From positions 1 to 59,920 of IMG/VR virus record IMGVR_UViG_3300035199_000797: a stretch of DNA of 59,920 nt. The stretch is one strand, 5' to 3'. This DNA is from a virus. Its lineage: Duplodnaviria > Caudoviricetes. Both the position numbers and the translations under genes were made by a program. Numbering within the stretch: position 1 is the first letter of the stretch; every line of letters begins with the position of its first letter. Shown in pieces: positions 1 through 59,920 of the stretch. The notes below the pieces were generated by a model, which worked only from the letters and a program-made list of their open reading frames with translations, did no database searches and was not told where the DNA came from.

Positions 1-148
1 CGCCCTGGTCAGACAAAAAGCCGCCGAACAGGCGGTGCGCGGCGCCGGCTGAACCAGCCTGGCAATTCGGCCGCCTGACGACCGCCCCAACGATCCCCAC
101 GGGCCCCTTGACGCGCCGCCGCCCGCCGGTTATTTCTGCCCCGTCCGC

Positions 149-224
149 GTCCCCATCGTCTAGTGGCCCAGGACGCCGGCCTCTCACGCCGGAAACAGGG
201 GTTCGACTCCCCTTGGGGACGCCA
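149..224 (+). tRNA. tRNA-Glu (anticodon CTC), prophage integration target
   Basis: GTCCCCA/TGGGGAC acceptor stem, anticodon arm CCGGC-CTCTCAC-GCCGG, GTTCGA T-loop, 3' CCA. Confidence 0.97.
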
Positions 225-225
225 G
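179..225 (+). repeat. attL core (47 bp)
   Basis: Identical to 59794-59840; extends to 53 bp with one mismatch. Confidence 0.95.
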
Positions 226-250
226 TTTTCTGCCAAAAACGAAAAGCAAT

Positions 251-276
251 TTGCGACTTGCGACTAATTTGCGACT
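251..276 (+). promoter_or_regulatory. Putative integrase arm-type binding sites
   Basis: Three TTGCGACT repeats; TTGCGACTAATTT (258-270) recurs inverted at 59753-59765 beside attR. Confidence 0.6.
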
Positions 277-279
277 TTT

Positions 280-1371
280 TCATTCGTCGCTCTCATCGAT
301 CTTTTTTCGCGCCCGTTTTGCCGCTTCCCGGCCAGGCTTCACATAGGTCTCCAAAACCGGCGAATTTAATTTGTGACCGCTGAAGGAAACGATCTCTGCC
401 ATGGTCGCGCCCTTGTTCCCCATGTTGGTCAAAGCGGTGGTTCTGAGATCGTGGAATGTCAGGCTGCGCTCCAGGCCGGCCCACTTGCATGCCCTCCTGA
501 AAGCCTTCCCGAACGCGTTCTTGTCCTTGTACGGTTGCGTCGTCATTTCGTTGACGATGATGTGCGTGTGGAAGCGGTTGATGCCGTCGAGCATGGTCCG
601 CGTTTTGTCGGCCAGCGGGATCCACAGCTCTTTGCCGCCGCGCCTCTTCTTTTGCGTCACCGTAAACCCGCCCTCGGAATATTGATCCCAGGTTAGGGCG
701 AGAATGTCCTGCTGTGGCAGGCTGGTGTCGAACGCAATCTGTGTTGCCAGCGCGATCGATGGCCTGGACGGCGCGATGTTGCCTTGCTCCGATTTGTGCG
801 AGGTCATCGCGGCTGCGATCACGCGATCTACTTCCCATTGTGTCCAGATCACGTTCCGGCCTGCCGGGCTCTCCATTTTGAAGCCGTACATTGGATGGGT
901 ATCGATGATCTCCAATTCCAGAGCATACGAAAACAGCCGGTGAACCCACTTCATGATCTTGCGGGCTTTGTGGGCCGATCCTTCGATGCGGAGATCATTG
1001 TAGAGGGCGCGCAGATGGCTGCGTCGAATTGCCTTCACGCGCACTTTGCCCACCTCGGCGGCAAACACCCGGAACGCATAATCGATCTCTTGCTGGGTCC
1101 GCGGCGCTTTCGTTCCATACCACGTGGGGTCTTTTTCAAATCGCCCTATCAGCCAGTTGATATCGCCTTTTGGGACGGCGACCAGCGGGTTCGCTTTCAG
1201 GGCATCCCACTCGGCATTGTAGGCGGTGACCTTCGCGACGGCCGCTTTGTGGTCCTCCCCAATCGTTTCGCTACGGTAGCCTGCTTCGCGCATAGCCGGT
1301 GATGGCGTGAAGCGGTAAACCTCGCGCTGGTCCACCGTGGTCCATTTCCGCAAATGCCTGGTCTTTTTCAT
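280..1371 (-). CDS. int: Tyrosine recombinase (phage integrase)
   Basis: HDLR, SGH and C-terminal catalytic Y motifs; adjacent to att; box I Arg position reads Pro. Confidence 0.93.
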   Translation of the reverse strand: MKKTRHLRKWTTVDQREVYRFTPSPAMREAGYRSETIGEDHKAAVAKVTAYNAEWDALKANPLVAVPKGDINWLIGRFEKDPTWYGTKAPRTQQEIDYAFRVFAAEVGKVRVKAIRRSHLRALYNDLRIEGSAHKARKIMKWVHRLFSYALELEIIDTHPMYGFKMESPAGRNVIWTQWEVDRVIAAAMTSHKSEQGNIAPSRPSIALATQIAFDTSLPQQDILALTWDQYSEGGFTVTQKKRRGGKELWIPLADKTRTMLDGINRFHTHIIVNEMTTQPYKDKNAFGKAFRRACKWAGLERSLTFHDLRTTALTNMGNKGATMAEIVSFSGHKLNSPVLETYVKPGREAAKRARKKIDESDE

Positions 1372-1598
1372 CCCGCCATCCCCATCCGTTTTTCGAATGC
1401 CAGTAGATGAGGATCAGTCTGCGCCTCTTCTGTCTCGCCTCGCAAGACGGCGTCCAGCTGCGGAACGCTCCATCGCTGCGGCCTGCTGCGCTTGGTAATC
1501 GGTCCCGGCCAGACACCTTGCTTGACCTCACGGCGGAACTGGGCGGCTGATGAACAGCCTACGTGCTTTGCCGCCAGTTCTGCCGAGACCGCGGTCAT
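1368..1598 (-). CDS. Excisionase / AlpA-like small DNA-binding protein
   Basis: Short basic wHTH-like ORF (FRREVKQGVWPGP...RWS) overlapping the int start by 4 bp. Confidence 0.7.
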   Translation of the reverse strand: MTAVSAELAAKHVGCSSAAQFRREVKQGVWPGPITKRSRPQRWSVPQLDAVLRGETEEAQTDPHLLAFEKRMGMAG

Positions 1599-1600
1599 GG

Positions 1601-2185
1601 CTATCCGGCCTTCTCCACTGTGGGCGGGATCCAGGTGATAAGCCAACCTGAGAACGGAAGCCCGTGGGTCTTCTCGAACCAGGCCAGCATTTCCGCGGCG
1701 TCGGCAAAGCCGTCCTTGCTCGCCATCGCCTCCGAGTCCGCCATCTTGAAAGTATCGCCATCGTGCGCCACCGCTACGTCAAGGTGGCCGTCGCTGGTGC
1801 ACCGCATGGTGATTGGGAGCACCGACAGGCACTGGACCTCCGCGAGCAACCGGCAAGCCTTCGTCCGCATCCCGGTGTAGAGTTTGAGGGGAGCGCCTGG
1901 CGTGGCGGGCATGCGGCCATCTTTTCGTTCGGCCCGGATGGTCTGCCGCTTGGCGCCGCTCTCGACCAACGGCGCAAACCGCTGTTGGAAATTCAGGGCT
2001 GGCATTTGTCTCTCCCTTTCCTTTCGCGCCGCGGCCCGCTTTGCGGCGATGGTCACGCGGTCATAATCGCGCTTGCAGGGAACACACCAGTTAAGCAGTT
2101 TCCCGTTCGCCCGCGTCCGGAACTGATCCCGTGGTCTGGCCTTGTCACATCTGGTGCATATGATCACGCCGGCGAATTCGCTCAT
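1601..2185 (-). CDS. ASCH-domain protein with N-terminal CxxC-CxxC zinc finger
   Basis: LNFQQRFAPLVESGAKRQTIR ASCH signature; CTRC/CVPC. Confidence 0.75.
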   Translation of the reverse strand: MSEFAGVIICTRCDKARPRDQFRTRANGKLLNWCVPCKRDYDRVTIAAKRAAARKERERQMPALNFQQRFAPLVESGAKRQTIRAERKDGRMPATPGAPLKLYTGMRTKACRLLAEVQCLSVLPITMRCTSDGHLDVAVAHDGDTFKMADSEAMASKDGFADAAEMLAWFEKTHGLPFSGWLITWIPPTVEKAG

Positions 2186-2235
2186 GTGTCGCTCCCTGGG
2201 GACGTATTTATCGCTAGCCAATCGACAACCAGCGC

Positions 2236-3033
2236 GTGAGGCGGCAAAATGACGACATGATAAGAATTGTTAGAGAGGCGTTCTGGTTCTGGGATATCCG
2301 GTGGACAGTTTCCGCTCTCTACATTGCTGTGATGTGGCTGATTAGTTGGTTTTCCAAACCGGAATTCCGCGCTTGGTTTGGCTGGCCTAGTTGGTGGCTT
2401 GAAATTGTCGACGAACCGGAGGCCCTGGGTTCTTTCCTTGGCACAGCAGTCGGCGGCCTTTTTGTTGCCGTCGCCGCCGGCATCGGTTTTTGGGGCGTCA
2501 AACACTCGACCATGACGGAAGACCGCCGACAACGTGAGGCCCAGGAAAGGCGTGCACACAGCGTTAGCGCCGCATTGGAGGGCGATCTCCTTAATTTGGC
2601 CTCTGTTTATGAGACGCTCGCTAAGAATATAGTCAGGACAGATGATTTTGGTGATGCAAAATTGGCGCCGGCAGCATTGCAGTCGTTGCAAGGTGATCGC
2701 ATATTTGACCAGTTTGTAGACCGTCTGGGGGAGGTTCACCCCGAAATTCTGCCATACCTCTTGAACGTTTACCAAACCCGGGGAATCCGGATCGAAGAAA
2801 TAAAGTTTGCAAATGCTATGGAGGAAGGGCCTGGACGCAACGACATGTTTGGCAAAGTCGGATTGAAATTGATCTACGCAGGTTTGTTCGCGCGATCTGT
2901 CGCCGAGAATTTGAAGGCTGCGAGGCAACAATATGATATACTGGACTTTGCAGCTGCGGACATCCGTGAGAGTGCAGTGCAGGCAAGGCTCGTGGAACTG
3001 CGCGCAAAGAACGATGACGACGACGTAGAATGA
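2236..3033 (+). CDS. Membrane-anchored hypothetical protein (moron)
   Basis: Opposite strand to flanking early genes; two N-terminal hydrophobic segments. Confidence 0.6.
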   Translation: MRRQNDDMIRIVREAFWFWDIRWTVSALYIAVMWLISWFSKPEFRAWFGWPSWWLEIVDEPEALGSFLGTAVGGLFVAVAAGIGFWGVKHSTMTEDRRQREAQERRAHSVSAALEGDLLNLASVYETLAKNIVRTDDFGDAKLAPAALQSLQGDRIFDQFVDRLGEVHPEILPYLLNVYQTRGIRIEEIKFANAMEEGPGRNDMFGKVGLKLIYAGLFARSVAENLKAARQQYDILDFAAADIRESAVQARLVELRAKNDDDDVE

Positions 3034-3288
3034 CATCATCTCTCTTCCTGCAGTATCCCGCTCACTAATGCTCGCGGTTCTTCGATCCACGTTTCAAGCT
3101 CCATTGCCTAGCTCCTTACCGAAGTTGTGAAAATGGGCGATGTATCTGGGCGACTATTCGGGCTCTGTCGCCCTTGCTGGTAATTTCAACCCGTTCAATC
3201 GATCTAGCGTGGCGGGCATGAAGTTTGCAATGTCTCGTTTGCCCAGCCGGTTGCACTCGGGCAGCAACTCCCAGCGCATCTTTATCAA

Positions 3289-4125
3289 TCATTGCGCTGG
3301 CTCCATTCCGGCCGGAAACTCCTGGTGCTCTACACCATCGAGTAGATGACCGGCGCGGGACTTGCCGACTTTCCAATATTCTCCATCACGCCTCAGATCC
3401 GGGGCAATCGTTGCTGTATCGATGATCTGATTGCTTGGCATCCATTCCCCCCATTGTTTCATAAAGAACGGAACGCCAGCCGCTTTGCACTGATCCCGCA
3501 ATGACCGTGCCCATTCGGGATGCATTGGCCGGGCGTTCGGACCGCTTTCGCCGCCACAAATGGCCCAGCCGATGTAATCCAGCCAGGGCGCCCAATCGAC
3601 TGGCCCCAAGGCAGGTTCGTAGCTTACGAAAGTTTTCCAGCCATTAATGGCCAACGTCTTTATCGCCGGCAATCGGAGACGCGCCATCTTGTCGTTTTCC
3701 ACCGTGACGCCGATGCGCACGTTCGGCATGGGCGTCTCTGGCAAATATTTGCGCAACAGGGCATGGCGCTTGGAGAGCAACAACCAGTCCAGATCTGGCG
3801 TCTCGTTGATACGGCCCAACAACCTTGTGCGCCATGCCCGGGGAACTTCCTTATCGGCCCAATCGGCGAGAGAGGCGCAGAACACCCGCCGCCGCCGCCC
3901 ATGTTCTGCCATGAAGGCCGGAGCCTGGCGCTGCCATTTCAACGGCTTCTTCCAATTGGCGTCCGAGGTTAGCCGGCGCGGCCGGCCATGACCCCATTGC
4001 ACGGTCTGGAACCTGTTGGCCCGGGCCTCTGCATAACAGTGATCGCAGGCCGGGCTGACCGCGGTGCAGCCCTCCCATGGATTCCATGTGGCGTCCGTCC
4101 ACTCGATGTTGCTTTGCTCAGCCAT
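3289..4125 (-). CDS. Phage Gp37/Gp68 (DUF5131) family protein
   Basis: IEWTDATWNPWEGC..SPACDHCYAE, GGESG and FFMKQWG motifs. Confidence 0.9.
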   Translation of the reverse strand: MAEQSNIEWTDATWNPWEGCTAVSPACDHCYAEARANRFQTVQWGHGRPRRLTSDANWKKPLKWQRQAPAFMAEHGRRRRVFCASLADWADKEVPRAWRTRLLGRINETPDLDWLLLSKRHALLRKYLPETPMPNVRIGVTVENDKMARLRLPAIKTLAINGWKTFVSYEPALGPVDWAPWLDYIGWAICGGESGPNARPMHPEWARSLRDQCKAAGVPFFMKQWGEWMPSNQIIDTATIAPDLRRDGEYWKVGKSRAGHLLDGVEHQEFPAGMEPAQ

Positions 4126-4473
4126 CTACCGCTCCATTTCCCGCCGCAGCCGTTGCACGGCCGGCGATCGCTTCGCTAGGTCTTCGGCTATGGCCTTCAT
4201 GTTGATGCCGTGCAGGGCCTCGAATGACGCGCGGCCCTTGTGAACCCGTTCATGATGGTAGACACACATGGGCACCGTTTCATCGTCACCACCGCCAGCG
4301 CCTCTGCTGATGACGTGATGGGCCTGGATTTTGCCCGTGCATTTATCAGGCTCCTTCGCCTTGCCGACGCACTCAAAGCCGCGCACGAACTGAAGGTGCG
4401 CCTGGCATTCAATGCGGGTGGTATTCCGCTTGATGCCGGACCTAGGCGGCTTGCGGCGGGCGAGATGTGTCAT
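4126..4473 (-). CDS. HNH-like nuclease (DUF968-like)
   Basis: HLQFVRGFEC...AHH...PMCVYHH. Confidence 0.65.
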   Translation of the reverse strand: MTHLARRKPPRSGIKRNTTRIECQAHLQFVRGFECVGKAKEPDKCTGKIQAHHVISRGAGGGDDETVPMCVYHHERVHKGRASFEALHGINMKAIAEDLAKRSPAVQRLRREMER

Positions 4474-5075
4474 GCCGCCAGTTCCCTCTGCGCCGCTTCC
4501 CATGCAAGATTCAATTCAGCCATCTGTTCCTTTGTGCCGCCATTGTCTGGATGATGTAGCCGTGCGCGATTGCGGTAGGCGCTCTTGGCATCGTCCAGGG
4601 TGCGTATTGCATCGCCATTGGAGGGTGACAGAACCGTCCGCCAAGGCTTCTTTTGCCCTGGTGGGGGCAGTGCCTCAAAGCCCGCGAAAGCCCGCTCAAG
4701 CATGGTTGCCCCGCCGTGGCGCTCCATCTGACGCATGCCCGAGATAGCCAGAGCCAAGGCGTTGATGTTGGCTTCCGGCTGCCACCATGTGTCGTGCGCC
4801 ATGACGAGCTGGCGATCGTCCCGCATGAAATGTACGGCAACGCCTGAATCGTCTGGGAGCCTCTGGTTGCTGCGGGGCAGGCCATCGTTGCGAAGTTCAA
4901 GATTGCTGGAAATCACCACGTGTCGGGCTCCCAAAAGGCGAAGTTCATTCAACAGGCGTTCGCGCGCCTTGGCGATTGTAAGGTTGCGGCCAAACTTGGA
5001 GTATATGTGCGCCCGGTGCTCAAGGCTGGTGCGCGGCCATCCATTGGGCCAGTGGAGCGGATAGGCTTGAGTCAT
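4470..5075 (-). CDS. Phage J-domain (DnaJ-like) protein
   Basis: YPLHWPNGWPRT N-terminus; C-terminal HHPD J-domain motif. Confidence 0.85.
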   Translation of the reverse strand: MTQAYPLHWPNGWPRTSLEHRAHIYSKFGRNLTIAKARERLLNELRLLGARHVVISSNLELRNDGLPRSNQRLPDDSGVAVHFMRDDRQLVMAHDTWWQPEANINALALAISGMRQMERHGGATMLERAFAGFEALPPPGQKKPWRTVLSPSNGDAIRTLDDAKSAYRNRARLHHPDNGGTKEQMAELNLAWEAAQRELAA

Positions 5076-6157
5076 GACGCAGCCTTCTCCAATTCCGCTT
5101 TCCGTGTAGCGTAGAAACCCCGAAGCTCCGTCACCGCTTCATCCGGCATGGCGACGAAATGCACTTCGTAGACCCGCAGCAATAGTTCCAGACTCCCGGC
5201 GTTATCGGCAACGGCGAACGCCTGCATGGCTTCATCGTACTTGGCCTTCCAGGGTTCCGGAGCGTTGGCCAGTTCGTCCTCTACCGCGTCCATGGCCGCT
5301 TGGTGGGCTGTGCCATCGGTCGAGGCATCGTCTTCGGCTTGAGTGGTGCTCTGGTTAAGCTCCGCCGCGATCTCGCCGCCGGTGTCGGTTTGGAACTCAT
5401 CTGAGACATTGGATTCACCACGCTGCAACGAGCCGTAGACCACACGCAGGGCGCCGATATCGTTGGCGGTGAGCCTGTCTGCCGCATGGCCGATCTTCGC
5501 CTCAATCTGGACGCGCGTGATACCCATGGCGGCGAAGGCTTGTAGAAGTTTCTCCCGGCGTATCTCGATGGGCACACCGCCACCGTCCTGCAGGGTCGAC
5601 ATGCACGTGGCCTTGGCTTCTTCGACGAAGGCCTTCGGCACCACCTTCAATATGCACTCACGCAGCCGCCGCGCGCCGGCGTTGGCGTTGTTTTCGTAGA
5701 TGTCTCGCATGTCGACCAGGGTTTGAGGTCCACCGCGCTTGTCCCGCTTGTGGGGCACGATGAAGGTATTGACGGCCTTGGTGTTGGTTTCCAGATCCCA
5801 GGCATAGGTGAGCATTTCGGACTCACCTTTTTGATCGTTGCGGCTCAACTCCGAGACGCCATAATCGATGTTGCCCCAACATCGGGCCAGCTCCGTAGCC
5901 AGATGGATAGACGGCCCGCTGACCTGTGAGCCGCCCCGGTTGAAACGGAAGAAGGCAAGATCGGCCAGGGCCTGCACCTGGCAGCCTTCCCGCATCCGGT
6001 CCCATGCGGCAAGGGTGTCCCGGGGCCGTTCCTGAGCAACCACCAGGGCGCCTTGTACTTGGGCAATGGCGCGGCTCTGTTCGATATGGGTGGCCTGGCT
6101 TGCCGGCGCCGGCGTTGGATTGGTCAGGTCGCCTTTGGCCATGGGGGCGTCGTTCAT
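5072..6157 (-). CDS. Probable ssDNA-annealing / recombination protein
   Basis: Coupled downstream of the exonuclease; GPSIHLATELARCWGNI motif; start at MNDAP. Confidence 0.6.
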   Translation of the reverse strand: MNDAPMAKGDLTNPTPAPASQATHIEQSRAIAQVQGALVVAQERPRDTLAAWDRMREGCQVQALADLAFFRFNRGGSQVSGPSIHLATELARCWGNIDYGVSELSRNDQKGESEMLTYAWDLETNTKAVNTFIVPHKRDKRGGPQTLVDMRDIYENNANAGARRLRECILKVVPKAFVEEAKATCMSTLQDGGGVPIEIRREKLLQAFAAMGITRVQIEAKIGHAADRLTANDIGALRVVYGSLQRGESNVSDEFQTDTGGEIAAELNQSTTQAEDDASTDGTAHQAAMDAVEDELANAPEPWKAKYDEAMQAFAVADNAGSLELLLRVYEVHFVAMPDEAVTELRGFYATRKAELEKAAS

Positions 6158-7149
6158 GCTGTGGCTCCGTTCTCTGGTGTGGGATTGCCTGTTGCGAAGT
6201 CGCCGCGCTCGCTGCGTTCGGTCAGCTGATAGGCGGCGTATTGCGGCAGACCTAAGGTGATGATGTCGTCGGCATAACCGGGCCAGTTGCCGGTATCCAG
6301 GCACCGCGCGAAGACCTCGCGGGCCTTGTGGTTCTGGATCTTCGCCCATGCCAACGCCTCTTCATCGGGCGTAGCGCAGGTCACCAGATAGGGCCGCTTC
6401 TTTTCCTGAAACACGAACAGGAACTTTGGGTCTTCGATCAGGCCCAAGGCGTTGATGCCGTCCAGATACCAATCCGCCTGTTGGTGATAGCCATAGTCGT
6501 ACATGGCTCTGCGGAGATAGGCGGGGTCCGCCGATCGGGTGGTTTTATAATCAGCGATGATGCGGTGCTTTTCCGGTGTGTAGTCGGGCCGGGCCCGGCA
6601 CACAATGCGATAGGCCGGATCGAGCCAGTAAAGGGATTGTTCGGCGCGGCCGTTCTGAAACGCCGCGTGGGCAAAAGGATGGGCCACCAAAGCCTTGTGC
6701 ATGCCCTTGATGATTTCGAACTGATCAAACTTGAGCGGTACCCGCCCGCTGTCTTTGATGTCTTGCACGAGAGCCTTGCCGGCCTTGGTGGTGCCATTTT
6801 GGCCCTCGGGCAGAGCTTCGAACTTTTCCTCCCAGGCATTGCCCTCAAGCAACCATTGGTGCGCCGCCTTGCCCAGGTTCAGGTCAACGGTGGGCTCGAA
6901 CGGCTGCCGGCTCTCTTCGTCGAATTTGGCGGGGCACTCATTGACGATCGTGCGGGCGCCCGACGATGACAGTGAGCGGCCCTTCAGGAAGGTATCAGCG
7001 TGATAGTCGGCTTCGGATAGGTGGTAGACGCCGGGTGTCCAAATAGAGGACTGTGCGTTGGCTGGGCGTCCCTGGCGTTGGTCTGCCGGGATCCTTTGGT
7101 CCAGGGTATCCGGTGGGAACTCGCCAAGGTCGGTGACGAGGGTGGTCAT
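6154..7149 (-). CDS. PD-(D/E)XK exonuclease VIII (RecE-like, DUF3799)
   Basis: LSSSG, G..H, CRARPD, DYKT and YHQQADWY motifs. Confidence 0.88.
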   Translation of the reverse strand: MTTLVTDLGEFPPDTLDQRIPADQRQGRPANAQSSIWTPGVYHLSEADYHADTFLKGRSLSSSGARTIVNECPAKFDEESRQPFEPTVDLNLGKAAHQWLLEGNAWEEKFEALPEGQNGTTKAGKALVQDIKDSGRVPLKFDQFEIIKGMHKALVAHPFAHAAFQNGRAEQSLYWLDPAYRIVCRARPDYTPEKHRIIADYKTTRSADPAYLRRAMYDYGYHQQADWYLDGINALGLIEDPKFLFVFQEKKRPYLVTCATPDEEALAWAKIQNHKAREVFARCLDTGNWPGYADDIITLGLPQYAAYQLTERSERGDFATGNPTPENGATA

Positions 7150-7442
7150 TGGGATGCCGTCTCCGGCGTGGCATTGGCCAGAGCTGCCTCTGTCATCGCG
7201 TACCGCTCGACGCCTACTCGGTGCAGTATGCCTTCGGCTTCAAGTTTGCGGACGCGCGCGGCGGTCATTCCAATCCCATTGTTGGGGTCGCGATCGTCGG
7301 CGGTTTCGGTGAAGTATTTCGTGAGCTTGACGGGCCGGTACAACGTTGCGCCGCCTCTGAGCGCGGCTTCAATGCGTGGCCATACATGATCGTCACCGCG
7401 CTTGGCTATGGCGCGAGAGCTTTCGCCGGTTTCCGATTTCAT
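7146..7442 (-). CDS. Hypothetical protein, possibly wHTH
   Basis: ATGA-coupled within the leftward early operon. Confidence 0.55.
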   Translation of the reverse strand: MKSETGESSRAIAKRGDDHVWPRIEAALRGGATLYRPVKLTKYFTETADDRDPNNGIGMTAARVRKLEAEGILHRVGVERYAMTEAALANATPETASQ

Positions 7443-7627
7443 CGGGCGGACTCCTGCATGCGGGCGAAATACTTGCGGGCCCGCTCTGCATCCTCTCGCG
7501 CCTGGGTCATGAGAAGACCGCGGCGCGTCCCGGTATGCGACTTCGCCGAAGCGAGGGATCGGCAGGCCGCGGTGGCCCAGAACTGATAATCAAAAGCAGC
7601 GGTTCGGCGTGTGTTGGGCAGCTTCAT
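7439..7627 (-). CDS. Hypothetical phage protein
   Basis: ATG at 7627 overlaps the upstream stop; 4-bp overlap with the next gene. Confidence 0.5.
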   Translation of the reverse strand: MKLPNTRRTAAFDYQFWATAACRSLASAKSHTGTRRGLLMTQAREDAERARKYFARMQESAR

Positions 7628-7740
7628 TGCGACACCCCGGCCATATAGATTTCCAACATCCGAGCGCCGAAGATGACCGCCAGCCAGAACGCCGGGACCA
7701 GAACGATCCCGGCGGCGAAGGTGAGGGGCCTGCGGCTCAC
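7624..7740 (-). CDS. Small single-TM protein (38 aa)
   Basis: GTG-start ORF MSRRPLTFAAGIVLVPAFWLAVIFG..., 4-bp overlaps on both sides. Confidence 0.45.
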   Translation of the reverse strand: MSRRPLTFAAGIVLVPAFWLAVIFGARMLEIYMAGVSQ

Positions 7741-8249
7741 GCCGCGGCCTCCTCACGGTTTATTGGTTGGATGGCACCATGGATGCGGGCGGCTTCCTCA
7801 AGGACCCGTTGCATGCGAACCGCCTTGCCGTTCTCGCTGGTGTCAAAATGGCCAATGACGGCTTCGGCAGCTTCTAGAGAAGCCTCGCGGATGCCCATGT
7901 CGCCGAAGTTGATATTCTCGATGGCACGGATGACGCAATGATCATGGCCGTTGCTTTCGCCCTTGGCCTGATAAATGGGTTCGCCGTTCGCCTCGCGGAT
8001 GCTCAATGCCTGGCAGCGGTCACAAGGGCAGCGGTTGGTCTGATCGCTCGCCACGTTGGCGCCGCAGTGGTACCCGGTGGGGATTGTCGCCTTGAATAAG
8101 TCCCGCGCACCCTTCACCAGCGTTTCAGCTTGCAGCACGTGATCTGCAATGATCCGGTCGTCGCTGGGGACGGTCTGCACAACAGCCGCATGAAGGTGGC
8201 CATATGCGTCGTCGAGCATCTTGAGGGCGGTTTGGGTGTTGGGGGCCAT
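7737..8249 (-). CDS. Hypothetical protein, first gene of the leftward early operon
   Basis: GGAGAG RBS upstream; Cys cluster. Confidence 0.6.
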   Translation of the reverse strand: MAPNTQTALKMLDDAYGHLHAAVVQTVPSDDRIIADHVLQAETLVKGARDLFKATIPTGYHCGANVASDQTNRCPCDRCQALSIREANGEPIYQAKGESNGHDHCVIRAIENINFGDMGIREASLEAAEAVIGHFDTSENGKAVRMQRVLEEAARIHGAIQPINREEAAA

Positions 8250-8291
8250 TTTATCTCTCCCGCTTTGGTGTTGCTGACGAGAATGAATATA

Positions 8292-8339
8292 GTCGCATTT
8301 AAATGTGAATACAACAAGATTTTCACATTAAGATGGGTT
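8292..8339. promoter_or_regulatory. Putative O_L operators
   Basis: 18-bp imperfect palindromes GTCGCATTTAAATGTGAA and TTCACATTAAGATGGGTT resembling those between cI and cro. Confidence 0.55.
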
Positions 8340-8420
8340 ATTTTATGTCGGATAGTATTTTGATGTGACCAGGTTGTTCTGAGGCTTGATTGACACCGAA
8401 TCGCGTGCGTAGACTTTTGG

Positions 8421-9161
8421 ATGAATTGGCTACACAACCTTGCGTCTATTGAGCGAAACCTGCGCAAACGCCTGGCGGCCCTTGGGCTTCATGTTGAACG
8501 CCACCATGATTTCGAACAGTTGCGGGATACCGTTGCAGCCGCGGTGACGACACCCTTTAATCCGACGTTCAACCCGGACCTGAGTGACATTGACCCTCAA
8601 AGCTGGTGGCTGGCCGCCCGTGATGGAGCCGGGGATATCGTCGCCACACATGCCGTCAGAGTATTCCGCGACAAAGATTTGGAAGTGTTGATCTGGAACG
8701 GTCTGTTGTTCTTCCGCCGCGAGGACAGGCCCCTGAACTGGTACGAGATCGCTCCCCGCCACCAGCCAACCAAGAACCGGGTGCAAGGCACGTGGTCGCA
8801 CGCCGGAGCAACCTGGGTGCGCAAAGACTGGCGAGGCAGGGGCCTCACCAGTCTATTGCCAATTCTGGATCAAATTGATTGCCTGCGCGATCCCTCAATA
8901 GGCCATGTAACCGGCATCGCTTTTCAGGAAATCGCCGGCCGTTCGATCTTGGAGAAGGGTTACGGCTTCCCACCCGAGCGCGCCGAGAAAATCCTGGACG
9001 GGCATTTCCCAGGCACAGGCCGCAAAGAAGAGCTTTGGCTGTGCCACATGCCCCGAGAAATGGCGATAGGGCATCTAACTTCCGTGTTTAGGGCCGTGAT
9101 AGAGAATGTCCGAGATGGTGATGATGTGTCGGATCTCTCCCGTACTGTCGGCGACGGGTAG
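8421..9161 (+). CDS. GNAT-fold / acyl-synthase-like protein (copy 1)
   Basis: WVRKDWRGRGL acyl-CoA-binding motif A; homologous to 56213-56932. Confidence 0.7.
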   Translation: MNWLHNLASIERNLRKRLAALGLHVERHHDFEQLRDTVAAAVTTPFNPTFNPDLSDIDPQSWWLAARDGAGDIVATHAVRVFRDKDLEVLIWNGLLFFRREDRPLNWYEIAPRHQPTKNRVQGTWSHAGATWVRKDWRGRGLTSLLPILDQIDCLRDPSIGHVTGIAFQEIAGRSILEKGYGFPPERAEKILDGHFPGTGRKEELWLCHMPREMAIGHLTSVFRAVIENVRDGDDVSDLSRTVGDG

Positions 9162-9683
9162 AATGAGCCGGTCATATGCGCTGACGCGTCCATCTATCAT
9201 TGTTCCGCTAATTCGATGAATTACCGGCCGCCGCTCAGGCAGCGCTTCCATGTAGCCTTTGCAGGTTACCTCCACCATATCGGTGGCTGGTAGATCCCCG
9301 ACGCGCCTAGCGATAAACGATTTGGATTCAAAGGCTCCGAAACTGTGGCCCCAGAACCGGAATAGCCAGTTCTCAGGAGAATCTTCGCTCAACGCAATGA
9401 GCGTGGCGCGTGGCCCCTCAAGTAACCACGGGCGCAATAGGTCGTACAATTTGCCGTCTCGACCTTCCTGGAACACCCCGTCCGTCGCGATATTAAACCA
9501 CGACTCCATCGCCATGCTCATACGAAGGTCAGTGATGGCCTCAATTGGGAAACGCTGGCTAAGAGCTACCGTCGACGGCTTAATGGGTAGAAGCGGCACT
9601 TTGGGCTTTGCGAAAGGCCGTGGCGTCGATAGCGGTACTACATTATGAGAGATTCTACTTTTATGCGAGCACAAAACACACAC
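9075..9683 (-). CDS. Stand-alone PAS-like (PAS_5/DUF1457-type) protein (copy 1); start uncertain
   Basis: WLFRFWG...RVGDLP...RRPVIHRI...YDRLILPVADSTGEIRHII pattern. Confidence 0.65.
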   Translation of the reverse strand: MCVLCSHKSRISHNVVPLSTPRPFAKPKVPLLPIKPSTVALSQRFPIEAITDLRMSMAMESWFNIATDGVFQEGRDGKLYDLLRPWLLEGPRATLIALSEDSPENWLFRFWGHSFGAFESKSFIARRVGDLPATDMVEVTCKGYMEALPERRPVIHRISGTMIDGRVSAYDRLILPVADSTGEIRHIITISDILYHGPKHGS

Positions 9684-9757
9684 CCCCCGTCTTTCTTGCT
9701 ATCAGATCAAGATAGTACAAAGTAAGCGTGCCGGTGTAAAGATTATGCTATTCAGGG

Positions 9758-10264
9758 TTATCCAGATGCGATTGCTTCTTCAATCGCACGGTTGGCCTCG
9801 TCTCGTTCACGGGCAAGATCAAAATATGCGCTGATATCAGCCGCGGATGGTAGTTGGCCGGTATCTCGGTAGATCCGCGTAAAATTCGAGCACCCAATTG
9901 CAATGTTCCGCGCCAATTGTTCCGGCGTCTGATCCTGGCTAAGGGCTGCGTCATTTTCGATGCAGAACCGGGCAACGCGATCGATTAAGGCAGGCGGCAC
10001 GTTTTTGTCTCGCTGCTGCGGGGCTGCGGAAAATTCGACCTCACCAATTATTTCGCTGACGGTGGAATCAACCGCGCCGGCGAACTTCATGAGTATGTCA
10101 AGCCGCATAGATTGGGATTGACGGCCCAGGAAATTCCGCAACGTGGAATCGGCAACACCAGCGTCTCTCGCCCATGGGGATACTTCTAATCCCCGAGCCT
10201 TCATAAACCGCTTGATCGCCTGCCTTATCTGTTCTGCATCGCCCGCGTTCATGGGAACAATCAT
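9758..10264 (-). CDS. CI-like repressor (Cro/C1 HTH), no S24 peptidase domain
   Basis: WARDAGVADSTLRNFL HTH; divergent from the cro-like gene. Confidence 0.8.
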   Translation of the reverse strand: MIVPMNAGDAEQIRQAIKRFMKARGLEVSPWARDAGVADSTLRNFLGRQSQSMRLDILMKFAGAVDSTVSEIIGEVEFSAAPQQRDKNVPPALIDRVARFCIENDAALSQDQTPEQLARNIAIGCSNFTRIYRDTGQLPSAADISAYFDLARERDEANRAIEEAIASG

Positions 10265-10273
10265 TACCTCACT

Positions 10274-10339
10274 ATCGCATTAAACGGCGACAACATTATT
10301 GTGTGATAAAACTCGTTGATAATCCCATAATAATGCGAT
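10274..10339. promoter_or_regulatory. Putative O_R operators
   Basis: Three related 18-mers at 10274-10291, 10290-10307 and 10322-10339; TATCGCATTA/TAATGCGATA inverted repeat. Confidence 0.6.
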
Positions 10340-10351
10340 ACATACATTTCC

Positions 10352-10558
10352 ATGGGAATAGAAGACGCTATCGCCAGGGTTCGCGCATATGCAGAATCCA
10401 AGGGCTGGAGAAAATCCCGGTTAGCGAAAGAGGCGGGCCTCAAAGACACCACGCTACGGCACTTTGACAGACCGACCTGGAACCCAACCGCCGATACCCT
10501 TCGGAGGTTGGAGGCAGTTATTCCTGCGGAGTTCGTGCCGCAGGACCGGGCAACATGA
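10352..10558 (+). CDS. Cro-like HTH protein
   Basis: 68 aa, LAKEAGLKDTTLR...WNPTADTLRRLE. Confidence 0.85.
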   Translation: MGIEDAIARVRAYAESKGWRKSRLAKEAGLKDTTLRHFDRPTWNPTADTLRRLEAVIPAEFVPQDRAT

Positions 10559-10778
10559 CCATCTCCGCCGGCTTCCTCATTGCCATGGCGTTTTCGCTGC
10601 TGGCCAGCTTCACCAGGGATCTGCCGTCGTTGATCTGCCGTCATGGCCATTCAGGTGGTGATGGAGGGCAGGGGACGGCAACCGGACATGCGGGGGAGAA
10701 TTCCGCATGAGCTTTGTTCCGACTAATCTCGATGCCTGCAAGGGGTGGGCGGTGGTGCCCAGACTATGGAGAAATCTT

Positions 10779-11621
10779 TCAGGGGCAAATCCGGATCGGA
10801 GGCTTCAAGCCGGGGTTCAGAATCGGAGGAACATCCCCATTTTTCATGCAGGCGGCATCGATTTGGTACTGCGCAATATTTGCAAGACTGAGATCAGCCC
10901 CTCCAAGATCGGCCCCTCCAAGATCGGCGCCTCGGAGATCGGCGCTGAGGAGGTCGGCCCGGTTAAGGTTGCTACCCACCAAATTGGCACCGTTCAGTTT
11001 AGTAGAGGAAAGATCCGTCTGGCTCAGGTCAGCATCGACGAGATCTGCACAAAACAACTTTGCGAAGCTAAAGTTGCCCTTAGATGCCTGCAAACGGTGC
11101 AGATAAGTAGTCTCTGGACAATCCCACCAGTTGACGAGATGTTCCGCCGCCTCATTGCCCTTAAAAAGCTCGGCAAGCGCGGGCGGCGTAAGGTCGATGC
11201 CCTGCAGGGTAATCTTCTTCTTCGCATAGGGCCACCACCCTTGGAGCCACTCAGGGTCCTGGGAGTTGAGATATTCGAGGGCATTAATCTTGCCGCTGTT
11301 GCCGGGCGCCTTCGTTGTCACAAGTTGCCATGCGCGGGCGATCCGTTCTTCGCGACGGTCCGCCATTTCGATGGTGAAGGCGAAGATTGCTATCAGGATG
11401 GCCACCGGCTCGATGGCCCTGATAAATTGAGCCGGTCCCCAATTTTCTATTGTTGCCGCGATGATGCCGGACCCTCGGCTCATCGCTCTGAATGGCGAGA
11501 CCAAGAATCTGAATGGCCAGACCAAGTAAACGTATGCCATCTCTTTCAAGCTTTCCCACGCGTCTTTGAGCATCGCCACCCCCAACACCATTGGTGGCAA
11601 CAGCCTAATGTTTCGCAACAA
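10779..11621 (-). CDS. Pentapeptide-repeat membrane protein
   Basis: ADLxx/ANLxx repeats at the C-terminus; TM segment. Confidence 0.8.
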   Translation of the reverse strand: MLRNIRLLPPMVLGVAMLKDAWESLKEMAYVYLVWPFRFLVSPFRAMSRGSGIIAATIENWGPAQFIRAIEPVAILIAIFAFTIEMADRREERIARAWQLVTTKAPGNSGKINALEYLNSQDPEWLQGWWPYAKKKITLQGIDLTPPALAELFKGNEAAEHLVNWWDCPETTYLHRLQASKGNFSFAKLFCADLVDADLSQTDLSSTKLNGANLVGSNLNRADLLSADLRGADLGGADLGGADLSLANIAQYQIDAACMKNGDVPPILNPGLKPPIRICP

Positions 11622-11638
11622 AAATGTGAACTGGCATC

Positions 11639-12073
11639 ATGACCCGTGCCCAAGACATAGAGCCCGCGCCGGGCAGTTACGGCGATCAACTGAGACAGCA
11701 ACTGGAAATGGAGAAGGCGATGGCAGAGCAAGTAGGCACGAACGGCAAAGGCGAAGGCGCTGGCATCGGGCACAACGTCGCGGACTTGAAGAAGATGATC
11801 CAGGACTGCGCGAAGTCGATGATCGAAATCAAGGGAGAGCGCAAAGACCTGAACGAGAGGGCAGGGGACATCCGCCAGAAGCTGAGAGACGCCGGCGTTC
11901 AGACAGCCGCCTTCGATTACGCGGTACGCCTGTTCGAAATGGAGCAAGAAGCGCGTGGTTCGTACATGGACACGCTGCGGCTATCCATGGAGGCGCTGTC
12001 GGTTGGCGAACAGGGATCGCTCCTCGCGGCGTTTGAAGGCGCCAGGACCAGCGAGCAAGCCGACGCCACCTAA
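11639..12073 (+). CDS. GapR/DUF2312-like DNA-binding protein
   Basis: GIGHN...ERKDLNE...DI...AG...A...VRL...EAR pattern. Confidence 0.65.
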   Translation: MTRAQDIEPAPGSYGDQLRQQLEMEKAMAEQVGTNGKGEGAGIGHNVADLKKMIQDCAKSMIEIKGERKDLNERAGDIRQKLRDAGVQTAAFDYAVRLFEMEQEARGSYMDTLRLSMEALSVGEQGSLLAAFEGARTSEQADAT

Positions 12074-12627
12074 TGCCCGGTCTGCTTGCCCTCGATATCG
12101 CGACCGTGACCGGTTGGGCCTATACCGCCGATCCAAATGACCTGGATCTAGAACCTGAGTTCGGATCGATGCGGTTGCCCAAGACCGGGCCGGACATCGG
12201 AGCATTCCTCTGCGCATACCGTGAATGGCTGATGCCGCTGATCGAGCAGCTGCGGCCAAAGGACGTGGTGTTCGAGTCTCCAATCATGCCGGCGACCTCG
12301 CAGATCATCATCCTGCGCAAGCTGTACGGCCTGGCCGGCGTGACCGAAATGGTCTGCACCGAACACCAGACCGCCTGCACCGAGGCCTACATGCAGAAGG
12401 TCCGCAAACACTTCTGCGGCCATGCAAGGCCAGGCGACAGGAAGGCGAAGGGCCTGGAGCGCCGACGGCAGATCAAGGCTGCGGTTGTCCAGGCCTGCCG
12501 GGATCGAGGCTGGAACCCAACAAACGACGATGAAGCCGACGCTCTGGCGGTGCTGGATTACGCCCGCGCAGTGCTGTTCCCGGAAACGGCCGGCGAGGGG
12601 CTGCCGCTGTTGAGGGAAGCGGGATGA
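12073..12627 (+). CDS. RuvC-like Holliday junction resolvase
   Basis: LALDIATVTGWA, VVFE and DDEADA motifs. Confidence 0.8.
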   Translation: MPGLLALDIATVTGWAYTADPNDLDLEPEFGSMRLPKTGPDIGAFLCAYREWLMPLIEQLRPKDVVFESPIMPATSQIIILRKLYGLAGVTEMVCTEHQTACTEAYMQKVRKHFCGHARPGDRKAKGLERRRQIKAAVVQACRDRGWNPTNDDEADALAVLDYARAVLFPETAGEGLPLLREAG

Positions 12628-13262
12628 ACGCCCCGGTTGCCATCGTGCGCGATCCTTGGCCTTGGTCTGACCAAACAGAGCTGGCCAAGGAAGCCGAATG
12701 CTTCGAGACGCCGGCCTGGGCGGTTGAGGCCATCCTGGACGCCGAGCTGCTCACACCCATGGTCATAGATCCCTGTTGCGGTCGCGGCGTCATGGCGCAA
12801 GCCGCCGATCGCCGCGGGCACAACGTCTACGCGATGGACAAATACGATTGGGGCTTTGGCGCCACCGGGCTTGATTTCCTGCATGATCACGACGTTTGGG
12901 GCATGATCCCCGGCGCCACGGTCTTCATGAATCCGCCCTTCAGTTTTGCCGAGCAATTCGTCGAGACCGCTCAAGAATGCGGCGCCCGCAAGATCATCTG
13001 TTTCCAGCGCTTCGCTTGGTACGAGAGCGAACGCCGCACCAAGTTCTGGGCCAAGTATCCACCCAACCGCGTCTATGTCTGTGCCGATCGCGCAACGTGT
13101 TGGCGCATCGATATCGCGCCCAAGGACCGCAAGTCTGGCACCACCACCGCCCACGCCTGGTTTGTTTGGGAGCACGGCCAGCCGCCGGGAACGCTGCTGG
13201 GCCGGCTCTCGAAGAAGCGGCACCCACAAGGTGATCCTGTACAGGGGAGGGCAGCGGAATGA
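12624..13262 (+). CDS. DNA N6-adenine/N4-cytosine methyltransferase
   Basis: DPCCGRG SAM-binding motif and NPPF catalytic motif. Confidence 0.85.
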   Translation: MNAPVAIVRDPWPWSDQTELAKEAECFETPAWAVEAILDAELLTPMVIDPCCGRGVMAQAADRRGHNVYAMDKYDWGFGATGLDFLHDHDVWGMIPGATVFMNPPFSFAEQFVETAQECGARKIICFQRFAWYESERRTKFWAKYPPNRVYVCADRATCWRIDIAPKDRKSGTTTAHAWFVWEHGQPPGTLLGRLSKKRHPQGDPVQGRAAE

Positions 13263-14281
13263 GCCACAGGGCCATGAACTGGGCAACATCGGTGCGCGGC
13301 ATAAGCAGCACCCAAAAGCTGGTGTTGCTCGTCCTGGCCAATGACTACAGGGACGACGAAGATTGCGCCTTTCCAAACCAGCGCCGGATCGCCGATCACG
13401 CTTGCCTATCGCGACGTGCTGTGCAGACCGCACTCGATGGGCTGACAAGATCGGGGCTCATCACGCGCCGGCACAGACAACGCGACAACGGCTCGCGAAC
13501 CAGTGATGAGTACAATTTCAACTTCAACCTAAGCGCACCGGATGCGCCTAGGGATGAAATCCAAGGCGCACCTGAGGCAATCCAAGGCGCACCTCATACC
13601 ATCCAAGGCGCACCTCAGGCAGGCCAAGGCGCACGAGGTGCGCACCCAGAGCCGTTACTAGAACCGTTACCTGAACCGTTACCTGAGCAGGTCCCCGATG
13701 AACCGCAATTGGCCATGGACGCTTGGAATGCCATGGCCGAAGAGTTGGGCTTGGCTCAGGTGCAAGATTTCACCACCGAGCGACGGGCCAAATGCCGTGC
13801 TCGTCTGAAGCAGTGTGGCGGCCTGGAGGGCTGGGGGGCGGCGCTGGCAAAAATTCGCGGCGATCCGTTTTTTTTGGGCGGCGGCCCCCGAGGCTGGATG
13901 GCCGATTTCGATTTTCTGATGCGAAAAAGCAAGTTCACCAAACTGATGGAAGGCGGATATGACCACAAACCTACCGGTGGCAACGACAAGCGGCCGCCTG
14001 ACCACGAACTCCGACGCCGAATTGCTGGCGCGGCGGCTAGTGTCATGGAGGCCGAGCGACGAAGTGCCGGACGATGCGACACCGGAGCGCCTGGCCAGCC
14101 TGCAAACGGAATTGACATTGAGGCTGGAGCCAGCGGGGGCGGAGGCGACAGCGGCGATCCTCTACGAGTTGTTTCTGGTGCTCCCGGCGCCGGCGGAGGC
14201 GGCAATGGCGAAGTACATCGAACGCCTTCAGACCTACCCGGCCTGGGCCTTGAAAGCGGCGATCGACAAGGTGATCGATAA
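13259..14281 (+). CDS. Replication initiator with N-terminal HTH
   Basis: KLVLLVLAN..CAFPNQRRIA HTH; GWMADFDFL..K..EGGY C-domain; internal iterons. Confidence 0.85.
   Translation: MSHRAMNWATSVRGISSTQKLVLLVLANDYRDDEDCAFPNQRRIADHACLSRRAVQTALDGLTRSGLITRRHRQRDNGSRTSDEYNFNFNLSAPDAPRDEIQGAPEAIQGAPHTIQGAPQAGQGARGAHPEPLLEPLPEPLPEQVPDEPQLAMDAWNAMAEELGLAQVQDFTTERRAKCRARLKQCGGLEGWGAALAKIRGDPFFLGGGPRGWMADFDFLMRKSKFTKLMEGGYDHKPTGGNDKRPPDHELRRRIAGAAASVMEAERRSAGRCDTGAPGQPANGIDIEAGASGGGGDSGDPLRVVSGAPGAGGGGNGEVHRTPSDLPGLGLESGDRQGDR
13559..13642 (+). repeat. Four 21-bp iterons, probable replication origin
   Basis: (AT)CCAAGGCGCAC at 13559, 13580, 13601 and 13622; followed by 12-bp GAACCGTTACCT-type repeats. 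Confidence 0.75.
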
Positions 14282-14615
14282 CCACAAATACGCTTCCACG
14301 CCGACCATTGGCGACATCATCGAAACCATGCGGGCGCTTCCCGGCTACATCGAACGATTTAGGATCAGGGCCAACGTATCGATCTTGCAGATCCGGCAAC
14401 GGCGCAACCCGCCACGGCCACGGCAAGCGGTCTGCACCCCACCGCCCGCACCCAAGGTCAAACCCGTGCCACGCGAGCCCCTGAGCGCCCGACAGGCGGA
14501 AGAACAGATGCTGAGGGACCAGGAGAGGGTGAGGGCGGAAATGGCGGCTGACGGCATGGATGGCGCCGTTGATGAGCGTGGCAACCTGGTTGAGAGCCCG
14601 GGGGCAACCGTATGA
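13959..14615 (+). CDS. Hypothetical replication-associated protein
   Basis: Position after the initiator; YPAWALKAAI..PTIGDI; overlaps the initiator by 323 bp. Confidence 0.55.
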   Translation: MTTNLPVATTSGRLTTNSDAELLARRLVSWRPSDEVPDDATPERLASLQTELTLRLEPAGAEATAAILYELFLVLPAPAEAAMAKYIERLQTYPAWALKAAIDKVIDNHKYASTPTIGDIIETMRALPGYIERFRIRANVSILQIRQRRNPPRPRQAVCTPPPAPKVKPVPREPLSARQAEEQMLRDQERVRAEMAADGMDGAVDERGNLVESPGATV

Positions 14616-14821
14616 GCGTCCAATCCCAGCTAGGCCGGATGGTGGACCGCCGCCACGGTGTGGAAATCGACAGGCAGGGGCAAATGGCCCGCGAGGGCTG
14701 GCGGACGCTTGGCCTGCTGATTTGCAGCGAGAACGACCCGCGCCTTTCCTGGGTCGAGCGGGAGCAGATCAGGCAGATCGGGACTAAATTGAACGGCGAG
14801 CGGAGGGACGGTGTTGGTTGA
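14612..14821 (+). CDS. Hypothetical phage protein
   Basis: ATGA-coupled. Confidence 0.55.
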   Translation: MSVQSQLGRMVDRRHGVEIDRQGQMAREGWRTLGLLICSENDPRLSWVEREQIRQIGTKLNGERRDGVG

Positions 14822-15536
14822 ACGTGCTGGCGGGGATCCCAAGTTGATAGCCGAGCATATCGACCGGCTGATGGAACGCGCGACAGAGGCCGGCGCGGTG
14901 CCGATCGATGTATCACCGTTCCAACAAGCCGCGGCTTTGGATTGGAGCAAGGCCCAGGCCCACAACCGGCGCCTTCGCAGGGCCCGCCCCAACCGCATGG
15001 CATTCGCCAAGGAGAAGCTGCCAGACCGCGACGGCGGCACGGTAGAGACACGGCGCAAGATCAAGACCGACGTGATCGCCAGGTTGCTCAAGCAGGGCGA
15101 TATCGAACGCATACACCAATCCGCCGCGGATGAAATCCACGATGTCCAGGTGGCCTTGATGATGTGCTTTTTGCCGTCCAAAGGTTCAGAGGTGCGCGTT
15201 GATGATACGCCCAAGCGGCCGGGCCCGTTGGACAAACTGAGCGCACATCACGAGCGGGTCTTCCGGCTACGATACACGCCGTGGGTTAAGTCCATGATGG
15301 CCAGGCCGGTGGAGTTCAGGGCGCTCGAAGGGGGCAGGGAGCGGCTATTCGCTTATCGGCATGCTCTTGCGATTGTCACGGATGTGGTACTGGATAACGT
15401 CGGTATGCGGGAGGTTGAGGGCCGGCATGGAATCCGGCACGGGCACGCTAGGAGGATAGTGCGGGGCTCGCTGGATCGATATTGTTGCGTGGCGGGTTGG
15501 GTAAAGAGGAGAGGTGTTAGCGACCAATATAGTTGA
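14811..15536 (+). CDS. Putative late-gene regulator (Q-position, C-terminal HTH)
   Basis: Last gene of the rightward early operon; C-terminal sigma4-like HTH pattern (VVLDNVGMREVE...GSLDRY). Confidence 0.6.
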   Translation: MLVERAGGDPKLIAEHIDRLMERATEAGAVPIDVSPFQQAAALDWSKAQAHNRRLRRARPNRMAFAKEKLPDRDGGTVETRRKIKTDVIARLLKQGDIERIHQSAADEIHDVQVALMMCFLPSKGSEVRVDDTPKRPGPLDKLSAHHERVFRLRYTPWVKSMMARPVEFRALEGGRERLFAYRHALAIVTDVVLDNVGMREVEGRHGIRHGHARRIVRGSLDRYCCVAGWVKRRGVSDQYS

Positions 15537-16119
15537 CTTGGCCATCAGCCTGGATCAACGCTATTTCGATCCCGGCAATTCGGCAGCGGTCAATCATCTT
15601 CTGCGCCAGTCGGCTTGTCCCCTCAGTGCAAGGGACGACTGCAACATTCCTTTCCTGGCCTGGGTCGCGAGACATTAAGAGGCCGACTACTTCACATAAT
15701 CCACTACGAAGTCGAGATTTTAGACCTGGGTGGCGTGTGTTTAGTATCCCGCCCTTGCACTCCGCGATGATTTTTTGACGGTCGGTCAATGCCACGACGT
15801 CTCCCAGACCGGGTTTCAGGCTGACAACAATGGTTCTTTCCCCATCGTTGTAAACACCGCCGTATTGTGTGCTCCCGACAGCCTTTGTGTGCTGAAATCC
15901 ATGCTTTTCCAACCATCCGCGAATGTCGAACCGTTTACCGTGTTCGCCATCAGGGTGAATTTCGATCTCTCGCAGGCCGGGCACCGTCTCAAATAGATGC
16001 ATGGAAAAGGCAAGCAATACCGCTGCTTCTGTAAGGTGATGCTCCATACTACCGTCGGTTTTGTTCTTTCGACTTTCTGGGGGCACACGTTTATCAATGA
16101 GGTCTTCGTAAGTTTTCAT
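15517..16119 (-). CDS. PD-(D/E)XK restriction-endonuclease-like protein
   Basis: GDVVA...IIAECKGG...GLLM motif. Confidence 0.6.
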   Translation of the reverse strand: MKTYEDLIDKRVPPESRKNKTDGSMEHHLTEAAVLLAFSMHLFETVPGLREIEIHPDGEHGKRFDIRGWLEKHGFQHTKAVGSTQYGGVYNDGERTIVVSLKPGLGDVVALTDRQKIIAECKGGILNTRHPGLKSRLRSGLCEVVGLLMSRDPGQERNVAVVPCTEGTSRLAQKMIDRCRIAGIEIALIQADGQVNYIGR

Positions 16120-16232
16120 GGATTAACACTAGCATGGTTCCTGGTCGCGATGCTGTGAGGTTGACTTCGCGTTAAAGGGCGAGACGGCAAATAATAGTTG
16201 GGCCGACAGCCAGGTGCGCCGCTGAACCGTCA

Positions 16233-16354
16233 GACATTACTGAAATGTGCGAAATCGATGAGCGGTATGGGGTGCGGCACGGCCATGCGCGGAAGATAGT
16301 GCGGGGTTCGCTGGAGCGGTACTGCATCGTTGCTGGGTGGATGGACAAGGGGAG
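16233..16354 (+). repeat. Diverged copy 1 of the late-regulator 3' end
   Basis: Translates DITEMCEIDERYGVRHGHARKIVRGSLERYCIVAGWMDKG. Confidence 0.85.
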
Positions 16355-16529
16355 CTGCGTCTGAGGGCAGTCGCATTTGCTTCGACTGGCCTACGTCGGA
16401 AATCGAAGGTGACCTCCCTCCCTAATTGTCCTCATTCACAAGGAATGCCTGTTCTGATGATGGTCCCGAATGCTACTCACTTCATGCCAAGAGGCGACGA
16501 TTGGGCCCTTGCCTATTTCTTTTGCATAT

Positions 16530-17192
16530 TCAACTGCCTGTAAACTTTGTACCAAACACAAAGGCGCCAACAAAAAGGCCCAACACAGCAGCTAGAATAC
16601 TCCAGAGTTGCGTTGGTTTGAGGCCGTTAACCAACTGGCCGATTGTGAGGTCGGCAGGATTACCGCCCAACAAGTCACTGGGGTTCTTTTCCTTATTGGG
16701 AGAGAATTGATCTATTCTTGATTTCCAGCTGGAAAGTACACCATTGAACTCTACGGAGTTAAGAGATGATGGTTCTGGCTCCAGATTTTGCACATACCAA
16801 TCATAGCCAGGTTCAAGCAATCCTTCGCTCTTTATACCATTTTCCACGATGACAAGAAGTGGAAGGTTACGTGAATAACACATGGCAGCTTCAATGTGGT
16901 TCCACGGCGTAGGAAGCTTAATATCACTCAAAGGCTTTTCGTTTTGCCCGCCTCTTTTGTCTAAACCTTGTTGGAAATATGAACGTTCGAGTGCTAAGAC
17001 CACCGCTCCTTCGCATTTATCCATCAGCTCTTCTACTGTTTTAAGGGGCGCTTCTGAACTGAAAGTATTTCTCCCTACTGTATGTGGAATAAGTCCTTCA
17101 ATACGAAGGCGATCTTCCACGGCGCGTACAAATTGTTCCTGCGCGTCGGTAAATGTTCCGCCGACACTCAAGAATATGTTGCGCTCTGCCAT
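16530..17192 (-). CDS. TIR/NDT-like domain protein with C-terminal TM helix
   Basis: NIFLSV first strand, TPWNHIEAAM helix with Glu, hydrophobic tail. Confidence 0.6.
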   Translation of the reverse strand: MAERNIFLSVGGTFTDAQEQFVRAVEDRLRIEGLIPHTVGRNTFSSEAPLKTVEELMDKCEGAVVLALERSYFQQGLDKRGGQNEKPLSDIKLPTPWNHIEAAMCYSRNLPLLVIVENGIKSEGLLEPGYDWYVQNLEPEPSSLNSVEFNGVLSSWKSRIDQFSPNKEKNPSDLLGGNPADLTIGQLVNGLKPTQLWSILAAVLGLFVGAFVFGTKFTGS

Positions 17193-17380
17193 CGATTATC
17201 ACCCCCTGTTTCCCAAAAAAACACTACGATTCTAGCCAGACCGATCAAGTTCGGCCGGATTTGGCTAGTCTCCAGTAATAACGGCCGGTTGCGGTTAGCA
17301 TAATCGATGCAAAACCAAAATCAAATAATTGATATTCCCTCCGTACTGGGTCGAAAATTTTCGCCATATTTCACGCCGCC

Positions 17381-17492
17381 ATACGCTAGGTGAAGGACCG
17401 ACATGGTGTTCGGCACGGCTGTGATCGGAATATAGTGCGAGGAGGGGGCTGGAGCGGTGTTGTGGCGTGGCGGGGTGGCTGGATAAGAGAAG
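17381..17492 (+). repeat. Decayed copy 2 of the late-regulator 3' end
   Basis: IR*VKDRHGVRHGCDRNIVRG/LERCCGVAGWLDKR with a stop and a frameshift. Confidence 0.75.
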
Positions 17493-17550
17493 TCGCGTTT
17501 GAGTAGGTTCGCTTTGTCGCGCGTAGCTCGCTGTGTGCCAAAACCGGTCG

Positions 17551-17889
17551 TCACCGATTATCAAATTTCTCCTTCAGGTCCTCCAGCATTTGCTTTTCCG
17601 CTTTCTGCTGTTCCAGTTTCTGTGCTTCCTCGTCTGCAAGGCGCGCTTTCATCTCTTCATCGGTCTCGGGCCTCTGGAAATGGACCTTCACATTCAACCC
17701 ATAATTCCTGTGTGAATCTTGAAAACTGACGGTTTCAAAGGCCGCACTGTCCCGATATTCCTCCGGCACCAATCCGAGGTATTTCTCAACCCATGGGATC
17801 AGGTCGACCAGTTTCTTTGGCATACAGTTCCACTCGGGTCCAAATTCCTCTTCGCAATTCAGCACGACATTTTTGGTTTTCCTAGTCAT
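17551..17889 (-). CDS. Hypothetical protein with coiled-coil C-terminus
   Basis: 112-aa ORF with purine-rich RBS. Confidence 0.6.
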   Translation of the reverse strand: MTRKTKNVVLNCEEEFGPEWNCMPKKLVDLIPWVEKYLGLVPEEYRDSAAFETVSFQDSHRNYGLNVKVHFQRPETDEEMKARLADEEAQKLEQQKAEKQMLEDLKEKFDNR

Positions 17890-18141
17890 ACCCTTTCCTC
17901 GCCGCCTTCCTCATACCGCAGTGCGTTACGATTTATCTCCCCCACAGGTTCAGGGAGTCTTTGAGCATATCCACGGCTCGATTATAAACCATCCTGTGCT
18001 CGGTGCGTGCGCCTCGGTCAGAGCCCGGTCCGGCGAAGCCGGGCGCGGCAGCCTAATTGTGGTCTATCCTAGGAAATAATTGCACTCCCCGGTTGTCGCC
18101 ATGCATAATTAATTCGAGATTAGAACTCGCTTGAGGCATGC

Positions 18142-20232
18142 ATGGTATCTGGAGAGGACATACGAAACTTTTTTCAAACCAACTTCAATATGCGAAGTAC
18201 GCTTTTTTGGTTGCATCAAAAGCGTGAACTCCAGCGACACCAGAGCTTTTTCGATACCGTTGAAAGTCAGCCTCTGACGGGTCTTCAACGCCGCTCAGTC
18301 ATCCTTGATGAACGTAGAAATCTGGTCGTTGCCGGTGCCGGCACCGGCAAGACATCCGTGATCGTCGCCAAGGCGGGCTATCTGATCGAAAGCGGCAAGT
18401 GCAAGCCGGAAGATATCTTGCTCCTTGCGTTCAATGCGGATGCAGCGAAGGAATTGGCTGAAAGATGCAAGAAGCGCTTGGGAGTCGAAATCCAGGCATC
18501 AACTTTCCACGGCTTGGGTAACCAGATCATCGGATCGGTCGAACCCGTAGTGCCCACCATTTCCCGCCTCGCGCTGGACCAACAATATTTCGGCCAGTTC
18601 CTCGGCACGGTCATCAATGAGCTCAAAGGCGATACTTGGGTCTGGAGAAAGGCCCGAACCTTTGTTCTAGGACACCTCAAAACCTATAAGGCGGAAGCCG
18701 ATTTCAATTCGCGCGATGCCTATGAGGCCTACATCCGCGCGGTTGAGCTTCGCGCCCTATCGGGCGATCTAGTGAAGAGTTTCGCCGAGCTGGATATTGC
18801 CAATTTCCTTTTCCACAACGGTGTCCGGTTCGAGTACGAAGCGCGCTACCCGCACGTGCCTGAGCGGTATCAGCCTGACTTCTATCTCCCGGACTACGGC
18901 ATCTGGATCGAACATTTCGGGATCGACAAAAAGGGCAACACCGCGCCATTCATCGACCGAAATAAATATCACCGCGAGATGGCATGGAAACGCGGGATAC
19001 ACGCTCTGTACAACACGAAGCTGCTGGAAACTTTTAGTTGGCAGAAGTCAGATGGCGTCCTAACGCGGCGGCTGAACGATCTTCTGAAAGGCGCCGGGGT
19101 CGAGTACGCACCACGCTCCCAAGACGAGATTCTTGAGGCCCTGCAACGGGCGGGATACACGACGCAGCTCGCCGTCCTGGTCGGGACGTTCCTCTCCCAT
19201 TTCAAATCCAACCATTTGTCGTTGGCGAAGTTGAAGCGCAAGGCGAAAGCGTCGGCAAATGCCGCGCGGGCCAATGCGTTTTGTGAGCTGTTCGAGTACT
19301 TCTTCGAACGATACCAATCCGAACTCGACAGCAAAAATCCAAGAGAGATCGATTTCAACGACATGATCGCATCGGCGACGCGGTACGTACGGTCCGGCGA
19401 ATTCTCTGTTCCCTGGAAGTACATCATCGTCGATGAATTCCAGGATATCTCCGTCGGCCGGTATCTATTGCTCGAAGCCATGTTGAAGAGCCGGCGTGAC
19501 CTTAAGTTTTTTGCCGTCGGCGATGATTGGCAATCCATTTATCGCTTTGCCGGCAGCGACATTTCGATCATGAGCCGGTTTAGGAGTTTTTTTGGCCGCG
19601 CCACGATTGTGAAGCTCAACCGCACCTTTCGCTTTAACGACAAGATTGCCTCCGTCAGCGGAGACTTTGTTCAGAAGAACCCGAACCAGATAAGAAAGAG
19701 ACTCCACTCAAAGATCAAATGTGAAGGCCCGCAAATATTCTTGCACTGGGCCGATACGATCTGGGGCAAACAACATTCGGACCGTACGACGCTTGTGACC
19801 GTCATCGACTTGTTAAAAAAGGAGCCTAGTCTGGAAGGTGCCTCTCTTCTGATATTGTCGCGATATAATCATCAGCTACCGGACCGCACAGCCATAAAGG
19901 TCCTTATGGATTTTTGGCCTGGTGAATTGAAACCTCCCTCGACGGTACATAGAGCCAAAGGACTGGAAGCCGACTACGTGATCGTAAACGGGTTGAGCGC
20001 CGAGAAATACGGGTTCCCTTCAGAATTCGAAGATGACCCTTTGCTGAATCTCGTGCTTGCGCATCCAGACAAGTTCGAACATGCCGAAGAGCGAAGATTG
20101 TTCTACGTCGCATTGACTCGGGCAAGACGCCAGGTCCACCTGATTGTTGACCGAACTCATCCGTCATGTTTCGCACTCGAGTTGCTTAACGGCGAGTACA
20201 ATGTGAAGCATATCGGCTTTTTGCCCAGATAA
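18142..20232 (+). CDS. UvrD/HelD (helicase IV-like) SF1 helicase with inserted nuclease domain
   Basis: AGAGTGKT, DEFQD, VGDDWQSIYRF, HRAKGLE, EERRLFYVALTRA; YQPDFYL...IEHFG insert. Confidence 0.9.
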   Translation: MVSGEDIRNFFQTNFNMRSTLFWLHQKRELQRHQSFFDTVESQPLTGLQRRSVILDERRNLVVAGAGTGKTSVIVAKAGYLIESGKCKPEDILLLAFNADAAKELAERCKKRLGVEIQASTFHGLGNQIIGSVEPVVPTISRLALDQQYFGQFLGTVINELKGDTWVWRKARTFVLGHLKTYKAEADFNSRDAYEAYIRAVELRALSGDLVKSFAELDIANFLFHNGVRFEYEARYPHVPERYQPDFYLPDYGIWIEHFGIDKKGNTAPFIDRNKYHREMAWKRGIHALYNTKLLETFSWQKSDGVLTRRLNDLLKGAGVEYAPRSQDEILEALQRAGYTTQLAVLVGTFLSHFKSNHLSLAKLKRKAKASANAARANAFCELFEYFFERYQSELDSKNPREIDFNDMIASATRYVRSGEFSVPWKYIIVDEFQDISVGRYLLLEAMLKSRRDLKFFAVGDDWQSIYRFAGSDISIMSRFRSFFGRATIVKLNRTFRFNDKIASVSGDFVQKNPNQIRKRLHSKIKCEGPQIFLHWADTIWGKQHSDRTTLVTVIDLLKKEPSLEGASLLILSRYNHQLPDRTAIKVLMDFWPGELKPPSTVHRAKGLEADYVIVNGLSAEKYGFPSEFEDDPLLNLVLAHPDKFEHAEERRLFYVALTRARRQVHLIVDRTHPSCFALELLNGEYNVKHIGFLPR

Positions 20233-20267
20233 TGAGAGTGTGGGACAGGGACGCGGTTCATTTCGGC

Positions 20268-20420
20268 AATGTCGTGCTCGATAATGTCGGCTTGCGGGAG
20301 GTCGAGGAGCGGCACGGGGTGCGGCATGGACATGGGCGGAAGGTGGTGAGGGGGCTGGAGCGGTATTGCAAAGTGGCGAGGTGGTTAGAGAAGAGAGGTT
20401 TTATCGACCAACATAGTTGA
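20268..20420 (+). repeat. Diverged copy 3 of the late-regulator 3' end
   Basis: NVVLDNVGLREVEERHGVRHGHGRKVVRGLERYCKVARWLEKRGFIDQHS*. Confidence 0.9.
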
Positions 20421-20705
20421 CCTGGCCATCAGCCTGGATCAAAGCTATTTCGATCCCGGCAATTCGGCAGCGATCAATTATCTTCTGGGCCAGCCGATTT
20501 GTCCCTTCTGTGTAGGGGACGACTGCGATATTCCTTTCCTTGCCCGGGCAGCGAGTCATTAAGAGGCCGACCGCCTCACATAGTCCGCTACGAAGGCGGG
20601 ATTTTTGACCTGCGTGGCGGGTGTTCATTATCCCTCCCTTACATTCCGCGATGAATGTTTGGTGGTCGGTCAATGCCACTACATTCCCAAGACCAGGTAT
20701 CAGCC
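20401..20705 (-). pseudogene. 5'-truncated paralogue of the 15517-16119 nuclease
   Basis: IAECKGG...IEIALIQADGQVNYVGR nearly identical to the C-half of 15517-16119; N-half absent. Confidence 0.85.
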
Positions 20706-21046
20706 GTAGCGTCAGGTACATACGAATTAGTAGGTGCATGACACTTGTCGCGATATGGAGCCTAGAAATTTGTATGCCCAATAACCATATGTTAACGTAA
20801 TTAGGTATTGACTAAGTCTCGACGTTGTGGCTAAGGAAGCGAATCGTTGCATAACAACAAGTTTCGCAGTAATATAAGCATTATTGTTAGTATGGAACCT
20901 AAACCCCTTTAGCCTCAATAGGTTAGAGTCCTCGGCAGCAAGATCAAATACACATAAAAGTGTGCGGGGCGAAAGTAAGCCAGCCGATTCTGTTGGCGCG
21001 GCGAGTGTAGTAGCCGCCCCCACTTCGACGGAGAAAGGATTATGTC

Positions 21047-21271
21047 ATGTCGCAAAAGGAGCTGTTGATAAACCGACTTGTCGATGACGAACAGCGTCGG
21101 CATGTCGATATAAAGTTTTTGCGTGGCCCGCGTGAGGCCTCAGAGGAAGACTTTTGCCAAGAAGTGAACGCCGCGCTTTTTCAGGTCCGTAGTGGCCAGG
21201 CCGCTTCCGAAGAGGCCTTTGAAGAAGACGTGACGCCCGTTGATTGGCGAGAAGTAGTCAATAACTTGTAA
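21047..21271 (+). CDS. Small acidic hypothetical protein
   Basis: 74 aa, upstream of the peptidase-like gene. Confidence 0.6.
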   Translation: MSQKELLINRLVDDEQRRHVDIKFLRGPREASEEDFCQEVNAALFQVRSGQAASEEAFEEDVTPVDWREVVNNL

Positions 21272-21315
21272 GGCGCGGCCTTTGCAACCTATCTGACATG
21301 TGTTAGATAGATTGC

Positions 21316-21906
21316 ATGCCTATGGATATATTTGAATACTTCGGAAGCTTTACTAGACTTCCCGTAACAATAGATGATATTGCCGGCTTTATGTTGGAAC
21401 GGCAGTATATTGACAGAATCTTTTTCCATCCCGTTAAGGTTGAAAGTGCTATTCTGCATGCCCTATATCATCGTGTAGATGAAATATCTCCACCATACGC
21501 TCCTGATAGAGAAGTGAGGGTTGCTCATATCTACTATGCAAAAGACCTTGATTTGCAATCCCGGCGTATTGCTGTCTGCAAGGAGTTGGTTCACGTTCTT
21601 GATGGCGAGGGAACACGCGCATTATCAACCGAAGAGATCGGTACGCTGATTTCACAGGTCGTGTTGCCATTTGATATCCAGAATGCCAATCGCGCTGCCA
21701 TCTGGGACCGATTCGCGATCATAAATGCGTTGAGGCTCCTCTTTCCAAGAGATGCACTCGAAGCATTTCTTCCTTTCTATGAAAAGGGTGAGGTTACCGC
21801 AGAAGAACTCTCGATACTGGCAGAGATTCCTGAAATGTATGTGAGATTTCTTATGACACCACAATGGCAGACCATTTTGGATGCAATGGAAAATAATGAA
21901 AATTAA
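21316..21906 (+). CDS. ImmA/IrrE-like metallopeptidase-fold protein (KELVH variant)
   Basis: HIYYA...RRIAVCKELVHVLD...ALRLLFP. Confidence 0.6.
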   Translation: MPMDIFEYFGSFTRLPVTIDDIAGFMLERQYIDRIFFHPVKVESAILHALYHRVDEISPPYAPDREVRVAHIYYAKDLDLQSRRIAVCKELVHVLDGEGTRALSTEEIGTLISQVVLPFDIQNANRAAIWDRFAIINALRLLFPRDALEAFLPFYEKGEVTAEELSILAEIPEMYVRFLMTPQWQTILDAMENNEN

Positions 21907-22166
21907 GGCCCTTAGCCCAAACTGAACAAAATGCGGCATGGCCGGCGATCCGCTCGATAACTTGGAATTTGAGCATACACACCCAAGCACCTAGCGATTG
22001 ACTCTGACATGCGTATGCGGCGTTCGCAGGCCGTTCAAAATTTTACTTGACCGTCGGTCCAGGGCAAGAGTTCGTCGACTCGGCTTTGCGGGGTGGCTTT
22101 GGGCGTTGGGATGTTGCCAAGGTTATCTCAGCCCCACAACAAGCGGCGCGGCGCCGGCGCCACTAT

Positions 22167-23381
22167 TCAAAAGAGCTTGAGCTTCAGCCAGATCGGCCGG
22201 TGATCCGAGAACACCCGCGTTGCATCGTCTAGGCTCTGGTTCTCCGTCCTCGATTTCGCCTTATCGAGCGCCGCGGCATCCAACAAGGTGAAGGCTTCGG
22301 ACTTTGGCACAGCCTTCGATTTCGCCAGTTCTTCCGCGTATTTGGTGACGCCGTAGCTACGTGTTTTTTCCACTTTGGCAACTTGTGCCTTGATATAGGA
22401 ATTGGCGTCCATGAACGAGATTATGCCGCAGTCCTTCAGTAGGCTGCCGTCGTGCGCCAGCATTTGTGCCAGTGGGGGGCTCAGCAAAAACTGATCATAG
22501 AACTGGCCGGCGCTGCGAAACGCCAGGTTCGTCCTCAAATCATCTGACTTGGCCTTGCCCAGGTAGCTGATGTCACGGAACAGGTGAAATATTTTGCCGC
22601 TTTGATCGAGAGCGGCTACATGCGCCTCGCCCAGGTAGTTCTCAACTCTGGACGTTTTTTGATAACCCCAGTTCATATCACCCAGCGCGATCGCGAGCTG
22701 GCTGTCACGAGCCGCCAACCAATCCGCCATCTTGATCATCTGGCTGCCGCGGTCCGGATCTTTCGGAGTCAGATGGACCGAACCGATGCTGATTTCTCGG
22801 CTCTCCTCACCCTTGGTGGCATCGAGTTGCCAAACGGCCATATCCCGCTTCGGGCCCAGGTCGAAGTAACCCACCCAAGCCGCTGAGAGCTCATATCCAG
22901 GGGGCTGTTTTCGATATGCGATAAGCGAGGTTTCTCTACCCGCTCCGCTACCCGAGGCGCCATCTGCAATGTCCACCGCCCAGTCCGAACCAAAGAGAAT
23001 ACGCAACTGGGCGACCATCGAATCCAGGATCTTTTGCTGGAACTCCGTTGCAGGGTCATCGTGTAAGAGGCCCAGGCCTACTTCCTGCAGCATGATGACA
23101 TCGGCCTCGTCAATGAGGTCCACCAATGCCGCCAGGTCCTTCGGCCCGCGGCCCACGTTGCCGAAATTCCGGACATTCATGCTCACCAATGTCAATTGGC
23201 CTTCCGTCGAAGGGACGAGGCCTTTGGCGAACCGTGGATCATTCGTTACGACGTTGGCGTCTGCGCGGGATGGATAGTTCTGCGCAGAGGATGTCGGCGC
23301 GAGAATTACCGCGGCAAGGAGTATCGTCAGCGCGGCCGGCCATTTCAGAAACGGTCCAAAGAGGAAATCTCTCATTTGCAT
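22167..23381 (-). CDS. Secreted EEP (DNase I-like) nuclease/phosphatase
   Basis: Signal peptide; SMNV, LQEV, VHL, GDMN, YDQF and SDHRP motifs. Confidence 0.85.
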   Translation of the reverse strand: MQMRDFLFGPFLKWPAALTILLAAVILAPTSSAQNYPSRADANVVTNDPRFAKGLVPSTEGQLTLVSMNVRNFGNVGRGPKDLAALVDLIDEADVIMLQEVGLGLLHDDPATEFQQKILDSMVAQLRILFGSDWAVDIADGASGSGAGRETSLIAYRKQPPGYELSAAWVGYFDLGPKRDMAVWQLDATKGEESREISIGSVHLTPKDPDRGSQMIKMADWLAARDSQLAIALGDMNWGYQKTSRVENYLGEAHVAALDQSGKIFHLFRDISYLGKAKSDDLRTNLAFRSAGQFYDQFLLSPPLAQMLAHDGSLLKDCGIISFMDANSYIKAQVAKVEKTRSYGVTKYAEELAKSKAVPKSEAFTLLDAAALDKAKSRTENQSLDDATRVFSDHRPIWLKLKLF

Positions 23382-23469
23382 TTCTCCTAACTGAAAAGGC
23401 CGGCGCTCCAATGGCGCCAGAGGACTTGTGGCCAGGTGCTTTGGCGCGCTTTCGCCGGAGGCAAGTTGC

Positions 23470-24477
23470 TCAATTCGCCCCATAGGTAATTTTCACCGTC
23501 TTGCCGTCTGCATCAGTCCCACGCCCTGTGCCCATGCCCAATTTGTGACTGATGTAGGTTCCCGATGCACTTCTGCCGTCGGAACATGTGATTGCCCATG
23601 TTCCGGTCGGCAGTTTGTCCGTTCCATATTTCCCCGACGCGAATTGCCACCTGCCCTGGCACGAGATGTTTCCCATGTATACATCGAATGGGCCCTCTCT
23701 ACTGGTGATCTGGTAATTCAGGTATCCAATTAACAGATCGCCGGATCCACCCCAATTTGCGGCAATTGGAACGTATTTCCATTCGCCCTCAGCTATAACT
23801 CTTCTGTCGTTGTCTCCGGTTGGATTGGCAGGCTTTGCCGCCATTTTATTCTGTTCCGTGGGCGGCTCGTACCCACCTTTATGGCCAGATAAAAGAACTA
23901 CGCGTTTTGCGAACTCAGATCCAATCGTCTCTGTTTGACAATATAACCCTCTGACCAAATTGTTGGCGGAATACGAAAATGGTCGCCCGGCACTCGTATC
24001 GTCATATCCAAATCCCCAACTAATACAGTTTCCGTCGCCTACTTTAAGAAAATGAATATTTAGTTTGCCAAGCTGGCCGTGAAATGATTCCGATGCTCCC
24101 CATTCGATCACTTTGTTTGCTGTGAGTCCAAATGTGGATTCGATCGTATCCTTATCGTCGATGCTACCTTGGAAATCCCAGGTGAATCCAGGATCGGCTT
24201 TCCATCCGGCAACAATTGCAAACCGGTTAGCGGCCTGCCATCGAATAATCTCAACAAATCCTGGCAAAGAGCCTGTCCACGCTCTCTTTGCTGTTTCAAG
24301 TTTCAGATCTATGGCTTCGCCTCTGAATATGACCTCCAACTCGTCCTCCGACACCGTCTTCCAGGCTATATCTTCAGCATTTGAAACATTTGGGGCCACA
24401 AGGAGGGCGAGGATAAGGGCATAAAGAAAATGCCTGGCCCCGCACTTCGCGAGGGTGAAACTCAAAGGTAGATGCAC
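23470..24477 (-). CDS. Secreted hypothetical protein
   Basis: GGGAGG RBS with GTG start; signal peptide; paired cysteines. Confidence 0.55.
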   Translation of the reverse strand: MHLPLSFTLAKCGARHFLYALILALLVAPNVSNAEDIAWKTVSEDELEVIFRGEAIDLKLETAKRAWTGSLPGFVEIIRWQAANRFAIVAGWKADPGFTWDFQGSIDDKDTIESTFGLTANKVIEWGASESFHGQLGKLNIHFLKVGDGNCISWGFGYDDTSAGRPFSYSANNLVRGLYCQTETIGSEFAKRVVLLSGHKGGYEPPTEQNKMAAKPANPTGDNDRRVIAEGEWKYVPIAANWGGSGDLLIGYLNYQITSREGPFDVYMGNISCQGRWQFASGKYGTDKLPTGTWAITCSDGRSASGTYISHKLGMGTGRGTDADGKTVKITYGAN

Positions 24478-24777
24478 GCCGGCCTCCCATCCGAGCAGTT
24501 GTCCGCCGCGGCTTATTTTGCCCTTACGGCCTGCCCAGCTACACGTTATCGTAATGACACGTCGAACTGTATGCAATCTTCTCAGCGGTGGGCGTTGGTT
24601 GATATGGCGATAAAATTTAGAGCGGTGCGGCAGGCTGGCCGGGCACAAACCATCATGACGTGCGCCTTTCAGGGCTTGATGGTAGGCTTTTCGGCAACTT
24701 GCTAGTGGAGAGGGCGATGCGAATGCGTTTGCCAGCCAGCGTGCTCCGCTCCTAGACAATTGACAGGGAGATAAATC

Positions 24778-25764
24778 ATGCGGCTGATCCTGTTATGCGT
24801 TTCCTTCACGTTCTGTCTACTGCTCCAGCCGGCGTCCGCCTGGGCCTGGGGCCAGAACGGCCACCGTATCGTTGCGGCCATCGCAGAGGCGCACCTGACC
24901 CCCGAGGCGGCGGCAATGGCCAAGAAGATCCTCGGCGGCCGTAGCCTGGCGCAGGTCGCGACCTGGCCGGACGAGATCCGCTCCGATCCCAGCTGGAACT
25001 GTTCCAAGCCGTTCCACTTCGCCACGATCCCGCCCGGAGCAAAGTATCCGGATAAAGGCGTTGCCGAGGGTGACTCTCTGCAGGCGGTAACCTATTACAC
25101 CGACCAGCTCATCGCCCAGAACACGTCCGCCAGGGACAAGGAGATCGCCCTCAGTTTCGTTGTCCACATCATCGGCGATATCCACCAGCCTCTGCATAAC
25201 GGCCTCGGTTGCGATCTCGGCGGCAACACTGTGCGCGTGGAATACTTTGGCCAGTCGAAAAACCTGCACTCGGTCTGGGACACGGCAATGCTTGAGTCCG
25301 AAGGCCTGAGCTTCACCGAGTTCGCCAATTTCCTCGACCACGAGAAAGTCCCTGATGCCGTCGCCTCAACCAGCTCGACGCCGGTCGACTGGATCAAGGA
25401 CAGTCAAAAGCACCTGCCTGGCGCCTACCAGTGCGACGTCGGCAAGAAAGGGGACGGATGCAAGTGCTATTGCGGGGATTGCGCCAACGGCCTGTCGCCG
25501 ATCGGCGGCTGCGGTATCCAGACCTGCTCAATCGATCCAGCCGCCATGACGGTTAAGCCGGTTCTGAAGTACACCTACAAGTTCCGGAACCTGCCCGTGG
25601 TCAGGGAGCAGCTACTGGCAGGTGGTATCCATCTGGCGGCGCATCTGAACTGGGTGCTGAGCTCGGCGCCGACGCCACCTGCAGCTTATAAGAAGATGAG
25701 CGACCAGGTGCGTGCTTTGCAGGACTGGGACAAGGCGCCGGGGAGCTGTCACGGCGACTCGTAG
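24778..25764 (+). CDS. S1/P1 nuclease, secreted
   Basis: AWA/WGQNGH, WPD, HIIGDIHQPLH, NLHSVWD. Confidence 0.93.
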   Translation: MRLILLCVSFTFCLLLQPASAWAWGQNGHRIVAAIAEAHLTPEAAAMAKKILGGRSLAQVATWPDEIRSDPSWNCSKPFHFATIPPGAKYPDKGVAEGDSLQAVTYYTDQLIAQNTSARDKEIALSFVVHIIGDIHQPLHNGLGCDLGGNTVRVEYFGQSKNLHSVWDTAMLESEGLSFTEFANFLDHEKVPDAVASTSSTPVDWIKDSQKHLPGAYQCDVGKKGDGCKCYCGDCANGLSPIGGCGIQTCSIDPAAMTVKPVLKYTYKFRNLPVVREQLLAGGIHLAAHLNWVLSSAPTPPAAYKKMSDQVRALQDWDKAPGSCHGDS

Positions 25765-25888
25765 CGGTGCATTTTTGAGAGTGTTTTCCGTTGGCCTAGG
25801 CCATCATGCCCAGGCCAATGCTAGGGGTATCCGATAGCAAAGGATCAAGGGTTGACCCTGGGAAAATTGTTCGAGAGCGGTGGACGGC

Positions 25889-27052
25889 CTACTTCCTCCC
25901 GCCTGCTAGTTCGGTGATTGACGCCAATTGTGCCCAAGGTATGGGTATCCGGCGCGGGTTCGACCCGTCCACCGCCACCCGCCAAAGTCCGCCACTGGGT
26001 TCTCCTGCGTTAATTGGAGATGCTACAGCGTAAAATAAAAAAAATGATTCATCGTTAGAAAGTGTAAATTCTCCAGCATGCGTTACACCATTAGTTATCG
26101 TATTGAAATAAGTTACCTTTTTGTTTTTTCCATTTTCACGAGCCCAAATTCCCTGAGTTTTTGGTGGATTTACAAGCTTACCTATCGTTCCTTTATTTGA
26201 TCCGAAATATAATTTATGTCCATTATTTGCAGGTATTGGAGATCCAGAATAAGCGCGAGCAACATTAGATATATCATTGTCCATTACAAACTCTGGTCGC
26301 CAGTCGTTTTTATTTTCATTTATCAATATAATACCATTGTCACCGTACTTCTTTCTAAATTCCCAGTAGTTTCCATCAGATAAATACCTGGGATCCTTGG
26401 GATTGAAAAAAATATTACCTGACATATCTCCTGCGAAAACAAACTCATCCCCACGCCCCGTATAGTAAGGCCTGCTCGTCGCTCTGAAATCGAAATCAGT
26501 CAGGGTCTTGGTCTTGCCGGTTTTCAAGTCCAGACTATAAATATCAACGCCGGCAACGCGGACACGGGTGCGCGTCTTGGTGTTATCGGGGGTTTGGCTT
26601 ACGGTTGCAAAAATCAGCTTTCCGCCGTTCGGATGATACGATGGCCAAAGTTTGTAGCTGTCCGAATCCTCGACGATGCGCCAGTGCTCCGTCGCCAGAT
26701 CCATGATCGCCAGCTTGGTCGAATACCGGCCGGTGTCGTTGAGTTCGAATACCACCTCCTTGCCGTCGGGCGAGAACATGGCCCGCAGCCAGCTGTGGTG
26801 CGCCGGCTTGCGGTAGACCTTCAGGTTACCGCCATCCAGGCCCCAGGCAACTAAGTGACATTTCCGGGTGCGTGCCAGACCCGCCGGGCAATAGGTCGTC
26901 ATCACCCGCTCATTCGATGGGAACAGGACGCCGGTCATGATTTTTGCGTCTTCGGGCAGGACGGGAGACTTTAACCAGTCGGGTGGCTCATCGCCGCATG
27001 CGCCCAAGGCGAGCGTCAGGGCCAATGCCGCCAAGTGCCAGGCGGCCTTCAT
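25889..27052 (-). CDS. TolB-like beta-propeller lipoprotein
   Basis: Lipobox LGAC; FSPDGKEVVF and PSYHPNGGKLIF repeats. Confidence 0.8.
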   Translation of the reverse strand: MKAAWHLAALALTLALGACGDEPPDWLKSPVLPEDAKIMTGVLFPSNERVMTTYCPAGLARTRKCHLVAWGLDGGNLKVYRKPAHHSWLRAMFSPDGKEVVFELNDTGRYSTKLAIMDLATEHWRIVEDSDSYKLWPSYHPNGGKLIFATVSQTPDNTKTRTRVRVAGVDIYSLDLKTGKTKTLTDFDFRATSRPYYTGRGDEFVFAGDMSGNIFFNPKDPRYLSDGNYWEFRKKYGDNGIILINENKNDWRPEFVMDNDISNVARAYSGSPIPANNGHKLYFGSNKGTIGKLVNPPKTQGIWARENGKNKKVTYFNTITNGVTHAGEFTLSNDESFFLFYAVASPINAGEPSGGLWRVAVDGSNPRRIPIPWAQLASITELAGGRK

Positions 27053-27466
27053 TCGGTCGATATCCCAATTTGAAGACAGTCGCCGTCGGGCCTAATTCGC
27101 ATTGGCCGCACCACCCCATCCTCAACCGACATTTCCCAGATAAACTTCATTTCCATGGTGATAGTATCCAAATCGCGCCACTGCAGAAATAGATTTTTGC
27201 GCAGCTTTCTAGATAACCAAGGCCCAATCTGTTGACAGAGCTCATGTGGCCAAGTTTGTCGTCATCTAGACATATTTCTCTCAACGTTTTTCCTTTTTTT
27301 GGATTTCCTTGGCGCAAACCGGATTGTAGATCAGGGCGTGAAGCCGAAACCTGATCTCGTTATTGCGGAACATCCGGCATCAGGGCGGCGTCCCGTTGAG
27401 CGCGTCCTTGCCTTCGTTGATGTACTGCTCCGCTTCGACCCGTAGATTGTAAGAACCACTCCCCGC

Positions 27467-27495
27467 TTGACATTGGGGACGAAAAACACCAAGTT
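27467..27495 (+). promoter_or_regulatory. Putative sigma70 (late, pR'-like) promoter
   Basis: TTGACA-17 bp-CAAGTT, followed closely by a terminator. Confidence 0.45.
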
Positions 27496-27515
27496 CTCGT
27501 CAGATTCGATTTCTG

Positions 27516-27549
27516 CGCCCCGGTGAGATTCACGCGGGGCGTTTTCGTT
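27516..27549 (+). terminator. Rho-independent terminator
   Basis: CGCCCC...GGGGCG hairpin plus TTTTCGTT. Confidence 0.6.
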
Positions 27550-27617
27550 GGGGGGCAGGAATGTGGGTCAACATGGGGGCCGTCATAATCGATAGATGGT
27601 CAGGACGGGCTCCATGC

Positions 27618-28595
27618 CTAGTCCCAGAGGTTTTTCATTAACATCGACCTTAATCGAATGCCGGCTAGTGTGAGGCGCAATTTCACGTTGACGAGGCCAT
27701 TCCTCTGATAGGCGTCAGTCAAGTTTGGCGCGACAACGCGATTGCATGGATTGCCCGCGGTAAAAGGGCTGCCATCGGATCTGCAATATTTAGTCACCGG
27801 TAGCCGTGTCTGTACATAGGATTCGTTGGCCCAGTCGATTGGCGTTCCTGCAACGACTAGCTCAATTGAAAATTTCGACGTTCTCACTTTGTCACTCGTT
27901 GCTCCTGAAGCAATTAGTTTATCTGAGAATCTACGGGGATTCGCTTTGAATTTGGCCAAGATTGGATCGGCGTATGCCTTCCAGCCCTTACCCTCCATGG
28001 CCTTCTTTAGAATGCCGGTGTCCCAAATCCAGTGGAGCGCCTTACCAGAGCCATAAAATCCATATACGTCGGTATAGCGATTACCGCCCCAATCATCCGC
28101 GAAGCTGACATGCAGGGGTTGATGGATATCGCCAACCCAGTGTCCGAGGAAGAACAAGGCTTCTGCGCGTTCGAAATCGCTGCCCTGAACCGAACTGTGA
28201 TACTCAATGGCCTTCAGCACACAGCCCTCGACCTTGGGGCAGTCGTCCCGATCAACTAAGGGATCGTCACGTTTCAGATTTATGTAGTGCCATTTATCGA
28301 ACCGGGCATAGCGGTTGAACCAAGGCTTATATTTGGTATCACCGCCTTTGCTGAACTTCCTACCCTGTGCCCTGGCAAGGTCGGCGAAGGTACAGGCCGA
28401 AGCGTAGTCTTTGTACCTCGTGCCTTCGAACTCGAACGCTTCGCGGAGGGCGTCAAGCTTCGCCTTGGCCGATTCTGGCAGGAGCTCGTATGCGATATAG
28501 CAGACAATCTTGTGGCCATCGTCGCCCCATGCGGCCGCCGGATTGTTCGCCAGCAAGGCCAGGCCCATGGCGAATAGGAAGAATACTCGTTTCAT
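27618..28595 (-). CDS. S1/P1 nuclease, secreted (second, divergent)
   Basis: WGDDGH, WHYIN, HWVGDIHQPLH, LHWIWD. Confidence 0.93.
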   Translation of the reverse strand: MKRVFFLFAMGLALLANNPAAAWGDDGHKIVCYIAYELLPESAKAKLDALREAFEFEGTRYKDYASACTFADLARAQGRKFSKGGDTKYKPWFNRYARFDKWHYINLKRDDPLVDRDDCPKVEGCVLKAIEYHSSVQGSDFERAEALFFLGHWVGDIHQPLHVSFADDWGGNRYTDVYGFYGSGKALHWIWDTGILKKAMEGKGWKAYADPILAKFKANPRRFSDKLIASGATSDKVRTSKFSIELVVAGTPIDWANESYVQTRLPVTKYCRSDGSPFTAGNPCNRVVAPNLTDAYQRNGLVNVKLRLTLAGIRLRSMLMKNLWD

Positions 28596-28760
28596 ATGAA
28601 GGCGCTCCCAGATGCGATCCTGACCATCAGATTTCCCGCTAGCTCCGGGATTGTAGCGCGATCACAGGATTCCAGGGTTCTTTCTGGCGTCGGGTGGTCG
28701 CTTTCTTGTGACCAGCCCTTACGCGCTCGGGGTCGTGTTAGACCCGGCGCCAGAAAGGAC

Positions 28761-29132
28761 ATGAGCATGTCGAAGATCGTAACGGTGAACTTCCGCAGTG
28801 ACGAGTTGGTGGCTATCGAGCGTGACGATGGATACTACGTGGCGCTGCGCCCGATCTGTGAGGCCATGGGACTGAGTTGGGGTAGCCAGCTCCAGCGCGT
28901 CAGGCGAGACCGGATATTGTCGGAAGGCATTGTGGTGATGAAAACGCCATTAAGCCGTCATGGCCAGGAAGAGGTCTGCATGAGGATCGAACTGGTCAAT
29001 GGCTGGGTGTTCAGTATCGACGATAGCCGAGTGAAGGACGAGGAAACTCTTGAAAAGGTGCTTGCGTACAAACGTGAGTGCTATCAAGCGTTGAGCGAGG
29101 CATTGGTAGGCAGCGAACAGCACATGGTATGA
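28761..29132 (+). CDS. P22 antirepressor N-terminal domain protein, possibly truncated
   Basis: YVALRPICEAMGLSWGSQLQRV...NGWVF...YKREC. Confidence 0.8.
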   Translation: MSMSKIVTVNFRSDELVAIERDDGYYVALRPICEAMGLSWGSQLQRVRRDRILSEGIVVMKTPLSRHGQEEVCMRIELVNGWVFSIDDSRVKDEETLEKVLAYKRECYQALSEALVGSEQHMV

Positions 29133-29138
29133 GATTAG

Positions 29139-29161
29139 GGGCGGTCCTGGTGGCCGCCCTT
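29139..29161 (+). terminator. Hairpin terminator
   Basis: GGGCGGTCCTGGTGGCCGCCCTT; near-identical copy at 41469-41491. Confidence 0.5.
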
Positions 29162-29235
29162 ACTCGTTCATGTTTTTGAACAAGGCTGGAAATCAGCCAA
29201 CAGACCGGTACAAATGCTTTGTGCCATGGCCGGAC

Positions 29236-29637
29236 TCAGCAATTTTCTCGGAACTCAAGATATGCCTCCCGCTCCAGACTGTTAGCCCAATTCGTGCCCA
29301 ACCAAAGAAGAAGCCCAGACGCAAGTGCTACAATCGCAGTACCAACGATCCACCGCCTGCCGAAACGACTACCGAATAAATAATCCGACACACCCGCAGT
29401 GATAACGGCAATTGACAGCCACATCGTCAAACCATAGATGAAAATCATGGCCGGAAACTCTGTTAAGGTCATGTAGTGACCTCCAGCTGTGGCTATCCAA
29501 CATGTTGTACTAGGGAAAAATACTGCTCGCAAAGCAGCTCCCCATTGCAACGCGAGCAAACCCAATGGCCACCCAGCGACAATGGCGGTTTCAACCACAT
29601 AACCTAGAATTAGCGCAAAGAAACGAACCCGGATCAC
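29236..29637 (-). CDS. Multi-pass membrane protein
   Basis: Three or more hydrophobic helices. Confidence 0.6.
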   Translation of the reverse strand: MIRVRFFALILGYVVETAIVAGWPLGLLALQWGAALRAVFFPSTTCWIATAGGHYMTLTEFPAMIFIYGLTMWLSIAVITAGVSDYLFGSRFGRRWIVGTAIVALASGLLLWLGTNWANSLEREAYLEFRENC

Positions 29638-29946
29638 TCGAATTTCCTTTGTTGGTTCGGGAGACTGTACAAGAAAATCTAAGTCGATTGTTTGCTCGGC
29701 ATCAGGCTGAAAAAGACTGGCATTTTCTGCTCTGGAATAAACTATGTCATGCCTTGAGCCAGCAATCGACCTTGTAGCTGGGTGCTAAGCAGAAGTCAGC
29801 TTAGTTCCGGTTTAGGGCAAAAATGTGACTTGAGGCCGAGCGCAGAGGCTTGGCGCAAGGTTGAATGGCGGCATGGGTGGCCAGGGCGCAGGAGCCGATC
29901 ATCGCAAACTGGCCCGCCCATCCACCGTCCCTTTGGACATCAGAGC

Positions 29947-30291
29947 ATGACGGAACGCAATCGTCGATACGACAAGCAGCGCGGCAGCTCAGCCAAGCGC
30001 GGGTACGGCGCACGGTGGCAGAAGGCGAGGGCAGCCTACCTTGCCAAGCATCCGCTCTGCATCATGTGCGAGGAGCTGGGGCGAGTAACGGCGGCGACCG
30101 TGGTGGATCACATCGAGCCGCATAAGGGCGACATGGCCAAGTTCTGGGATAGCGGTAACTGGGCCGCCCTCTGTGCTCGGTGCCATAACTCGGCAAAACA
30201 AAGTTTCGAGCGCACAGGCATCCTCAGGGGCTGCGACGCGGATGGAATGCCATTAGATCCGAACCACAGATGGCGCGACGCCAAGGGGTAG
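29947..30291 (+). CDS. Packaging-associated HNH endonuclease
   Basis: HPLCIMC, VDHIEPH, LCARCHN; directly upstream of terS. Confidence 0.9.
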   Translation: MTERNRRYDKQRGSSAKRGYGARWQKARAAYLAKHPLCIMCEELGRVTAATVVDHIEPHKGDMAKFWDSGNWAALCARCHNSAKQSFERTGILRGCDADGMPLDPNHRWRDAKG

Positions 30292-30385
30292 GGGGCTTCC
30301 GGTCTTCACAGGGCGTAACCCCTTGAACCGGCGTTGTAACTTTTTGTGCGCAACCGCGAATTAACATTCCGGGGAAATTCAATTC

Positions 30386-30793
30386 ATGGCCATCCGCGGC
30401 AGAAAACCAACCCCTACCCATCTGAAGATCGTCAAGGGGAACCCGGGCAAACGGGCGTTGCCGAAAGACGAGGTGCAGACCGGCGGCGATTTGGTCAAGC
30501 CCAAGTATCTCAAGGCCAAGCGGGTTTCGGAACTCTGGGCTGAAATCGCATCTTCATGCTGGTGGCTGGGAGATGCCGATAGCTACAAGGTCGGCATGTG
30601 GTGTTCGCTGCAGGCGGAATTCGAGAAGGGCCCGGCGAAGATGGTGGCGGCTCGGATTACGCAGCTTCGCGCGCTCGGATCGGAACTCGGTCTTGATCCT
30701 GCATCACGATCGCGTCTCGGGAGCATGAAGGGGAACAGGCGTGGCGAAGGCACGGAAGACGAGGCCAAAGACCCCGCCGACAAATACTTCTGA
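30386..30793 (+). CDS. terS: Terminase small subunit (P27-like)
   Basis: GRKPTPTHLK..GNPGKR; ELGLDPASRSRL. Confidence 0.88.
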   Translation: MAIRGRKPTPTHLKIVKGNPGKRALPKDEVQTGGDLVKPKYLKAKRVSELWAEIASSCWWLGDADSYKVGMWCSLQAEFEKGPAKMVAARITQLRALGSELGLDPASRSRLGSMKGNRRGEGTEDEAKDPADKYF

Positions 30794-32531
30794 TCCGACA
30801 ACCTGGTACGCCAAACAAGTTACGAAAGGCGCGATAGTAGCAGGGCCGCATGTCCGTGACGCATGCGCGCGGCATCTGCGGGATCTGAAGGAGGACCCGA
30901 AGCGCGGCCTTAAGTGGGATTTGAAGGCGGCCAACCGGGCCATCAAGTTCTTCCCCGATGTCCTGCGGCTCAATGGCGGCAAGTTCGAGGGCAAGCCTTT
31001 CGTGCTCCTGCCCTGGCAGGCGTTCGTGATTGGTAGTGTCTTCGGATGGAAGGCTGCGGACGGCACACGAAGATTTCGCGTCGTCTTTGCTGAGACGTCC
31101 AAAGGATCTGGTAAATCGCCCCTCGCAGCCGGCGTCGGTCTTTTGATGCTGGCAGCCGATGGCGAGGCCCGGGCTGAGGTCTACTCGGCGGCGACCAAGA
31201 AAGACCAGGCGAAGGTATTGTTCCGCGATGCCGTGGCTATGGTGGAAATGTCACCGGCGCTGAGCGAGCGCCTGGTCATGACCGGGGGGGAGGTTGAGAA
31301 GACCAATATCGCCTATCTGGCGACGGGCTCTTTTTTCCGCCCGATCAGCACCGAGGACCGCGGCAAGGGGCAGTCGGGCCCGCGGCCCCATTGTTCGCTG
31401 GTCGACGAGATCCATGAGCACCCGACGAATGCCATGGTCGAGTTCCTGCGGGCAGGGACCAAGGGCCGGGAACAGGCGTTGATGTTCATGATCACGAACT
31501 CGGGGTCTGATATGCAAAGCGTCTGCCGCGAGTATCATGATTACGGCGCCAAGGTGGCTGCGGGGATCCTGCAGGACGATAGTTTTTTCGCTTATATTTG
31601 TGGTCTGGATGAAGGCGAGGACCCCTTTAAGGACGAGTCTTGCTGGATCAAGGCGAACCCGAGCCTGGGTGAGACCTTCGAGCTAAAATACCTTCGGGAG
31701 CAGGTAACTCAGGCCCGCGGCATGGCGTCGAAGGAAAACCTCGTGCGGCGCCTGAACTTCTGCGAATGGACCGATGCCGCCGACGCTTGGATTAGCCGGG
31801 AGCTGTGGCAAGCTTGCGAGGTGGATTTGGACTTGGCGGAGTTCCATGGCCGGCGCTGCCATGGCGGGCTGGATCTATCAAAAAAATTGGATCTGACCGC
31901 GAAGGCGATGGTGTTCGAGTCCGACGATGGAACATTCGACGCATTTGTAGAGTTCTGGACGCCAGGCGAGACCATAAAGGACCGAGAAGACAACGACCGG
32001 GTGCCGTACAGCAAGTGGGTCAAGGACGGCTATTTGATTGCCACGCCGGGTAAGTCAGTCAAATACTCATTCGTCGCCGAACGGTTGGGTGAGGAGGCGG
32101 TGGATTTTGATATCGGCTGCATCTCGTATGACCGTTGGCGTATCGACGACCTAATTGAAGAACTTGAAGACGCCGATGTTCCGGCCTGGAAAATGACCGC
32201 CGATAATCAAACCGGCGACGGTATAGCGTTGATTGAATGCGGCCAAGGATTCAAGGATATGGCCGGGGCCGTTGATGCTCTGGAAGAACTGATCACTGAT
32301 GGGAATATCCGCATTCACCGAAACCCGGTGTTGAGATGGAACGCCGCGAGCGCGGTTCTGGAAGAAGACGCGGCGGGCAACCGCAAGTTCACAAAGCGAA
32401 AATCGACTGGTCGCATAGACGGGATTGTCGCGCTGGCCATGGCGGTGAAGGCCGCAAAGGCGGCGCCGGAAGAAGACGCCAATATCGAATATCAGCCGGG
32501 GCAAATGTTTCTTTCGCGAGGGGGCGGTTAA
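30741..32531 (+). CDS. terL: Terminase large subunit
   Basis: KGSGKS Walker A, DEIHEH, GLDLS, RIDGIVA. Confidence 0.95.
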   Translation: MAKARKTRPKTPPTNTSDPTTWYAKQVTKGAIVAGPHVRDACARHLRDLKEDPKRGLKWDLKAANRAIKFFPDVLRLNGGKFEGKPFVLLPWQAFVIGSVFGWKAADGTRRFRVVFAETSKGSGKSPLAAGVGLLMLAADGEARAEVYSAATKKDQAKVLFRDAVAMVEMSPALSERLVMTGGEVEKTNIAYLATGSFFRPISTEDRGKGQSGPRPHCSLVDEIHEHPTNAMVEFLRAGTKGREQALMFMITNSGSDMQSVCREYHDYGAKVAAGILQDDSFFAYICGLDEGEDPFKDESCWIKANPSLGETFELKYLREQVTQARGMASKENLVRRLNFCEWTDAADAWISRELWQACEVDLDLAEFHGRRCHGGLDLSKKLDLTAKAMVFESDDGTFDAFVEFWTPGETIKDREDNDRVPYSKWVKDGYLIATPGKSVKYSFVAERLGEEAVDFDIGCISYDRWRIDDLIEELEDADVPAWKMTADNQTGDGIALIECGQGFKDMAGAVDALEELITDGNIRIHRNPVLRWNAASAVLEEDAAGNRKFTKRKSTGRIDGIVALAMAVKAAKAAPEEDANIEYQPGQMFLSRGGG

Positions 32532-33820
32532 TGAGCCTGTGGAAACGACTGTCGGCGGCCCGCCATGCGTTCCTTGAACGTGATCAGGGATCTATCGACC
32601 CACAGGCCGCGACAATCGATTACTACGACGTCGATGGCGTTGGAAGTTCGGAAGAATTGTCCCGCGCATTGGCTGGCGGTGCGCGGTCGGTTTCTGGCGA
32701 AGTCGTGTCGGCAAATCGACTTATGGGCGTCGCAGCAGCTTATGCAGCGGTCCGTGTCGCAACCGATTCCGTGGCGCAGTTGCCGTTGATGCTGAATAGG
32801 CGTGAGGGCGGCAAACGAATTGCGGACCGCGATAACCCGTTGTTCAAGCTTTTGCATGACCGTCCCAACGAATGGCAGACATCGTTCGAATGGCGAGAGA
32901 TCAAGCAAAAGGACTTGGAGCTGCGTGGTAACGCATATTCGCTCAAGGTTCTGGGTGTAGGTGGCGCCGTCCAAGAGTTGTTGCGGCTGCACCCGGACAG
33001 GGTGGTGCCGAAGCAAGATCCCGGAACCCTTGCGGTTAGCTACGAATACACCCGGCCTGACGGGCGGAGACTGACGTTTCAGCGCAGGGAGATTTTCCAT
33101 GTTCGCGGTATGGGGGATGACGGGATTGTCGGTTTGAGCCCCATTGCCTTGCACCGCGAAACGGTCGGCGATGCTTTGGCGCTCCGCAATAATGGTTCGC
33201 GGTTTTTCTCCAATGGCGCCAAGCCACTTGGCGTTATCGAGATGCAGGGGGACATGCAGGCGGCTGCGCAGGAGGCGTTTCGAAAGGACTGGGAATCCAC
33301 TTATGCCGGCGGCGAGAACGCTCACAAGACGTTGCTTCTGCCGCGCGGCCTTGAATACAAAGCCATGTCGATCAGCATGCGGGATGCGCAATACATCGAG
33401 GCGCTGAAGTTTTCAGTCACTGAAATTGCTCGAATTTTCCGGGTGCCGCCACACATGATCGCCGATTTGGACCGGAGCACGAACAACAACATTGAACACC
33501 AAGGCATCGAGTTCGTTGTGCACTCGATGGCGCCCCGTCTCATTCGGTGGGAACAGGCCATCAACCGCGATCTCCTCGAATATGACCCAAGCCGATACGT
33601 GGTCTTCAATGTTGCGGCGTTGCTGCGTGGAGATTCAAAGACTCAGGCCGAAGCGCTGGAAATCATGCGACGTAACGGCGTCATCCACGCCAACAAGTGG
33701 CTCGAACTCATGGACATGAACCCGCGCGAAGATCCGGGCGGCGAAGAATACATCGTCGAGGCCAATATGCGGGTCCAGGACGGGACGAACCCGAGCACGG
33801 AGACGGAAGATGACAATTAG
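32531..33820 (+). CDS. Portal protein (HK97 family)
   Basis: RPNEWQT, GNAY, GLSPI, IARIFRVPP. Confidence 0.95.
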   Translation: MSLWKRLSAARHAFLERDQGSIDPQAATIDYYDVDGVGSSEELSRALAGGARSVSGEVVSANRLMGVAAAYAAVRVATDSVAQLPLMLNRREGGKRIADRDNPLFKLLHDRPNEWQTSFEWREIKQKDLELRGNAYSLKVLGVGGAVQELLRLHPDRVVPKQDPGTLAVSYEYTRPDGRRLTFQRREIFHVRGMGDDGIVGLSPIALHRETVGDALALRNNGSRFFSNGAKPLGVIEMQGDMQAAAQEAFRKDWESTYAGGENAHKTLLLPRGLEYKAMSISMRDAQYIEALKFSVTEIARIFRVPPHMIADLDRSTNNNIEHQGIEFVVHSMAPRLIRWEQAINRDLLEYDPSRYVVFNVAALLRGDSKTQAEALEIMRRNGVIHANKWLELMDMNPREDPGGEEYIVEANMRVQDGTNPSTETEDDN

Positions 33821-34661
33821 AACCCTCCCGGAAATCAAGGCATTGCAAGTCAAAGGCCTGTCGTTTGAGCCGGAAGAGGCGGCGCTGGCCCGATGGGATG
33901 CCGGCGTCCGCGCCGCGGCGGAAGGCGATGACAACGTAATTTCCATCTATGACGTTATTGGCGAGGACTTTTGGACGGGCGAGGGCATGACCTCGAAGCG
34001 GGTTGCCGGCGCCCTGCGGCGGATCGGCGCCAGGGACGTCACGGTGAATATCAACTCGCCGGGCGGGGACTTCTTCGAGGGAACCGCGATCTATGAACTG
34101 CTGCGCCAGCATTCCAATCGGGTCACGGTCAAGGTCGTGGGCCTCGCTGCCTCCGCCGCGTCAGTGATCGCGATGGCCGGGGATGAAATCCAGATATCCG
34201 AAGTCGGCTTCATTATGGTTCACAACGCCTGGGCCGTGGCGTTGGGTAACCGCCATGATCTGCGCCAGGCCGCCGATACGCTGGAACCCTTCGATACAGC
34301 CATGGCCGGGCTGTACGGCGCCCGCTCCGGGGTCGACAAGGACGAAGCTGCCGACTGGATGGATGCGGAGACCTGGTTCAACGGTCAGGGCGCTGTTCAG
34401 GCGGGCCTGGCCGACGTGATCATGGCGCCCGGGGAAATTGATCAGAGCGCGGAAGCGCCGAAAAATTTAGCGGCCGTGCGCCGCATTGAGTCCGCCTTGG
34501 CCTGCCAAGGCATGTCCCGCAGTGAGCGCCGTAGCCTCATCGCGGAAATCACCGGTCGGCAAGCCGTAGCTGCCGAACCAAGCTCTGCCGTAGCGAGCGA
34601 TGCCGCGCCCAGTCTGAGGGCGCTTATGGAGACCATTCGGTCAGCCACACCGCGGGTCTAA
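33810..34661 (+). CDS. Head maturation protease (ClpP-like)
   Basis: INSPGG, AASAASVIAMAG, MVHN. Confidence 0.93.
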   Translation: MTIRTLPEIKALQVKGLSFEPEEAALARWDAGVRAAAEGDDNVISIYDVIGEDFWTGEGMTSKRVAGALRRIGARDVTVNINSPGGDFFEGTAIYELLRQHSNRVTVKVVGLAASAASVIAMAGDEIQISEVGFIMVHNAWAVALGNRHDLRQAADTLEPFDTAMAGLYGARSGVDKDEAADWMDAETWFNGQGAVQAGLADVIMAPGEIDQSAEAPKNLAAVRRIESALACQGMSRSERRSLIAEITGRQAVAAEPSSAVASDAAPSLRALMETIRSATPRV

Positions 34662-34685
34662 GCCCGTAAACCATGAGGTAATACT

Positions 34686-36119
34686 ATGAATATGCATCGC
34701 CCGCCGACGCGGGGAATCCTATCCGTGCGCGCGGAAGCAAGCCCGGACGTAAAACCGGTTATCGATGAGCTGCAGAAGGCGTTCTCCGATTTCCAGGCCG
34801 CAAATGATGATCGCATTGCCGCCCTGGAGAAGGGGCGCGACGATGCCATCACCAACGAAACCGTCGACAAAATCAACGGGCATGTAACCGTTCTGCAAGA
34901 GAAGCTTGACGATGCCTTGAAGCAGGCTTCCGCCGCGACCGCCGGCGCCGATGAGGCGTTGAAGGTCGCCCAGCGATTGGCGGTTGGCGGCAATCCTGAC
35001 GCCGCCAAATCTTTGCAGGATCTGCAAGCCAACGCTCGGTCTTTCGCGGCGGTACGGCTGGGTAAGCCCATCGACGACATCAGGGAGGTTGATGTTGAGC
35101 AGTATCAGACCTATTGCGCGGCGTTTCGTTCCTTCATTCGGCGTGGCGGCGCTGACGGTGAACTGCTACCCGGGGAGGTTCGCGCTGACCTAATGTCGGG
35201 CTCTGATGCGGAAGGCGGTTTCTGGGTGCCGACCGAAATGGCCAGCCGTGTCCAAACCCGGCTCTTCGAGACATCCGATATTCGAAACATCGCAACCGTC
35301 GAGAGTACCACGGCTGACAGTTGGGAACTGCCCATCGACGTCGATGAGGCGGAGTCGGGCGGTTGGGTGTCGGAGCGGGAAACGCGAAACGACACCGATA
35401 ACCCTCGTACGGGCATCCAGAAAATCGAGACCCATGAGCAGTATGCGCAACCGCGTGCCACGCAGCGGATTCTCGATGACGCCACCCGTGACGTGGAAGG
35501 CTGGCTGGCTGGGAAAATCGGCGACAAGCTAAGCCGCACGGAAAACACCGCCTTTGTCTCTGGTACGGGTTCGGGCCAGCCTCGCGGTATCTTTTCCTAT
35601 GGTGCCGCGTCGCTGGTAACTGACGATAGCTCCCGTGCCTGGGGTGTTCTTCAGCATATCATTTCCGGCTCCGCAACAGGCTTCCCAACCGTATCGGGCA
35701 GCACCGCGAGCGATCCGGATGCGCTGATCACGATGATTTCGAAGCTCAAGCCTTTCTACCGTGGGGCGGCGCGCTGGCTGATGAACCGTGCGACCGAAGC
35801 GGCCATCCGGAAACTGAAAGACGCGGACGGGCGGTATCTGGTTGGCATGGGCGACATCCGGGACGGTGTCGTCGGCTTCAATCTGTTCGGCTACCAGATG
35901 TCGACCGCGGAAGACGTGGCCGATATCGCATCGGACGCATTCGCGATTGCGTTTGGCGATTTCGGGGCCGGATACACGATCATCGATCGTCAGGGTCTTC
36001 GTGTTCTGCGCGATCCCTACACCTCGAAACCGTTCGTGAAGTTTTACACCACCAAGCGTGTCGGCGGCGACGTCACTGATTTTGACGCCATCAAGCTGAT
36101 GAAATTCGCGGCATCGTAA
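34686..36119 (+). CDS. Major capsid protein (HK97 fold)
   Basis: GGFWVP, LKDADGRY, FGDF, RDPYT..RVGG. Confidence 0.95.
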   Translation: MNMHRPPTRGILSVRAEASPDVKPVIDELQKAFSDFQAANDDRIAALEKGRDDAITNETVDKINGHVTVLQEKLDDALKQASAATAGADEALKVAQRLAVGGNPDAAKSLQDLQANARSFAAVRLGKPIDDIREVDVEQYQTYCAAFRSFIRRGGADGELLPGEVRADLMSGSDAEGGFWVPTEMASRVQTRLFETSDIRNIATVESTTADSWELPIDVDEAESGGWVSERETRNDTDNPRTGIQKIETHEQYAQPRATQRILDDATRDVEGWLAGKIGDKLSRTENTAFVSGTGSGQPRGIFSYGAASLVTDDSSRAWGVLQHIISGSATGFPTVSGSTASDPDALITMISKLKPFYRGAARWLMNRATEAAIRKLKDADGRYLVGMGDIRDGVVGFNLFGYQMSTAEDVADIASDAFAIAFGDFGAGYTIIDRQGLRVLRDPYTSKPFVKFYTTKRVGGDVTDFDAIKLMKFAAS

Positions 36120-36131
36120 GGAGATTGAACA

Positions 36132-36569
36132 ATGCCAAATCGTTCCATACATGACCGTATTTCGGTCCTACGCCACCTAAATGGTGTCTTCACGTCGACT
36201 CAGTCTCCGAGCGCCGGGGTAGATCTGTTGGGGTTGTTTTCCGCGGAAATCGTTGCTGACGTCGGGGCGGTGCCGAATATCGCCAACTCGCCGCAGCCGG
36301 GTTGGACCCTTGCCTTGCAGCATTCCGACGCTGCGGCTTCGGGCTTCGCGGCAGTGGCATCGACGGACGTCGTTTTGCCGGATGGCGATGCCCTCGGCGG
36401 TAGCGGTGTCTTCGCCACCATCGATGCCGCGGTGGAAGACGACACCATTTATCGTCTCGGATATGTCGGCAACAAGCGTTACGTCCGCGTGGTCGCCACG
36501 GCTGCGAACACGCCGGGCGCCACGCCTGTTTGCGTCAATGTCCTTGGCGAGAAAATGCTCACAAGCTGA
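36132..36569 (+). CDS. Putative head decoration/cement protein
   Basis: Follows the capsid gene; LQHSD...GYVGNKRYVRV. Confidence 0.65.
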   Translation: MPNRSIHDRISVLRHLNGVFTSTQSPSAGVDLLGLFSAEIVADVGAVPNIANSPQPGWTLALQHSDAAASGFAAVASTDVVLPDGDALGGSGVFATIDAAVEDDTIYRLGYVGNKRYVRVVATAANTPGATPVCVNVLGEKMLTS

Positions 36570-36577
36570 TAAAGGGG

Positions 36578-36608
36578 GGCGGCCGGGGGTGAACCTCGGC
36601 CGCCGTTT
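36578..36608 (+). terminator. Rho-independent terminator
   Basis: GGCGGCCGGGG-loop-CCTCGGCCGCC followed by GTTT. Confidence 0.6.
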
Positions 36609-36614
36609 GGTCTT

Positions 36615-36839
36615 ATGAAGAAAATCAATTTCATTCGCCCCGGTTTCCGCCATGCCGACGATGGTGTGACGGTCATCACATATGCCGAGGGCGAGCGCGA
36701 AGTATCGGACCGCTGTGCTGAGGTTGCGGAGGCGGAGGGTTTTGCGATCCCTTTGGAGGAATCGGAGGCCAAGTCGGACAAGGGCAAGCCTGGCCGCCAG
36801 TCCCGCGCCTCTGGGAAGGGGAAACAGTCTGCATCCTAG
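36615..36839 (+). CDS. Small head-module protein containing a G GGT TTT slippery site
   Basis: 74-aa ORF; heptamer at 36737-36743. Confidence 0.65.
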   Translation: MKKINFIRPGFRHADDGVTVITYAEGEREVSDRCAEVAEAEGFAIPLEESEAKSDKGKPGRQSRASGKGKQSAS

Positions 36840-37381
36840 CAAGCGGACAATCAGCTGGAAACGGAGACATCGACAGAGTCCGGGGGCGAGCCCGAACAAT
36901 CGCAATCAACAATTCGTGGGAATTGGCGCCTTGGTCCGACCTTCTTTACGCCTGTGACGGCGCATGGTGGGACCGGTATGAGGGTGTGCCGGATTTCGCG
37001 GGTATTCGTGTGACGCAAGATGCCCGGGCCCGTGACCGCTGGGGCTGTTTGTATGTGCCGAGCGTTGATGAACCCGGGTTATCGCTGGATCCTTCGGTGA
37101 TCCATCAAGGGGGAAACAGCGGCTATCAGGCGTTGAACCTTGCGGTCTTGCTCGGAGCCAGGCGGATATTGCTTCTCGGCTTTGATATGGGTGGCGAGCA
37201 CTGGCACCCCAGACATCCATACGGGCTGAATAATCCATCCGAGGGGAACTTTGCGCGGTGGCTGCGGGCCTTCGAAACAGGGCTTCCAGATTTAGAGCGG
37301 GCAGGCGTCGAAGTCATCAACGCTACCCCGGGTTCCGCCCTTAACTGCTTTCCAAAAGCCAACTTGGAGGTTTTGCTTTGA
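36737..37381 (+). CDS. MptE/DUF115-like (glycosyltransferase-associated) domain; start unresolved
   Basis: WEGETVCILASG, IAINN, GGNSGYQALNLA and LLGFDM; conserved N-terminus lies upstream of the first start codon (36923). Confidence 0.65.
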   Translation, partial: GFCDPFGGIGGQVGQGQAWPPVPRLWEGETVCILASGQSAGNGDIDRVRGRARTIAINNSWELAPWSDLLYACDGAWWDRYEGVPDFAGIRVTQDARARDRWGCLYVPSVDEPGLSLDPSVIHQGGNSGYQALNLAVLLGARRILLLGFDMGGEHWHPRHPYGLNNPSEGNFARWLRAFETGLPDLERAGVEVINATPGSALNCFPKANLEVLL

Positions 37382-37400
37382 ACACGAAACGCCTTGCGCA

Positions 37401-38195
37401 TTGACTTCCAGGGCGGTCGCGATCCTGCCTCGTGGGCACGCCCACGCGGCGCTATGGCACCAGGCCTTTCGCGATGGACTGAAGCGTCACGATATCGCGC
37501 CCGTGGCGCCGCGAGACGCCGATGTTCTGGTTGTCTGGGGCTGGGCCCAACAAGACATGATCGCGCCGCATATGGCCTCTGGCGGCGACGTTATCGTCAT
37601 GGAGCAGGGCTTTCTCGGCAATAGGTTGGAATGGTCCTCGATCGGTTTCAACGGCCTGAATGGGCGCGCCGATTTCGTCAATCCAGGCAGTCCGTCGGAT
37701 CGGTTTGAGCGGCATTTCGCCGGCCTGATGAAGCCCTGGAAACAAGACGGCGAGTATGTGCTGTTAATGGGCCAGGTGCCGGGCGATCAGGCGCTTGCGC
37801 ACGTGGATATCCGGGCGTGGTACCGAGACGCCATCTCACGATTGGCGGACTGGGAAATGCCGGTGATGTTCCGCCCACATCCATTGAGCCTCGATACTCC
37901 GGCCCCGGACGGCGCCATTGGGCTTTCCGGTGATCTGTCCGCGGCCTTGGACGGTGCGGCGGCGGCGGTGACGTTTAACTCGAACACCGGCGTTGACGCG
38001 GCCTTGGCCGGCGTTCCCGTCTATGCCCTGGACGAAGGTTCCATGGCGCGGCCTGTCGCCTGTCATGACCTGTTCATGGCGCCGCAGCGGCCTGACCGCG
38101 GGCAATGGGTCGCCAATCTGGCGTGGTGCCAATGGACGGTAGATGAAGTGGCGGCTGGCGAGGCCTGGGCGCATCTGCGGAGACACTGGGAATGA
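37401..38195 (+). CDS. GT-B glycosyltransferase-like (KpsS/capsule-synthesis-like) protein
   Basis: MEQGF, GQVPGD, FRPHP, VTFNSNTGVDAALAGVP. Confidence 0.7.
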   Translation: MTSRAVAILPRGHAHAALWHQAFRDGLKRHDIAPVAPRDADVLVVWGWAQQDMIAPHMASGGDVIVMEQGFLGNRLEWSSIGFNGLNGRADFVNPGSPSDRFERHFAGLMKPWKQDGEYVLLMGQVPGDQALAHVDIRAWYRDAISRLADWEMPVMFRPHPLSLDTPAPDGAIGLSGDLSAALDGAAAAVTFNSNTGVDAALAGVPVYALDEGSMARPVACHDLFMAPQRPDRGQWVANLAWCQWTVDEVAAGEAWAHLRRHWE

Positions 38196-38770
38196 CGTTA
38201 TCGCTTGATACGGCGCCAGGCTCGGAGCCTGTAACGTTGATGGAGGCGAAGGCGCACTTGCGCGTCACGGCTGACGATGAAGACGCCTATATCACAACAC
38301 TCATTACCGTGGCGCGGCAATGGGTGGAGAACCACACGAAAAGGGCGCTGATAACCCAGACATGGGATTTAGTTTGCGACCATTTTCCCGGCGAATTCAA
38401 AATGCCGTTGCCACCCCTGCAGAGCGTGACCTCGATCGCCTACACGGACACAGCGGGCAACGGCCAGACCCTATTGGCGGCGGATTATCAAGTTGACGCC
38501 GTCGGCAATCTGCACGGACGCATTCGGCCGGCCTCCGGGATGTCCTGGCCCAAGACGCGGGCCGAAATGAACGCTGTCACGGTGAAGTTCGTTGCCGGTT
38601 TTGGTGATGACGCAGGGGACGTTCCGGAGCAAATCAGACAGGCAATTTTGATCATGATCGCGGAACTACGATTGCGCAGGGAAGACGCCATCGTGGGGGC
38701 GCCTATTACGACCGTGCCAATGGGTGTGGAAGCCTTGTTGTCGTCCTATAAGACTTGGAGCTTCGCCTGA
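38192..38770 (+). CDS. Head-tail connector (adaptor)
   Basis: EPVTLMEAKAHLRV...VPEQIRQAIL. Confidence 0.9.
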   Translation: MTLSLDTAPGSEPVTLMEAKAHLRVTADDEDAYITTLITVARQWVENHTKRALITQTWDLVCDHFPGEFKMPLPPLQSVTSIAYTDTAGNGQTLLAADYQVDAVGNLHGRIRPASGMSWPKTRAEMNAVTVKFVAGFGDDAGDVPEQIRQAILIMIAELRLRREDAIVGAPITTVPMGVEALLSSYKTWSFA

Positions 38771-39087
38771 TGCGGGCCGGGGATATGGACCGCATGATCA
38801 CCATCCGTCAGGTCAGCGTGGTTCAAGGCCCCGACGGAGCGGATATTGAAACCTGGTCTGATCTGGCGAGCGTTTGGGCGAAAGTACGTCCGGCTCGCGG
38901 TCGGGAGAACACTGGGCAGCCCGGCATAATCGCGGAGGCTGATACGGTGTTCACAATCTGGCATCGAGCGGATGTCACACGCCGCATGGAAATCAGGTAC
39001 GACGGCGACGACTACGACATCAAGTCGATAAATGAGCTTGGCCGACGGGAAGGCCTGGAAATCCACGCGACGGCACAAGTCACATGA
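38770..39087 (+). CDS. Head closure protein
   Basis: MRAGDMDRMITI...VWAKV...YDIKSI. Confidence 0.88.
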   Translation: MRAGDMDRMITIRQVSVVQGPDGADIETWSDLASVWAKVRPARGRENTGQPGIIAEADTVFTIWHRADVTRRMEIRYDGDDYDIKSINELGRREGLEIHATAQVT

Positions 39088-39470
39088 CAATCCAGGATGA
39101 GCTTTTCACCCGCTTGAAGGACGACGCGGGGGTCTCGGCGATAGTGGGCACCGGGATCTATCCGGTTCGGTTGCCGCAGAATAAGTCGACCCCGGCACTG
39201 GTCTATACGCAAATTTCCGGTCCGCGCCTACACGACCTGGGCGGCGCTTCTGATCGGGCCATGCCACGGTTCCAGGTCGATTGCTGGGCAGATACGGCCG
39301 CCGCGGCGAAGTCGTTGGCCGATGCGGTGCGGGCTTCACTGAACGGCTTTAACGGCACCCTGACGACGATCAAGGCGACAATCAGGCTCGACAACGAGCA
39401 AGAAGATTACGACGACGGCGCGAAGCTATACCGCGTCATTCAAGACTACCGACTTAACCACACAGAATAG
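39084..39470 (+). CDS. Tail terminator (DUF3168)
   Basis: IYP..LPQ..P...RFQVDCWA. Confidence 0.85.
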   Translation: MTIQDELFTRLKDDAGVSAIVGTGIYPVRLPQNKSTPALVYTQISGPRLHDLGGASDRAMPRFQVDCWADTAAAAKSLADAVRASLNGFNGTLTTIKATIRLDNEQEDYDDGAKLYRVIQDYRLNHTE

Positions 39471-39477
39471 GTGATCC

Positions 39478-39747
39478 ATGGCCCTTTATGTTGTAGGCGG
39501 GCGTCTGATCCGCGCCCGCAATGGCGATCACGCCTGCGAAATCGCTGAACAGCCGGAAGCCGACGTATTGCGCGTCAAGGAGGACGGCGAATACGGCTTT
39601 GTAACGGTGCCGGGATCCGGGCCGCAACCGCTCGAAGCCGAACCGGATGAACCTGACGAAATTGAGATCACCAATCTGAACGACAAAGGCGCTCGCCGAT
39701 TCAAGAACAAGAAAACCGGCGAAGAGCGCGCCGAAAAGAAAACCTGA
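39478..39747 (+). CDS. Hypothetical protein
   Basis: RBS; lies in the tail operon. Confidence 0.55.
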   Translation: MALYVVGGRLIRARNGDHACEIAEQPEADVLRVKEDGEYGFVTVPGSGPQPLEAEPDEPDEIEITNLNDKGARRFKNKKTGEERAEKKT

Positions 39748-39846
39748 ATACCGCCAGAACGGTGGTTGCCCTAAACGCGGCCTGGGCACCCGCGCCCGCG
39801 AACGCTGTGAAAGCGCCCGCCCTCCCAACTAGATGGAGCCCCGAAT

Positions 39847-40263
39847 ATGCCAACCTATCTTGCCGACGGTACTGTTTTTTCACGAGGCGATTCCGCGTCC
39901 CCTGAGGTCTTTACGCCAATCGCGCAAGTGCAGGCGATCGGGACAATTGGCCAAACCAGACCCCTGATCAATGTCTCCAATCTGTCATCCACCGGGACGG
40001 AATGGAAGAAAGGGCTCGCGGACGGCGAGGAAATAACCCTGGCCATTCAATACGATCCCGACGACACCGGGCACGGCGGCTTGCGCGCGGATTTGGCCGC
40101 CAACACGACCCGGAACTTCAGGGTGACGTTTACCGACAGCCCGGCACAGACCGTCACGTTCGCCGGCCTGGTGACGGGCTGGGTCAACGACGGCATCGAG
40201 GTCGATGGCGTGCTGATGCTGCAAGTCACGATCAAGCCTAGTGGCGATCTGACGTACGCTTAA
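39847..40263 (+). CDS. Major tail tube protein
   Basis: GLADGEEITL, RNFRVTF, TFAGLV, IKPSG. Confidence 0.85.
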   Translation: MPTYLADGTVFSRGDSASPEVFTPIAQVQAIGTIGQTRPLINVSNLSSTGTEWKKGLADGEEITLAIQYDPDDTGHGGLRADLAANTTRNFRVTFTDSPAQTVTFAGLVTGWVNDGIEVDGVLMLQVTIKPSGDLTYA

Positions 40264-40281
40264 ACCTGAAAGGAGCCATGA

Positions 40282-40647
40282 ATGGCACGCAAAGCGAAGA
40301 CAGACGATTTTCTCACCAAGGCCATGGCGCTTGGGAAACCACAACCGGTTGACGATATCCCCGGCCTTGGCATGAAGGTATTCGTCCAGTCCCTGAGCGG
40401 GGCGGCTGTAGACGCCATTGCGGAGCAATGCCTGAAGCCCGGAAAGGAGACGACGGACGACGACGCCTTCGATGATGAGGCGCTAACCTTACAAATCACT
40501 GTTGCCTCGATTGTCGACAAGAAAGGCAAACGGCTGATCCCCGAAGGTCGGGAAAGCGAATGGTCCAAGCTGCCGGCACTTGTTCAGGCGCCTTTGCGGC
40601 TGGCCGCTTTGCGGGCCAACGGTATGAGTGGCGCGGCGGGAAACTGA
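40282..40647 (+). CDS. Tail assembly chaperone G
   Basis: Ends G GGA AAC TGA, a -1 slippery site at 40638-40644. Confidence 0.85.
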   Translation: MARKAKTDDFLTKAMALGKPQPVDDIPGLGMKVFVQSLSGAAVDAIAEQCLKPGKETTDDDAFDDEALTLQITVASIVDKKGKRLIPEGRESEWSKLPALVQAPLRLAALRANGMSGAAGN

Positions 40648-41006
40648 CCGAGCGTCGGCGGTTTCTCTACCGCCTGGCGCTGGCTTTGGGCTGTCCTGAC
40701 GTGGATCTGTTGGCGGGCAGCCTGGCCGACTGGCAGCTTCGCGAATGGGCGGAGTTTTTTCAGCTTGAGCCCTGGGGGGCCGAAATGGAGTGGTACCGCA
40801 CCGGTACCATTGCCGCGATGATTGGCAATACGGCGCCGAACCGGAGGAGAAACGCCAAGACGTTCGCGGCGAAGGACTTCGTGCCTGATTTCCAACCGCG
40901 GCGGTCGAGGACGAAATCCGGCAAGCCAAACACCAAGGCGTTGCGGGCGAGCTTCATGGAGACATTCGGGCACCGAATAAAGCACACCAGAAAGAAGGAA
41001 CCTTAG
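40638..41006 (+). CDS. Tail assembly chaperone GT extension (-1 frameshift)
   Basis: -1 frame open after GGGAAAC; RLALALG...EW..F..LEPWG. Confidence 0.8.
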   Translation, partial: GKLTERRRFLYRLALALGCPDVDLLAGSLADWQLREWAEFFQLEPWGAEMEWYRTGTIAAMIGNTAPNRRRNAKTFAAKDFVPDFQPRRSRTKSGKPNTKALRASFMETFGHRIKHTRKKEP

Positions 41007-41008
41007 TC

Positions 41009-41425
41009 ATGGTGGGCAGGATCGATTTTGACATCAAGGGGGCCGATGAAATGGAGCGGCTTCTTAAGGAACTCGGCCCCAAAGTTGCTGCCCGCGTCGG
41101 CGATCAGGCGTTGCGCGCGGGGGCCAGGCCCATCGTGGCGGAAGCCAAGCGGTTGGTGCACAAGCGAACCGGAGAGTTGAGGAAATCAATCACGGCAAGG
41201 ATCGAGCGCAAACGGAAGGATGATGATGAGCGGGTGGTGTTGATTGGCTTCAAGGCCCCGGCCAGCCGCCGCGCGCATTTGGAGGAATTCGGGACAGCTC
41301 ATTCGCGAGCGCATCCCTTCATGCGGCCGGCGATGGATTCGAAGGCCGGTGAGGCCCTGGACGAGATCGGCCGCGTTATGGCCAAGGGGATCACCAGAGA
41401 GGCCGCGAAACTGGCGAAGAAGTAG
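41009..41425 (+). CDS. HK97 gp10-like tail-component protein
   Basis: RTGELRKSI, EFGT, AHPFMRPA. Confidence 0.88.
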   Translation: MVGRIDFDIKGADEMERLLKELGPKVAARVGDQALRAGARPIVAEAKRLVHKRTGELRKSITARIERKRKDDDERVVLIGFKAPASRRAHLEEFGTAHSRAHPFMRPAMDSKAGEALDEIGRVMAKGITREAAKLAKK

Positions 41426-41513
41426 GGGTTGGCCCGGTTCGTTCCGGCGAAGGCAATAATCGAGTTTCGGGCGGTCCAGGTGGCCGCCCTTTCCTTATAG
41501 AAATAGGTGAACA

Positions 41514-44500
41514 ATGGGATCAATGGGCAGCCTGGTAGCGGACATGCGCCTGAATTCCTCCGCGTTCACCCGGGACTTGGGAAAAGCACGGCGCGACGTT
41601 GCGAGCAACTCGGCCCAGATGAAGAAGTCGATGCGCAGTATCGAGCAGGCATCGCGCAATGTGTCGAAGCGATTTGGCCAGCTTCGCGGAGCTGCGGTTG
41701 CGCTGGGCGGTGCTCTCGCTGTTCGGCAATTCACGTCCTTCGCCAAGGCCGCAATTAAATCCGCCGACTCGATCGCAAAGCAGTCACGTCAATTGAAGAT
41801 TGCTGCATCTGAGTTCCAGCGTTATCGCATCGAGGGTGAAATTGCCGGCGTCGAGACAGCGAAATTGGAATCTGGCCTGGGCGCTTTCGTGAAAAGGGTT
41901 GGCGAACTGCGCGCCGGAACCGGCACGCTGGTGACGATTTTGGACAAATCAAATGTCTCGCTGAAAAATCAGCTTCTCGCGGCGACAAGTTCCGAACAGG
42001 GCTTCCGCATTATGCTGAAGGCGATCAGGGAGTCGGAGTCGGCGTTCGACAAGCAGGCCCTGGCCGCCGCCGCCTTTGGCCGCCAGGCCGGGCAGTCGAT
42101 GGTGCTATTGGCCAATTCCATCGGCACGCTCGACGCAGAAATGGTGAAATTGGTTCAGCGCAGCGATACGGTTCTTGCGTCGGGCGAGAAACTCAACGAC
42201 CAGTTCACACTGCTGCAGACGACATTCGGTGCTGGCTTTGATACGGCCATCATTAACGATCTGTCGGGGTCGGTGGGCGACCTGAAAAACGGGATGGTGG
42301 AAGCCCGTACACTTGGCGAGCAATTCGGCAAAGCCGTTGGAACATCGCTTCGTGCAGTGGCTGAGGCGGCGAAATTCGCGGGCCGGCATATGCGCGAGAT
42401 CGGCGCCGCGATTGCTGCCGTGGTGGCGTTCAAGGGCGCCGCCATTTTTGGCGGTATCGCCGTGGCCGTTGGCCGCTTCGCCCTTAGTTTGAAGGCCGCG
42501 GCGACGAGTGCTGCGGCATTGAATGTCGCGTTGAAGCTCAATCCGATCGCCATCGCGATAGGCCTTGCCGCCAGCGCGGCGGTCCTATTGGCCACCAACA
42601 CCAACAAGGCCGAAGAAGCGGCGCGCCGGCATAGGGAGGCAATTGACGCCGTAAAAGCCGCACTGGGCAAATCCGCTCCGGAGTTCAAGCAAGCCTCCAA
42701 GTCCGCGCGTCGGCTTGCAGAGGACGACATCACGGCAGCGGAGGCGCGGCTGCGGCTGATTGATGTGCTTATCGCCTCCCAGGGCGTGGGCATGCTGGGC
42801 AATGATACCGCGACCTCCAGACAGTTGGCGGAGATCAAGGCGCTCGGAGAACGCATTGCGGAAACCAAACGGGGCCTCCAGGACCTGGCCGCGGCGGGTA
42901 AAGAGGCAAGTGCCGAAATAGCCGAGGCCAACAAGGCGGCGGCTGACGCCGCGCCCCTGAAAGCCTTCACGGCGGATATGGCGAAAGTGGTGGCAGGGTG
43001 GAAGGCGGCCGCCGAAGAGCGGAAAAAGACGGCTGCCGCAATCGCGAAATCCACGAGTGCACTAAAGGTTGAAGCTCATCAGCAGCGGCTTCTAGCCAGG
43101 GCGCTGAAAGTCTCACAGGCGGAGTATGAGCGGGTAAAGGAGAAAATTGATCTCGCCAATGCGGCTGCAAAGCTGGGCAAAGGCGTTACGGACAAACAGG
43201 CGGGCGCCTACGTCGAGGCATTCCGGAAGGCGCAAAAGTTCCGCAAAGAGCTCGTAAATCTCAAGAAAGCCCAACAAGGCGCCAAGGCGACCATTGCGAG
43301 CCTGACAACCACGACTGATCGCTACAACGATGAGGTCAAGTCCCTCGACGACCAGCTTCGGCGCAAACTGATCACTGAGGATCAGCACGCAGAGGCTGTC
43401 AGAAATATGAGATCCGAACTATTAGGCGTCACGGATGCGACTCGGCAGTATCAGGATCGTTTGAACCATCTTAACGCCGCACGTGAACATGGAATTCTGA
43501 ACGAGCAACAGCAGGCCAACGCGGTTGGCTATGCGCGGCTGGAGATGCTGCGGATGCAGGCCGAACAGCAGCGTACCTTTGGCGCGGGAGCCCGGCTCGC
43601 CTCGGCTCAATACTTCGACGGCATACGCAGCCATTCAGAAAACGCGCGGCAATTCGTAGGCAATGCCTTCACGGGTCTGGAGGGGACACTTTCTGATTTC
43701 TTTGCCAGCGGCGAGGTTTCATTCGGGAGGTTCACTGACCTGGTCAAGCGGGGCCTGGCCGACATAGCCGCCAAGGGCGTGATTTCGGTGGCCGGTTCGT
43801 TCGCCAAGGGGGCGCTGGAAACTGTTGGCGGATCGATTGGCAGCAGGATTGCCAACACGGTATTCGCGGCGGAGGGCGGCCTTATCACCGGGCCCGGTTC
43901 CGACCGTAGCGACAACATACCGGCGATGCTGTCGCCTGGGGAGTTCGTGGTCAACGCGGCGTCAGTCCGGAAGTATGGGCGTGGGTTGTTCCACCAGCTT
44001 AATGCCGGCGACCGTGGCCCTGTGGAAACCGCCAGCGGGCTGCCGGGGTTTGGGTTCGGATCCTTCATTTCGAAAGCCTTCAAATCCGTTGCCAAGGTGG
44101 TCAAGAAGGTGGCCGGTTTCATCGTTTCGAGTATCAAGGGCACAATTCAGGGGTTGGCGTCGGGCGACCCTCTGGCGATTGCGGCTATTGTGTCTTCGTT
44201 CGTCCTGCCAGGCATTACCACGGCTATTTCAGGCGCCGTATCGTCGGCTCAGGCAGCGGTCGCATTTGGCGGCAATCTATCAGCGGGTGCCGGCTTTGGC
44301 GCCGCGGCCAGTCTGTCCGGTCAAATCGGCACGATCGCTCGGGCTATCTCGTCAGGCATTTCCGACAGTTTCGCATCGGGAATTCTTGGCGGTTCATTTT
44401 CGCCGACATCCGTTGCGTCCTCCCTTGTGAGCGGAGCCGTCGGCAAGGCCGCGACCACGGCAGTATCCGAGACGTTGGTTGGCGGCCCGGCCGATAAATC

Positions 44501-44921
44501 GGGGCTGGCTCAGACCTTCATCGCCGGTGAAGGCGGCCGGTTTGCAAAGAGTATCGGCGGCTCCTTCGATAAGCTTGTCGTGGATGCCGCGCCGTTTCTG
44601 GCTGACGTGCCGCAATTCAAGAAAGGCGGGTTCGTACCGAATACCGGCCTGGCGAATTTGCATTCCGGTGAATTCGTGGTGAACAGCCAGGCGGTGGACC
44701 GGGTTGGCGCAAAGAATCTCGCACGCCTCAATACGGGGGCTATTCAGGCGGGAGACGCCGCCAATGACAACATTGCCCGCGCCATAGCGAATGACAGCCG
44801 TATACAGAGCGATAATTTCCACCGTCTTGAAGAAACAATTGCTGAGGGTTTGGGCGCCTTGCAGCGCGAAATCCGCAATATGCAGGGCGCAGACCGCGTG
44901 GCCGGCGTGAGGGCGGCCTAG
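41514..44921 (+). CDS. Tape measure protein
   Basis: 1135 aa Ala-rich helical protein; GSLVADM start; GPGSDRSDNIPAMLSPGEFVV. Confidence 0.93.
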   Translation: MGSMGSLVADMRLNSSAFTRDLGKARRDVASNSAQMKKSMRSIEQASRNVSKRFGQLRGAAVALGGALAVRQFTSFAKAAIKSADSIAKQSRQLKIAASEFQRYRIEGEIAGVETAKLESGLGAFVKRVGELRAGTGTLVTILDKSNVSLKNQLLAATSSEQGFRIMLKAIRESESAFDKQALAAAAFGRQAGQSMVLLANSIGTLDAEMVKLVQRSDTVLASGEKLNDQFTLLQTTFGAGFDTAIINDLSGSVGDLKNGMVEARTLGEQFGKAVGTSLRAVAEAAKFAGRHMREIGAAIAAVVAFKGAAIFGGIAVAVGRFALSLKAAATSAAALNVALKLNPIAIAIGLAASAAVLLATNTNKAEEAARRHREAIDAVKAALGKSAPEFKQASKSARRLAEDDITAAEARLRLIDVLIASQGVGMLGNDTATSRQLAEIKALGERIAETKRGLQDLAAAGKEASAEIAEANKAAADAAPLKAFTADMAKVVAGWKAAAEERKKTAAAIAKSTSALKVEAHQQRLLARALKVSQAEYERVKEKIDLANAAAKLGKGVTDKQAGAYVEAFRKAQKFRKELVNLKKAQQGAKATIASLTTTTDRYNDEVKSLDDQLRRKLITEDQHAEAVRNMRSELLGVTDATRQYQDRLNHLNAAREHGILNEQQQANAVGYARLEMLRMQAEQQRTFGAGARLASAQYFDGIRSHSENARQFVGNAFTGLEGTLSDFFASGEVSFGRFTDLVKRGLADIAAKGVISVAGSFAKGALETVGGSIGSRIANTVFAAEGGLITGPGSDRSDNIPAMLSPGEFVVNAASVRKYGRGLFHQLNAGDRGPVETASGLPGFGFGSFISKAFKSVAKVVKKVAGFIVSSIKGTIQGLASGDPLAIAAIVSSFVLPGITTAISGAVSSAQAAVAFGGNLSAGAGFGAAASLSGQIGTIARAISSGISDSFASGILGGSFSPTSVASSLVSGAVGKAATTAVSETLVGGPADKSGLAQTFIAGEGGRFAKSIGGSFDKLVVDAAPFLADVPQFKKGGFVPNTGLANLHSGEFVVNSQAVDRVGAKNLARLNTGAIQAGDAANDNIARAIANDSRIQSDNFHRLEETIAEGLGALQREIRNMQGADRVAGVRAA

Positions 44922-46433
44922 TTGTCCGTTTTCACCAATCCATATGCGGAAAAGCATTATCTCGCGGTCCTTCAGCCTTACGATCCAGGCGGCAGCCCGG
45001 CTGGCGTGGTGTCGCTCTACTATTCGACGCACGGTTTTACGACTGAGCCCGGCGATACGCCGTCCAACACCCATTTCGAGGGCCGTCTTGCGGACGCGAT
45101 CACGTTTCGCCGCTCGATGTTCCAGTCGGGTCTAATTGGCGGCCGTTCCGTTCCGGGTTATGGCGTTTTGAGGCTCGCCAACGCGGATGGCGGTTTGGAT
45201 CATCTGGCGGACTACGCCTGGGACGGGCGGGCCATCACGGTGATGATCGGCACGAAGGGCGATGGCTATTCGGATTACACGACAATCTTCGAAGGCACCG
45301 CGCAGGGCATCGAGTTCGACGGCCTGGAACTGGTTGTGCAATTGCGCGATCTGCAACACAAGATCGACGTGCCGATGCAGGCCGCATTGTTTGCCGGCAC
45401 TGGCGGTGACGAAGGTGTCGCGGACCTGACGGGCCGGCGCAAGCCGCTCTGCTACGGCCGTTGCCTGAATATAACGCCTGTCATGCTCAATGCCGCCTCA
45501 GGCACCTACATGGCGCATCCCGGGCCCATCGAGGACGTGGATGCGCTCTATGTGGGCGGTGTCGCGTATACCAAGGTCGGCGGCTCACCGGCTGCCAATC
45601 AGTACAGCGTCAATGTCTCCACCGGCGTCGCGACCGTGGGCGGTGCGCCGGTGACGGGCCAGGTCACTTGTGATGTGAAGGGGGCAAAACCATCGACCTA
45701 CCTAACGACAGTGGCCGACATCGCGAAAGAGATCGTCATGACGCAAGGCGGGCTGACGTCCGGCGATCTCGACCTCACGAGCTTCACGGATCTCAATACC
45801 GCCAATAGCGCGACGGTTGGAATTTACATCAATGGTGGTTCGGAACGCTCGATCCTGTCGGTTCTCGACGAACTGACCGCCAGCATTGGCGGCTTCTATG
45901 GCTTTGACCGTTCGGGCAAGTTCGCGGTTGGCCGACTGGAAGCCCCGACCGGAATGGCGGATGCGGCATACGATGACACCGAAGTGCTGGAACTGACGCG
46001 GTTGCCCACGGCAGTGCCGGCCTGGCGGATCGTGCTCGGCTACGAACCTAATTGGACGGTTCAGGTTGAATTTCAGGTGGGCGGTGCGCCCGCGGCGCAG
46101 CGAGATTTCACGGCCCGGTCGTTCCGCCATAAAACCGCCGAAGACGCGGCCGTCCAAACGACACACCTGATGGCCGGGGAGCTCAAAGTAAACACACTGA
46201 TCGATGGCGCGGGCGACGCGGGCACAGAGGCCTCCCGCTTGCTCACGCTCTACAAGGCCGACCGTGATGTTTACCGCGCACGGCTCAAGGTGCAGCCGTT
46301 TCAACGTGAACTCAACGACGAGATCAACATCGAGGACCCGCGCTATGGGTTGGCGGCTGGGAAAGACTTCCGCGTTGTATCGGTCAATGAGAACAGTGCC
46401 GACAACGAAGTCGAACTGGAGCTATGGGGCTGA
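44922..46433 (+). CDS. Tail tip/hub protein
   Basis: Follows the tape measure gene; KPLCYGRCLNITP. Confidence 0.7.
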   Translation: MSVFTNPYAEKHYLAVLQPYDPGGSPAGVVSLYYSTHGFTTEPGDTPSNTHFEGRLADAITFRRSMFQSGLIGGRSVPGYGVLRLANADGGLDHLADYAWDGRAITVMIGTKGDGYSDYTTIFEGTAQGIEFDGLELVVQLRDLQHKIDVPMQAALFAGTGGDEGVADLTGRRKPLCYGRCLNITPVMLNAASGTYMAHPGPIEDVDALYVGGVAYTKVGGSPAANQYSVNVSTGVATVGGAPVTGQVTCDVKGAKPSTYLTTVADIAKEIVMTQGGLTSGDLDLTSFTDLNTANSATVGIYINGGSERSILSVLDELTASIGGFYGFDRSGKFAVGRLEAPTGMADAAYDDTEVLELTRLPTAVPAWRIVLGYEPNWTVQVEFQVGGAPAAQRDFTARSFRHKTAEDAAVQTTHLMAGELKVNTLIDGAGDAGTEASRLLTLYKADRDVYRARLKVQPFQRELNDEINIEDPRYGLAAGKDFRVVSVNENSADNEVELELWG

Positions 46434-47284
46434 TGACGATCAAATCGGCGCTGATCTACCGAAACTGGGCCGATGACGCCACGCTATCGGCTGGCTCGTG
46501 GGTGGCCGGCCTGCCGCTAACGAACCTCTTGAACCAACAGCCCACCAAGGTTGCGCGCAGCGCCGATGCCGCGTTGGCCAGCACCAAGTTTGACGTTGAT
46601 CTAACGGGGCCGCGGTCGATTAGCCTCGTATCGCTGCTTCGGCATAATCTTGAGAACTCGGCGCGGTGGCGATTCCAGATCAGCAATGTCGCGAACTTCA
46701 GTGTCACGGTGCATGACAGCGGATGGGCGGACGTGTGGCCCGCGATCCAGACATGGGGCCAGCTCTCGTGGTGCGAATTCCAATGGGATGGCCGGTTCCC
46801 GGCAGCGGAGGCGCAGGATCTAGGGCCAACGACCTATGGCTATCTCCCGACCGCTGTTGTGGGCCGCTACGTGCGGATCGAGATCGACGATACCATCAAT
46901 GGCGATGGCTACGTGCAGGCCGGACGCCTCTATGTCGCGCCGGCCTGGTTTCTCGGCGTCGGTTACGATTGGGCCATCCAGTACATCGACGAGAGCAGGC
47001 GCAGTCAGTCCCGTGGCGGCCAGCGTTACGTGGACGCCATCCCGAAACGGCGGCGGATTACCTTTCTGGCCAATGGCATGACGAAGGACGAAGCCTACGT
47101 GCAGGCGTTCGACGCGGAGCGCCTGAATGGCATAAGCGGCGATGTGGTCTTCGTGCCCGATATCGCCGACGTGGTGCAGCGGATTCGGCAGGGCGTTTAT
47201 GGGACCTTCTCCAGGACTTCGCCGTTGCCCAACGAAGGCCCGGACCACTACACGAAATCTTTCCATATCGACGAACTTCTGTGA
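46433..47284 (+). CDS. Tail protein
   Basis: TGATG-coupled; beta-rich; GYVQAGRL. Confidence 0.65.
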   Translation: MTIKSALIYRNWADDATLSAGSWVAGLPLTNLLNQQPTKVARSADAALASTKFDVDLTGPRSISLVSLLRHNLENSARWRFQISNVANFSVTVHDSGWADVWPAIQTWGQLSWCEFQWDGRFPAAEAQDLGPTTYGYLPTAVVGRYVRIEIDDTINGDGYVQAGRLYVAPAWFLGVGYDWAIQYIDESRRSQSRGGQRYVDAIPKRRRITFLANGMTKDEAYVQAFDAERLNGISGDVVFVPDIADVVQRIRQGVYGTFSRTSPLPNEGPDHYTKSFHIDELL

Positions 47285-47292
47285 GGTAGAGC

Positions 47293-48255
47293 ATGTCTTT
47301 CACAATCACGATCGGAGGGCAGACTTTCACGGAGGCCAACTTTGCCGGCTTCGCGTACGCCGATGAAACGGCCGGGTTCCCCATGGCGTTGCAGAAGATG
47401 GTCGAGCACGTAGCCAATGCATTCCGCGGCACCGCGACCGACAGCGTGACGGTTGGCGCAGGGGCAAAGCTCTTCACAATCACGAATGCAAACGGGCAGA
47501 TCCCGGCCTTTGATGTCGGCATGCCGGTGCGCGTGGCCCGTACTGCCGATCCGTCCGGTACCTATATGCAGGGCGAGATTACCGCGTGGAACCCAACGAC
47601 CGGCGCCACGACGATCAATGTCTCGTCCAAGGTTGGATCCGGCACTTTTACCGACTGGACGATTACGGTTGGTGGGTATCAAACCTTGGCGACCGCATCG
47701 CCACTTGGCTTGGCTGACGGCGGCACCGGTGCTGCTACTGCCCCTGCAGCCCTGGCTAACTTGGGTGCTGCCAACCATGACAACATTGTCGTTGACGCCA
47801 ACGGCATAATGAGCTTGCCCACACAGCCTGCGTTCCTGGCGACATTGTCGATCAATGCGAACGTGACAGGCGATGGCACCAACGCAACGGTGTCATTCAT
47901 AAATGAAATTAAGGATGCAAATAACGACTATGACGGCACCAACACACTAACGGCGCCGGTGCCGTCGGCGTGGGCGTTCTCCTTTGCTGTCACGTTGGAT
48001 GATATCGGGGCCAGCCATGTCCGGGCAATCGCTACCCTGGTGACAAGTAACCGGACGTATTCATTTGGCGAGATAAATGCGGCTGCCGTCGCGGAGGCGC
48101 AATCGACAACGGATAGGGTGGTTTTAAAGGGGTCAGTTGATTGCGCGGATATGGATGATAACGATACGGCGGTCGTCAAAATTAATGTTTTTGGCAGTTC
48201 AAAGGTTATTGATTTGGAAGATGGTTTTTTCTCCGGCCATCAGTTGTTGTCATAA
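47293..48255 (+). CDS. Tail fibre / receptor-binding protein
   Basis: LADGGTGAAT..ALANLG motif; C1q-like C-terminus (QPAF...FFSGH). Confidence 0.7.
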   Translation: MSFTITIGGQTFTEANFAGFAYADETAGFPMALQKMVEHVANAFRGTATDSVTVGAGAKLFTITNANGQIPAFDVGMPVRVARTADPSGTYMQGEITAWNPTTGATTINVSSKVGSGTFTDWTITVGGYQTLATASPLGLADGGTGAATAPAALANLGAANHDNIVVDANGIMSLPTQPAFLATLSINANVTGDGTNATVSFINEIKDANNDYDGTNTLTAPVPSAWAFSFAVTLDDIGASHVRAIATLVTSNRTYSFGEINAAAVAEAQSTTDRVVLKGSVDCADMDDNDTAVVKINVFGSSKVIDLEDGFFSGHQLLS

Positions 48256-48261
48256 GGGAAA

Positions 48262-48555
48262 ATGAAAATGCCTTTACTTGTTGTGGAAATAAGCGATGCC
48301 GATCTGGCAATCGTCGAGCATGTTGTCGTCGAGGCCCAGGCGTGGCTGGCGGCGGCTATGGCTGGAAAAATCGCCGCCTGTAAATCGAGGATGGCGGCCG
48401 AGGCGATGAGCGTGTTGAGCGACGATGCGGCCGTCGATGCGATGCCGGCATCGACCGACGGTTTAATCGCGGCGTTGCAGGCGCGGCCGAATTATAAGAA
48501 CCGCGCCGGCCGCGAGGCGGTGTTGGTTGATGCCAAACCGCCGCCGGTGGCGTAA
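48262..48555 (+). CDS. Hypothetical protein, possible fibre chaperone
   Basis: RBS; follows the fibre gene. Confidence 0.5.
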   Translation: MKMPLLVVEISDADLAIVEHVVVEAQAWLAAAMAGKIAACKSRMAAEAMSVLSDDAAVDAMPASTDGLIAALQARPNYKNRAGREAVLVDAKPPPVA

Positions 48556-48628
48556 TGCTGGGGTTTGGTGCCGAGCTGGGCAAGGTCTTGGCGATCAAGG
48601 CCAAGGTTCCGAAGCCGGAGTGAGAATC

Positions 48629-48934
48629 ATGCGCATCCTGACCCTGGCCGCCGCACTGGTGGCTTTTTTTATGCCCGTTCTGGCCCAGGCCCAAGTCCCG
48701 CCGGCGGCAGTTTGTGGTGAGCGTGACGGGTTCCTGGCCCATTTGAGCCGGACCCACAACGAGGCTCCATCCGCCATGGGTATCACCGCGTCCGGAAGGG
48801 TCCTGGAGGTTCTGACCTCGGCCAACGGCACCTGGACCATCATCATTACTCACCCCAACGGCATTACCTGCATGGTGACGGCTGGGGAGGCCTGGGAAGA
48901 CCTTGAGCGGGTAGCGGAGGGGCCGATCACATGA
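48629..48934 (+). CDS. Small secreted phage protein
   Basis: Signal peptide; CGER...GTWTII...C..AG.W. Confidence 0.7.
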   Translation: MRILTLAAALVAFFMPVLAQAQVPPAAVCGERDGFLAHLSRTHNEAPSAMGITASGRVLEVLTSANGTWTIIITHPNGITCMVTAGEAWEDLERVAEGPIT

Positions 48935-49197
48935 TGGACCGGGATGAGATCCAGGCGATTTCACAACAGGCGGGCGTCGCCGCGGCCCACAGCGTCATGC
49001 GGGACACCTGGCGCCTGCTGGGCGTCGACATCGATGACCAGGCCCAAGTCAACGAGTTCCGCGCCGATCTGATCCATGCTAGGCGCTGGCGCAAGATCGT
49101 TGATGCTGCCGGGCGCAAGGCGGTGCTGACCGTGCTGACCGGAGCGTTGGCGTTGGTGGCGGCCTTGGTTTGGGATGCGCTGAAGCCTGGCGCTTGA
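48931..49197 (+). CDS. Small membrane protein, lysis-associated candidate
   Basis: C-terminal TM; ATGA-coupled. Confidence 0.55.
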   Translation: MMDRDEIQAISQQAGVAAAHSVMRDTWRLLGVDIDDQAQVNEFRADLIHARRWRKIVDAAGRKAVLTVLTGALALVAALVWDALKPGA

Positions 49198-49270
49198 GGA
49201 GCGGTTCTGCTTAGGCCCGCATAGTCGCTGTCAGGTTGCGCACTGGCTGGTTGGCCGATAACCTGCAAAG

Positions 49271-49540
49271 ATGGATTTGCGGGAGGCATATGAGGCGTTT
49301 AATTCTGCCGTGAAAACGCTTGACGTCGACAATCTCGACGACGGTGAATTGCGCCAATACCTGAAGGCCGATACACCAACGCTCTACGAGATCAAGTTTG
49401 CCATGGCTAGCTTACATGATGTAGTACAGTTTGCAGTCGAAAGAAGGGTTTCTGCGGCGCCGGCGCGCTGCCACCCGACATTAAGCCAAAGAGCAAAACG
49501 CTCACCTATTCTGAAACTCAATAAATTTGAAAGACCCTGA
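49271..49540 (+). CDS. Hypothetical protein
   Basis: First ORF of a lower-GC three-gene insert. Confidence 0.5.
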   Translation: MDLREAYEAFNSAVKTLDVDNLDDGELRQYLKADTPTLYEIKFAMASLHDVVQFAVERRVSAAPARCHPTLSQRAKRSPILKLNKFERP

Positions 49541-49573
49541 CGACATACGACGAAGATCAGTTAGAGGAATTCA

Positions 49574-50359
49574 GTGGCGAAGAAACGACGCGCTAAAGGG
49601 CGGTTTAGAGACTTCATTGGGGGGCAGGACACCGCTGAGGGGATTCTGCCCCTGACCCATATCACACGTGCGTTCTCGTTCGATGATATGTTGGACGGTG
49701 ACGGTCTTGAGCCCGAGCCCTGCGATGTTTTCGGCGAGGAACTTATCTATCTCTTTTATGGCCGGCCGGCTTATCGGGCAAGAGATGGTTCCAACGCGCG
49801 ATTGGAGTATTCATGGCCAGTTGTTTTCATTTTCGACCCCAAAGAAGTTCAAAGCGTAAAGCGCGTATTTCCTTTCGACACAGGAGCTTTCAAGAATGGA
49901 CGCTATAATGGATTCTTCGACGAACGTAATGTAAGGAACGATTTTGAATTGCATCCGACTATAGAAAGTGCCCGCCAAATTGTTGGCACATTTTACCAGG
50001 ACCATACTGAATATTTCACGGGCCTATCAAGGAAGAACGTAGATCTTCCAATCCGCCAATTCGAAGCGCAAGGCATTCATGAAATGGCAAAATTACCTGG
50101 GGATAGCCGTGACGAACGATCCTCGGCAATTGAAGTCCAGATTAGCGATTTTATCAATTTCAGGGATAGCCTTTTGGCTATAGTAATTCCGGATGTCTAC
50201 CTTGACGATTCCGAAACTATATCCGCTCTTAAAAATTGGCAGATCGATTTCGACAACATTAGGACCTATCAAACGCTGCACAACATGGGCGGGGAAGCAT
50301 GGATTGGTCAGATTTATGCGATCGTTAGAAACCTTTACGAAAAATTGGGGTACCTCTAA
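49574..50359 (+). CDS. Putative ADP-ribosyltransferase-fold protein
   Basis: LTHIT...GLEP...IYLFYGRP...VFIFD...AIEVQ, resembling H-Y/S-E ART strands. Confidence 0.4.
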   Translation: MAKKRRAKGRFRDFIGGQDTAEGILPLTHITRAFSFDDMLDGDGLEPEPCDVFGEELIYLFYGRPAYRARDGSNARLEYSWPVVFIFDPKEVQSVKRVFPFDTGAFKNGRYNGFFDERNVRNDFELHPTIESARQIVGTFYQDHTEYFTGLSRKNVDLPIRQFEAQGIHEMAKLPGDSRDERSSAIEVQISDFINFRDSLLAIVIPDVYLDDSETISALKNWQIDFDNIRTYQTLHNMGGEAWIGQIYAIVRNLYEKLGYL

Positions 50360-52605
50360 TGATATCAACGAATAATTCAGAGTTCAGCCATCAAATCGCT
50401 GACTCGTTGGTGCAGAATGGGCGGCTCGTGGGCTGTCTGCGGCTGGGTGGCAAATCGCCGAGCGCCGTGTTGCCGGTATTCATCGACGCCGATAATTTGG
50501 ACGCTCCAATGCTTCTCTACCAGCGAATTGATGAGATGGGCCTAGTTCTTAAATTTGTCGAAGACCGAGACCTTAATTCGAACCAATTACTGAGTGTGGA
50601 GAATACGGGCCAAGACCACATAGTGGTTTCCATCGGCGACCCCGCTGCGCAAGCCTACGAAATCAATGAAATGAATGTGTTCGTGGCACAGGGCGATGTA
50701 TTTCGAGAGCGAATGAGTGCTGCTCTCGATGATGAGACTTTTTCGGGAAGGCCCTTTACCGGGCTTGGAGTTGCGCGTTTTCTCGGCGATGCTGCTGCCG
50801 AACGACGCTATCTAGAGGCCTGCAATCATGCTCTCTCCACATACACGCCACGTATGGCACAAGCCGGGCGAACCTCGACGGATATGGGGAAAATTGTTGT
50901 CGGGTCTGCCGGTGAATCCGAACCGAGCACAGAAAATGAACTAGGAACAACAGAGGAAATACCCGATGGAAATCAACGAATTGTTAGTGCTGCGATCAAT
51001 TTCCACAGAAAATTTGCGGATATGCCACGCCTCGTTGCAGATATCGACCCGCCCGTCAGGCAACGTTCCGTACAGCCGAATTTTCGCAATCTAATAAGCG
51101 CGACCACCAACCTGAAAAGCGCGCTAAGGACTTCGAGCTCCCTGCCAGCCATATTTCCATTGGTCGAAGTTGAGGAACTTCTCGAAACCATTCTGCTTTT
51201 TCCAGACAGCAGCCCTCAAGAACTTCCGACCCTACTTCAAGCGGCGGAGAGTGTTCTGTCGGACCTGCGTAACGAGTATGTCCCGCGAAATCCCGCGGAT
51301 GGCGACGACAAAGAATTGCCGGGTTTTGGAAACCTGCGCCAGGCGGCGAGTGAGGTTGTCGCGGAATTGCGGGGAGTATTCTTGAGATTAGACCCGGTCG
51401 TTGTCGCGGCGACGACACCGACCAGCGAGGAATTAGCGGCGTTCGCCCCAGAAGCAGGGCAAGTCGACTTGTTGGCCGAAGTGGTCAACGACACGCGTGA
51501 GGCGGACGCGGCGATCGAGCGCGGCAAGAAAGAAATTGAGCAAAACAATTACCACCTCGTCGGCATCAACATCACTATCAAGTTAAACGATCTTAAGATC
51601 GGCGATGCTCTGATCCGTGCCATCGCCAAGTTGGACATGGTGCGTCTGCATTGGCTCGAGAAGCTGGGTGGAAGCCTGGCCAAGGCTCCCGAGGCAATAC
51701 TAACATTGGCAGAAGCATTGCCACCTGCTCTCGGTGCAATCGAAATTGTCGCCAGAGAACTGAGAGAGGGGACTGCCAGGATCGCATCTCATCTCAATCA
51801 GTTATCAAGTGGCACGACGCAATTGTCACATGGAATCAGACCTGATCTTTCTAGCTTCCGCGACGCTGAGTGGTCGCCGGAGATGGTGGTGATTCCCCAG
51901 GGGACATTCCTGATGGGGTCGCCGGTGGGTGAGGAGGACCGCGATGATGATGAAGGTCCGCAACACGATGTGGCAGTCAGCGGCTTTGCGCTTGGCCGTT
52001 ATCCGGTCACGTTCGAGGATTATGATCGGTATTGCGAGGCGAAGCGGATCGAAAAACCCGGTGATGAAGATTGGGGCCGGGGCCGGCGGCCGGTGATCAA
52101 TGTCTCGTGGGAGGATGCCCAGAATTATATCATATGGCTGAACGAGACCCTTGAGTTATCACTGGGCACCTATCGCCTGCCGTCCGAGGCTGAATGGGAG
52201 TACGCCTGCCGGGCGGGGACGGCGAGCCGTTATTCAGGCGGTGACCATGAGGCAGAGCTAGACGCCCAGGCCTGGGAGACGGAGCTTGACGCCCATGCAT
52301 GGCATAGGGAGAACTCGGATTCAGGATCCCATCGGGTGAGCGAGAAGCTTGCCAACCCCTGGGGCCTTTTCGACATGCATGGCAATGTCTGGGAATGGAC
52401 CGAAGATCGCTGGCACGACAATTATAATGGCGCTTCAGGTGATGGCTCTGCCTGGATTGCAGGTAACGACAAACTCCGTGTTCTTCGCGGCGGCTCTTGG
52501 AACAACGGCCCTAGGAACCTGCGCGTGGCGGCCCGCAACAAGGAGGGCCCGGAGGAGCGCTACTTCACCGTGGGCTTCCGCCTTGCCAGGACGCTTTCGC
52601 GCTAG
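50359..52605 (+). CDS. Multidomain protein with C-terminal FGE-sulfatase (C-type lectin fold) domain
   Basis: FLMGS, YRLPSEAEWEYACRAG, NPWGLFDMHGNVWEW, RGGSW, GFRLAR. Confidence 0.9.
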   Translation: MISTNNSEFSHQIADSLVQNGRLVGCLRLGGKSPSAVLPVFIDADNLDAPMLLYQRIDEMGLVLKFVEDRDLNSNQLLSVENTGQDHIVVSIGDPAAQAYEINEMNVFVAQGDVFRERMSAALDDETFSGRPFTGLGVARFLGDAAAERRYLEACNHALSTYTPRMAQAGRTSTDMGKIVVGSAGESEPSTENELGTTEEIPDGNQRIVSAAINFHRKFADMPRLVADIDPPVRQRSVQPNFRNLISATTNLKSALRTSSSLPAIFPLVEVEELLETILLFPDSSPQELPTLLQAAESVLSDLRNEYVPRNPADGDDKELPGFGNLRQAASEVVAELRGVFLRLDPVVVAATTPTSEELAAFAPEAGQVDLLAEVVNDTREADAAIERGKKEIEQNNYHLVGINITIKLNDLKIGDALIRAIAKLDMVRLHWLEKLGGSLAKAPEAILTLAEALPPALGAIEIVARELREGTARIASHLNQLSSGTTQLSHGIRPDLSSFRDAEWSPEMVVIPQGTFLMGSPVGEEDRDDDEGPQHDVAVSGFALGRYPVTFEDYDRYCEAKRIEKPGDEDWGRGRRPVINVSWEDAQNYIIWLNETLELSLGTYRLPSEAEWEYACRAGTASRYSGGDHEAELDAQAWETELDAHAWHRENSDSGSHRVSEKLANPWGLFDMHGNVWEWTEDRWHDNYNGASGDGSAWIAGNDKLRVLRGGSWNNGPRNLRVAARNKEGPEERYFTVGFRLARTLSR

Positions 52606-52778
52606 CGAAAGCTTACCCCCTGATCCTTTTCTTCTTTACCCCTTGGGATGAGGACCGAACGTGGCGCCTGTGGCGCCGCGAAAGCGGACCGCAAGGGGCG
52701 AAGCCCCCAGCAACTTGAACTCGTCGGCCGGCAACGCTGCCGGCCCCTGACGTCGAAAACGATCACAACTTCACCAAC

Positions 52779-52800
52779 GCCGCCCACCGAGGCGGCTTTT
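52779..52800 (+). terminator. Rho-independent terminator
   Basis: GCCGCC-CACCGA-GGCGGC-TTTT. Confidence 0.6.
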
Positions 52801-52816
52801 CTCATGAGGTAACACC

Positions 52817-53269
52817 ATGCTCTCTCTCCTCGGTTCCCTATTGGGTTTCGGCACCTCGTTCCTGCCCAAGGTGATGGACTATTTCCAGGACCGCCAGGAC
52901 AAGGCGCATGAATTGAAAGTGATGGATCTGCAGATGCAGGCGCAGACCCAGGCCCATACCCAGCGCCTGGAGGAAATCAACATCGATGCCGATATCCGCG
53001 AGACGGAGAGCCTGCACCGCCACGACCGCAAGGCCGGTATCGCCTGGGTCGATGCCCTGCGGGGCTCCGTGCGCCCGGTCGTGACCTACGTCATGGTGCT
53101 GGAGTTCGTGATCATCAAAACGGCGGTGATGTATCTGACATTTGATGCTGGCGGCGTGACGCTGGCCACGCTGGAGGTGGTGTGGGACGAAGAAACCCGG
53201 GCCCTGTTCGCCGCCATCCTATCCTTCTGGTTCGGCCACCGGGCCCTGAAGAGTTTCTATCTGAAATGA
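52817..53269 (+). CDS. Holin-like membrane protein
   Basis: VRPVVTY...FWFGHR; coupled to the lysozyme gene. Confidence 0.7.
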   Translation: MLSLLGSLLGFGTSFLPKVMDYFQDRQDKAHELKVMDLQMQAQTQAHTQRLEEINIDADIRETESLHRHDRKAGIAWVDALRGSVRPVVTYVMVLEFVIIKTAVMYLTFDAGGVTLATLEVVWDEETRALFAAILSFWFGHRALKSFYLK

Positions 53270-53709
53270 AGACCAACGAAGCCGGCCTGGCGATCATCAA
53301 GCATTTCGAAGGCTTCTCGCCGGCGCCGTACCTGGACCCTATAGGCATCCCTACCATCGGCTATGGCTCGATCTGGGGCTTGGATCTAGCCAGGGTGACC
53401 ATGACGCATCCGGATATCAGCGAGGGCGATGGGGAGATCCTGTTGGCCCGGATGCTGCAACATACCGAACGGGCGGTGCGGCGGCTGATCCGTGTGCCGC
53501 TGTCCGAAGGCCAGTTCTCCGCCCTGGTGTCGTTTACCTACAACCTGGGCAGCGGTAATCTGCAGGCCTCGACCCTGCGCCAGAAGGCCAACCGCGGGGA
53601 CCTGATCGGCGCGGCGGACGAGTTCCCCAAATGGCGCCTAGCCGGCGGCCGAATCCTGCGTGGCCTGGTGCGGCGGCGGGCGGAAGAGCGGGAGCTGTGG
53701 TTGGGTTGA
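53266..53709 (+). CDS. Endolysin (GH24 lysozyme)
   Basis: IKHFEG..PYLD..PTIGYG; SFTYNLG; GLVRRR..E. Confidence 0.95.
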   Translation: MKTNEAGLAIIKHFEGFSPAPYLDPIGIPTIGYGSIWGLDLARVTMTHPDISEGDGEILLARMLQHTERAVRRLIRVPLSEGQFSALVSFTYNLGSGNLQASTLRQKANRGDLIGAADEFPKWRLAGGRILRGLVRRRAEERELWLG

Positions 53710-53797
53710 TAGTGGCGGTTTCAAGTAACTTGATACAGGGACGCTCGGCCCACTGGATGGCTCCTCGACGGAGTACCATTATCAGTTACAGTCTTGT

Positions 53798-54892
53798 TTA
53801 TTCAGCCGTTGCTCTGGTGTCGTGCTCTTCCAGATAATCTTCGGCTGCCTGATACAAAGGTGAAGGCGTTGTGAGCATCTTAATCCATTCCCTCGCAGTG
53901 GTGGGCTTCGTTGGCGAAATCGGTTTTATTTCTCGAAGCTGATCTTCGGCACTTTTGTCCCTTTTGCTCTCTGGAAGCTGTTCCGCTTCTGCGGCAGCAG
54001 AGAACCAGAACGCTCTCATCCCGCCAGTCAATATTTCAGCCATAGCCATGCCGTAATGAAACGCCGCACTCTCGTTCAGAGAAACTAAATATTGTGTCAA
54101 ATCGCCCTTGACATCAAAATCGTATATATCCGGCAATCCTGTGAAAGTATTTTCACTTTTGGATTCAAATATCAGAATGCCGATTAGGTAAAAATTATTA
54201 TCCACGCCCTGGAATCGTATTGGAAAGACTAGAATAGATTTATAGTAAGATTGCCAATCATCTAAATGGGATTTATATATGTTTGCGTGCTTCCGAAGGT
54301 TGTTGCTTACAAAACATTCCAGTGATGGCCAGTCGACGATTGAATCGCCAACACCGCAAATGGATGCCCACGCAGAATCTTCACCAATTTTTGGCTGCAC
54401 CAGCGGAAGAGTACGACTTCGATCCGGGAGCGGTCGTGAAGAAGCTAGTATTCCGACTGACGCCTCCGATAAGTCCTTGGTGCCCTCGCTAACGGGTAGA
54501 ACAACCTCGATCCGGCAGTTGATAGTGCTCGTATCAACGTTCAATAAAGCCGCCATCGCGCGCGCAATCCCTTCACATAAATCATTGGCGGATTCGACGG
54601 CTAATACATGGTTCCTTTCAAGGAGATACTTTTGGAAAATTCGGATATTTGCAATCACATCACTCCGAAACAAAGATATTGGCCGAAGTGTCGCTCGGCG
54701 TATAAACGGCCCAACGAATCTATGACCACCAATCAATTGGGCAACCCGAACGACGATATCCACCAACCCCACACTTTCTCTGCCGACGCCTGATGGTGTG
54801 TTGAGGCTCAGTGCCGATGCTCCTTCGGAGAAAAAGGGACCTTCTCGCACAAGTGCGTCTCGGGTCTCAATAAGGAATGATTTCAGTCCCAT
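53798..54892 (-). CDS. Hypothetical protein with GAF-like domain
   Basis: YKSILVFPI...LIGILIFES pattern. Confidence 0.55.
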   Translation of the reverse strand: MGLKSFLIETRDALVREGPFFSEGASALSLNTPSGVGRESVGLVDIVVRVAQLIGGHRFVGPFIRRATLRPISLFRSDVIANIRIFQKYLLERNHVLAVESANDLCEGIARAMAALLNVDTSTINCRIEVVLPVSEGTKDLSEASVGILASSRPLPDRSRTLPLVQPKIGEDSAWASICGVGDSIVDWPSLECFVSNNLRKHANIYKSHLDDWQSYYKSILVFPIRFQGVDNNFYLIGILIFESKSENTFTGLPDIYDFDVKGDLTQYLVSLNESAAFHYGMAMAEILTGGMRAFWFSAAAEAEQLPESKRDKSAEDQLREIKPISPTKPTTAREWIKMLTTPSPLYQAAEDYLEEHDTRATAE

Positions 54893-54893
54893 C

Positions 54894-55190
54894 TTAATCT
54901 TGGTCCCCGTCGATTTTGCCGCCTATCTTCACCAAATTACCCACAATAAAAGGTGCTGCGGCGCCAGCCACAACCGCTCCCACCGATCCTGCAATTTGCC
55001 CGGAGTCCCAAAGCATCCATGCTAAGAAGCCGCCGATGCTTATTCGTATCAAGCCCGCTACATATGTCGGGAGCCTTGTATATGCGATTGGCCACTGGCC
55101 GTGGCTCTGAGCGACCCGTGTCCATAGCTCAATGCCTTCGACTATCCCGCCGCCAGCAAAGCCACACAATATGACGCTATACCATTCCAT
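54894..55190 (-). CDS. Small 3-TM membrane protein
   Basis: Gly/Ala-rich TM helices; 1 bp from the next gene. Confidence 0.65.
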   Translation of the reverse strand: MEWYSVILCGFAGGGIVEGIELWTRVAQSHGQWPIAYTRLPTYVAGLIRISIGGFLAWMLWDSGQIAGSVGAVVAGAAAPFIVGNLVKIGGKIDGDQD

Positions 55191-55521
55191 GCGCCGTTAA
55201 ATTGACATTCTCCAGTCACTCTCCAATTTTATGATGATGTTATCCAATATGCGCCCCTGTGGATATGATTTTTACCGTCAACCTTTGTTGGCTCGAATTT
55301 CGTACCGGCTGGTCATGTAGCGCTGAAGATGGTTTTGGCTATAACTGCAGTGTCGATAGCCTCAATTTGTAGCGTAGGTGTCATTGACCAGGTAATTGCG
55401 GGCGCGGTCACAATCGACCACACTCCTGTCGCGGAGTTGATCAAGAATTTTAAGGGCATTATCAAGTTCGAAGCTTAGGACGATACCTAGTTTGCTTATT
55501 AGGCCGCCCTGCCCCTGATCT

Positions 55522-55719
55522 TCAATGCACCGCCCCCTCAACCTCCACGTCCTGCAACTCCTCAACAGCCGCAAGAACCCGCCGCCAAACCGCCCGGCCG
55601 TCTAAGTCCCCCTTATCCAGCATCTCATCCACCCGCATGCCGGCGTGAAAGGCTGCATCTTCGCCGTGCTGATCGATCAACAGCTTGGCGGTGCGGTAGA
55701 TGTCGAGGGTGGAGGTCAT
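55522..55719 (-). CDS. Small conserved alphaproteobacterial phage protein
   Basis: DIYRTAKLLIDQHGEDA...GDLDGRAVWRRV. Confidence 0.7.
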   Translation of the reverse strand: MTSTLDIYRTAKLLIDQHGEDAAFHAGMRVDEMLDKGDLDGRAVWRRVLAAVEELQDVEVEGAVH

Positions 55720-55749
55720 GGGTGGCCCTTCCTGACGACACTCTGGCCG

Positions 55750-56115
55750 TCAGTTTTGACGCTTCTCCGTTTCCGAAATGGTATCGACCCCAATTCTGGA
55801 TTTTGTTTCGTCGAGAGGCACCAAGGCTATGCGAAAGCCCGTTCGAGCATAGCGTTTGCGAAACGCCATATGTATCACCCAAACGCTAACAATAGGCGCC
55901 CAAATGGCCGAAAATACGTTAATGACGACATTACTATGACCCTGCAAGTCATCCACCTCCAGAAGGCCAAGAATTATCCCGGCGATAAAGACCACAATCA
56001 TGCCGCCCACGACTAGCAGAATCACCGTGCGCCACCAGATGAGCCACCAAATCGACAAAACCGCGCCCATCGATAACATGATCTCTTCGTCTCTCAAATC
56101 GGACTGTTCGGGCAT
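55750..56115 (-). CDS. Membrane protein
   Basis: WWLIWWR plus two TM helices. Confidence 0.65.
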   Translation of the reverse strand: MPEQSDLRDEEIMLSMGAVLSIWWLIWWRTVILLVVGGMIVVFIAGIILGLLEVDDLQGHSNVVINVFSAIWAPIVSVWVIHMAFRKRYARTGFRIALVPLDETKSRIGVDTISETEKRQN

Positions 56116-56212
56116 TTTTACTCCTCTTCACCATTAGTAGTGGCGAACGGTTCAAGTTTGCGCAACCGAAAATTTTTGGACAAACCGCCCCCCAGAAAAG
56201 AGGTAACGCCCC

Positions 56213-56932
56213 ATGACGGCCATTGCACCCGCACGCGACATCCACGCCGAATATGCTGCCCTGCAGGACGCCTACGATGCCGAAGAGGCCGCGCTCCGGG
56301 CGAAAGGCTTCACAGTCGCGCCCAAGTGTACCTCCGACTGGCTGGCGTTCATGCGGCTCTATGGCGCCAATACGAACCCATCCTTTGAGCCGTCGCAGGC
56401 AGTGACGGCGGAGAACAGCCTATCGTTGATCTGCCGGGATCCCGATGGCCAGGCGGTCGGAGCGATCGCACTCCGCGCCTATGACATGGCGGATATCCGC
56501 GAGCACCTGGTTACGGGGCGTCTGTGGTGGCCAGCCCATGAAGCGATCCAGCACCGGGTTGAATATGTGCTGCCCGGCGACTTCCCGCCCATATCCGGTC
56601 GCGTGGTGCAGATCGGCGGCTTGAAGGTTGTTCGCAATGGGCACCGGATTGGCAGCCACCTCGACGCCATGGCGCGGCTGGCAGCGGCGAGCCTCTTTCA
56701 TGCCGATCACATCGTTGCCATCCGAATGTCGGACAAGGTGGCGGAAATGCCGGGTGACTATTACGGGGCAAGGCGCACGGCGCTGGCGGTCCGGGCCCTA
56801 TCGATCGGCTGCCCGGCGGCGGAGTTTCACCTGACCCATATCAGCCGGGAAGAGCTTCTAGGCGGCCTCATGGATGGCGGCGATGACGACGTGCTGGACG
56901 CAGCCCATATCGTCGGTTACGCCGGTTACTAG
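56213..56932 (+). CDS. GNAT-fold / acyl-synthase-like protein (copy 2)
   Basis: Aligns by eye to 8421-9161 (NPSFEP, RDPDGQAVGAIALR, THISRE); GAGGT RBS. Confidence 0.65.
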   Translation: MTAIAPARDIHAEYAALQDAYDAEEAALRAKGFTVAPKCTSDWLAFMRLYGANTNPSFEPSQAVTAENSLSLICRDPDGQAVGAIALRAYDMADIREHLVTGRLWWPAHEAIQHRVEYVLPGDFPPISGRVVQIGGLKVVRNGHRIGSHLDAMARLAAASLFHADHIVAIRMSDKVAEMPGDYYGARRTALAVRALSIGCPAAEFHLTHISREELLGGLMDGGDDDVLDAAHIVGYAGY

Positions 56933-57556
56933 GCGCCGGTAGCCGAGCGCCGTTGTGGTCTGGCGCCAGACAAAATCATAGGACGGGCGCCGGCGCAGCT
57001 TGGCCCGGAAGTACGCCTCTTCGGCCTGCTCCCGAAAGGCAGGGTAGGGGATGCTGGATAGCCACTGCCCATCGCCCGCGGATTCTTCGGTGTTGCGCCC
57101 GCGGTGAACAAAGAACCAGCGGTTCGGATCGTTCGCCGCCACGTTGACCACGTGCAGGGTATCGACAAGCGGCTCCAGATCTAGCGGGTCGTGGTCGGCC
57201 TCGAGCAGATCCTTGATTGGCGCCAGGCCGTCCTGCTCGTAGTGGTCGAAGTCCTCCACCTTCATATGAGCCACCTTGATATCGCAGCCAGGGCTGTTGA
57301 AGCGGCTTTCCATGGGCGGAGACACCTTGATGGTGCGGCCATCTACCGTGGGCCCTGTGCGCTCTCCAGCCCTCCCCATCCGCCCTATTGCCAGCTCTGC
57401 CGCTGTTGCTATTGCGGGCTCGATAACGGCCCCTGCAGCTGCGCCCAGGCCCGGCATTGCCCCTGCCGCCATCCCCAACGCCTCACCAGCGAAGAGCGGG
57501 CCCATGCGCCTTGCAGCAGCGGACCATCTACTGGGTATACGGGGCCTTGATTTCAC
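56858..57556 (-). CDS. Stand-alone PAS-like protein (copy 2); start may be 57313 or 57265
   Basis: DPNRWFFVHRG...RRRPSY...YRRLV..VTDDMGCVQHVV, aligns to 9075-9683. Confidence 0.6.
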   Translation of the reverse strand: MKSRPRIPSRWSAAARRMGPLFAGEALGMAAGAMPGLGAAAGAVIEPAIATAAELAIGRMGRAGERTGPTVDGRTIKVSPPMESRFNSPGCDIKVAHMKVEDFDHYEQDGLAPIKDLLEADHDPLDLEPLVDTLHVVNVAANDPNRWFFVHRGRNTEESAGDGQWLSSIPYPAFREQAEEAYFRAKLRRRPSYDFVWRQTTTALGYRRLVTGVTDDMGCVQHVVIAAIHEAA

Positions 57557-57681
57557 TGCTTCAACGCTTTCTCCAATTTCGCCACATACGCGAACAGCGC
57601 TTCGATACCGCTCCGGCTAAGTTTGCCGTCTGTATCGAACTGTTCCCGCATATCGGCCAATTCTTCGGGGTTGAGGGGCAT
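57553..57681 (-). CDS. 42-aa hypothetical protein
   Basis: MPLNPEELADMREQF...ALKQ*, GTGA-coupled to the PAS ORF. Confidence 0.4.
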   Translation of the reverse strand: MPLNPEELADMREQFDTDGKLSRSGIEALFAYVAKLEKALKQ

Positions 57682-57732
57682 GGCTAAATTCTCTTGTTGT
57701 GCGACACTGCTCAAGGCGTTTGGCATCCGGGC

Positions 57733-59610
57733 CTACCACGACCTCGAGCGACCGCCATTAAAGAATAATCTCTCTGGATCGGGGATCTCCCAGTCCTTGC
57801 GGCATGCTTTCATCCGATATCTTGCCTCGAAGTTTCTGGGAAGTTTCGTTTCCAGATCGCCACAAGCGAAGACGAGCATGTCCCTTGTCAAGCCGCTCAC
57901 ATTTCGTAGGTCGGCGGCACTGAAGTTGACCCCTGCGAATTTGACGCCCGCCATTTTGGCGCCTTGAAGATAGGCACTGCGGAGGTCGGCTCCCTCGAAA
58001 TTGGCGCCTTTGAGGATTGTGCCTTCAAGGTTGGCGCCATGGAGATTTGCCCAAGACAAGTTTGCCCCATTGAGGTGCGCGAGTCTGAGGTTGGCCCCTT
58101 GAAGATTGGCGAATCGGAGTTTGGCCCATCGGAGTTTAGCCGATTCGAGATTAGCCCCCTGGAGTTTCGCCTGATCGAGTGTTGCCCGCTGAAATTCAGC
58201 GTCCTTGAGGTCGGCCTTCGCAAGGAACACTGACTTGGCTCCTGAAAACCGGAGGTCCGCACCCCTTAATTTGGCGCCTATCACTTCAGCCATTGCCTTC
58301 TGGAATTCCAGCCTGTCAGTTATATCCGGCATAACAGACAGATTGGCAGGCTTGGTTGATACATCAACTTCTGTCAGTTCGGCGTAGGTGGCGAAACCCA
58401 ACAGGTCGACAGCCACAGGTCCACCGATGGCGAGATACGTCAGACCAAGTGATACCAACAACACTGAAGTGGTGACGCGAGCTTCCAGAAACGGTCGTCG
58501 CCAATCGAGGCCAGCTTGAGTACCTGCCAACGTAGCCTTCATTCGTCGAAAGAAAGAAATGCCGGCCCATGAAGTAACTGCTATCGCGACGATCAAAAAT
58601 GCGCTGCCGATCCAGTCATGCCTGGGCAGATAGCGGAGCCAACACGCCCACAATGTGACGGGCACAAGAAACCATGCGGCAAGTACAGACAGCCCAACTT
58701 TGATCAGGGTCAATGGCGTCCGACCGGCGTTGAGTTTTGATACGTAAATGGTAACGAGGCTGGTCAGCAGCCAGGGATAGGCGGTCGCTTCCAGCCTGCG
58801 GCCATCGGGAAAAATTGCCGGAAGCTCGCCCAGGCCGTCCCACATGCTTTGCAAGTAGACATGTTGGTAAAAGTAGAGCACCAAAAGGATCATGGGCGCG
58901 GCCAAAAAGAACCAAGCTATCGGAATTGACGCATTGATGATCGGCAGCGGCGTACCCGATGAATTTGTCAAAAGGGCGGCATCGGTCGTAGTGGCGATGG
59001 TCAGCCAGACGTAGACACATGCGCTGATCATGGCGAGGAAGATGTTGCGGGCGTGTTTGGAATTTTCCTCGACTTGCTTGAGGCCCCGGAATTTCTCAAT
59101 ATCGTCCGGCAGCTTCGCATTGGACAAGTTAGTACCCGCGAGTTGACCGGCCTGGAGACCTGACACCTTCGACAAATTCGCATCGTTCAAGGCCGCGTTG
59201 CGCAAATTTGCGTTTAATAATTTGGCGCCCCCGAATTCAGCGTATCCGAGATTGGAGCTTCGAAGATCGGCCAACCTGAGGTCGGCGTCCTGAAGGTCGG
59301 CGCTATGAAGGTTGGCGCAATGAAGGTCGGCCTGAAAAAGTTTGGTATTCGCAAGTTTGGCTTCAAAGAAATCCACCTGCGAGAGTATCGCGCGTTTAAG
59401 ATCGGCGCCTTCCAAATTTACGCTCAGGGCGGTCGCGCCGGTTATATTGGCTTGCTGGCCTTCTTTGCCGCGGCTCTTCACCCACTTGTCATGCTCGGCA
59501 AGCATGTCTTTCAACTCGTCTTGGGAAATTTCGACACCAGCCATTACTCTGCCCTCCAGAACTTTCTGCGTCCAATTTTCGTTCTCAGCCCTATCGAGGC
59601 GCCTTTCCAT
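57733..59610 (-). CDS. Pentapeptide-repeat membrane protein (repeats-TM-repeats)
   Basis: Two A(D/N)Lxx repeat blocks flanking about five TM helices. Confidence 0.9.
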
Positions 59611-59793
59611 ACTAGCGCACCTTCAATCCCCATACGATATTGCCCTGCTATGGTGAGAACGCACGTTCGCTCTTTCCGCAATCAATTTGTAGGGTCGGAG
59701 AAGGGGAGTAGCCAAACGATTTGGTCTGAATTTAGGTAACTTTTGGCTGTAAAAATTAGTCGCAACATTCGCAGACTGCTGCCAAAAACGCCA

Positions 59794-59840
59794 GCCTCTC
59801 ACGCCGGAAACAGGGGTTCGACTCCCCTTGGGGACGCCAG
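59794..59840 (+). repeat. attR core (duplicated tRNA-Glu 3' end)
   Basis: Identical to 179-225. Confidence 0.95.
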
Positions 59841-59920
59841 GCACTTCTAACATCCCCGCATCGTTGCTTGTACCGCTGGGAACCCGTAGGCTGCCGCCAT
59901 CATAGGTAGCGGGAGAGCAA

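Follow-up and report, generated by a model that had tools for sequence, protein, structure and literature searches.

Several foreign accessory genes are stacked behind one regulator gene in a prophage of a marine alphaproteobacterium, and the joins between them are marked by three leftover tail ends of that regulator gene. The window, that is, the whole stretch of DNA analysed (59,920 nucleotides), corresponds to this prophage of ~59.7 kb, which is integrated at tRNA-Glu. Its att repeat is a 51-nt stretch of tRNA-Glu (175–225) found again at 59790–59840 with 50/51 identity and sharp ends, and the sole integrase found in the window (280–1371) lies at this att site. Recombination genes encoded by the phage include a RecE/YqaJ-like exonuclease and a RuvC-like resolvase.

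We consider that the array is probably a moron hotspot directly behind a GafA/DUF6456-related helix-turn-helix (HTH) regulator gene, and that its three extra tips represent 3' ends displaced as related phages or prophage remnants with different cargo recombined unequally, one event after another. The array, which is known from one metagenomic contig, is not a new sort of gene-capture machine. Gene arrival at phage hotspots is usually deduced from presence or absence alone, whereas the joins here hold datable leftovers of the flanking gene, and the locus therefore appears to show that diverged relatives were the source of at least three separate imports.

The regulator gene and its extra 3' ends

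The intact regulator gene, reg (14811–15536, plus strand), is located after the replication genes and before the late genes. Its longest ORF encodes 241 aa with a C-terminal HTH (179 aa in the database gene call, which starts at M63), and the gene overlaps the 3' end of the first cargo gene, cargo A, by its last codons. The reg family had 184 representatives at E<=1e-3. Since PF20057 (DUF6456, GafA-type domain) was matched by 8 of 55 aligned reg relatives (best E 1.7e-5) and the reg product of the window had no Pfam match, PF20057 included, sequence comparison indicates that reg is tied only distantly to the DUF6456/GafA-type proteins that activate late genes of phages or GTAs, and is not a member of their family. 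The label of late regulator used in the preliminary description is thus supported indirectly, through those family members that match DUF6456, and not by a match of the window protein itself; a role in activating or antiterminating late or GTA structural genes would fit the position of reg. An excerpt of a published account states that GafA BLAST hits carry the DUF6456 annotation (PMC9638019). reg can be regarded as a rare phage-borne relative of GafA/GafZ regulators; a regulator 65% identical to it (P0002) is encoded on a 43-kb contig, and in three of seven loci its distant homologues have an S24 repressor as a neighbour or a terminase gene nearby. An AF2 model of reg (pLDDT 85.7) placed its three C-terminal helices at 185–193, 199–206 and 212–228 with pLDDT values of 96–98, and a Foldseek search of this model against the PDB returned nothing at E<=0.001, with weak rows that included sigma-28, WhiG, ECF sigma and KorA.

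A tblastn search of the window with the 241-aa reg product gave three further matches, all to the C-terminus, and the same tip positions were returned by a repeat finder (families D2–D4), a genome search (4 matches) and the family HMM, which bore out the earlier claim that the last 40–50 codons of reg recur at three more places. The resident tip c1 (15381–15536) and the displaced tips c2 (16233–16354), c3 (17372–17492) and c4 (20232–20420) are all on the plus strand and form direct repeats of one orientation, all within 5 kb. Tip c2 has a GC content of 59%, between lower-GC cargo, and consists of residues ~198–233 with its own stop; it is in frame without an internal stop (tblastn 16233–16349 against residues 195–233, 24/39 identical, E 1e-12; HMM 44.1 bits) and has an internal ATG at ~residue 199. 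Tip c3, described previously as a decayed copy at 17381–17492, is indeed decayed. It carries a frameshift and an in-frame TAG, its tblastn match (17372–17490, E 7e-5) was split into two pieces that lie in different frames, and it scored 8.0 bits with the HMM. Tip c4 is part of a 62-codon ORF, the ATG of which shares bases with the stop of the preceding helicase gene (TAATG); homology to reg begins at ~codon 191 (20268), and 20268–20417 matched residues 191–241 in frame with one codon missing (34/51 identical, E 2e-18; HMM 50.4 bits).

A family match was present in 29 of 401 alphaproteobacterial genomes, and several C-terminal pieces were found only in one related MAG (G001), where they are on separate contigs or split by IS. 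Two tail classes were distinguished. Tips c1 and c4 have class I tails (ending ...GVSDQYS in c1) that overlap a cargo A-type gene, which for c4 is the truncated cargo A', and c2, with a class II tail, and c3 stop where the MAG alleles on contigs C101 and C102b stop. Some similarity just downstream of the stop is shared by c2, c3, C101 and C102b, and the homology of c3 to the C101 allele extends 67 nt beyond the stop. Left boundaries of the tips are ragged, at ~codon 191 (c4), 196 (c3) and 198–201 (c2), and at 158, 175 and ~197 in the MAG; four of the six remnants start within ~10 codons of each other (codons 191–201), with the joins concentrated in a short stretch at the HTH start. These clustered starts may reflect a preferred site, or selection that favours retention of the bare HTH, instead of joins made at random.

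Because four of the six remnants are open in frame throughout (the exceptions being c3, with its TAG and frameshift, and the match on MAG contig C166, with a TGA) and the c4 ATG overlaps the helicase stop, some tips may exceed mere fossils. It is conceivable, albeit unlikely, that the tips are kept because they work, either as orphan HTH dominant-negative decoys against the activator of a superinfecting relative or as a cis terminator/insulator between convergent genes, in which case the array would be shaped by selection and not by history only. The start codons of the c4 and c2 frames, a MAG tip on C101 that forms a 108-codon ORF with an ATG, dN/dS values below 0.3 and the retention of the last two predicted HTH helices (199–206 and 212–228) are consistent with this. 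The junction residues of the C166 remnant are identical to those of P0017, which comes from another source, and that remnant has therefore persisted; P0017, however, is without the last helix, and c3 is broken. The low dN/dS can also date wholly from before displacement, and open frames of 40–60 codons are weak evidence in DNA of 60% GC. There was no Rfam match, and a consensus scan gave no excess of promoter-like (6 vs 6.3 +/- 2.4) or terminator-like sites (11 vs 8.5 +/- 3.1) over shuffled sequences, with a sigma-70 consensus that may not suit the host.

Divergence of the tips and contiguity of the array

The dN/dS values among c1, c2 and c4 ranged from 0.11 to 0.25 and dS from 1.0 to 2.7, with a pairwise likeness among all tips of 62–82%. 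At synonymous sites the nearest allele to c2 was that of MAG C166 (dS 0.78) and the nearest to c4 that of MAG C101 (dS 0.82), both being nearer than the resident tip c1. This dN/dS comparison, a check put forward in the preliminary description, did not resemble neutral divergence and upheld the view of the copies as diverged alleles instead of local duplicates; judged from these sequences, the tips are of allelic, non-local origin. That the reg tip was duplicated locally in tandem, either alone or together with cargo, and that the copies then drifted where they lay, is hardly credible. Although the tips are same-orientation repeats within 5 kb and units 1 and 4 have both a tip and cargo A in common, dS is at or near saturation, the dN/dS of drifting pseudogene copies should approach 1, two tips are closer to MAG alleles than to c1, and cargo differs from unit to unit.

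A further explanation is an assembly chimera, in which strain variants with different cargo after reg were threaded into one contig. The metagenome source is compatible with it, as are branches of the Logan graph near 22167–22350, where other contigs match on the right-hand side but not on the left, and another contig of the run that holds a 35-nt match to c3. We regard it as very improbable, as one Logan contig of 22,006 bases, probably from the source sample, covers 14000–22201 collinearly with 0 differences and 0 gaps, and the junctions each differ in sequence and position. At k = 31, paths of an assembly graph could not be joined through the longest exact pairwise matches among the tips (10–20 nt). 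No sign of a misassembly was seen in the Logan contig, which probably comes from the same reads and is hence not independent.

Cargo genes and their distribution

The array offers four uncharacterised, probably lysogen-serving genes, with a GC content of the cargo of 46–52% in comparison to 61–62% for reg and the replication genes and 57–62% for the tips. Cargo A (15517–16119, minus strand, 200 aa) had no family match in Pfam, PHROGs, PADLOC or NCBIfam, and its relatives at 51–75% identity are spread over diverse bacteria and one archaeon; neighbours of these relatives in seven annotated loci include type I R-M, HNH_2 genes, a ParB-methylase and ArdC. Cargo A' (20401–20781, minus strand) is a 5'-truncated paralogue with 80% identity to cargo A residues 97–200; the N-terminal 96 residues are absent and the homology ends at 20715, in agreement with the truncated paralogue reported earlier for the last unit. 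Units 1 and 4 are alike over 438 nt at 80.6% (15382–15819 and 20269–20703), and the proposal that tip and cargo move as a unit held for these A-type units.

Cargo B (16530–17192, minus strand, 220 aa) belongs to no sequence family and has 44 related loci in many phyla; as a lead only, its fold may be TIR-like, CAP12-PCTIR-like or nucleoside 2-deoxyribosyltransferase-like. A C-terminal hydrophobic segment was also read by eye in this protein. Cargo C (17551–17889, minus strand, 112 aa) has no family and was not found next to helicase relatives (0/80 loci). The cargo helicase (18142–20232, plus strand, 696 aa) is UvrD/helicase IV-like with an inserted nuclease-like stretch and a complete C-terminus; it matched PF00580 (2.4e-42) and NF008276 (402 bits, below the cut-off of 543), and in PADLOC the GajB-like and RTasHel helicase models.

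A minus-strand gene follows all four copies, as had been described, but unit 3 adds the plus-strand helicase, and cargo is therefore not all on the minus strand. The DNA likeness of cargo genes to their nearest relatives stops at the ORF ends, and no reg-like piece was detected near relatives of cargo A (0/11 loci) or of cargo B and the helicase (0/124 loci, E<=0.01). Cargo genes are thus of foreign composition and each is independently distributed, every one coming from a different wide-ranging gene pool. They may serve the lysogen, for example as defence.

Proposed mode of capture and relation to known systems

Integrons and the array both consist of single-gene units that were captured at a single locus and lie in a row, and they differ in that the array has no IntI-type integrase, attI/attC, hairpin-forming sites, or common promoter or orientation. 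The integron-like character previously attributed to the array did not hold up on four counts. No recombinase family was present among the ORFs of 14.8–22 kb (Pfam, PHROGs, PADLOC, NCBIfam); the four tips share no exact core in register, their only common 8-mer being out of register; all eight single-strand DNA folds (four tips, both strands) had z values of -1.12 to +1.28 against shuffles, with no attC-like folding; and cargo orientation is mixed: the helicase is on the plus strand, whereas A, B, C and A' lie on the minus strand and converge with reg.

Tandem accretion of islands at the 3' ends of tRNA, tmRNA or protein genes by site-specific recombination was reportedly described by Pavlovic et al. 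in 2004, and the array has in common with such accretion an intact target gene followed by elements that are parted by displaced 3'-end copies, but it has no exact repeats and no recombinase, and its left ends are clustered without being identical. Integrase-less elements could have targeted the reg 3' end, each with a replacement tip, and been stacked by a recombinase acting in trans, as for tRNA/tmRNA islands, CIMEs and SCC. A tip with an element to its right is the pattern of insertion into a gene 3' end, the same prophage does so at its own ends (tRNA-Glu 175–225/59790–59840), the starts of one MAG tip and three window tips lie within ~10 codons of each other, and site-specific island mobilisation at ssrA has been described (PMC3146451). 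Set against this are the divergence of the tips (62–82% alike, with different left-end codons and no in-register core) in comparison to the 50/51 identity of the att repeat, the lack of a recombinase gene in 15.5–22 kb, with the only integrase at the tRNA site, and the 0/135 loci at which cargo relatives elsewhere had a tip. Old events could have lost their cores, so that these points only weaken such accretion, which we consider very unlikely.

The conserved HTH-coding tip of reg could also act as a portable homology handle. DNA with a tip and a downstream gene, from sister phages or from solitary tip-plus-cargo remnants in host chromosomes, would be pulled in by the RecE-type functions of the phage and stacked, forming an integrase-free, homology-driven cassette system, and expression of the open tips c2 and c4 might yield orphan HTH mini-proteins able to weaken the late activators of relatives that compete with the phage. 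We hold this to be rather unlikely.

Under the favoured reading of unequal recombination at a moron hotspot, the DNA immediately behind the cargo of one genome would in each event have been joined to a point ~40–50 codons before the reg end of the other. Such a join could have come from one illegitimate crossover, with the two genomes co-resident or in tandem, or alternatively from a homology-anchored event with one illegitimate end, and the product would have been one whole regulator gene with new cargo, the older tip and older cargo being kept. That only short tips are seen may be due to loss of long direct repeats by homologous recombination or to later trimming of the tips. Both this mechanism and the order of events are what we infer, and if sister phages are found, the locus may serve to test whether capture is illegitimate or homology-anchored. 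The preliminary description had older units being pushed downstream; tip preservation did not follow this order, as the rightmost tip is the best kept (50.4 bits) and the middle one the most broken (8.0 bits, against 44.1 for c2), and the absence of a left-to-right age order counts against a simple push-downstream chronology.

In rhs/cdiA loci, orphan toxin-tip/immunity arrays lie downstream; the displaced tip is the variable functional part, its partner is the same-strand cognate immunity gene, and the arrays are thought to arise from incoming alleles that recombine via the conserved part and push old tips downstream. The array is similar in having a full-length gene and then a row of displaced 3' fragments, each with a downstream partner, but the reg tip is the conserved part, and the genes partnered with it are unrelated and lie for the most part on the opposite strand.

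Morons and accessory hotspots of temperate phages (HK97/lambdoid; P2/P4) were reportedly described by Juhala and Hendrix in 2000, Cumby in 2012 and Rousset in 2022. Such hotspots likewise occupy a fixed spot between early/regulatory and late genes and hold mostly backwards-facing genes of foreign composition between conserved phage genes that differ between relatives. The array differs in that the left flanking gene has left three displaced pieces between cargo genes, which makes the stacking history visible, and in that this gene belongs to an alphaproteobacterial phage and is GafA/DUF6456-related instead of lambdoid or P2-derived. A base composition that departs from the phage backbone, a mark of morons, was found in the array cargo (46–52% GC), and different cargo between conserved genes was found in one relative, as a remnant.

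Wider occurrence of such arrays was not seen: all seven distant-homologue loci had one copy each by the family HMM and no comparable array was found in the other family-bearing genomes searched (none among the 29). Variability of units among relatives was seen in one relative, where contig C166 of MAG G001 carries a tip followed by five unrelated genes and, beyond them, homologues of window genes 23470–24759 (58%) and 27618–28595 (72%) in the same order and orientation. The tips of this MAG are solitary and one is syntenic with different cargo, and the site is therefore variable. To the right of the array, the remaining accessory region (20716–29500), mostly of lower GC than the backbone, extends up to the packaging genes and contains small ORFs, an EEP-family gene, two S1/P1 nucleases, a beta-propeller gene and an Ant-like gene, with HNH (29782) and TerL (30741) downstream.

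Prophage layout and the regulator gene

The window, which is the entire IMG/VR virus record, carries a 51-nt direct repeat at 175–225 and 59790–59840 (50/51 positions identical) that matches the 3' part of tRNA-Glu, and these sites were therefore assigned as attL and attR. Judged by these bounds and by the tyrosine integrase gene (280–1371) adjoining an intact tRNA-Glu (149–224), the record is a complete integrated prophage of approximately 59.7 kb. Early genes encode a Cro/CI-type HTH protein, a RecE/YqaJ-like exonuclease (phrog_412, DUF3799; 6154–7149, minus strand), a RuvC-like resolvase (12073–12627), a DNA methyltransferase (12624–13262) and an O-like replication initiator (13259–14281), ahead of the regulator gene at 14811–15536. 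Within 5072–7149 (minus strand), a 425-aa gene of the uncharacterised phage family phrog_3657 overlaps the exonuclease gene, and its product may be the annealing partner of the exonuclease, which would make this a phage-owned recombination system. The regulator gene is followed by approximately 14 kb of accessory DNA with mostly lower GC (15.5–29.5 kb) and then by the late genes, namely HNH (29782), the large terminase (30741), portal, protease and capsid.

No direct match to the regulator was found in Pfam, PHROGs, PADLOC or NCBIfam. An exhaustive search identified 184 cluster representatives of its family at E ≤1e-3, and the family alignment (n = 55) showed a conserved C-terminal motif, with DUF6456 (PF20057, a GafA-type domain) matched by 8 of the 55 aligned relatives. 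GafA relatives are annotated with DUF6456 in part of one report (PMC9638019), and a section of another presents GafZ as a sigma-like HTH protein that acts as antiterminator of a GTA cluster (PMC11150451). The label of late regulator given in the preliminary description is plausible, if unproven, because of this family tie to DUF6456/GafA and the position of the gene. The AlphaFold model (pLDDT 85.7) ends in a C-terminal beta-hairpin and three helices; it had no significant Foldseek match, and the family profile found nothing below E 0.1 among PDB sequences. Additionally, an alphaproteobacterial contig (G331 C3, 658442–660734) contained two N-terminal matches to the regulator profile 2 kb apart and several other genomes had N-terminal-only matches, so halves of the family may also exist as separate proteins, as with GafY/GafZ.

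Regulator tips and their cargo

Searching the window by tblastn with the 241-aa regulator product located its C-terminus at three sites beyond the resident tip (c1), bearing out the recurrence described previously. These were c4 (20268–20417; 34/51 identical, E 2e-18), c2 (16233–16349; 24/39, E 1e-12) and c3 (17372–17490, E 7e-5), the last split over two frames and containing an in-frame TAG, as expected of the copy that had been called decayed. Nucleotide repeats, genome search and the family HMM (50.4 bits for c4, 44.1 for c2 and 8.0 for c3) gave the same sites. The ORF map likewise agreed that every tip is followed by a minus-strand ORF, these being cargo A (15517–16119), B (16530–17192), C (17551–17889) and A' (20401–20781), and unit 3 also holds a plus-strand helicase gene (18142–20232). 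Cargo A' lacks the N-terminal 96 residues of cargo A and is thus the truncated paralogue that had been noted in the last unit; units 1 and 4 have 438 nt in common at 80.6%.

The tails of c1 and c4 carry a seven-residue extension overlapping the 3' end of cargo A, and c2 and c3 stop at the same position as two alleles (C101 and C102b) of the related MAG G001, all four being somewhat similar just past the stop. Tip GC was 57–62%, as in the regulator gene, and cargo GC 46–52%. The left ends of the tips fall at approximately codons 191, 196 and 198–201, and the join between helicase and c4 is tight, with regulator homology starting no more than about 36 nt past the helicase stop. At 20230–20234 the ATG of a 62-codon ORF containing c4 overlaps the helicase stop (TAATG). 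Such a stop/start overlap is a layout typical of translational coupling, and here it could reflect coupling or chance.

The tips had been proposed to be alleles from related phages as opposed to local duplicates. Among c1, c2 and c4, codon alignments of only 40–45 codons gave dN/dS values of 0.11–0.25 and dS values of 1.0–2.7, in keeping with diverged alleles, and this low dN/dS would fit purifying selection before or after displacement equally. At synonymous sites the nearest allele of c2 was on MAG contig C166 (dS 0.78) and that of c4 on C101 (0.82). Overall, the sequence comparison supports in outline that the tips are alleles.

Relatives of cargo A, cargo B and the helicase are numerous and occur in very different taxa: 11 loci were found for A and 44 for B, and the helicase had 246 confirmed relatives, the best 80 loci of which were kept. 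A regulator-like piece was nearby in 0/135 of these loci (11 A, 44 B and the best 80 of 246 helicase), and none of the 124 B and helicase loci (again the best 80 of 246) contained cargo A, cargo C or either of the small ORFs on the right-hand side. Cargo C was ruled out as a conserved helicase partner (0/80 loci, best 80 of 246). DNA similarity between the cargo and its nearest relatives stops at the ORF boundaries. Cargo A neighbours in seven annotated loci include type I R-M, HNH_2, a ParB-methylase with a DUF5681 gene, and ArdC. Viral contig scans found none for cargo A and one distant locus for B, without a regulator piece. Language-model features and a predicted fold provide a lead that cargo B may resemble TIR-like/CAP12-PCTIR and nucleoside 2-deoxyribosyltransferase-like proteins. 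It is widespread, picocyanobacteria and Pseudomonadota being examples, shows by eye a hydrophobic stretch at its C-terminus and is a candidate effector of abortive infection. The helicase resembles UvrD/helicase IV and matched GajB-type PADLOC models. A role of the cargo in defence or exclusion is a reasonable guess.

Remnants in other genomes

Close regulator relatives are very rare, and a word-based search found three proteins. The protein P0002, encoded on a 43-kb contig, is 65% identical to the regulator. Cultured phages (INPHARED) contained no match to the regulator or cargo A, and single-protein scans for close relatives found none in genome contigs and no locus in viral contigs. Contig scans for the family used a 6-row alignment instead of the over-diverse 55-row one; this found none in viral contigs, three metagenome contigs too short to inform on arrays, and MAG G001, on which the genome searches were centred.

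G001 contained four partial matches and no whole regulator gene. On C101 a lone 108-codon ORF corresponding to residues 158–236 lies amid chromosomal genes, and on C166 a tip (residues 175–234) precedes five unrelated genes and then homologues of two accessory genes of the window, their order conserved. The C102 remnant (8524–13766) retains a middle piece (residues 107–155); an adenylate cyclase gene, together with a tyrosine-recombinase/IS91-type transposase pair, interrupts it between residues 155 and 174. Contig C101 ends in a near-identical recombinase gene, 3 kb from another tip. Junction residues of two G001 remnants recur in P0003 and P0017, regulator-family proteins from other sources, and the unusual N-terminal junction of the C102 remnant is also found in P0003 (JGI metagenome). 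The 3' end was present at every remnant locus of the regulator's close clade, and seven distant-homologue loci (8–20 kb) each had a single regulator copy. A survey of 401 alphaproteobacterial genomes, scoring up to seven candidates per genome so that weak pieces could escape, gave a family match in 29, with several C-terminal pieces in G001 only.

Two diverged S1/P1-nuclease genes (24778–25764, plus strand; 27618–28595, minus strand; about 30% identical) lie in the accessory region of the window; on C166 the second is represented by a homologue at 72% identity. Compared with the MAG, the window has an extra insertion of about 2.5 kb, as short stretches of conserved intergenic sequence (86–90%) reveal.

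Origin of the array

The comparison of the array to an integron was not upheld, as the tips had no common exact core in register (exact inter-tip matches ≤20 nt), their single-strand folding was no better than that of shuffles and the array held no recombinase gene. In contrast, the prophage's own site-specific duplicate, the att repeat, is near-identical with sharp ends. For these reasons and because the left ends are uneven, we favour a series of unequal recombination events between related genomes. Illegitimate joins would have linked DNA just past one genome's cargo gene to the last fifth of the other's regulator gene, through one crossover or deletion involving genomes that were co-resident or in tandem. 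Alternatively, each event could have been homology-anchored with one illegitimate end. Two points call for caution: the left ends all fall close together, within 10 codons at the HTH start, and tip decay is out of step with array order. The iterative accretion proposed earlier is supported in outline.

A homing-endonuclease origin was rejected, as the array has no such gene and HNH (29782) is grouped with the terminase gene. Two MAG tips have an IS91/tyrosine-recombinase element nearby; it too was rejected as the agent, being absent from the window and a multi-copy IS at MAG contig ends. No Rfam match was found within 14–30 kb, and promoter and terminator scans showed no excess. A search for published precedent for flanking-gene remnants within phage hotspots returned only general hotspot and prophage literature, and such precedent may exist in print. 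The locus, known from a single contig, is a phage moron hotspot whose scars are unusually easy to read.

At the level of contigs, the stretch was found in one sequencing run, probably its source, where a Logan contig of 22,006 bases covered 14000–22201 without a difference. Repeat-driven chimerism of the array is unlikely given how short the exact matches between tips are. The Logan contig graph branches near 22167–22350, the long contig ending at 22201, and several other Logan contigs match the window from approximately 22167 rightwards with differing sequence to the left; the right edge of the block may vary in the population.

Follow-up and report, generated by a model that had tools for sequence, protein, structure and literature searches.

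The two genes at positions 56213 to 57556 of the window, by which is meant the whole 59,920-nucleotide stretch of caudoviral DNA analysed here (IMG/VR record IMGVR_UViG_3300035199_000797), form a true and much diverged second copy of an unnamed alphaproteobacterial module of two genes, in which a gene for a GNAT-type enzyme faces a gene for a PAS_5-like partner. The enzyme gene of this copy (pair 2) is situated on the plus strand at 56213..56932 and encodes, from an ATG start, a 239-residue protein of an unnamed family, predicted to be a GNAT-fold acyltransferase-like enzyme with a degenerate motif A. The partner gene lies on the minus strand at 56858..57556 and encodes 232 residues from a GTG; later starts at 57505 (M18) and 57472 (M29) are possible, and the form found in the protein database has 204 residues. 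The genes converge, and their 3′ ends overlap by 75 bp (56858..56932), with 25 codon pairs exactly opposite one another. The other copy (pair 1) occupies 8421-9683. Its enzyme gene (8421..9161, plus strand) encodes 246 residues of the same family, and its PAS_5-like partner gene (9075..9683, minus strand; 202 residues, 144 in the database form) overlaps the enzyme gene by 87 bp. The preliminary description had assigned both pairs the same layout and codon register, with an overlap of 75 bp for pair 2, and the ORF coordinates agree with it, the pair-1 overlap being the 87 bp just given. Both overlap lengths are multiples of three, so that the codons of the two strands lie exactly opposite each other.

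Both pair-2 genes have a coding-type composition, with G+C contents by codon position of.70/.47/.75 for the enzyme and.68/.50/.74 for the partner. A 1,422 bp cassette containing them (56190..57611) is shared, at 88.3% identity by blastn, with locus L003, which looks like a prophage remnant in which a cassette of the pair-2 type survives; the 75-bp overlap is also present there. Apart from the cassette, the window and L003 have in common only attachment-site flanks, 91- and 60-bp stretches and short repeat matches, and the surroundings of the cassette are otherwise unalignable by blastn. Measured against the 88%-identical L003 copy, dN/dS was 0.07 for the pair-2 enzyme and 0.14 for its partner, and both genes are under strong purifying selection in that comparison; seven substitutions separate the two copies within the overlap. 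On the best explanation, the two genes of the module are passed on, duplicated and relocated together.

The window holds a temperate, siphovirus-like marine prophage integrated at a tRNA-Glu gene. The tRNA-Glu(CTC) gene (149..224, plus strand) overlaps the attL repeat (166..225, plus strand), which represents the 3′ part of that gene, and the integrase gene is found at 280-1371 on the minus strand. At the other end, attR (59781..59840, plus strand) repeats 60 nt from the 3′ part of the tRNA gene in direct orientation, with 93% identity. The integrated element therefore includes pair 2, which is found 2.2 kb away from the element's right end. It is prophage cargo near attR, situated in the accessory region of that side among genes for membrane and pentapeptide-repeat proteins. 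At pair 1, the order is a cI-like HTH gene, the PAS-like partner and the GNAT enzyme. The first of these, a cI-like Cro/C1-type HTH repressor gene (9758..10264, minus strand; PF13443 HTH_26, E 1.3e-7, above cut-off), immediately precedes the pair-1 partner gene, with which it shares its strand, and a cro-like HTH ORF (10352-10558, plus strand; HTH_31 0.0047, below cut-off) faces it.

Taken alone, the pairwise BLASTP comparisons of the two pairs are marginal (enzymes: E 2e-4, 26% identity over 76 aa; partners: E 9e-5, 22% over 97 aa), and the motifs that had been matched by eye at low identity do align between the copies. Profile-profile comparison with hhalign, for which the target alignments excluded pair 2's own clade, related the pair-2 enzyme to its family with a probability of 99.5% and an E value of 1.4e-22 over 200 columns, and the partner to its family with 97.6% and 3.2e-12 over 107 columns. 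For the partner, an alignment dominated by one clade had given 51%, and the broader alignment was used instead. Since significance was reached without the clade itself, the homology of the pairs can be considered settled; on this sequence evidence, the pair-2 enzyme and partner are true distant homologues of those of pair 1. With regard to the concern that pairwise alignments might not be significant, BLASTP is marginal, at about 1e-4, and the profile-profile comparisons are significant.

No Pfam family (0 at E≤1), NCBIfam, PHROG or PADLOC model matched the pair-2 enzyme. Its AF2 model (pLDDT 91.1, pTM 0.88) gave 211 PDB matches at E≤1e-3 in Foldseek, with GNAT proteins appearing from E 2e-6. 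The top PDB matches listed were N-acetyltransferases or AHL synthases, the sole other protein among them being 6ee1 (M. tuberculosis ICL2 with acetyl-CoA), and target-normalised TM values were 0.45-0.65 for most. The AHL synthases TofI and LasI were matched at E 4e-5 to 9e-5, and GNATs of the acetyl-CoA type scored at least as well. The pair-1 enzyme, in its Atlas model (pTM 0.81), has GNAT and FeeM structural neighbours, with FeeM and Acetyltransf_1 clusters aligning at TM 0.5-0.6. As judged from the predicted structure, therefore, the pair-2 enzyme has a GNAT fold. Motif A of GNAT proteins, Q/R-x-x-G-x-G/A, lies in the β4-α3 loop, which holds the CoA pyrophosphate. When the pair-2 enzyme is aligned with its family, it does not conform to this consensus: it reads VVRN--GHRIGSHL where relatives have WV.P..RG.GL, with a two-residue deletion and a gap at a nearly invariant Arg (at least 90% conserved in the family), as expected from the earlier remark that the motif is degenerate in this copy. 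In the sister clade (L045 and L047) the motif is W-P-(G/A)-(F/Y)-Q-G-(K/N)-R-I-G. Loss of the Arg together with the deletion suggests that the pair-2 enzyme may use acyl-CoA in an unusual way or may be non-catalytic.

The pair-2 partner likewise had no match in Pfam (including PF07310 at E≤1), NCBIfam, PHROG or PADLOC; it falls below the curated cut-off of 22 bits for Pfam PAS_5 (PF07310), and no DNA-binding domain was detected in it. In its AF2 model, residues 81-230 have pLDDT values of about 66-92 per 10-residue block, and their strands and helices follow the order of a PAS domain. Residues 1-80 are below 50; this poorly modelled N-terminal region carries a conserved GxxxG run. Almost all of the Foldseek matches listed were PAS or LOV domains, and they were weak (E 8e-4 to 4e-2, one match at E≤1e-3, target-normalised TM about 0.5-0.6). 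The nearest Atlas clusters of the pair-1 partner carry PF07310 (score 0.96). Residues 81 to 230, approximately, are thus predicted to be a PAS_5-like domain. The labels GNAT and PAS, originally given from the letters of the DNA, are upheld by predicted structures and family links, with no direct Pfam match of pair 2. A predicted complex of the pair-2 enzyme with partner residues 81-232 had a median score of 0.19 against a mark of 0.32, a result that is neutral with regard to binding.

The enzyme family comprises 1,141 cluster representatives among 1.84 billion at E≤1e-3. Five Pfam families were matched by 122 members examined, among them Acetyltransf_1 (24/122) and Acetyltransf_7 (10/122; E≤0.01), and LuxI-type and FeeM-type models were absent from the five. 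PAS_5 was matched by 4 of 31 members of the partner family (E≤0.05); the partners in L021 (25.7 bits), L064 (34.9 bits) and L067 (44.6 bits) exceed the Pfam cut-off. In sequence searches of the PDB, no match for the two families had an E value below 0.4 (0.49 at best for the enzymes). Single-protein searches of viral contigs and metagenome scans yielded no further loci, and a tblastn comparison of the two enzymes with 50,697 GenBank phage records gave no match at all. Of the papers listed in literature searches on PF07310/DUF1457/PAS_5, on GNAT with PAS and on convergent pairs, none describes the module or the function of PF07310; the only listed paper to name that accession does so in a different context.

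The enzyme is present in 27 of 33 genomes of the host's order. At 31 of the 40 loci in these genomes a convergent partner gene lies no more than 250 bp away, and at one it lies at 1.2 kb; six are unpaired and two lie at contig edges. Outside the order, 8 of 12 strong enzyme matches (E≤1e-20) are paired, and all eight of these pairs overlap. Every pair found is convergent, including all 29 intact pairs, of which 28 have an overlap of at most 267 bp or a gap of at most 170 bp; the exception has a gap of 1,225 bp. Five partner assignments are weak (L041, L042, L049, L050 and L054; E 9e-6 to 8e-4 for 1,000 ORFs, own clade left out). The enzyme and partner trees share their clades, and in both trees pair 2 and L003 are sister to L045 and L047. 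A Mantel test gave r 0.97 on the 29 pairs (0 of 5,000 permutations as high) and r 0.64 on 13 clade representatives (0 of 20,000). The proposal that the pair is an old, co-inherited unit is borne out by the 31 convergent pairs and by the shared clades and correlation. So, in large part, is the expectation of convergent, overlapping pairing with co-phylogeny, overlap being found in 18 of the 29 intact pairs, and within the order the homologues are not usually unpaired, this being the case at six of the 40 loci. Genes of the ordinary PAS_5 kind are many per genome and do not adjoin the enzyme: G001 contains 11 matches to PF07310, and its enzyme loci are on three contigs that carry none of these. 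This counts against the functional reading favoured below.

The 3′ overlap is frequent and is not required by the module. It is lacking in 11 of the 29 intact pairs, including one entire clade with gaps of 16-170 bp. Its length varies across the family from 23 to 267 bp, and its register is variable outside the host's order, where half of the overlaps in a class-level sample (4/8) are codon-aligned. In pair 2, it encodes the last 24 residues of each protein. According to the models, these are mostly disordered in the enzyme (residues 221-239, pLDDT 58 and then 38) and form the final β-strands of the partner, in which the strand at 220-229 is confidently modelled. The tails of the enzymes mirror the conserved strands of the partners in several clades; for P0002/P0005, a 72-bp overlap in the same register was deduced from the protein tails, with 24/24 codon pairs reverse-complement compatible. 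Inheritance best explains the register, because a disordered enzyme tail mirrors the last β-strands of the partner. In the genes of the window, moreover, stops are least frequent in the codon-aligned antisense frame (0.014 per codon, versus 0.026 and 0.036), so that long run-on overlaps arise by chance most easily in that frame. The shared register was accordingly rejected as independent evidence of design, since it is explained by descent with in-frame indels and fails in four of the eight overlaps outside the order. The view that the arrangement exists for the sake of the overlap, which would lock cognate partners together and permit antisense control, is weakened by the pairs that lack it, by the mixed registers and by the predicted disorder of the enzyme tail. 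The overlap would be mainly an inherited consequence of an enzyme frame having entered the antisense of the partner's last β-strands; it would render the two genes physically inseparable and, if both are transcribed, give them mRNAs with complementary 3′ ends. No terminator-like site was found between or just beyond the pair-2 genes, and in scans of both pairs and one non-overlapping relative the numbers of promoters and terminators were within shuffle expectation.

With layout, homology, folds, pairing, co-diversification and purifying selection as described above, there is about an even chance that the module, of which pair 2 is a diverged, co-inherited prophage copy, consists of an enzyme and a ligand-sensing regulator. 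Catalysis, ligand sensing and any regulatory output are what we infer here. The enzyme would make or modify a small acylated molecule, and the PAS-like partner would bind that molecule or its precursor and relay the information, in some relatives through a fused DNA-binding domain. Such a fusion is seen in L059, where an RHH_4 domain (E 8e-16; 58 bits, the cut-off being 25) is joined to the PAS-like domain of the partner, whose gene overlaps that of its enzyme; the partners in L062 and L045 have sub-threshold HTH matches. In the prophage studied here, the partner would act via another protein, plausibly the neighbouring repressor in the case of pair 1, and the partner of pair 2 might use its N-terminal region, which is rich in glycine, to reach its target. 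Against the reading speak the convergent orientation, in which a local regulator and its target are seldom arranged, the degenerate motif A of the pair-2 enzyme, the lack of model matches for pair 2 and of a DNA-binding domain in its partner, the weak Foldseek scores of that partner and the weak partner assignments at some loci. An HTH neighbour was considered as a general third component of the module and rejected: judged from ORF translations, the L015-type flanks resemble a metallo-β-lactamase-type hydrolase and an acyl-CoA dehydrogenase, and the likeness of the L016 neighbour to the cI-like protein of the window is weak (E 0.001). It is improbable, though conceivable, that the module serves a communication of non-LuxI/LuxR type, in which the acylated signal of a GNAT synthase is read by a PAS_5-like receptor. 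The prophage would then possess two orthogonal channels, one wired to the cI switch and a second in the form of a cassette close to attR that persists after the phage is lost, and the overlap would weld cognates together while specificities diversify.

Several other explanations must be weighed against that of an enzyme with a ligand-sensing regulator. The PAS-like protein could be a regulatory subunit or a substrate of the GNAT, the two acting as a physical complex with no diffusible product being sensed. The enzyme is almost always paired and the wider family of the partner mostly occurs without it, so that the enzyme seems dependent on the partner; the family matches, too, are to acetyl-CoA-type models (Acetyltransf_1 and Acetyltransf_7) and not to the LuxI or FeeM type. 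Subunits of a complex are usually co-transcribed, however, yet every pair is convergent, and the fusion in L059 suggests a role in transcription; the explanation is fairly unlikely. Quite improbable is a conflict module, in which the GNAT would be a toxin or phage-exclusion effector and the PAS-like protein its antidote or trigger, the whole forming a defence or addiction cassette of prophages. The location of pair 2 among attR-side cargo, the persistence of the cassette in the apparent remnant L003 and the very divergent versions within the family would be consistent with this. The known GNAT toxin-antitoxin pairs, however, form operons read in one direction, in which a toxin of about 170 aa is combined with a small antitoxin of RHH type, unlike the convergent pair-2 genes, and no PADLOC family matched the four proteins of the two pairs or three neighbours. 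In addition, the enzymes of one whole clade remain 74-95% identical between different genomes of the order, and this clade, in L015, adjoins housekeeping-type genes (judged from ORF translations alone), which looks more like a stable chromosomal function.

The overlap might itself be functional, convergent transcription through the 75 bp leading to mutual antisense repression and the expression of one gene at a time. Overlaps occur in most clades, and since no terminator-like site was found, transcription of each gene should continue into the other; a comparable proposal, itself unproven, exists for the convergent luxR/luxI overlaps of 2-79 bp (PMC3386692). Against it stand the intact pairs without overlap, the variation in length and register, the predicted disorder of the enzyme part and the ease with which a run-on arises by chance in the codon-aligned frame, and it is considered unlikely. 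Finally, the genes could be chance neighbours, unrelated converging ORFs whose resemblance to pair 1 is noise. The marginal BLASTP values and the lack of a direct family match for pair 2 would allow for this, but it is hardly credible and was rejected in view of the profile-profile matches, the recurrence of the pairing in dozens of loci and the congruent trees.

Should the product of the enzyme be the ligand of the partner, the module would represent a widespread and unstudied class of signalling or sensing modules in bacteria and phages. The enzyme family exceeds 1,000 sequence clusters. The prophage would be a compact test case: a single genome houses both diverged copies, and pair 1 adjoins the lysis-lysogeny switch, so that cross-talk and specificity could be tested directly. 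The family also offers a natural series for the study of long convergent overlaps, from 170-bp gaps to 267-bp overlaps, in which the disordered tail of one protein is encoded opposite a structured strand of its partner. Even if read most cautiously, the result is that two large families of 'hypothetical proteins' have been annotated and shown to belong together.

Among known systems, the GNAT N-acyltransferases, including the FeeM-type N-acyl amino acid synthases, have the predicted fold of the module enzymes in common. The latter differ in forming a separate, unnamed family, which has its own helix-strand region at the N-terminus and a motif NPxF(D/E)P, and the pair-2 enzyme differs further in the absence of the motif-A Arg. 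Known anti-phage defence systems and GNAT toxin-antitoxin pairs are set apart by the lack of PADLOC matches and by the convergent genes of the module. The single-domain PAS_5 proteins of Alphaproteobacteria (PF07310, formerly DUF1457) are similar to the module partners in size and predicted fold. The pair-2 partner, however, does not match the model and is extended at its N-terminus by some 80 residues, and ordinary PAS_5 genes, such as the 11 in G001, do not adjoin the enzyme.

The nearest parallels in gene arrangement are quorum-sensing pairs. Convergent luxR/luxI genes with 3′ overlaps of 2-79 bp (the 'R2' topology) are reported from 53 proteobacterial genomes (PMC3386692), and they resemble the module in that a synthase gene of GNAT-related fold and a receptor gene face each other, overlap at their 3′ ends and are inherited as a unit. 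They differ in that neither module protein belongs to the LuxI or LuxR families, whose Pfam models matched none of pair 1, pair 2, the 122 enzyme relatives and the 31 partner relatives, and in that the partner is PAS_5-like, with no LuxR-type autoinducer-binding domain and HTH. Roseobacter prophages carry xre-luxR-luxI modules, according to Bunsick et al. (bioRxiv 2026, PMC13345283). As described there, these are operons of true LuxI and LuxR proteins with identified autoinducers, whereas the enzyme gene of the present module is convergent and the families are others; pair 2, moreover, is not at the switch region. The likeness is that an alphaproteobacterial prophage carries a synthase/receptor module beside an xre/cI-type gene, as at pair 1, and that such modules behave as exchangeable cassettes.

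The second pair in the window is composed of a gene for a GNAT-fold acyltransferase-like protein, the enzyme (56213-56932, + strand; 239 aa), and a gene for a PAS-like protein, the partner (56858-57556, − strand; 232 aa from a GTG start). The two ORFs are convergent and have 75 bp in common; in pair 1 (enzyme, 8421-9161, +, 246 aa; partner, 9075-9683, −, 202 aa), the overlap is 87 bp. Since each overlap is a multiple of three, the codons of one gene face those of the other exactly, in both pairs, and the ORF coordinates thus bear out the 75-bp antisense 3′ overlap, in the same register as pair 1, claimed in the preliminary description. Both pair-2 ORFs are of the composition found in real genes (sequence 57% G+C). 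Protein-database gene callers place the start of the pair-1 partner at residue 59 (a 144-aa form); the true start probably lies upstream, because a conserved N-terminal helix precedes the residue-59 Met in the family alignment.

The alignment of pair 2 with pair 1, originally made by eye, is weak in BLASTP comparisons (E 2e-4, 26% over 76 aa for the enzymes; E 9e-5, 22% over 97 aa for the partners) and firm in profile-profile comparisons. With pair 2's own clade left out of the target alignments, the latter gave a probability of 99.5% (E 1.4e-22, 200 columns) for the enzymes and 97.6% (E 3.2e-12, 107 columns) for the partners; the latter had reached only 51% when first compared with an alignment in which a single clade predominated. 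Degeneracy of motif A is confirmed in enzyme 2, which has a two-residue deletion and a gap at the Arg kept in at least 90% of 122 relatives. The loss of this conserved arginine bears on the mechanism.

No match at a useful level was obtained in Pfam, NCBIfam, PHROGs or PADLOC for any of the four proteins. A full HMMER search with the enzyme alignment retrieved 1,141 cluster representatives at E≤1e-3 (619 at ≤1e-10), mostly of 220-270 aa and matched over their whole length. Acetyltransf_1 was matched by 24 of the 122 aligned members and Acetyltransf_7 by 10; LuxI-type and FeeM-type models were absent among the five families listed for these members. The AlphaFold2 model of enzyme 2, with the enzyme-family alignment as input, had a pLDDT of 91.1 and a pTM of 0.88. 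Foldseek matched it to 211 PDB chains at E≤1e-3, those listed being, with one exception, GNAT-fold N-acetyltransferases or the AHL synthases TofI/LasI, at TM values of ~0.45-0.65 with no close match standing out. The pair-1 enzyme fell nearest to unnamed 'hypothetical' clusters in the ESM Atlas, followed by GNAT and FeeM clusters. No solved relative detectable by sequence was found in the PDB for either family.

In the model of partner 2, residues 81-230 form a PAS-like domain and residues 1-80 are poorly predicted. Its PDB structure matches were nearly all PAS or LOV domains, with weak E values, and PAS_5 clusters were nearest to the pair-1 partner in the ESM Atlas. The Pfam PAS_5 threshold was passed by the partners at homologous loci L021, L064 and L067, and a match at E≤0.05 was found in 4 of 31 partner-family members. 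The N-terminal region of partner 2 (57310-57490, −; residues ~23-82) is not present in pair-1-type partners. It contains a glycine-rich run (G-x3-G-x3-G-x3-G-x-G-x3-G) that is kept in two relatives, P0005 and L003, and was not modelled by AF2. This region is a second feature that sets pair 2 apart from the family and bears on the mechanism; the segment may be membrane-associating or oligomerising.

A search of 5.8 billion proteins yielded only P0002 (64% identity) and P0003 (47%) as relatives of enzyme 2, and only P0005 (57%) as a relative of partner 2. P0002 and P0005 each derive from a contig of 17,933 bp, and their tails fit a codon-aligned antiparallel overlap at all 24 of its codon pairs, against an 18% chance of compatibility for a random residue pair; no other offset gave a complete fit. 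The protein tails therefore argue for a 72-bp overlap in the pair-2 register at ~60% protein identity. A genome scan identified L003, in an alphaproteobacterial metagenome-assembled genome, where the pair is found at 88% nucleotide identity, again with a 75-bp overlap; two further pairs are present in that genome. In comparisons with L003, dN/dS was 0.07 for the enzyme, 0.14 for the partner and 0.16 for the N-terminal 75 codons of partner 2. These values indicate strong purifying selection on each gene.

Convergent pairing was examined with profiles. Among 33 genomes of the order to which the L003 genome belongs, 27 had enzyme-profile matches, 44 rows being merged to 40 loci, and the ORFs of all 40 were searched with the enzyme and partner profiles. 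A partner lay within 250 bp at 31 of the 40 loci, convergent in 31 of 31, and a convergent partner lay 1.2 kb away at one more; the assignment of the partner is weak in five cases (E 9e-6 to 8e-4 in a 1,000-ORF set). Six loci had no partner (two are short fragments and two are orthologues facing a 480-aa ORF), and two were cut by contig ends. Among 151 class-level genomes, the enzyme was found at E≤1e-10 in nine only. The 12 strong matches outside the first genome comprised eight with an adjacent convergent partner, two unpaired, one tandem second enzyme copy and one at a contig edge; none of seven weaker matches had an adjacent partner, and one had a partner ~1 kb away, in a profile search at ordinary sensitivity. 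Ordinary PAS_5 genes are far commoner (11 in the first genome, none on enzyme-locus contigs). It is apparent from these counts that the enzyme is nearly always paired and the wider sensor family is not.

Trees were built from 29 intact pairs, those with split or frameshifted enzymes (L039, L040, L048, L053 and L054) being excluded. The enzyme and partner trees have in common the clades (W2, L003) with (L045, L047), W2 being pair 2; (L041, L042) with (L049, L050); (L016, L043); (L021, L022, L023); and (L046, L051, L052), together with a ten-member conserved clade beside which pair 1 branches. The distance matrices were correlated at 0.97 for the 29 pairs (0 of 5,000 permutations as high) and at 0.64 for 13 pairs representing one clade each, none above 44% identity (0 of 20,000), correlations of this sort being inflated by shared species history. 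Because the deep splits separate paralogous types that occur together within a single genome, joint duplication or joint movement of the two genes is required, as expected of the co-inherited unit originally suggested. L060 (1318-3324, −) has two tandem enzyme-family genes (305 and 310 aa) and one partner gene, convergent to the first. At L039, L040, L047, L048, L053, L056 and L057, enzyme copies are split by an in-frame stop or frameshift, or are fragments; most of these loci retain an intact partner ORF alongside, and decay may begin with the enzyme gene.

The overlap was found in 18 of the 29 intact pairs (23-267 bp; 17 of 18 are multiples of three), and by our clade grouping the codon-aligned register occurs in 10 of 11 overlapping clades. 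The remaining 11 pairs have none: gaps are 16-170 bp in the ten-member clade, and one pair is 1,225 bp apart. Outside the order, all eight adjacent pairs overlap (29-222 bp), only four in the codon-aligned register. The interlocked arrangement proposed in the preliminary description is thus frequent and old, but the unit does not need it. The tail of the enzyme-2 model is unstructured (pLDDT 58 in the block covering 221-230, 38 in 231-239), and the overlapping residues of partner 2 form its confidently modelled last strand (220-229). Enzyme tails are alike across several clades, including pairs 1 and 2, and mirror, in reverse complement, the conserved strands of the partner, with the enzyme stop codon opposite a partner Leu or Ser codon. 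In the long ORFs of the window, stops are rarest in the codon-aligned antisense frame (0.014 per codon, vs 0.026 and 0.036). An ancestral enzyme gene may have extended into sequence antisense to the partner's last strands, in the frame most tolerant of such an extension, the register being kept in its descendants because any frameshift would damage both proteins. Another phase is reported in a preprint as the commonest among natural convergent overlaps (10.1101/2025.11.07.687268), so the register here would not simply reflect a general bias.

The window, a viral record of 59,920 bp, encodes an integrase (280-1371), a helicase, a large terminase, a major head protein and a tape measure. It also has a tRNA-Glu(CTC) gene at 149-224, and a 60-nt stretch of the tRNA 3′ part occurs as a direct repeat, at 166-225 and again at 59781-59840. 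These features identify it as a temperate phage in the integrated state, with its two attachment sites present. Pair 2 lies within it, 2.2 kb from attR. Its neighbours, judged from their sequences to be of membrane character, are small ORFs and, on the attR side, a 625-aa protein (57733-59610, −) that carries pentapeptide repeats at its two termini (Pfam E 2e-51), separated by a hydrophobic stretch. L003 has an unrelated AT-rich ORF in place of the 625-aa gene. There, the pair occupies a ~6-kb island (2130-8461) that shares the tRNA-Glu site and the flanking att-type repeats of the window and also holds AT-rich membrane ORFs and a solute-binding-protein gene; the phage body, including structural genes, is absent. 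The 1,422-bp block 56190-57611 is all that the two have in common, apart from attachment-site flanks, two short stretches (91 and 60 bp) and minor repeat matches. The island resembles the remains of a prophage, or else another kind of element in which the cassette was retained. Elsewhere in the window, a 300-nt direct repeat (15451-15750 and 20335-20634; 82% identical) and four copies of a 52-nt G-rich element (15464, 16304, 17442 and 20348) flank or surround the replication/helicase region; a 21-nt unit is repeated three times in tandem and in frame (13559-13634) within the ORF 13259-14281; and, downstream of the tail genes, the C-terminal 240 residues of a 748-aa protein (50359-52605, +) match PHROG 18508, annotated 'kinase' (E 5e-54).

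Pair 2 genuinely belongs to this widespread, so far undescribed module, of which it is a highly diverged representative. As to what we infer of its function and that of the module, the strongest clue is a predicted N-terminal DNA-binding domain in the partners of some relatives. In the L059 partner (459-1400, −), an RHH_4 ribbon-helix-helix (E 8e-16) is fused to the PAS-like domain, and its gene overlaps the GNAT gene by 94 bp; this predicted DNA-binding protein is a ready candidate for further work. Sub-threshold HTH matches occur in the partners of L062 and L045. Pair 1 is located in the immunity region, its partner gene beginning 75 bp downstream of a same-strand Cro/C1-type HTH gene (9758-10264; HTH_26 E 1.3e-7), and a small cro-like ORF with a sub-threshold HTH_31 match faces this repressor gene. 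The fusion, the weaker HTH matches and the separate cI-like gene immediately upstream in pair 1 fit a sensor-regulator tied to the enzyme. The PAS-like domain would sense the product or substrate of the enzyme, a reading that is preferred here at roughly even odds. Three other readings compete with it: an acetyltransferase complex subject to regulation, a conflict cassette, and an antisense overlap that is itself functional.

Literature searches, which covered articles without their supplementary files, returned no paper on the GNAT/PAS-like module or on the function of PF07310. The closest described arrangements are the convergent overlapping luxR/luxI pairs (PMC3386692) and the xre-luxR-luxI cassettes of Roseobacter prophages (PMC13345283). 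Both protein families that define luxR/luxI systems are absent from the present module, and the likeness is one of layout and logic only.
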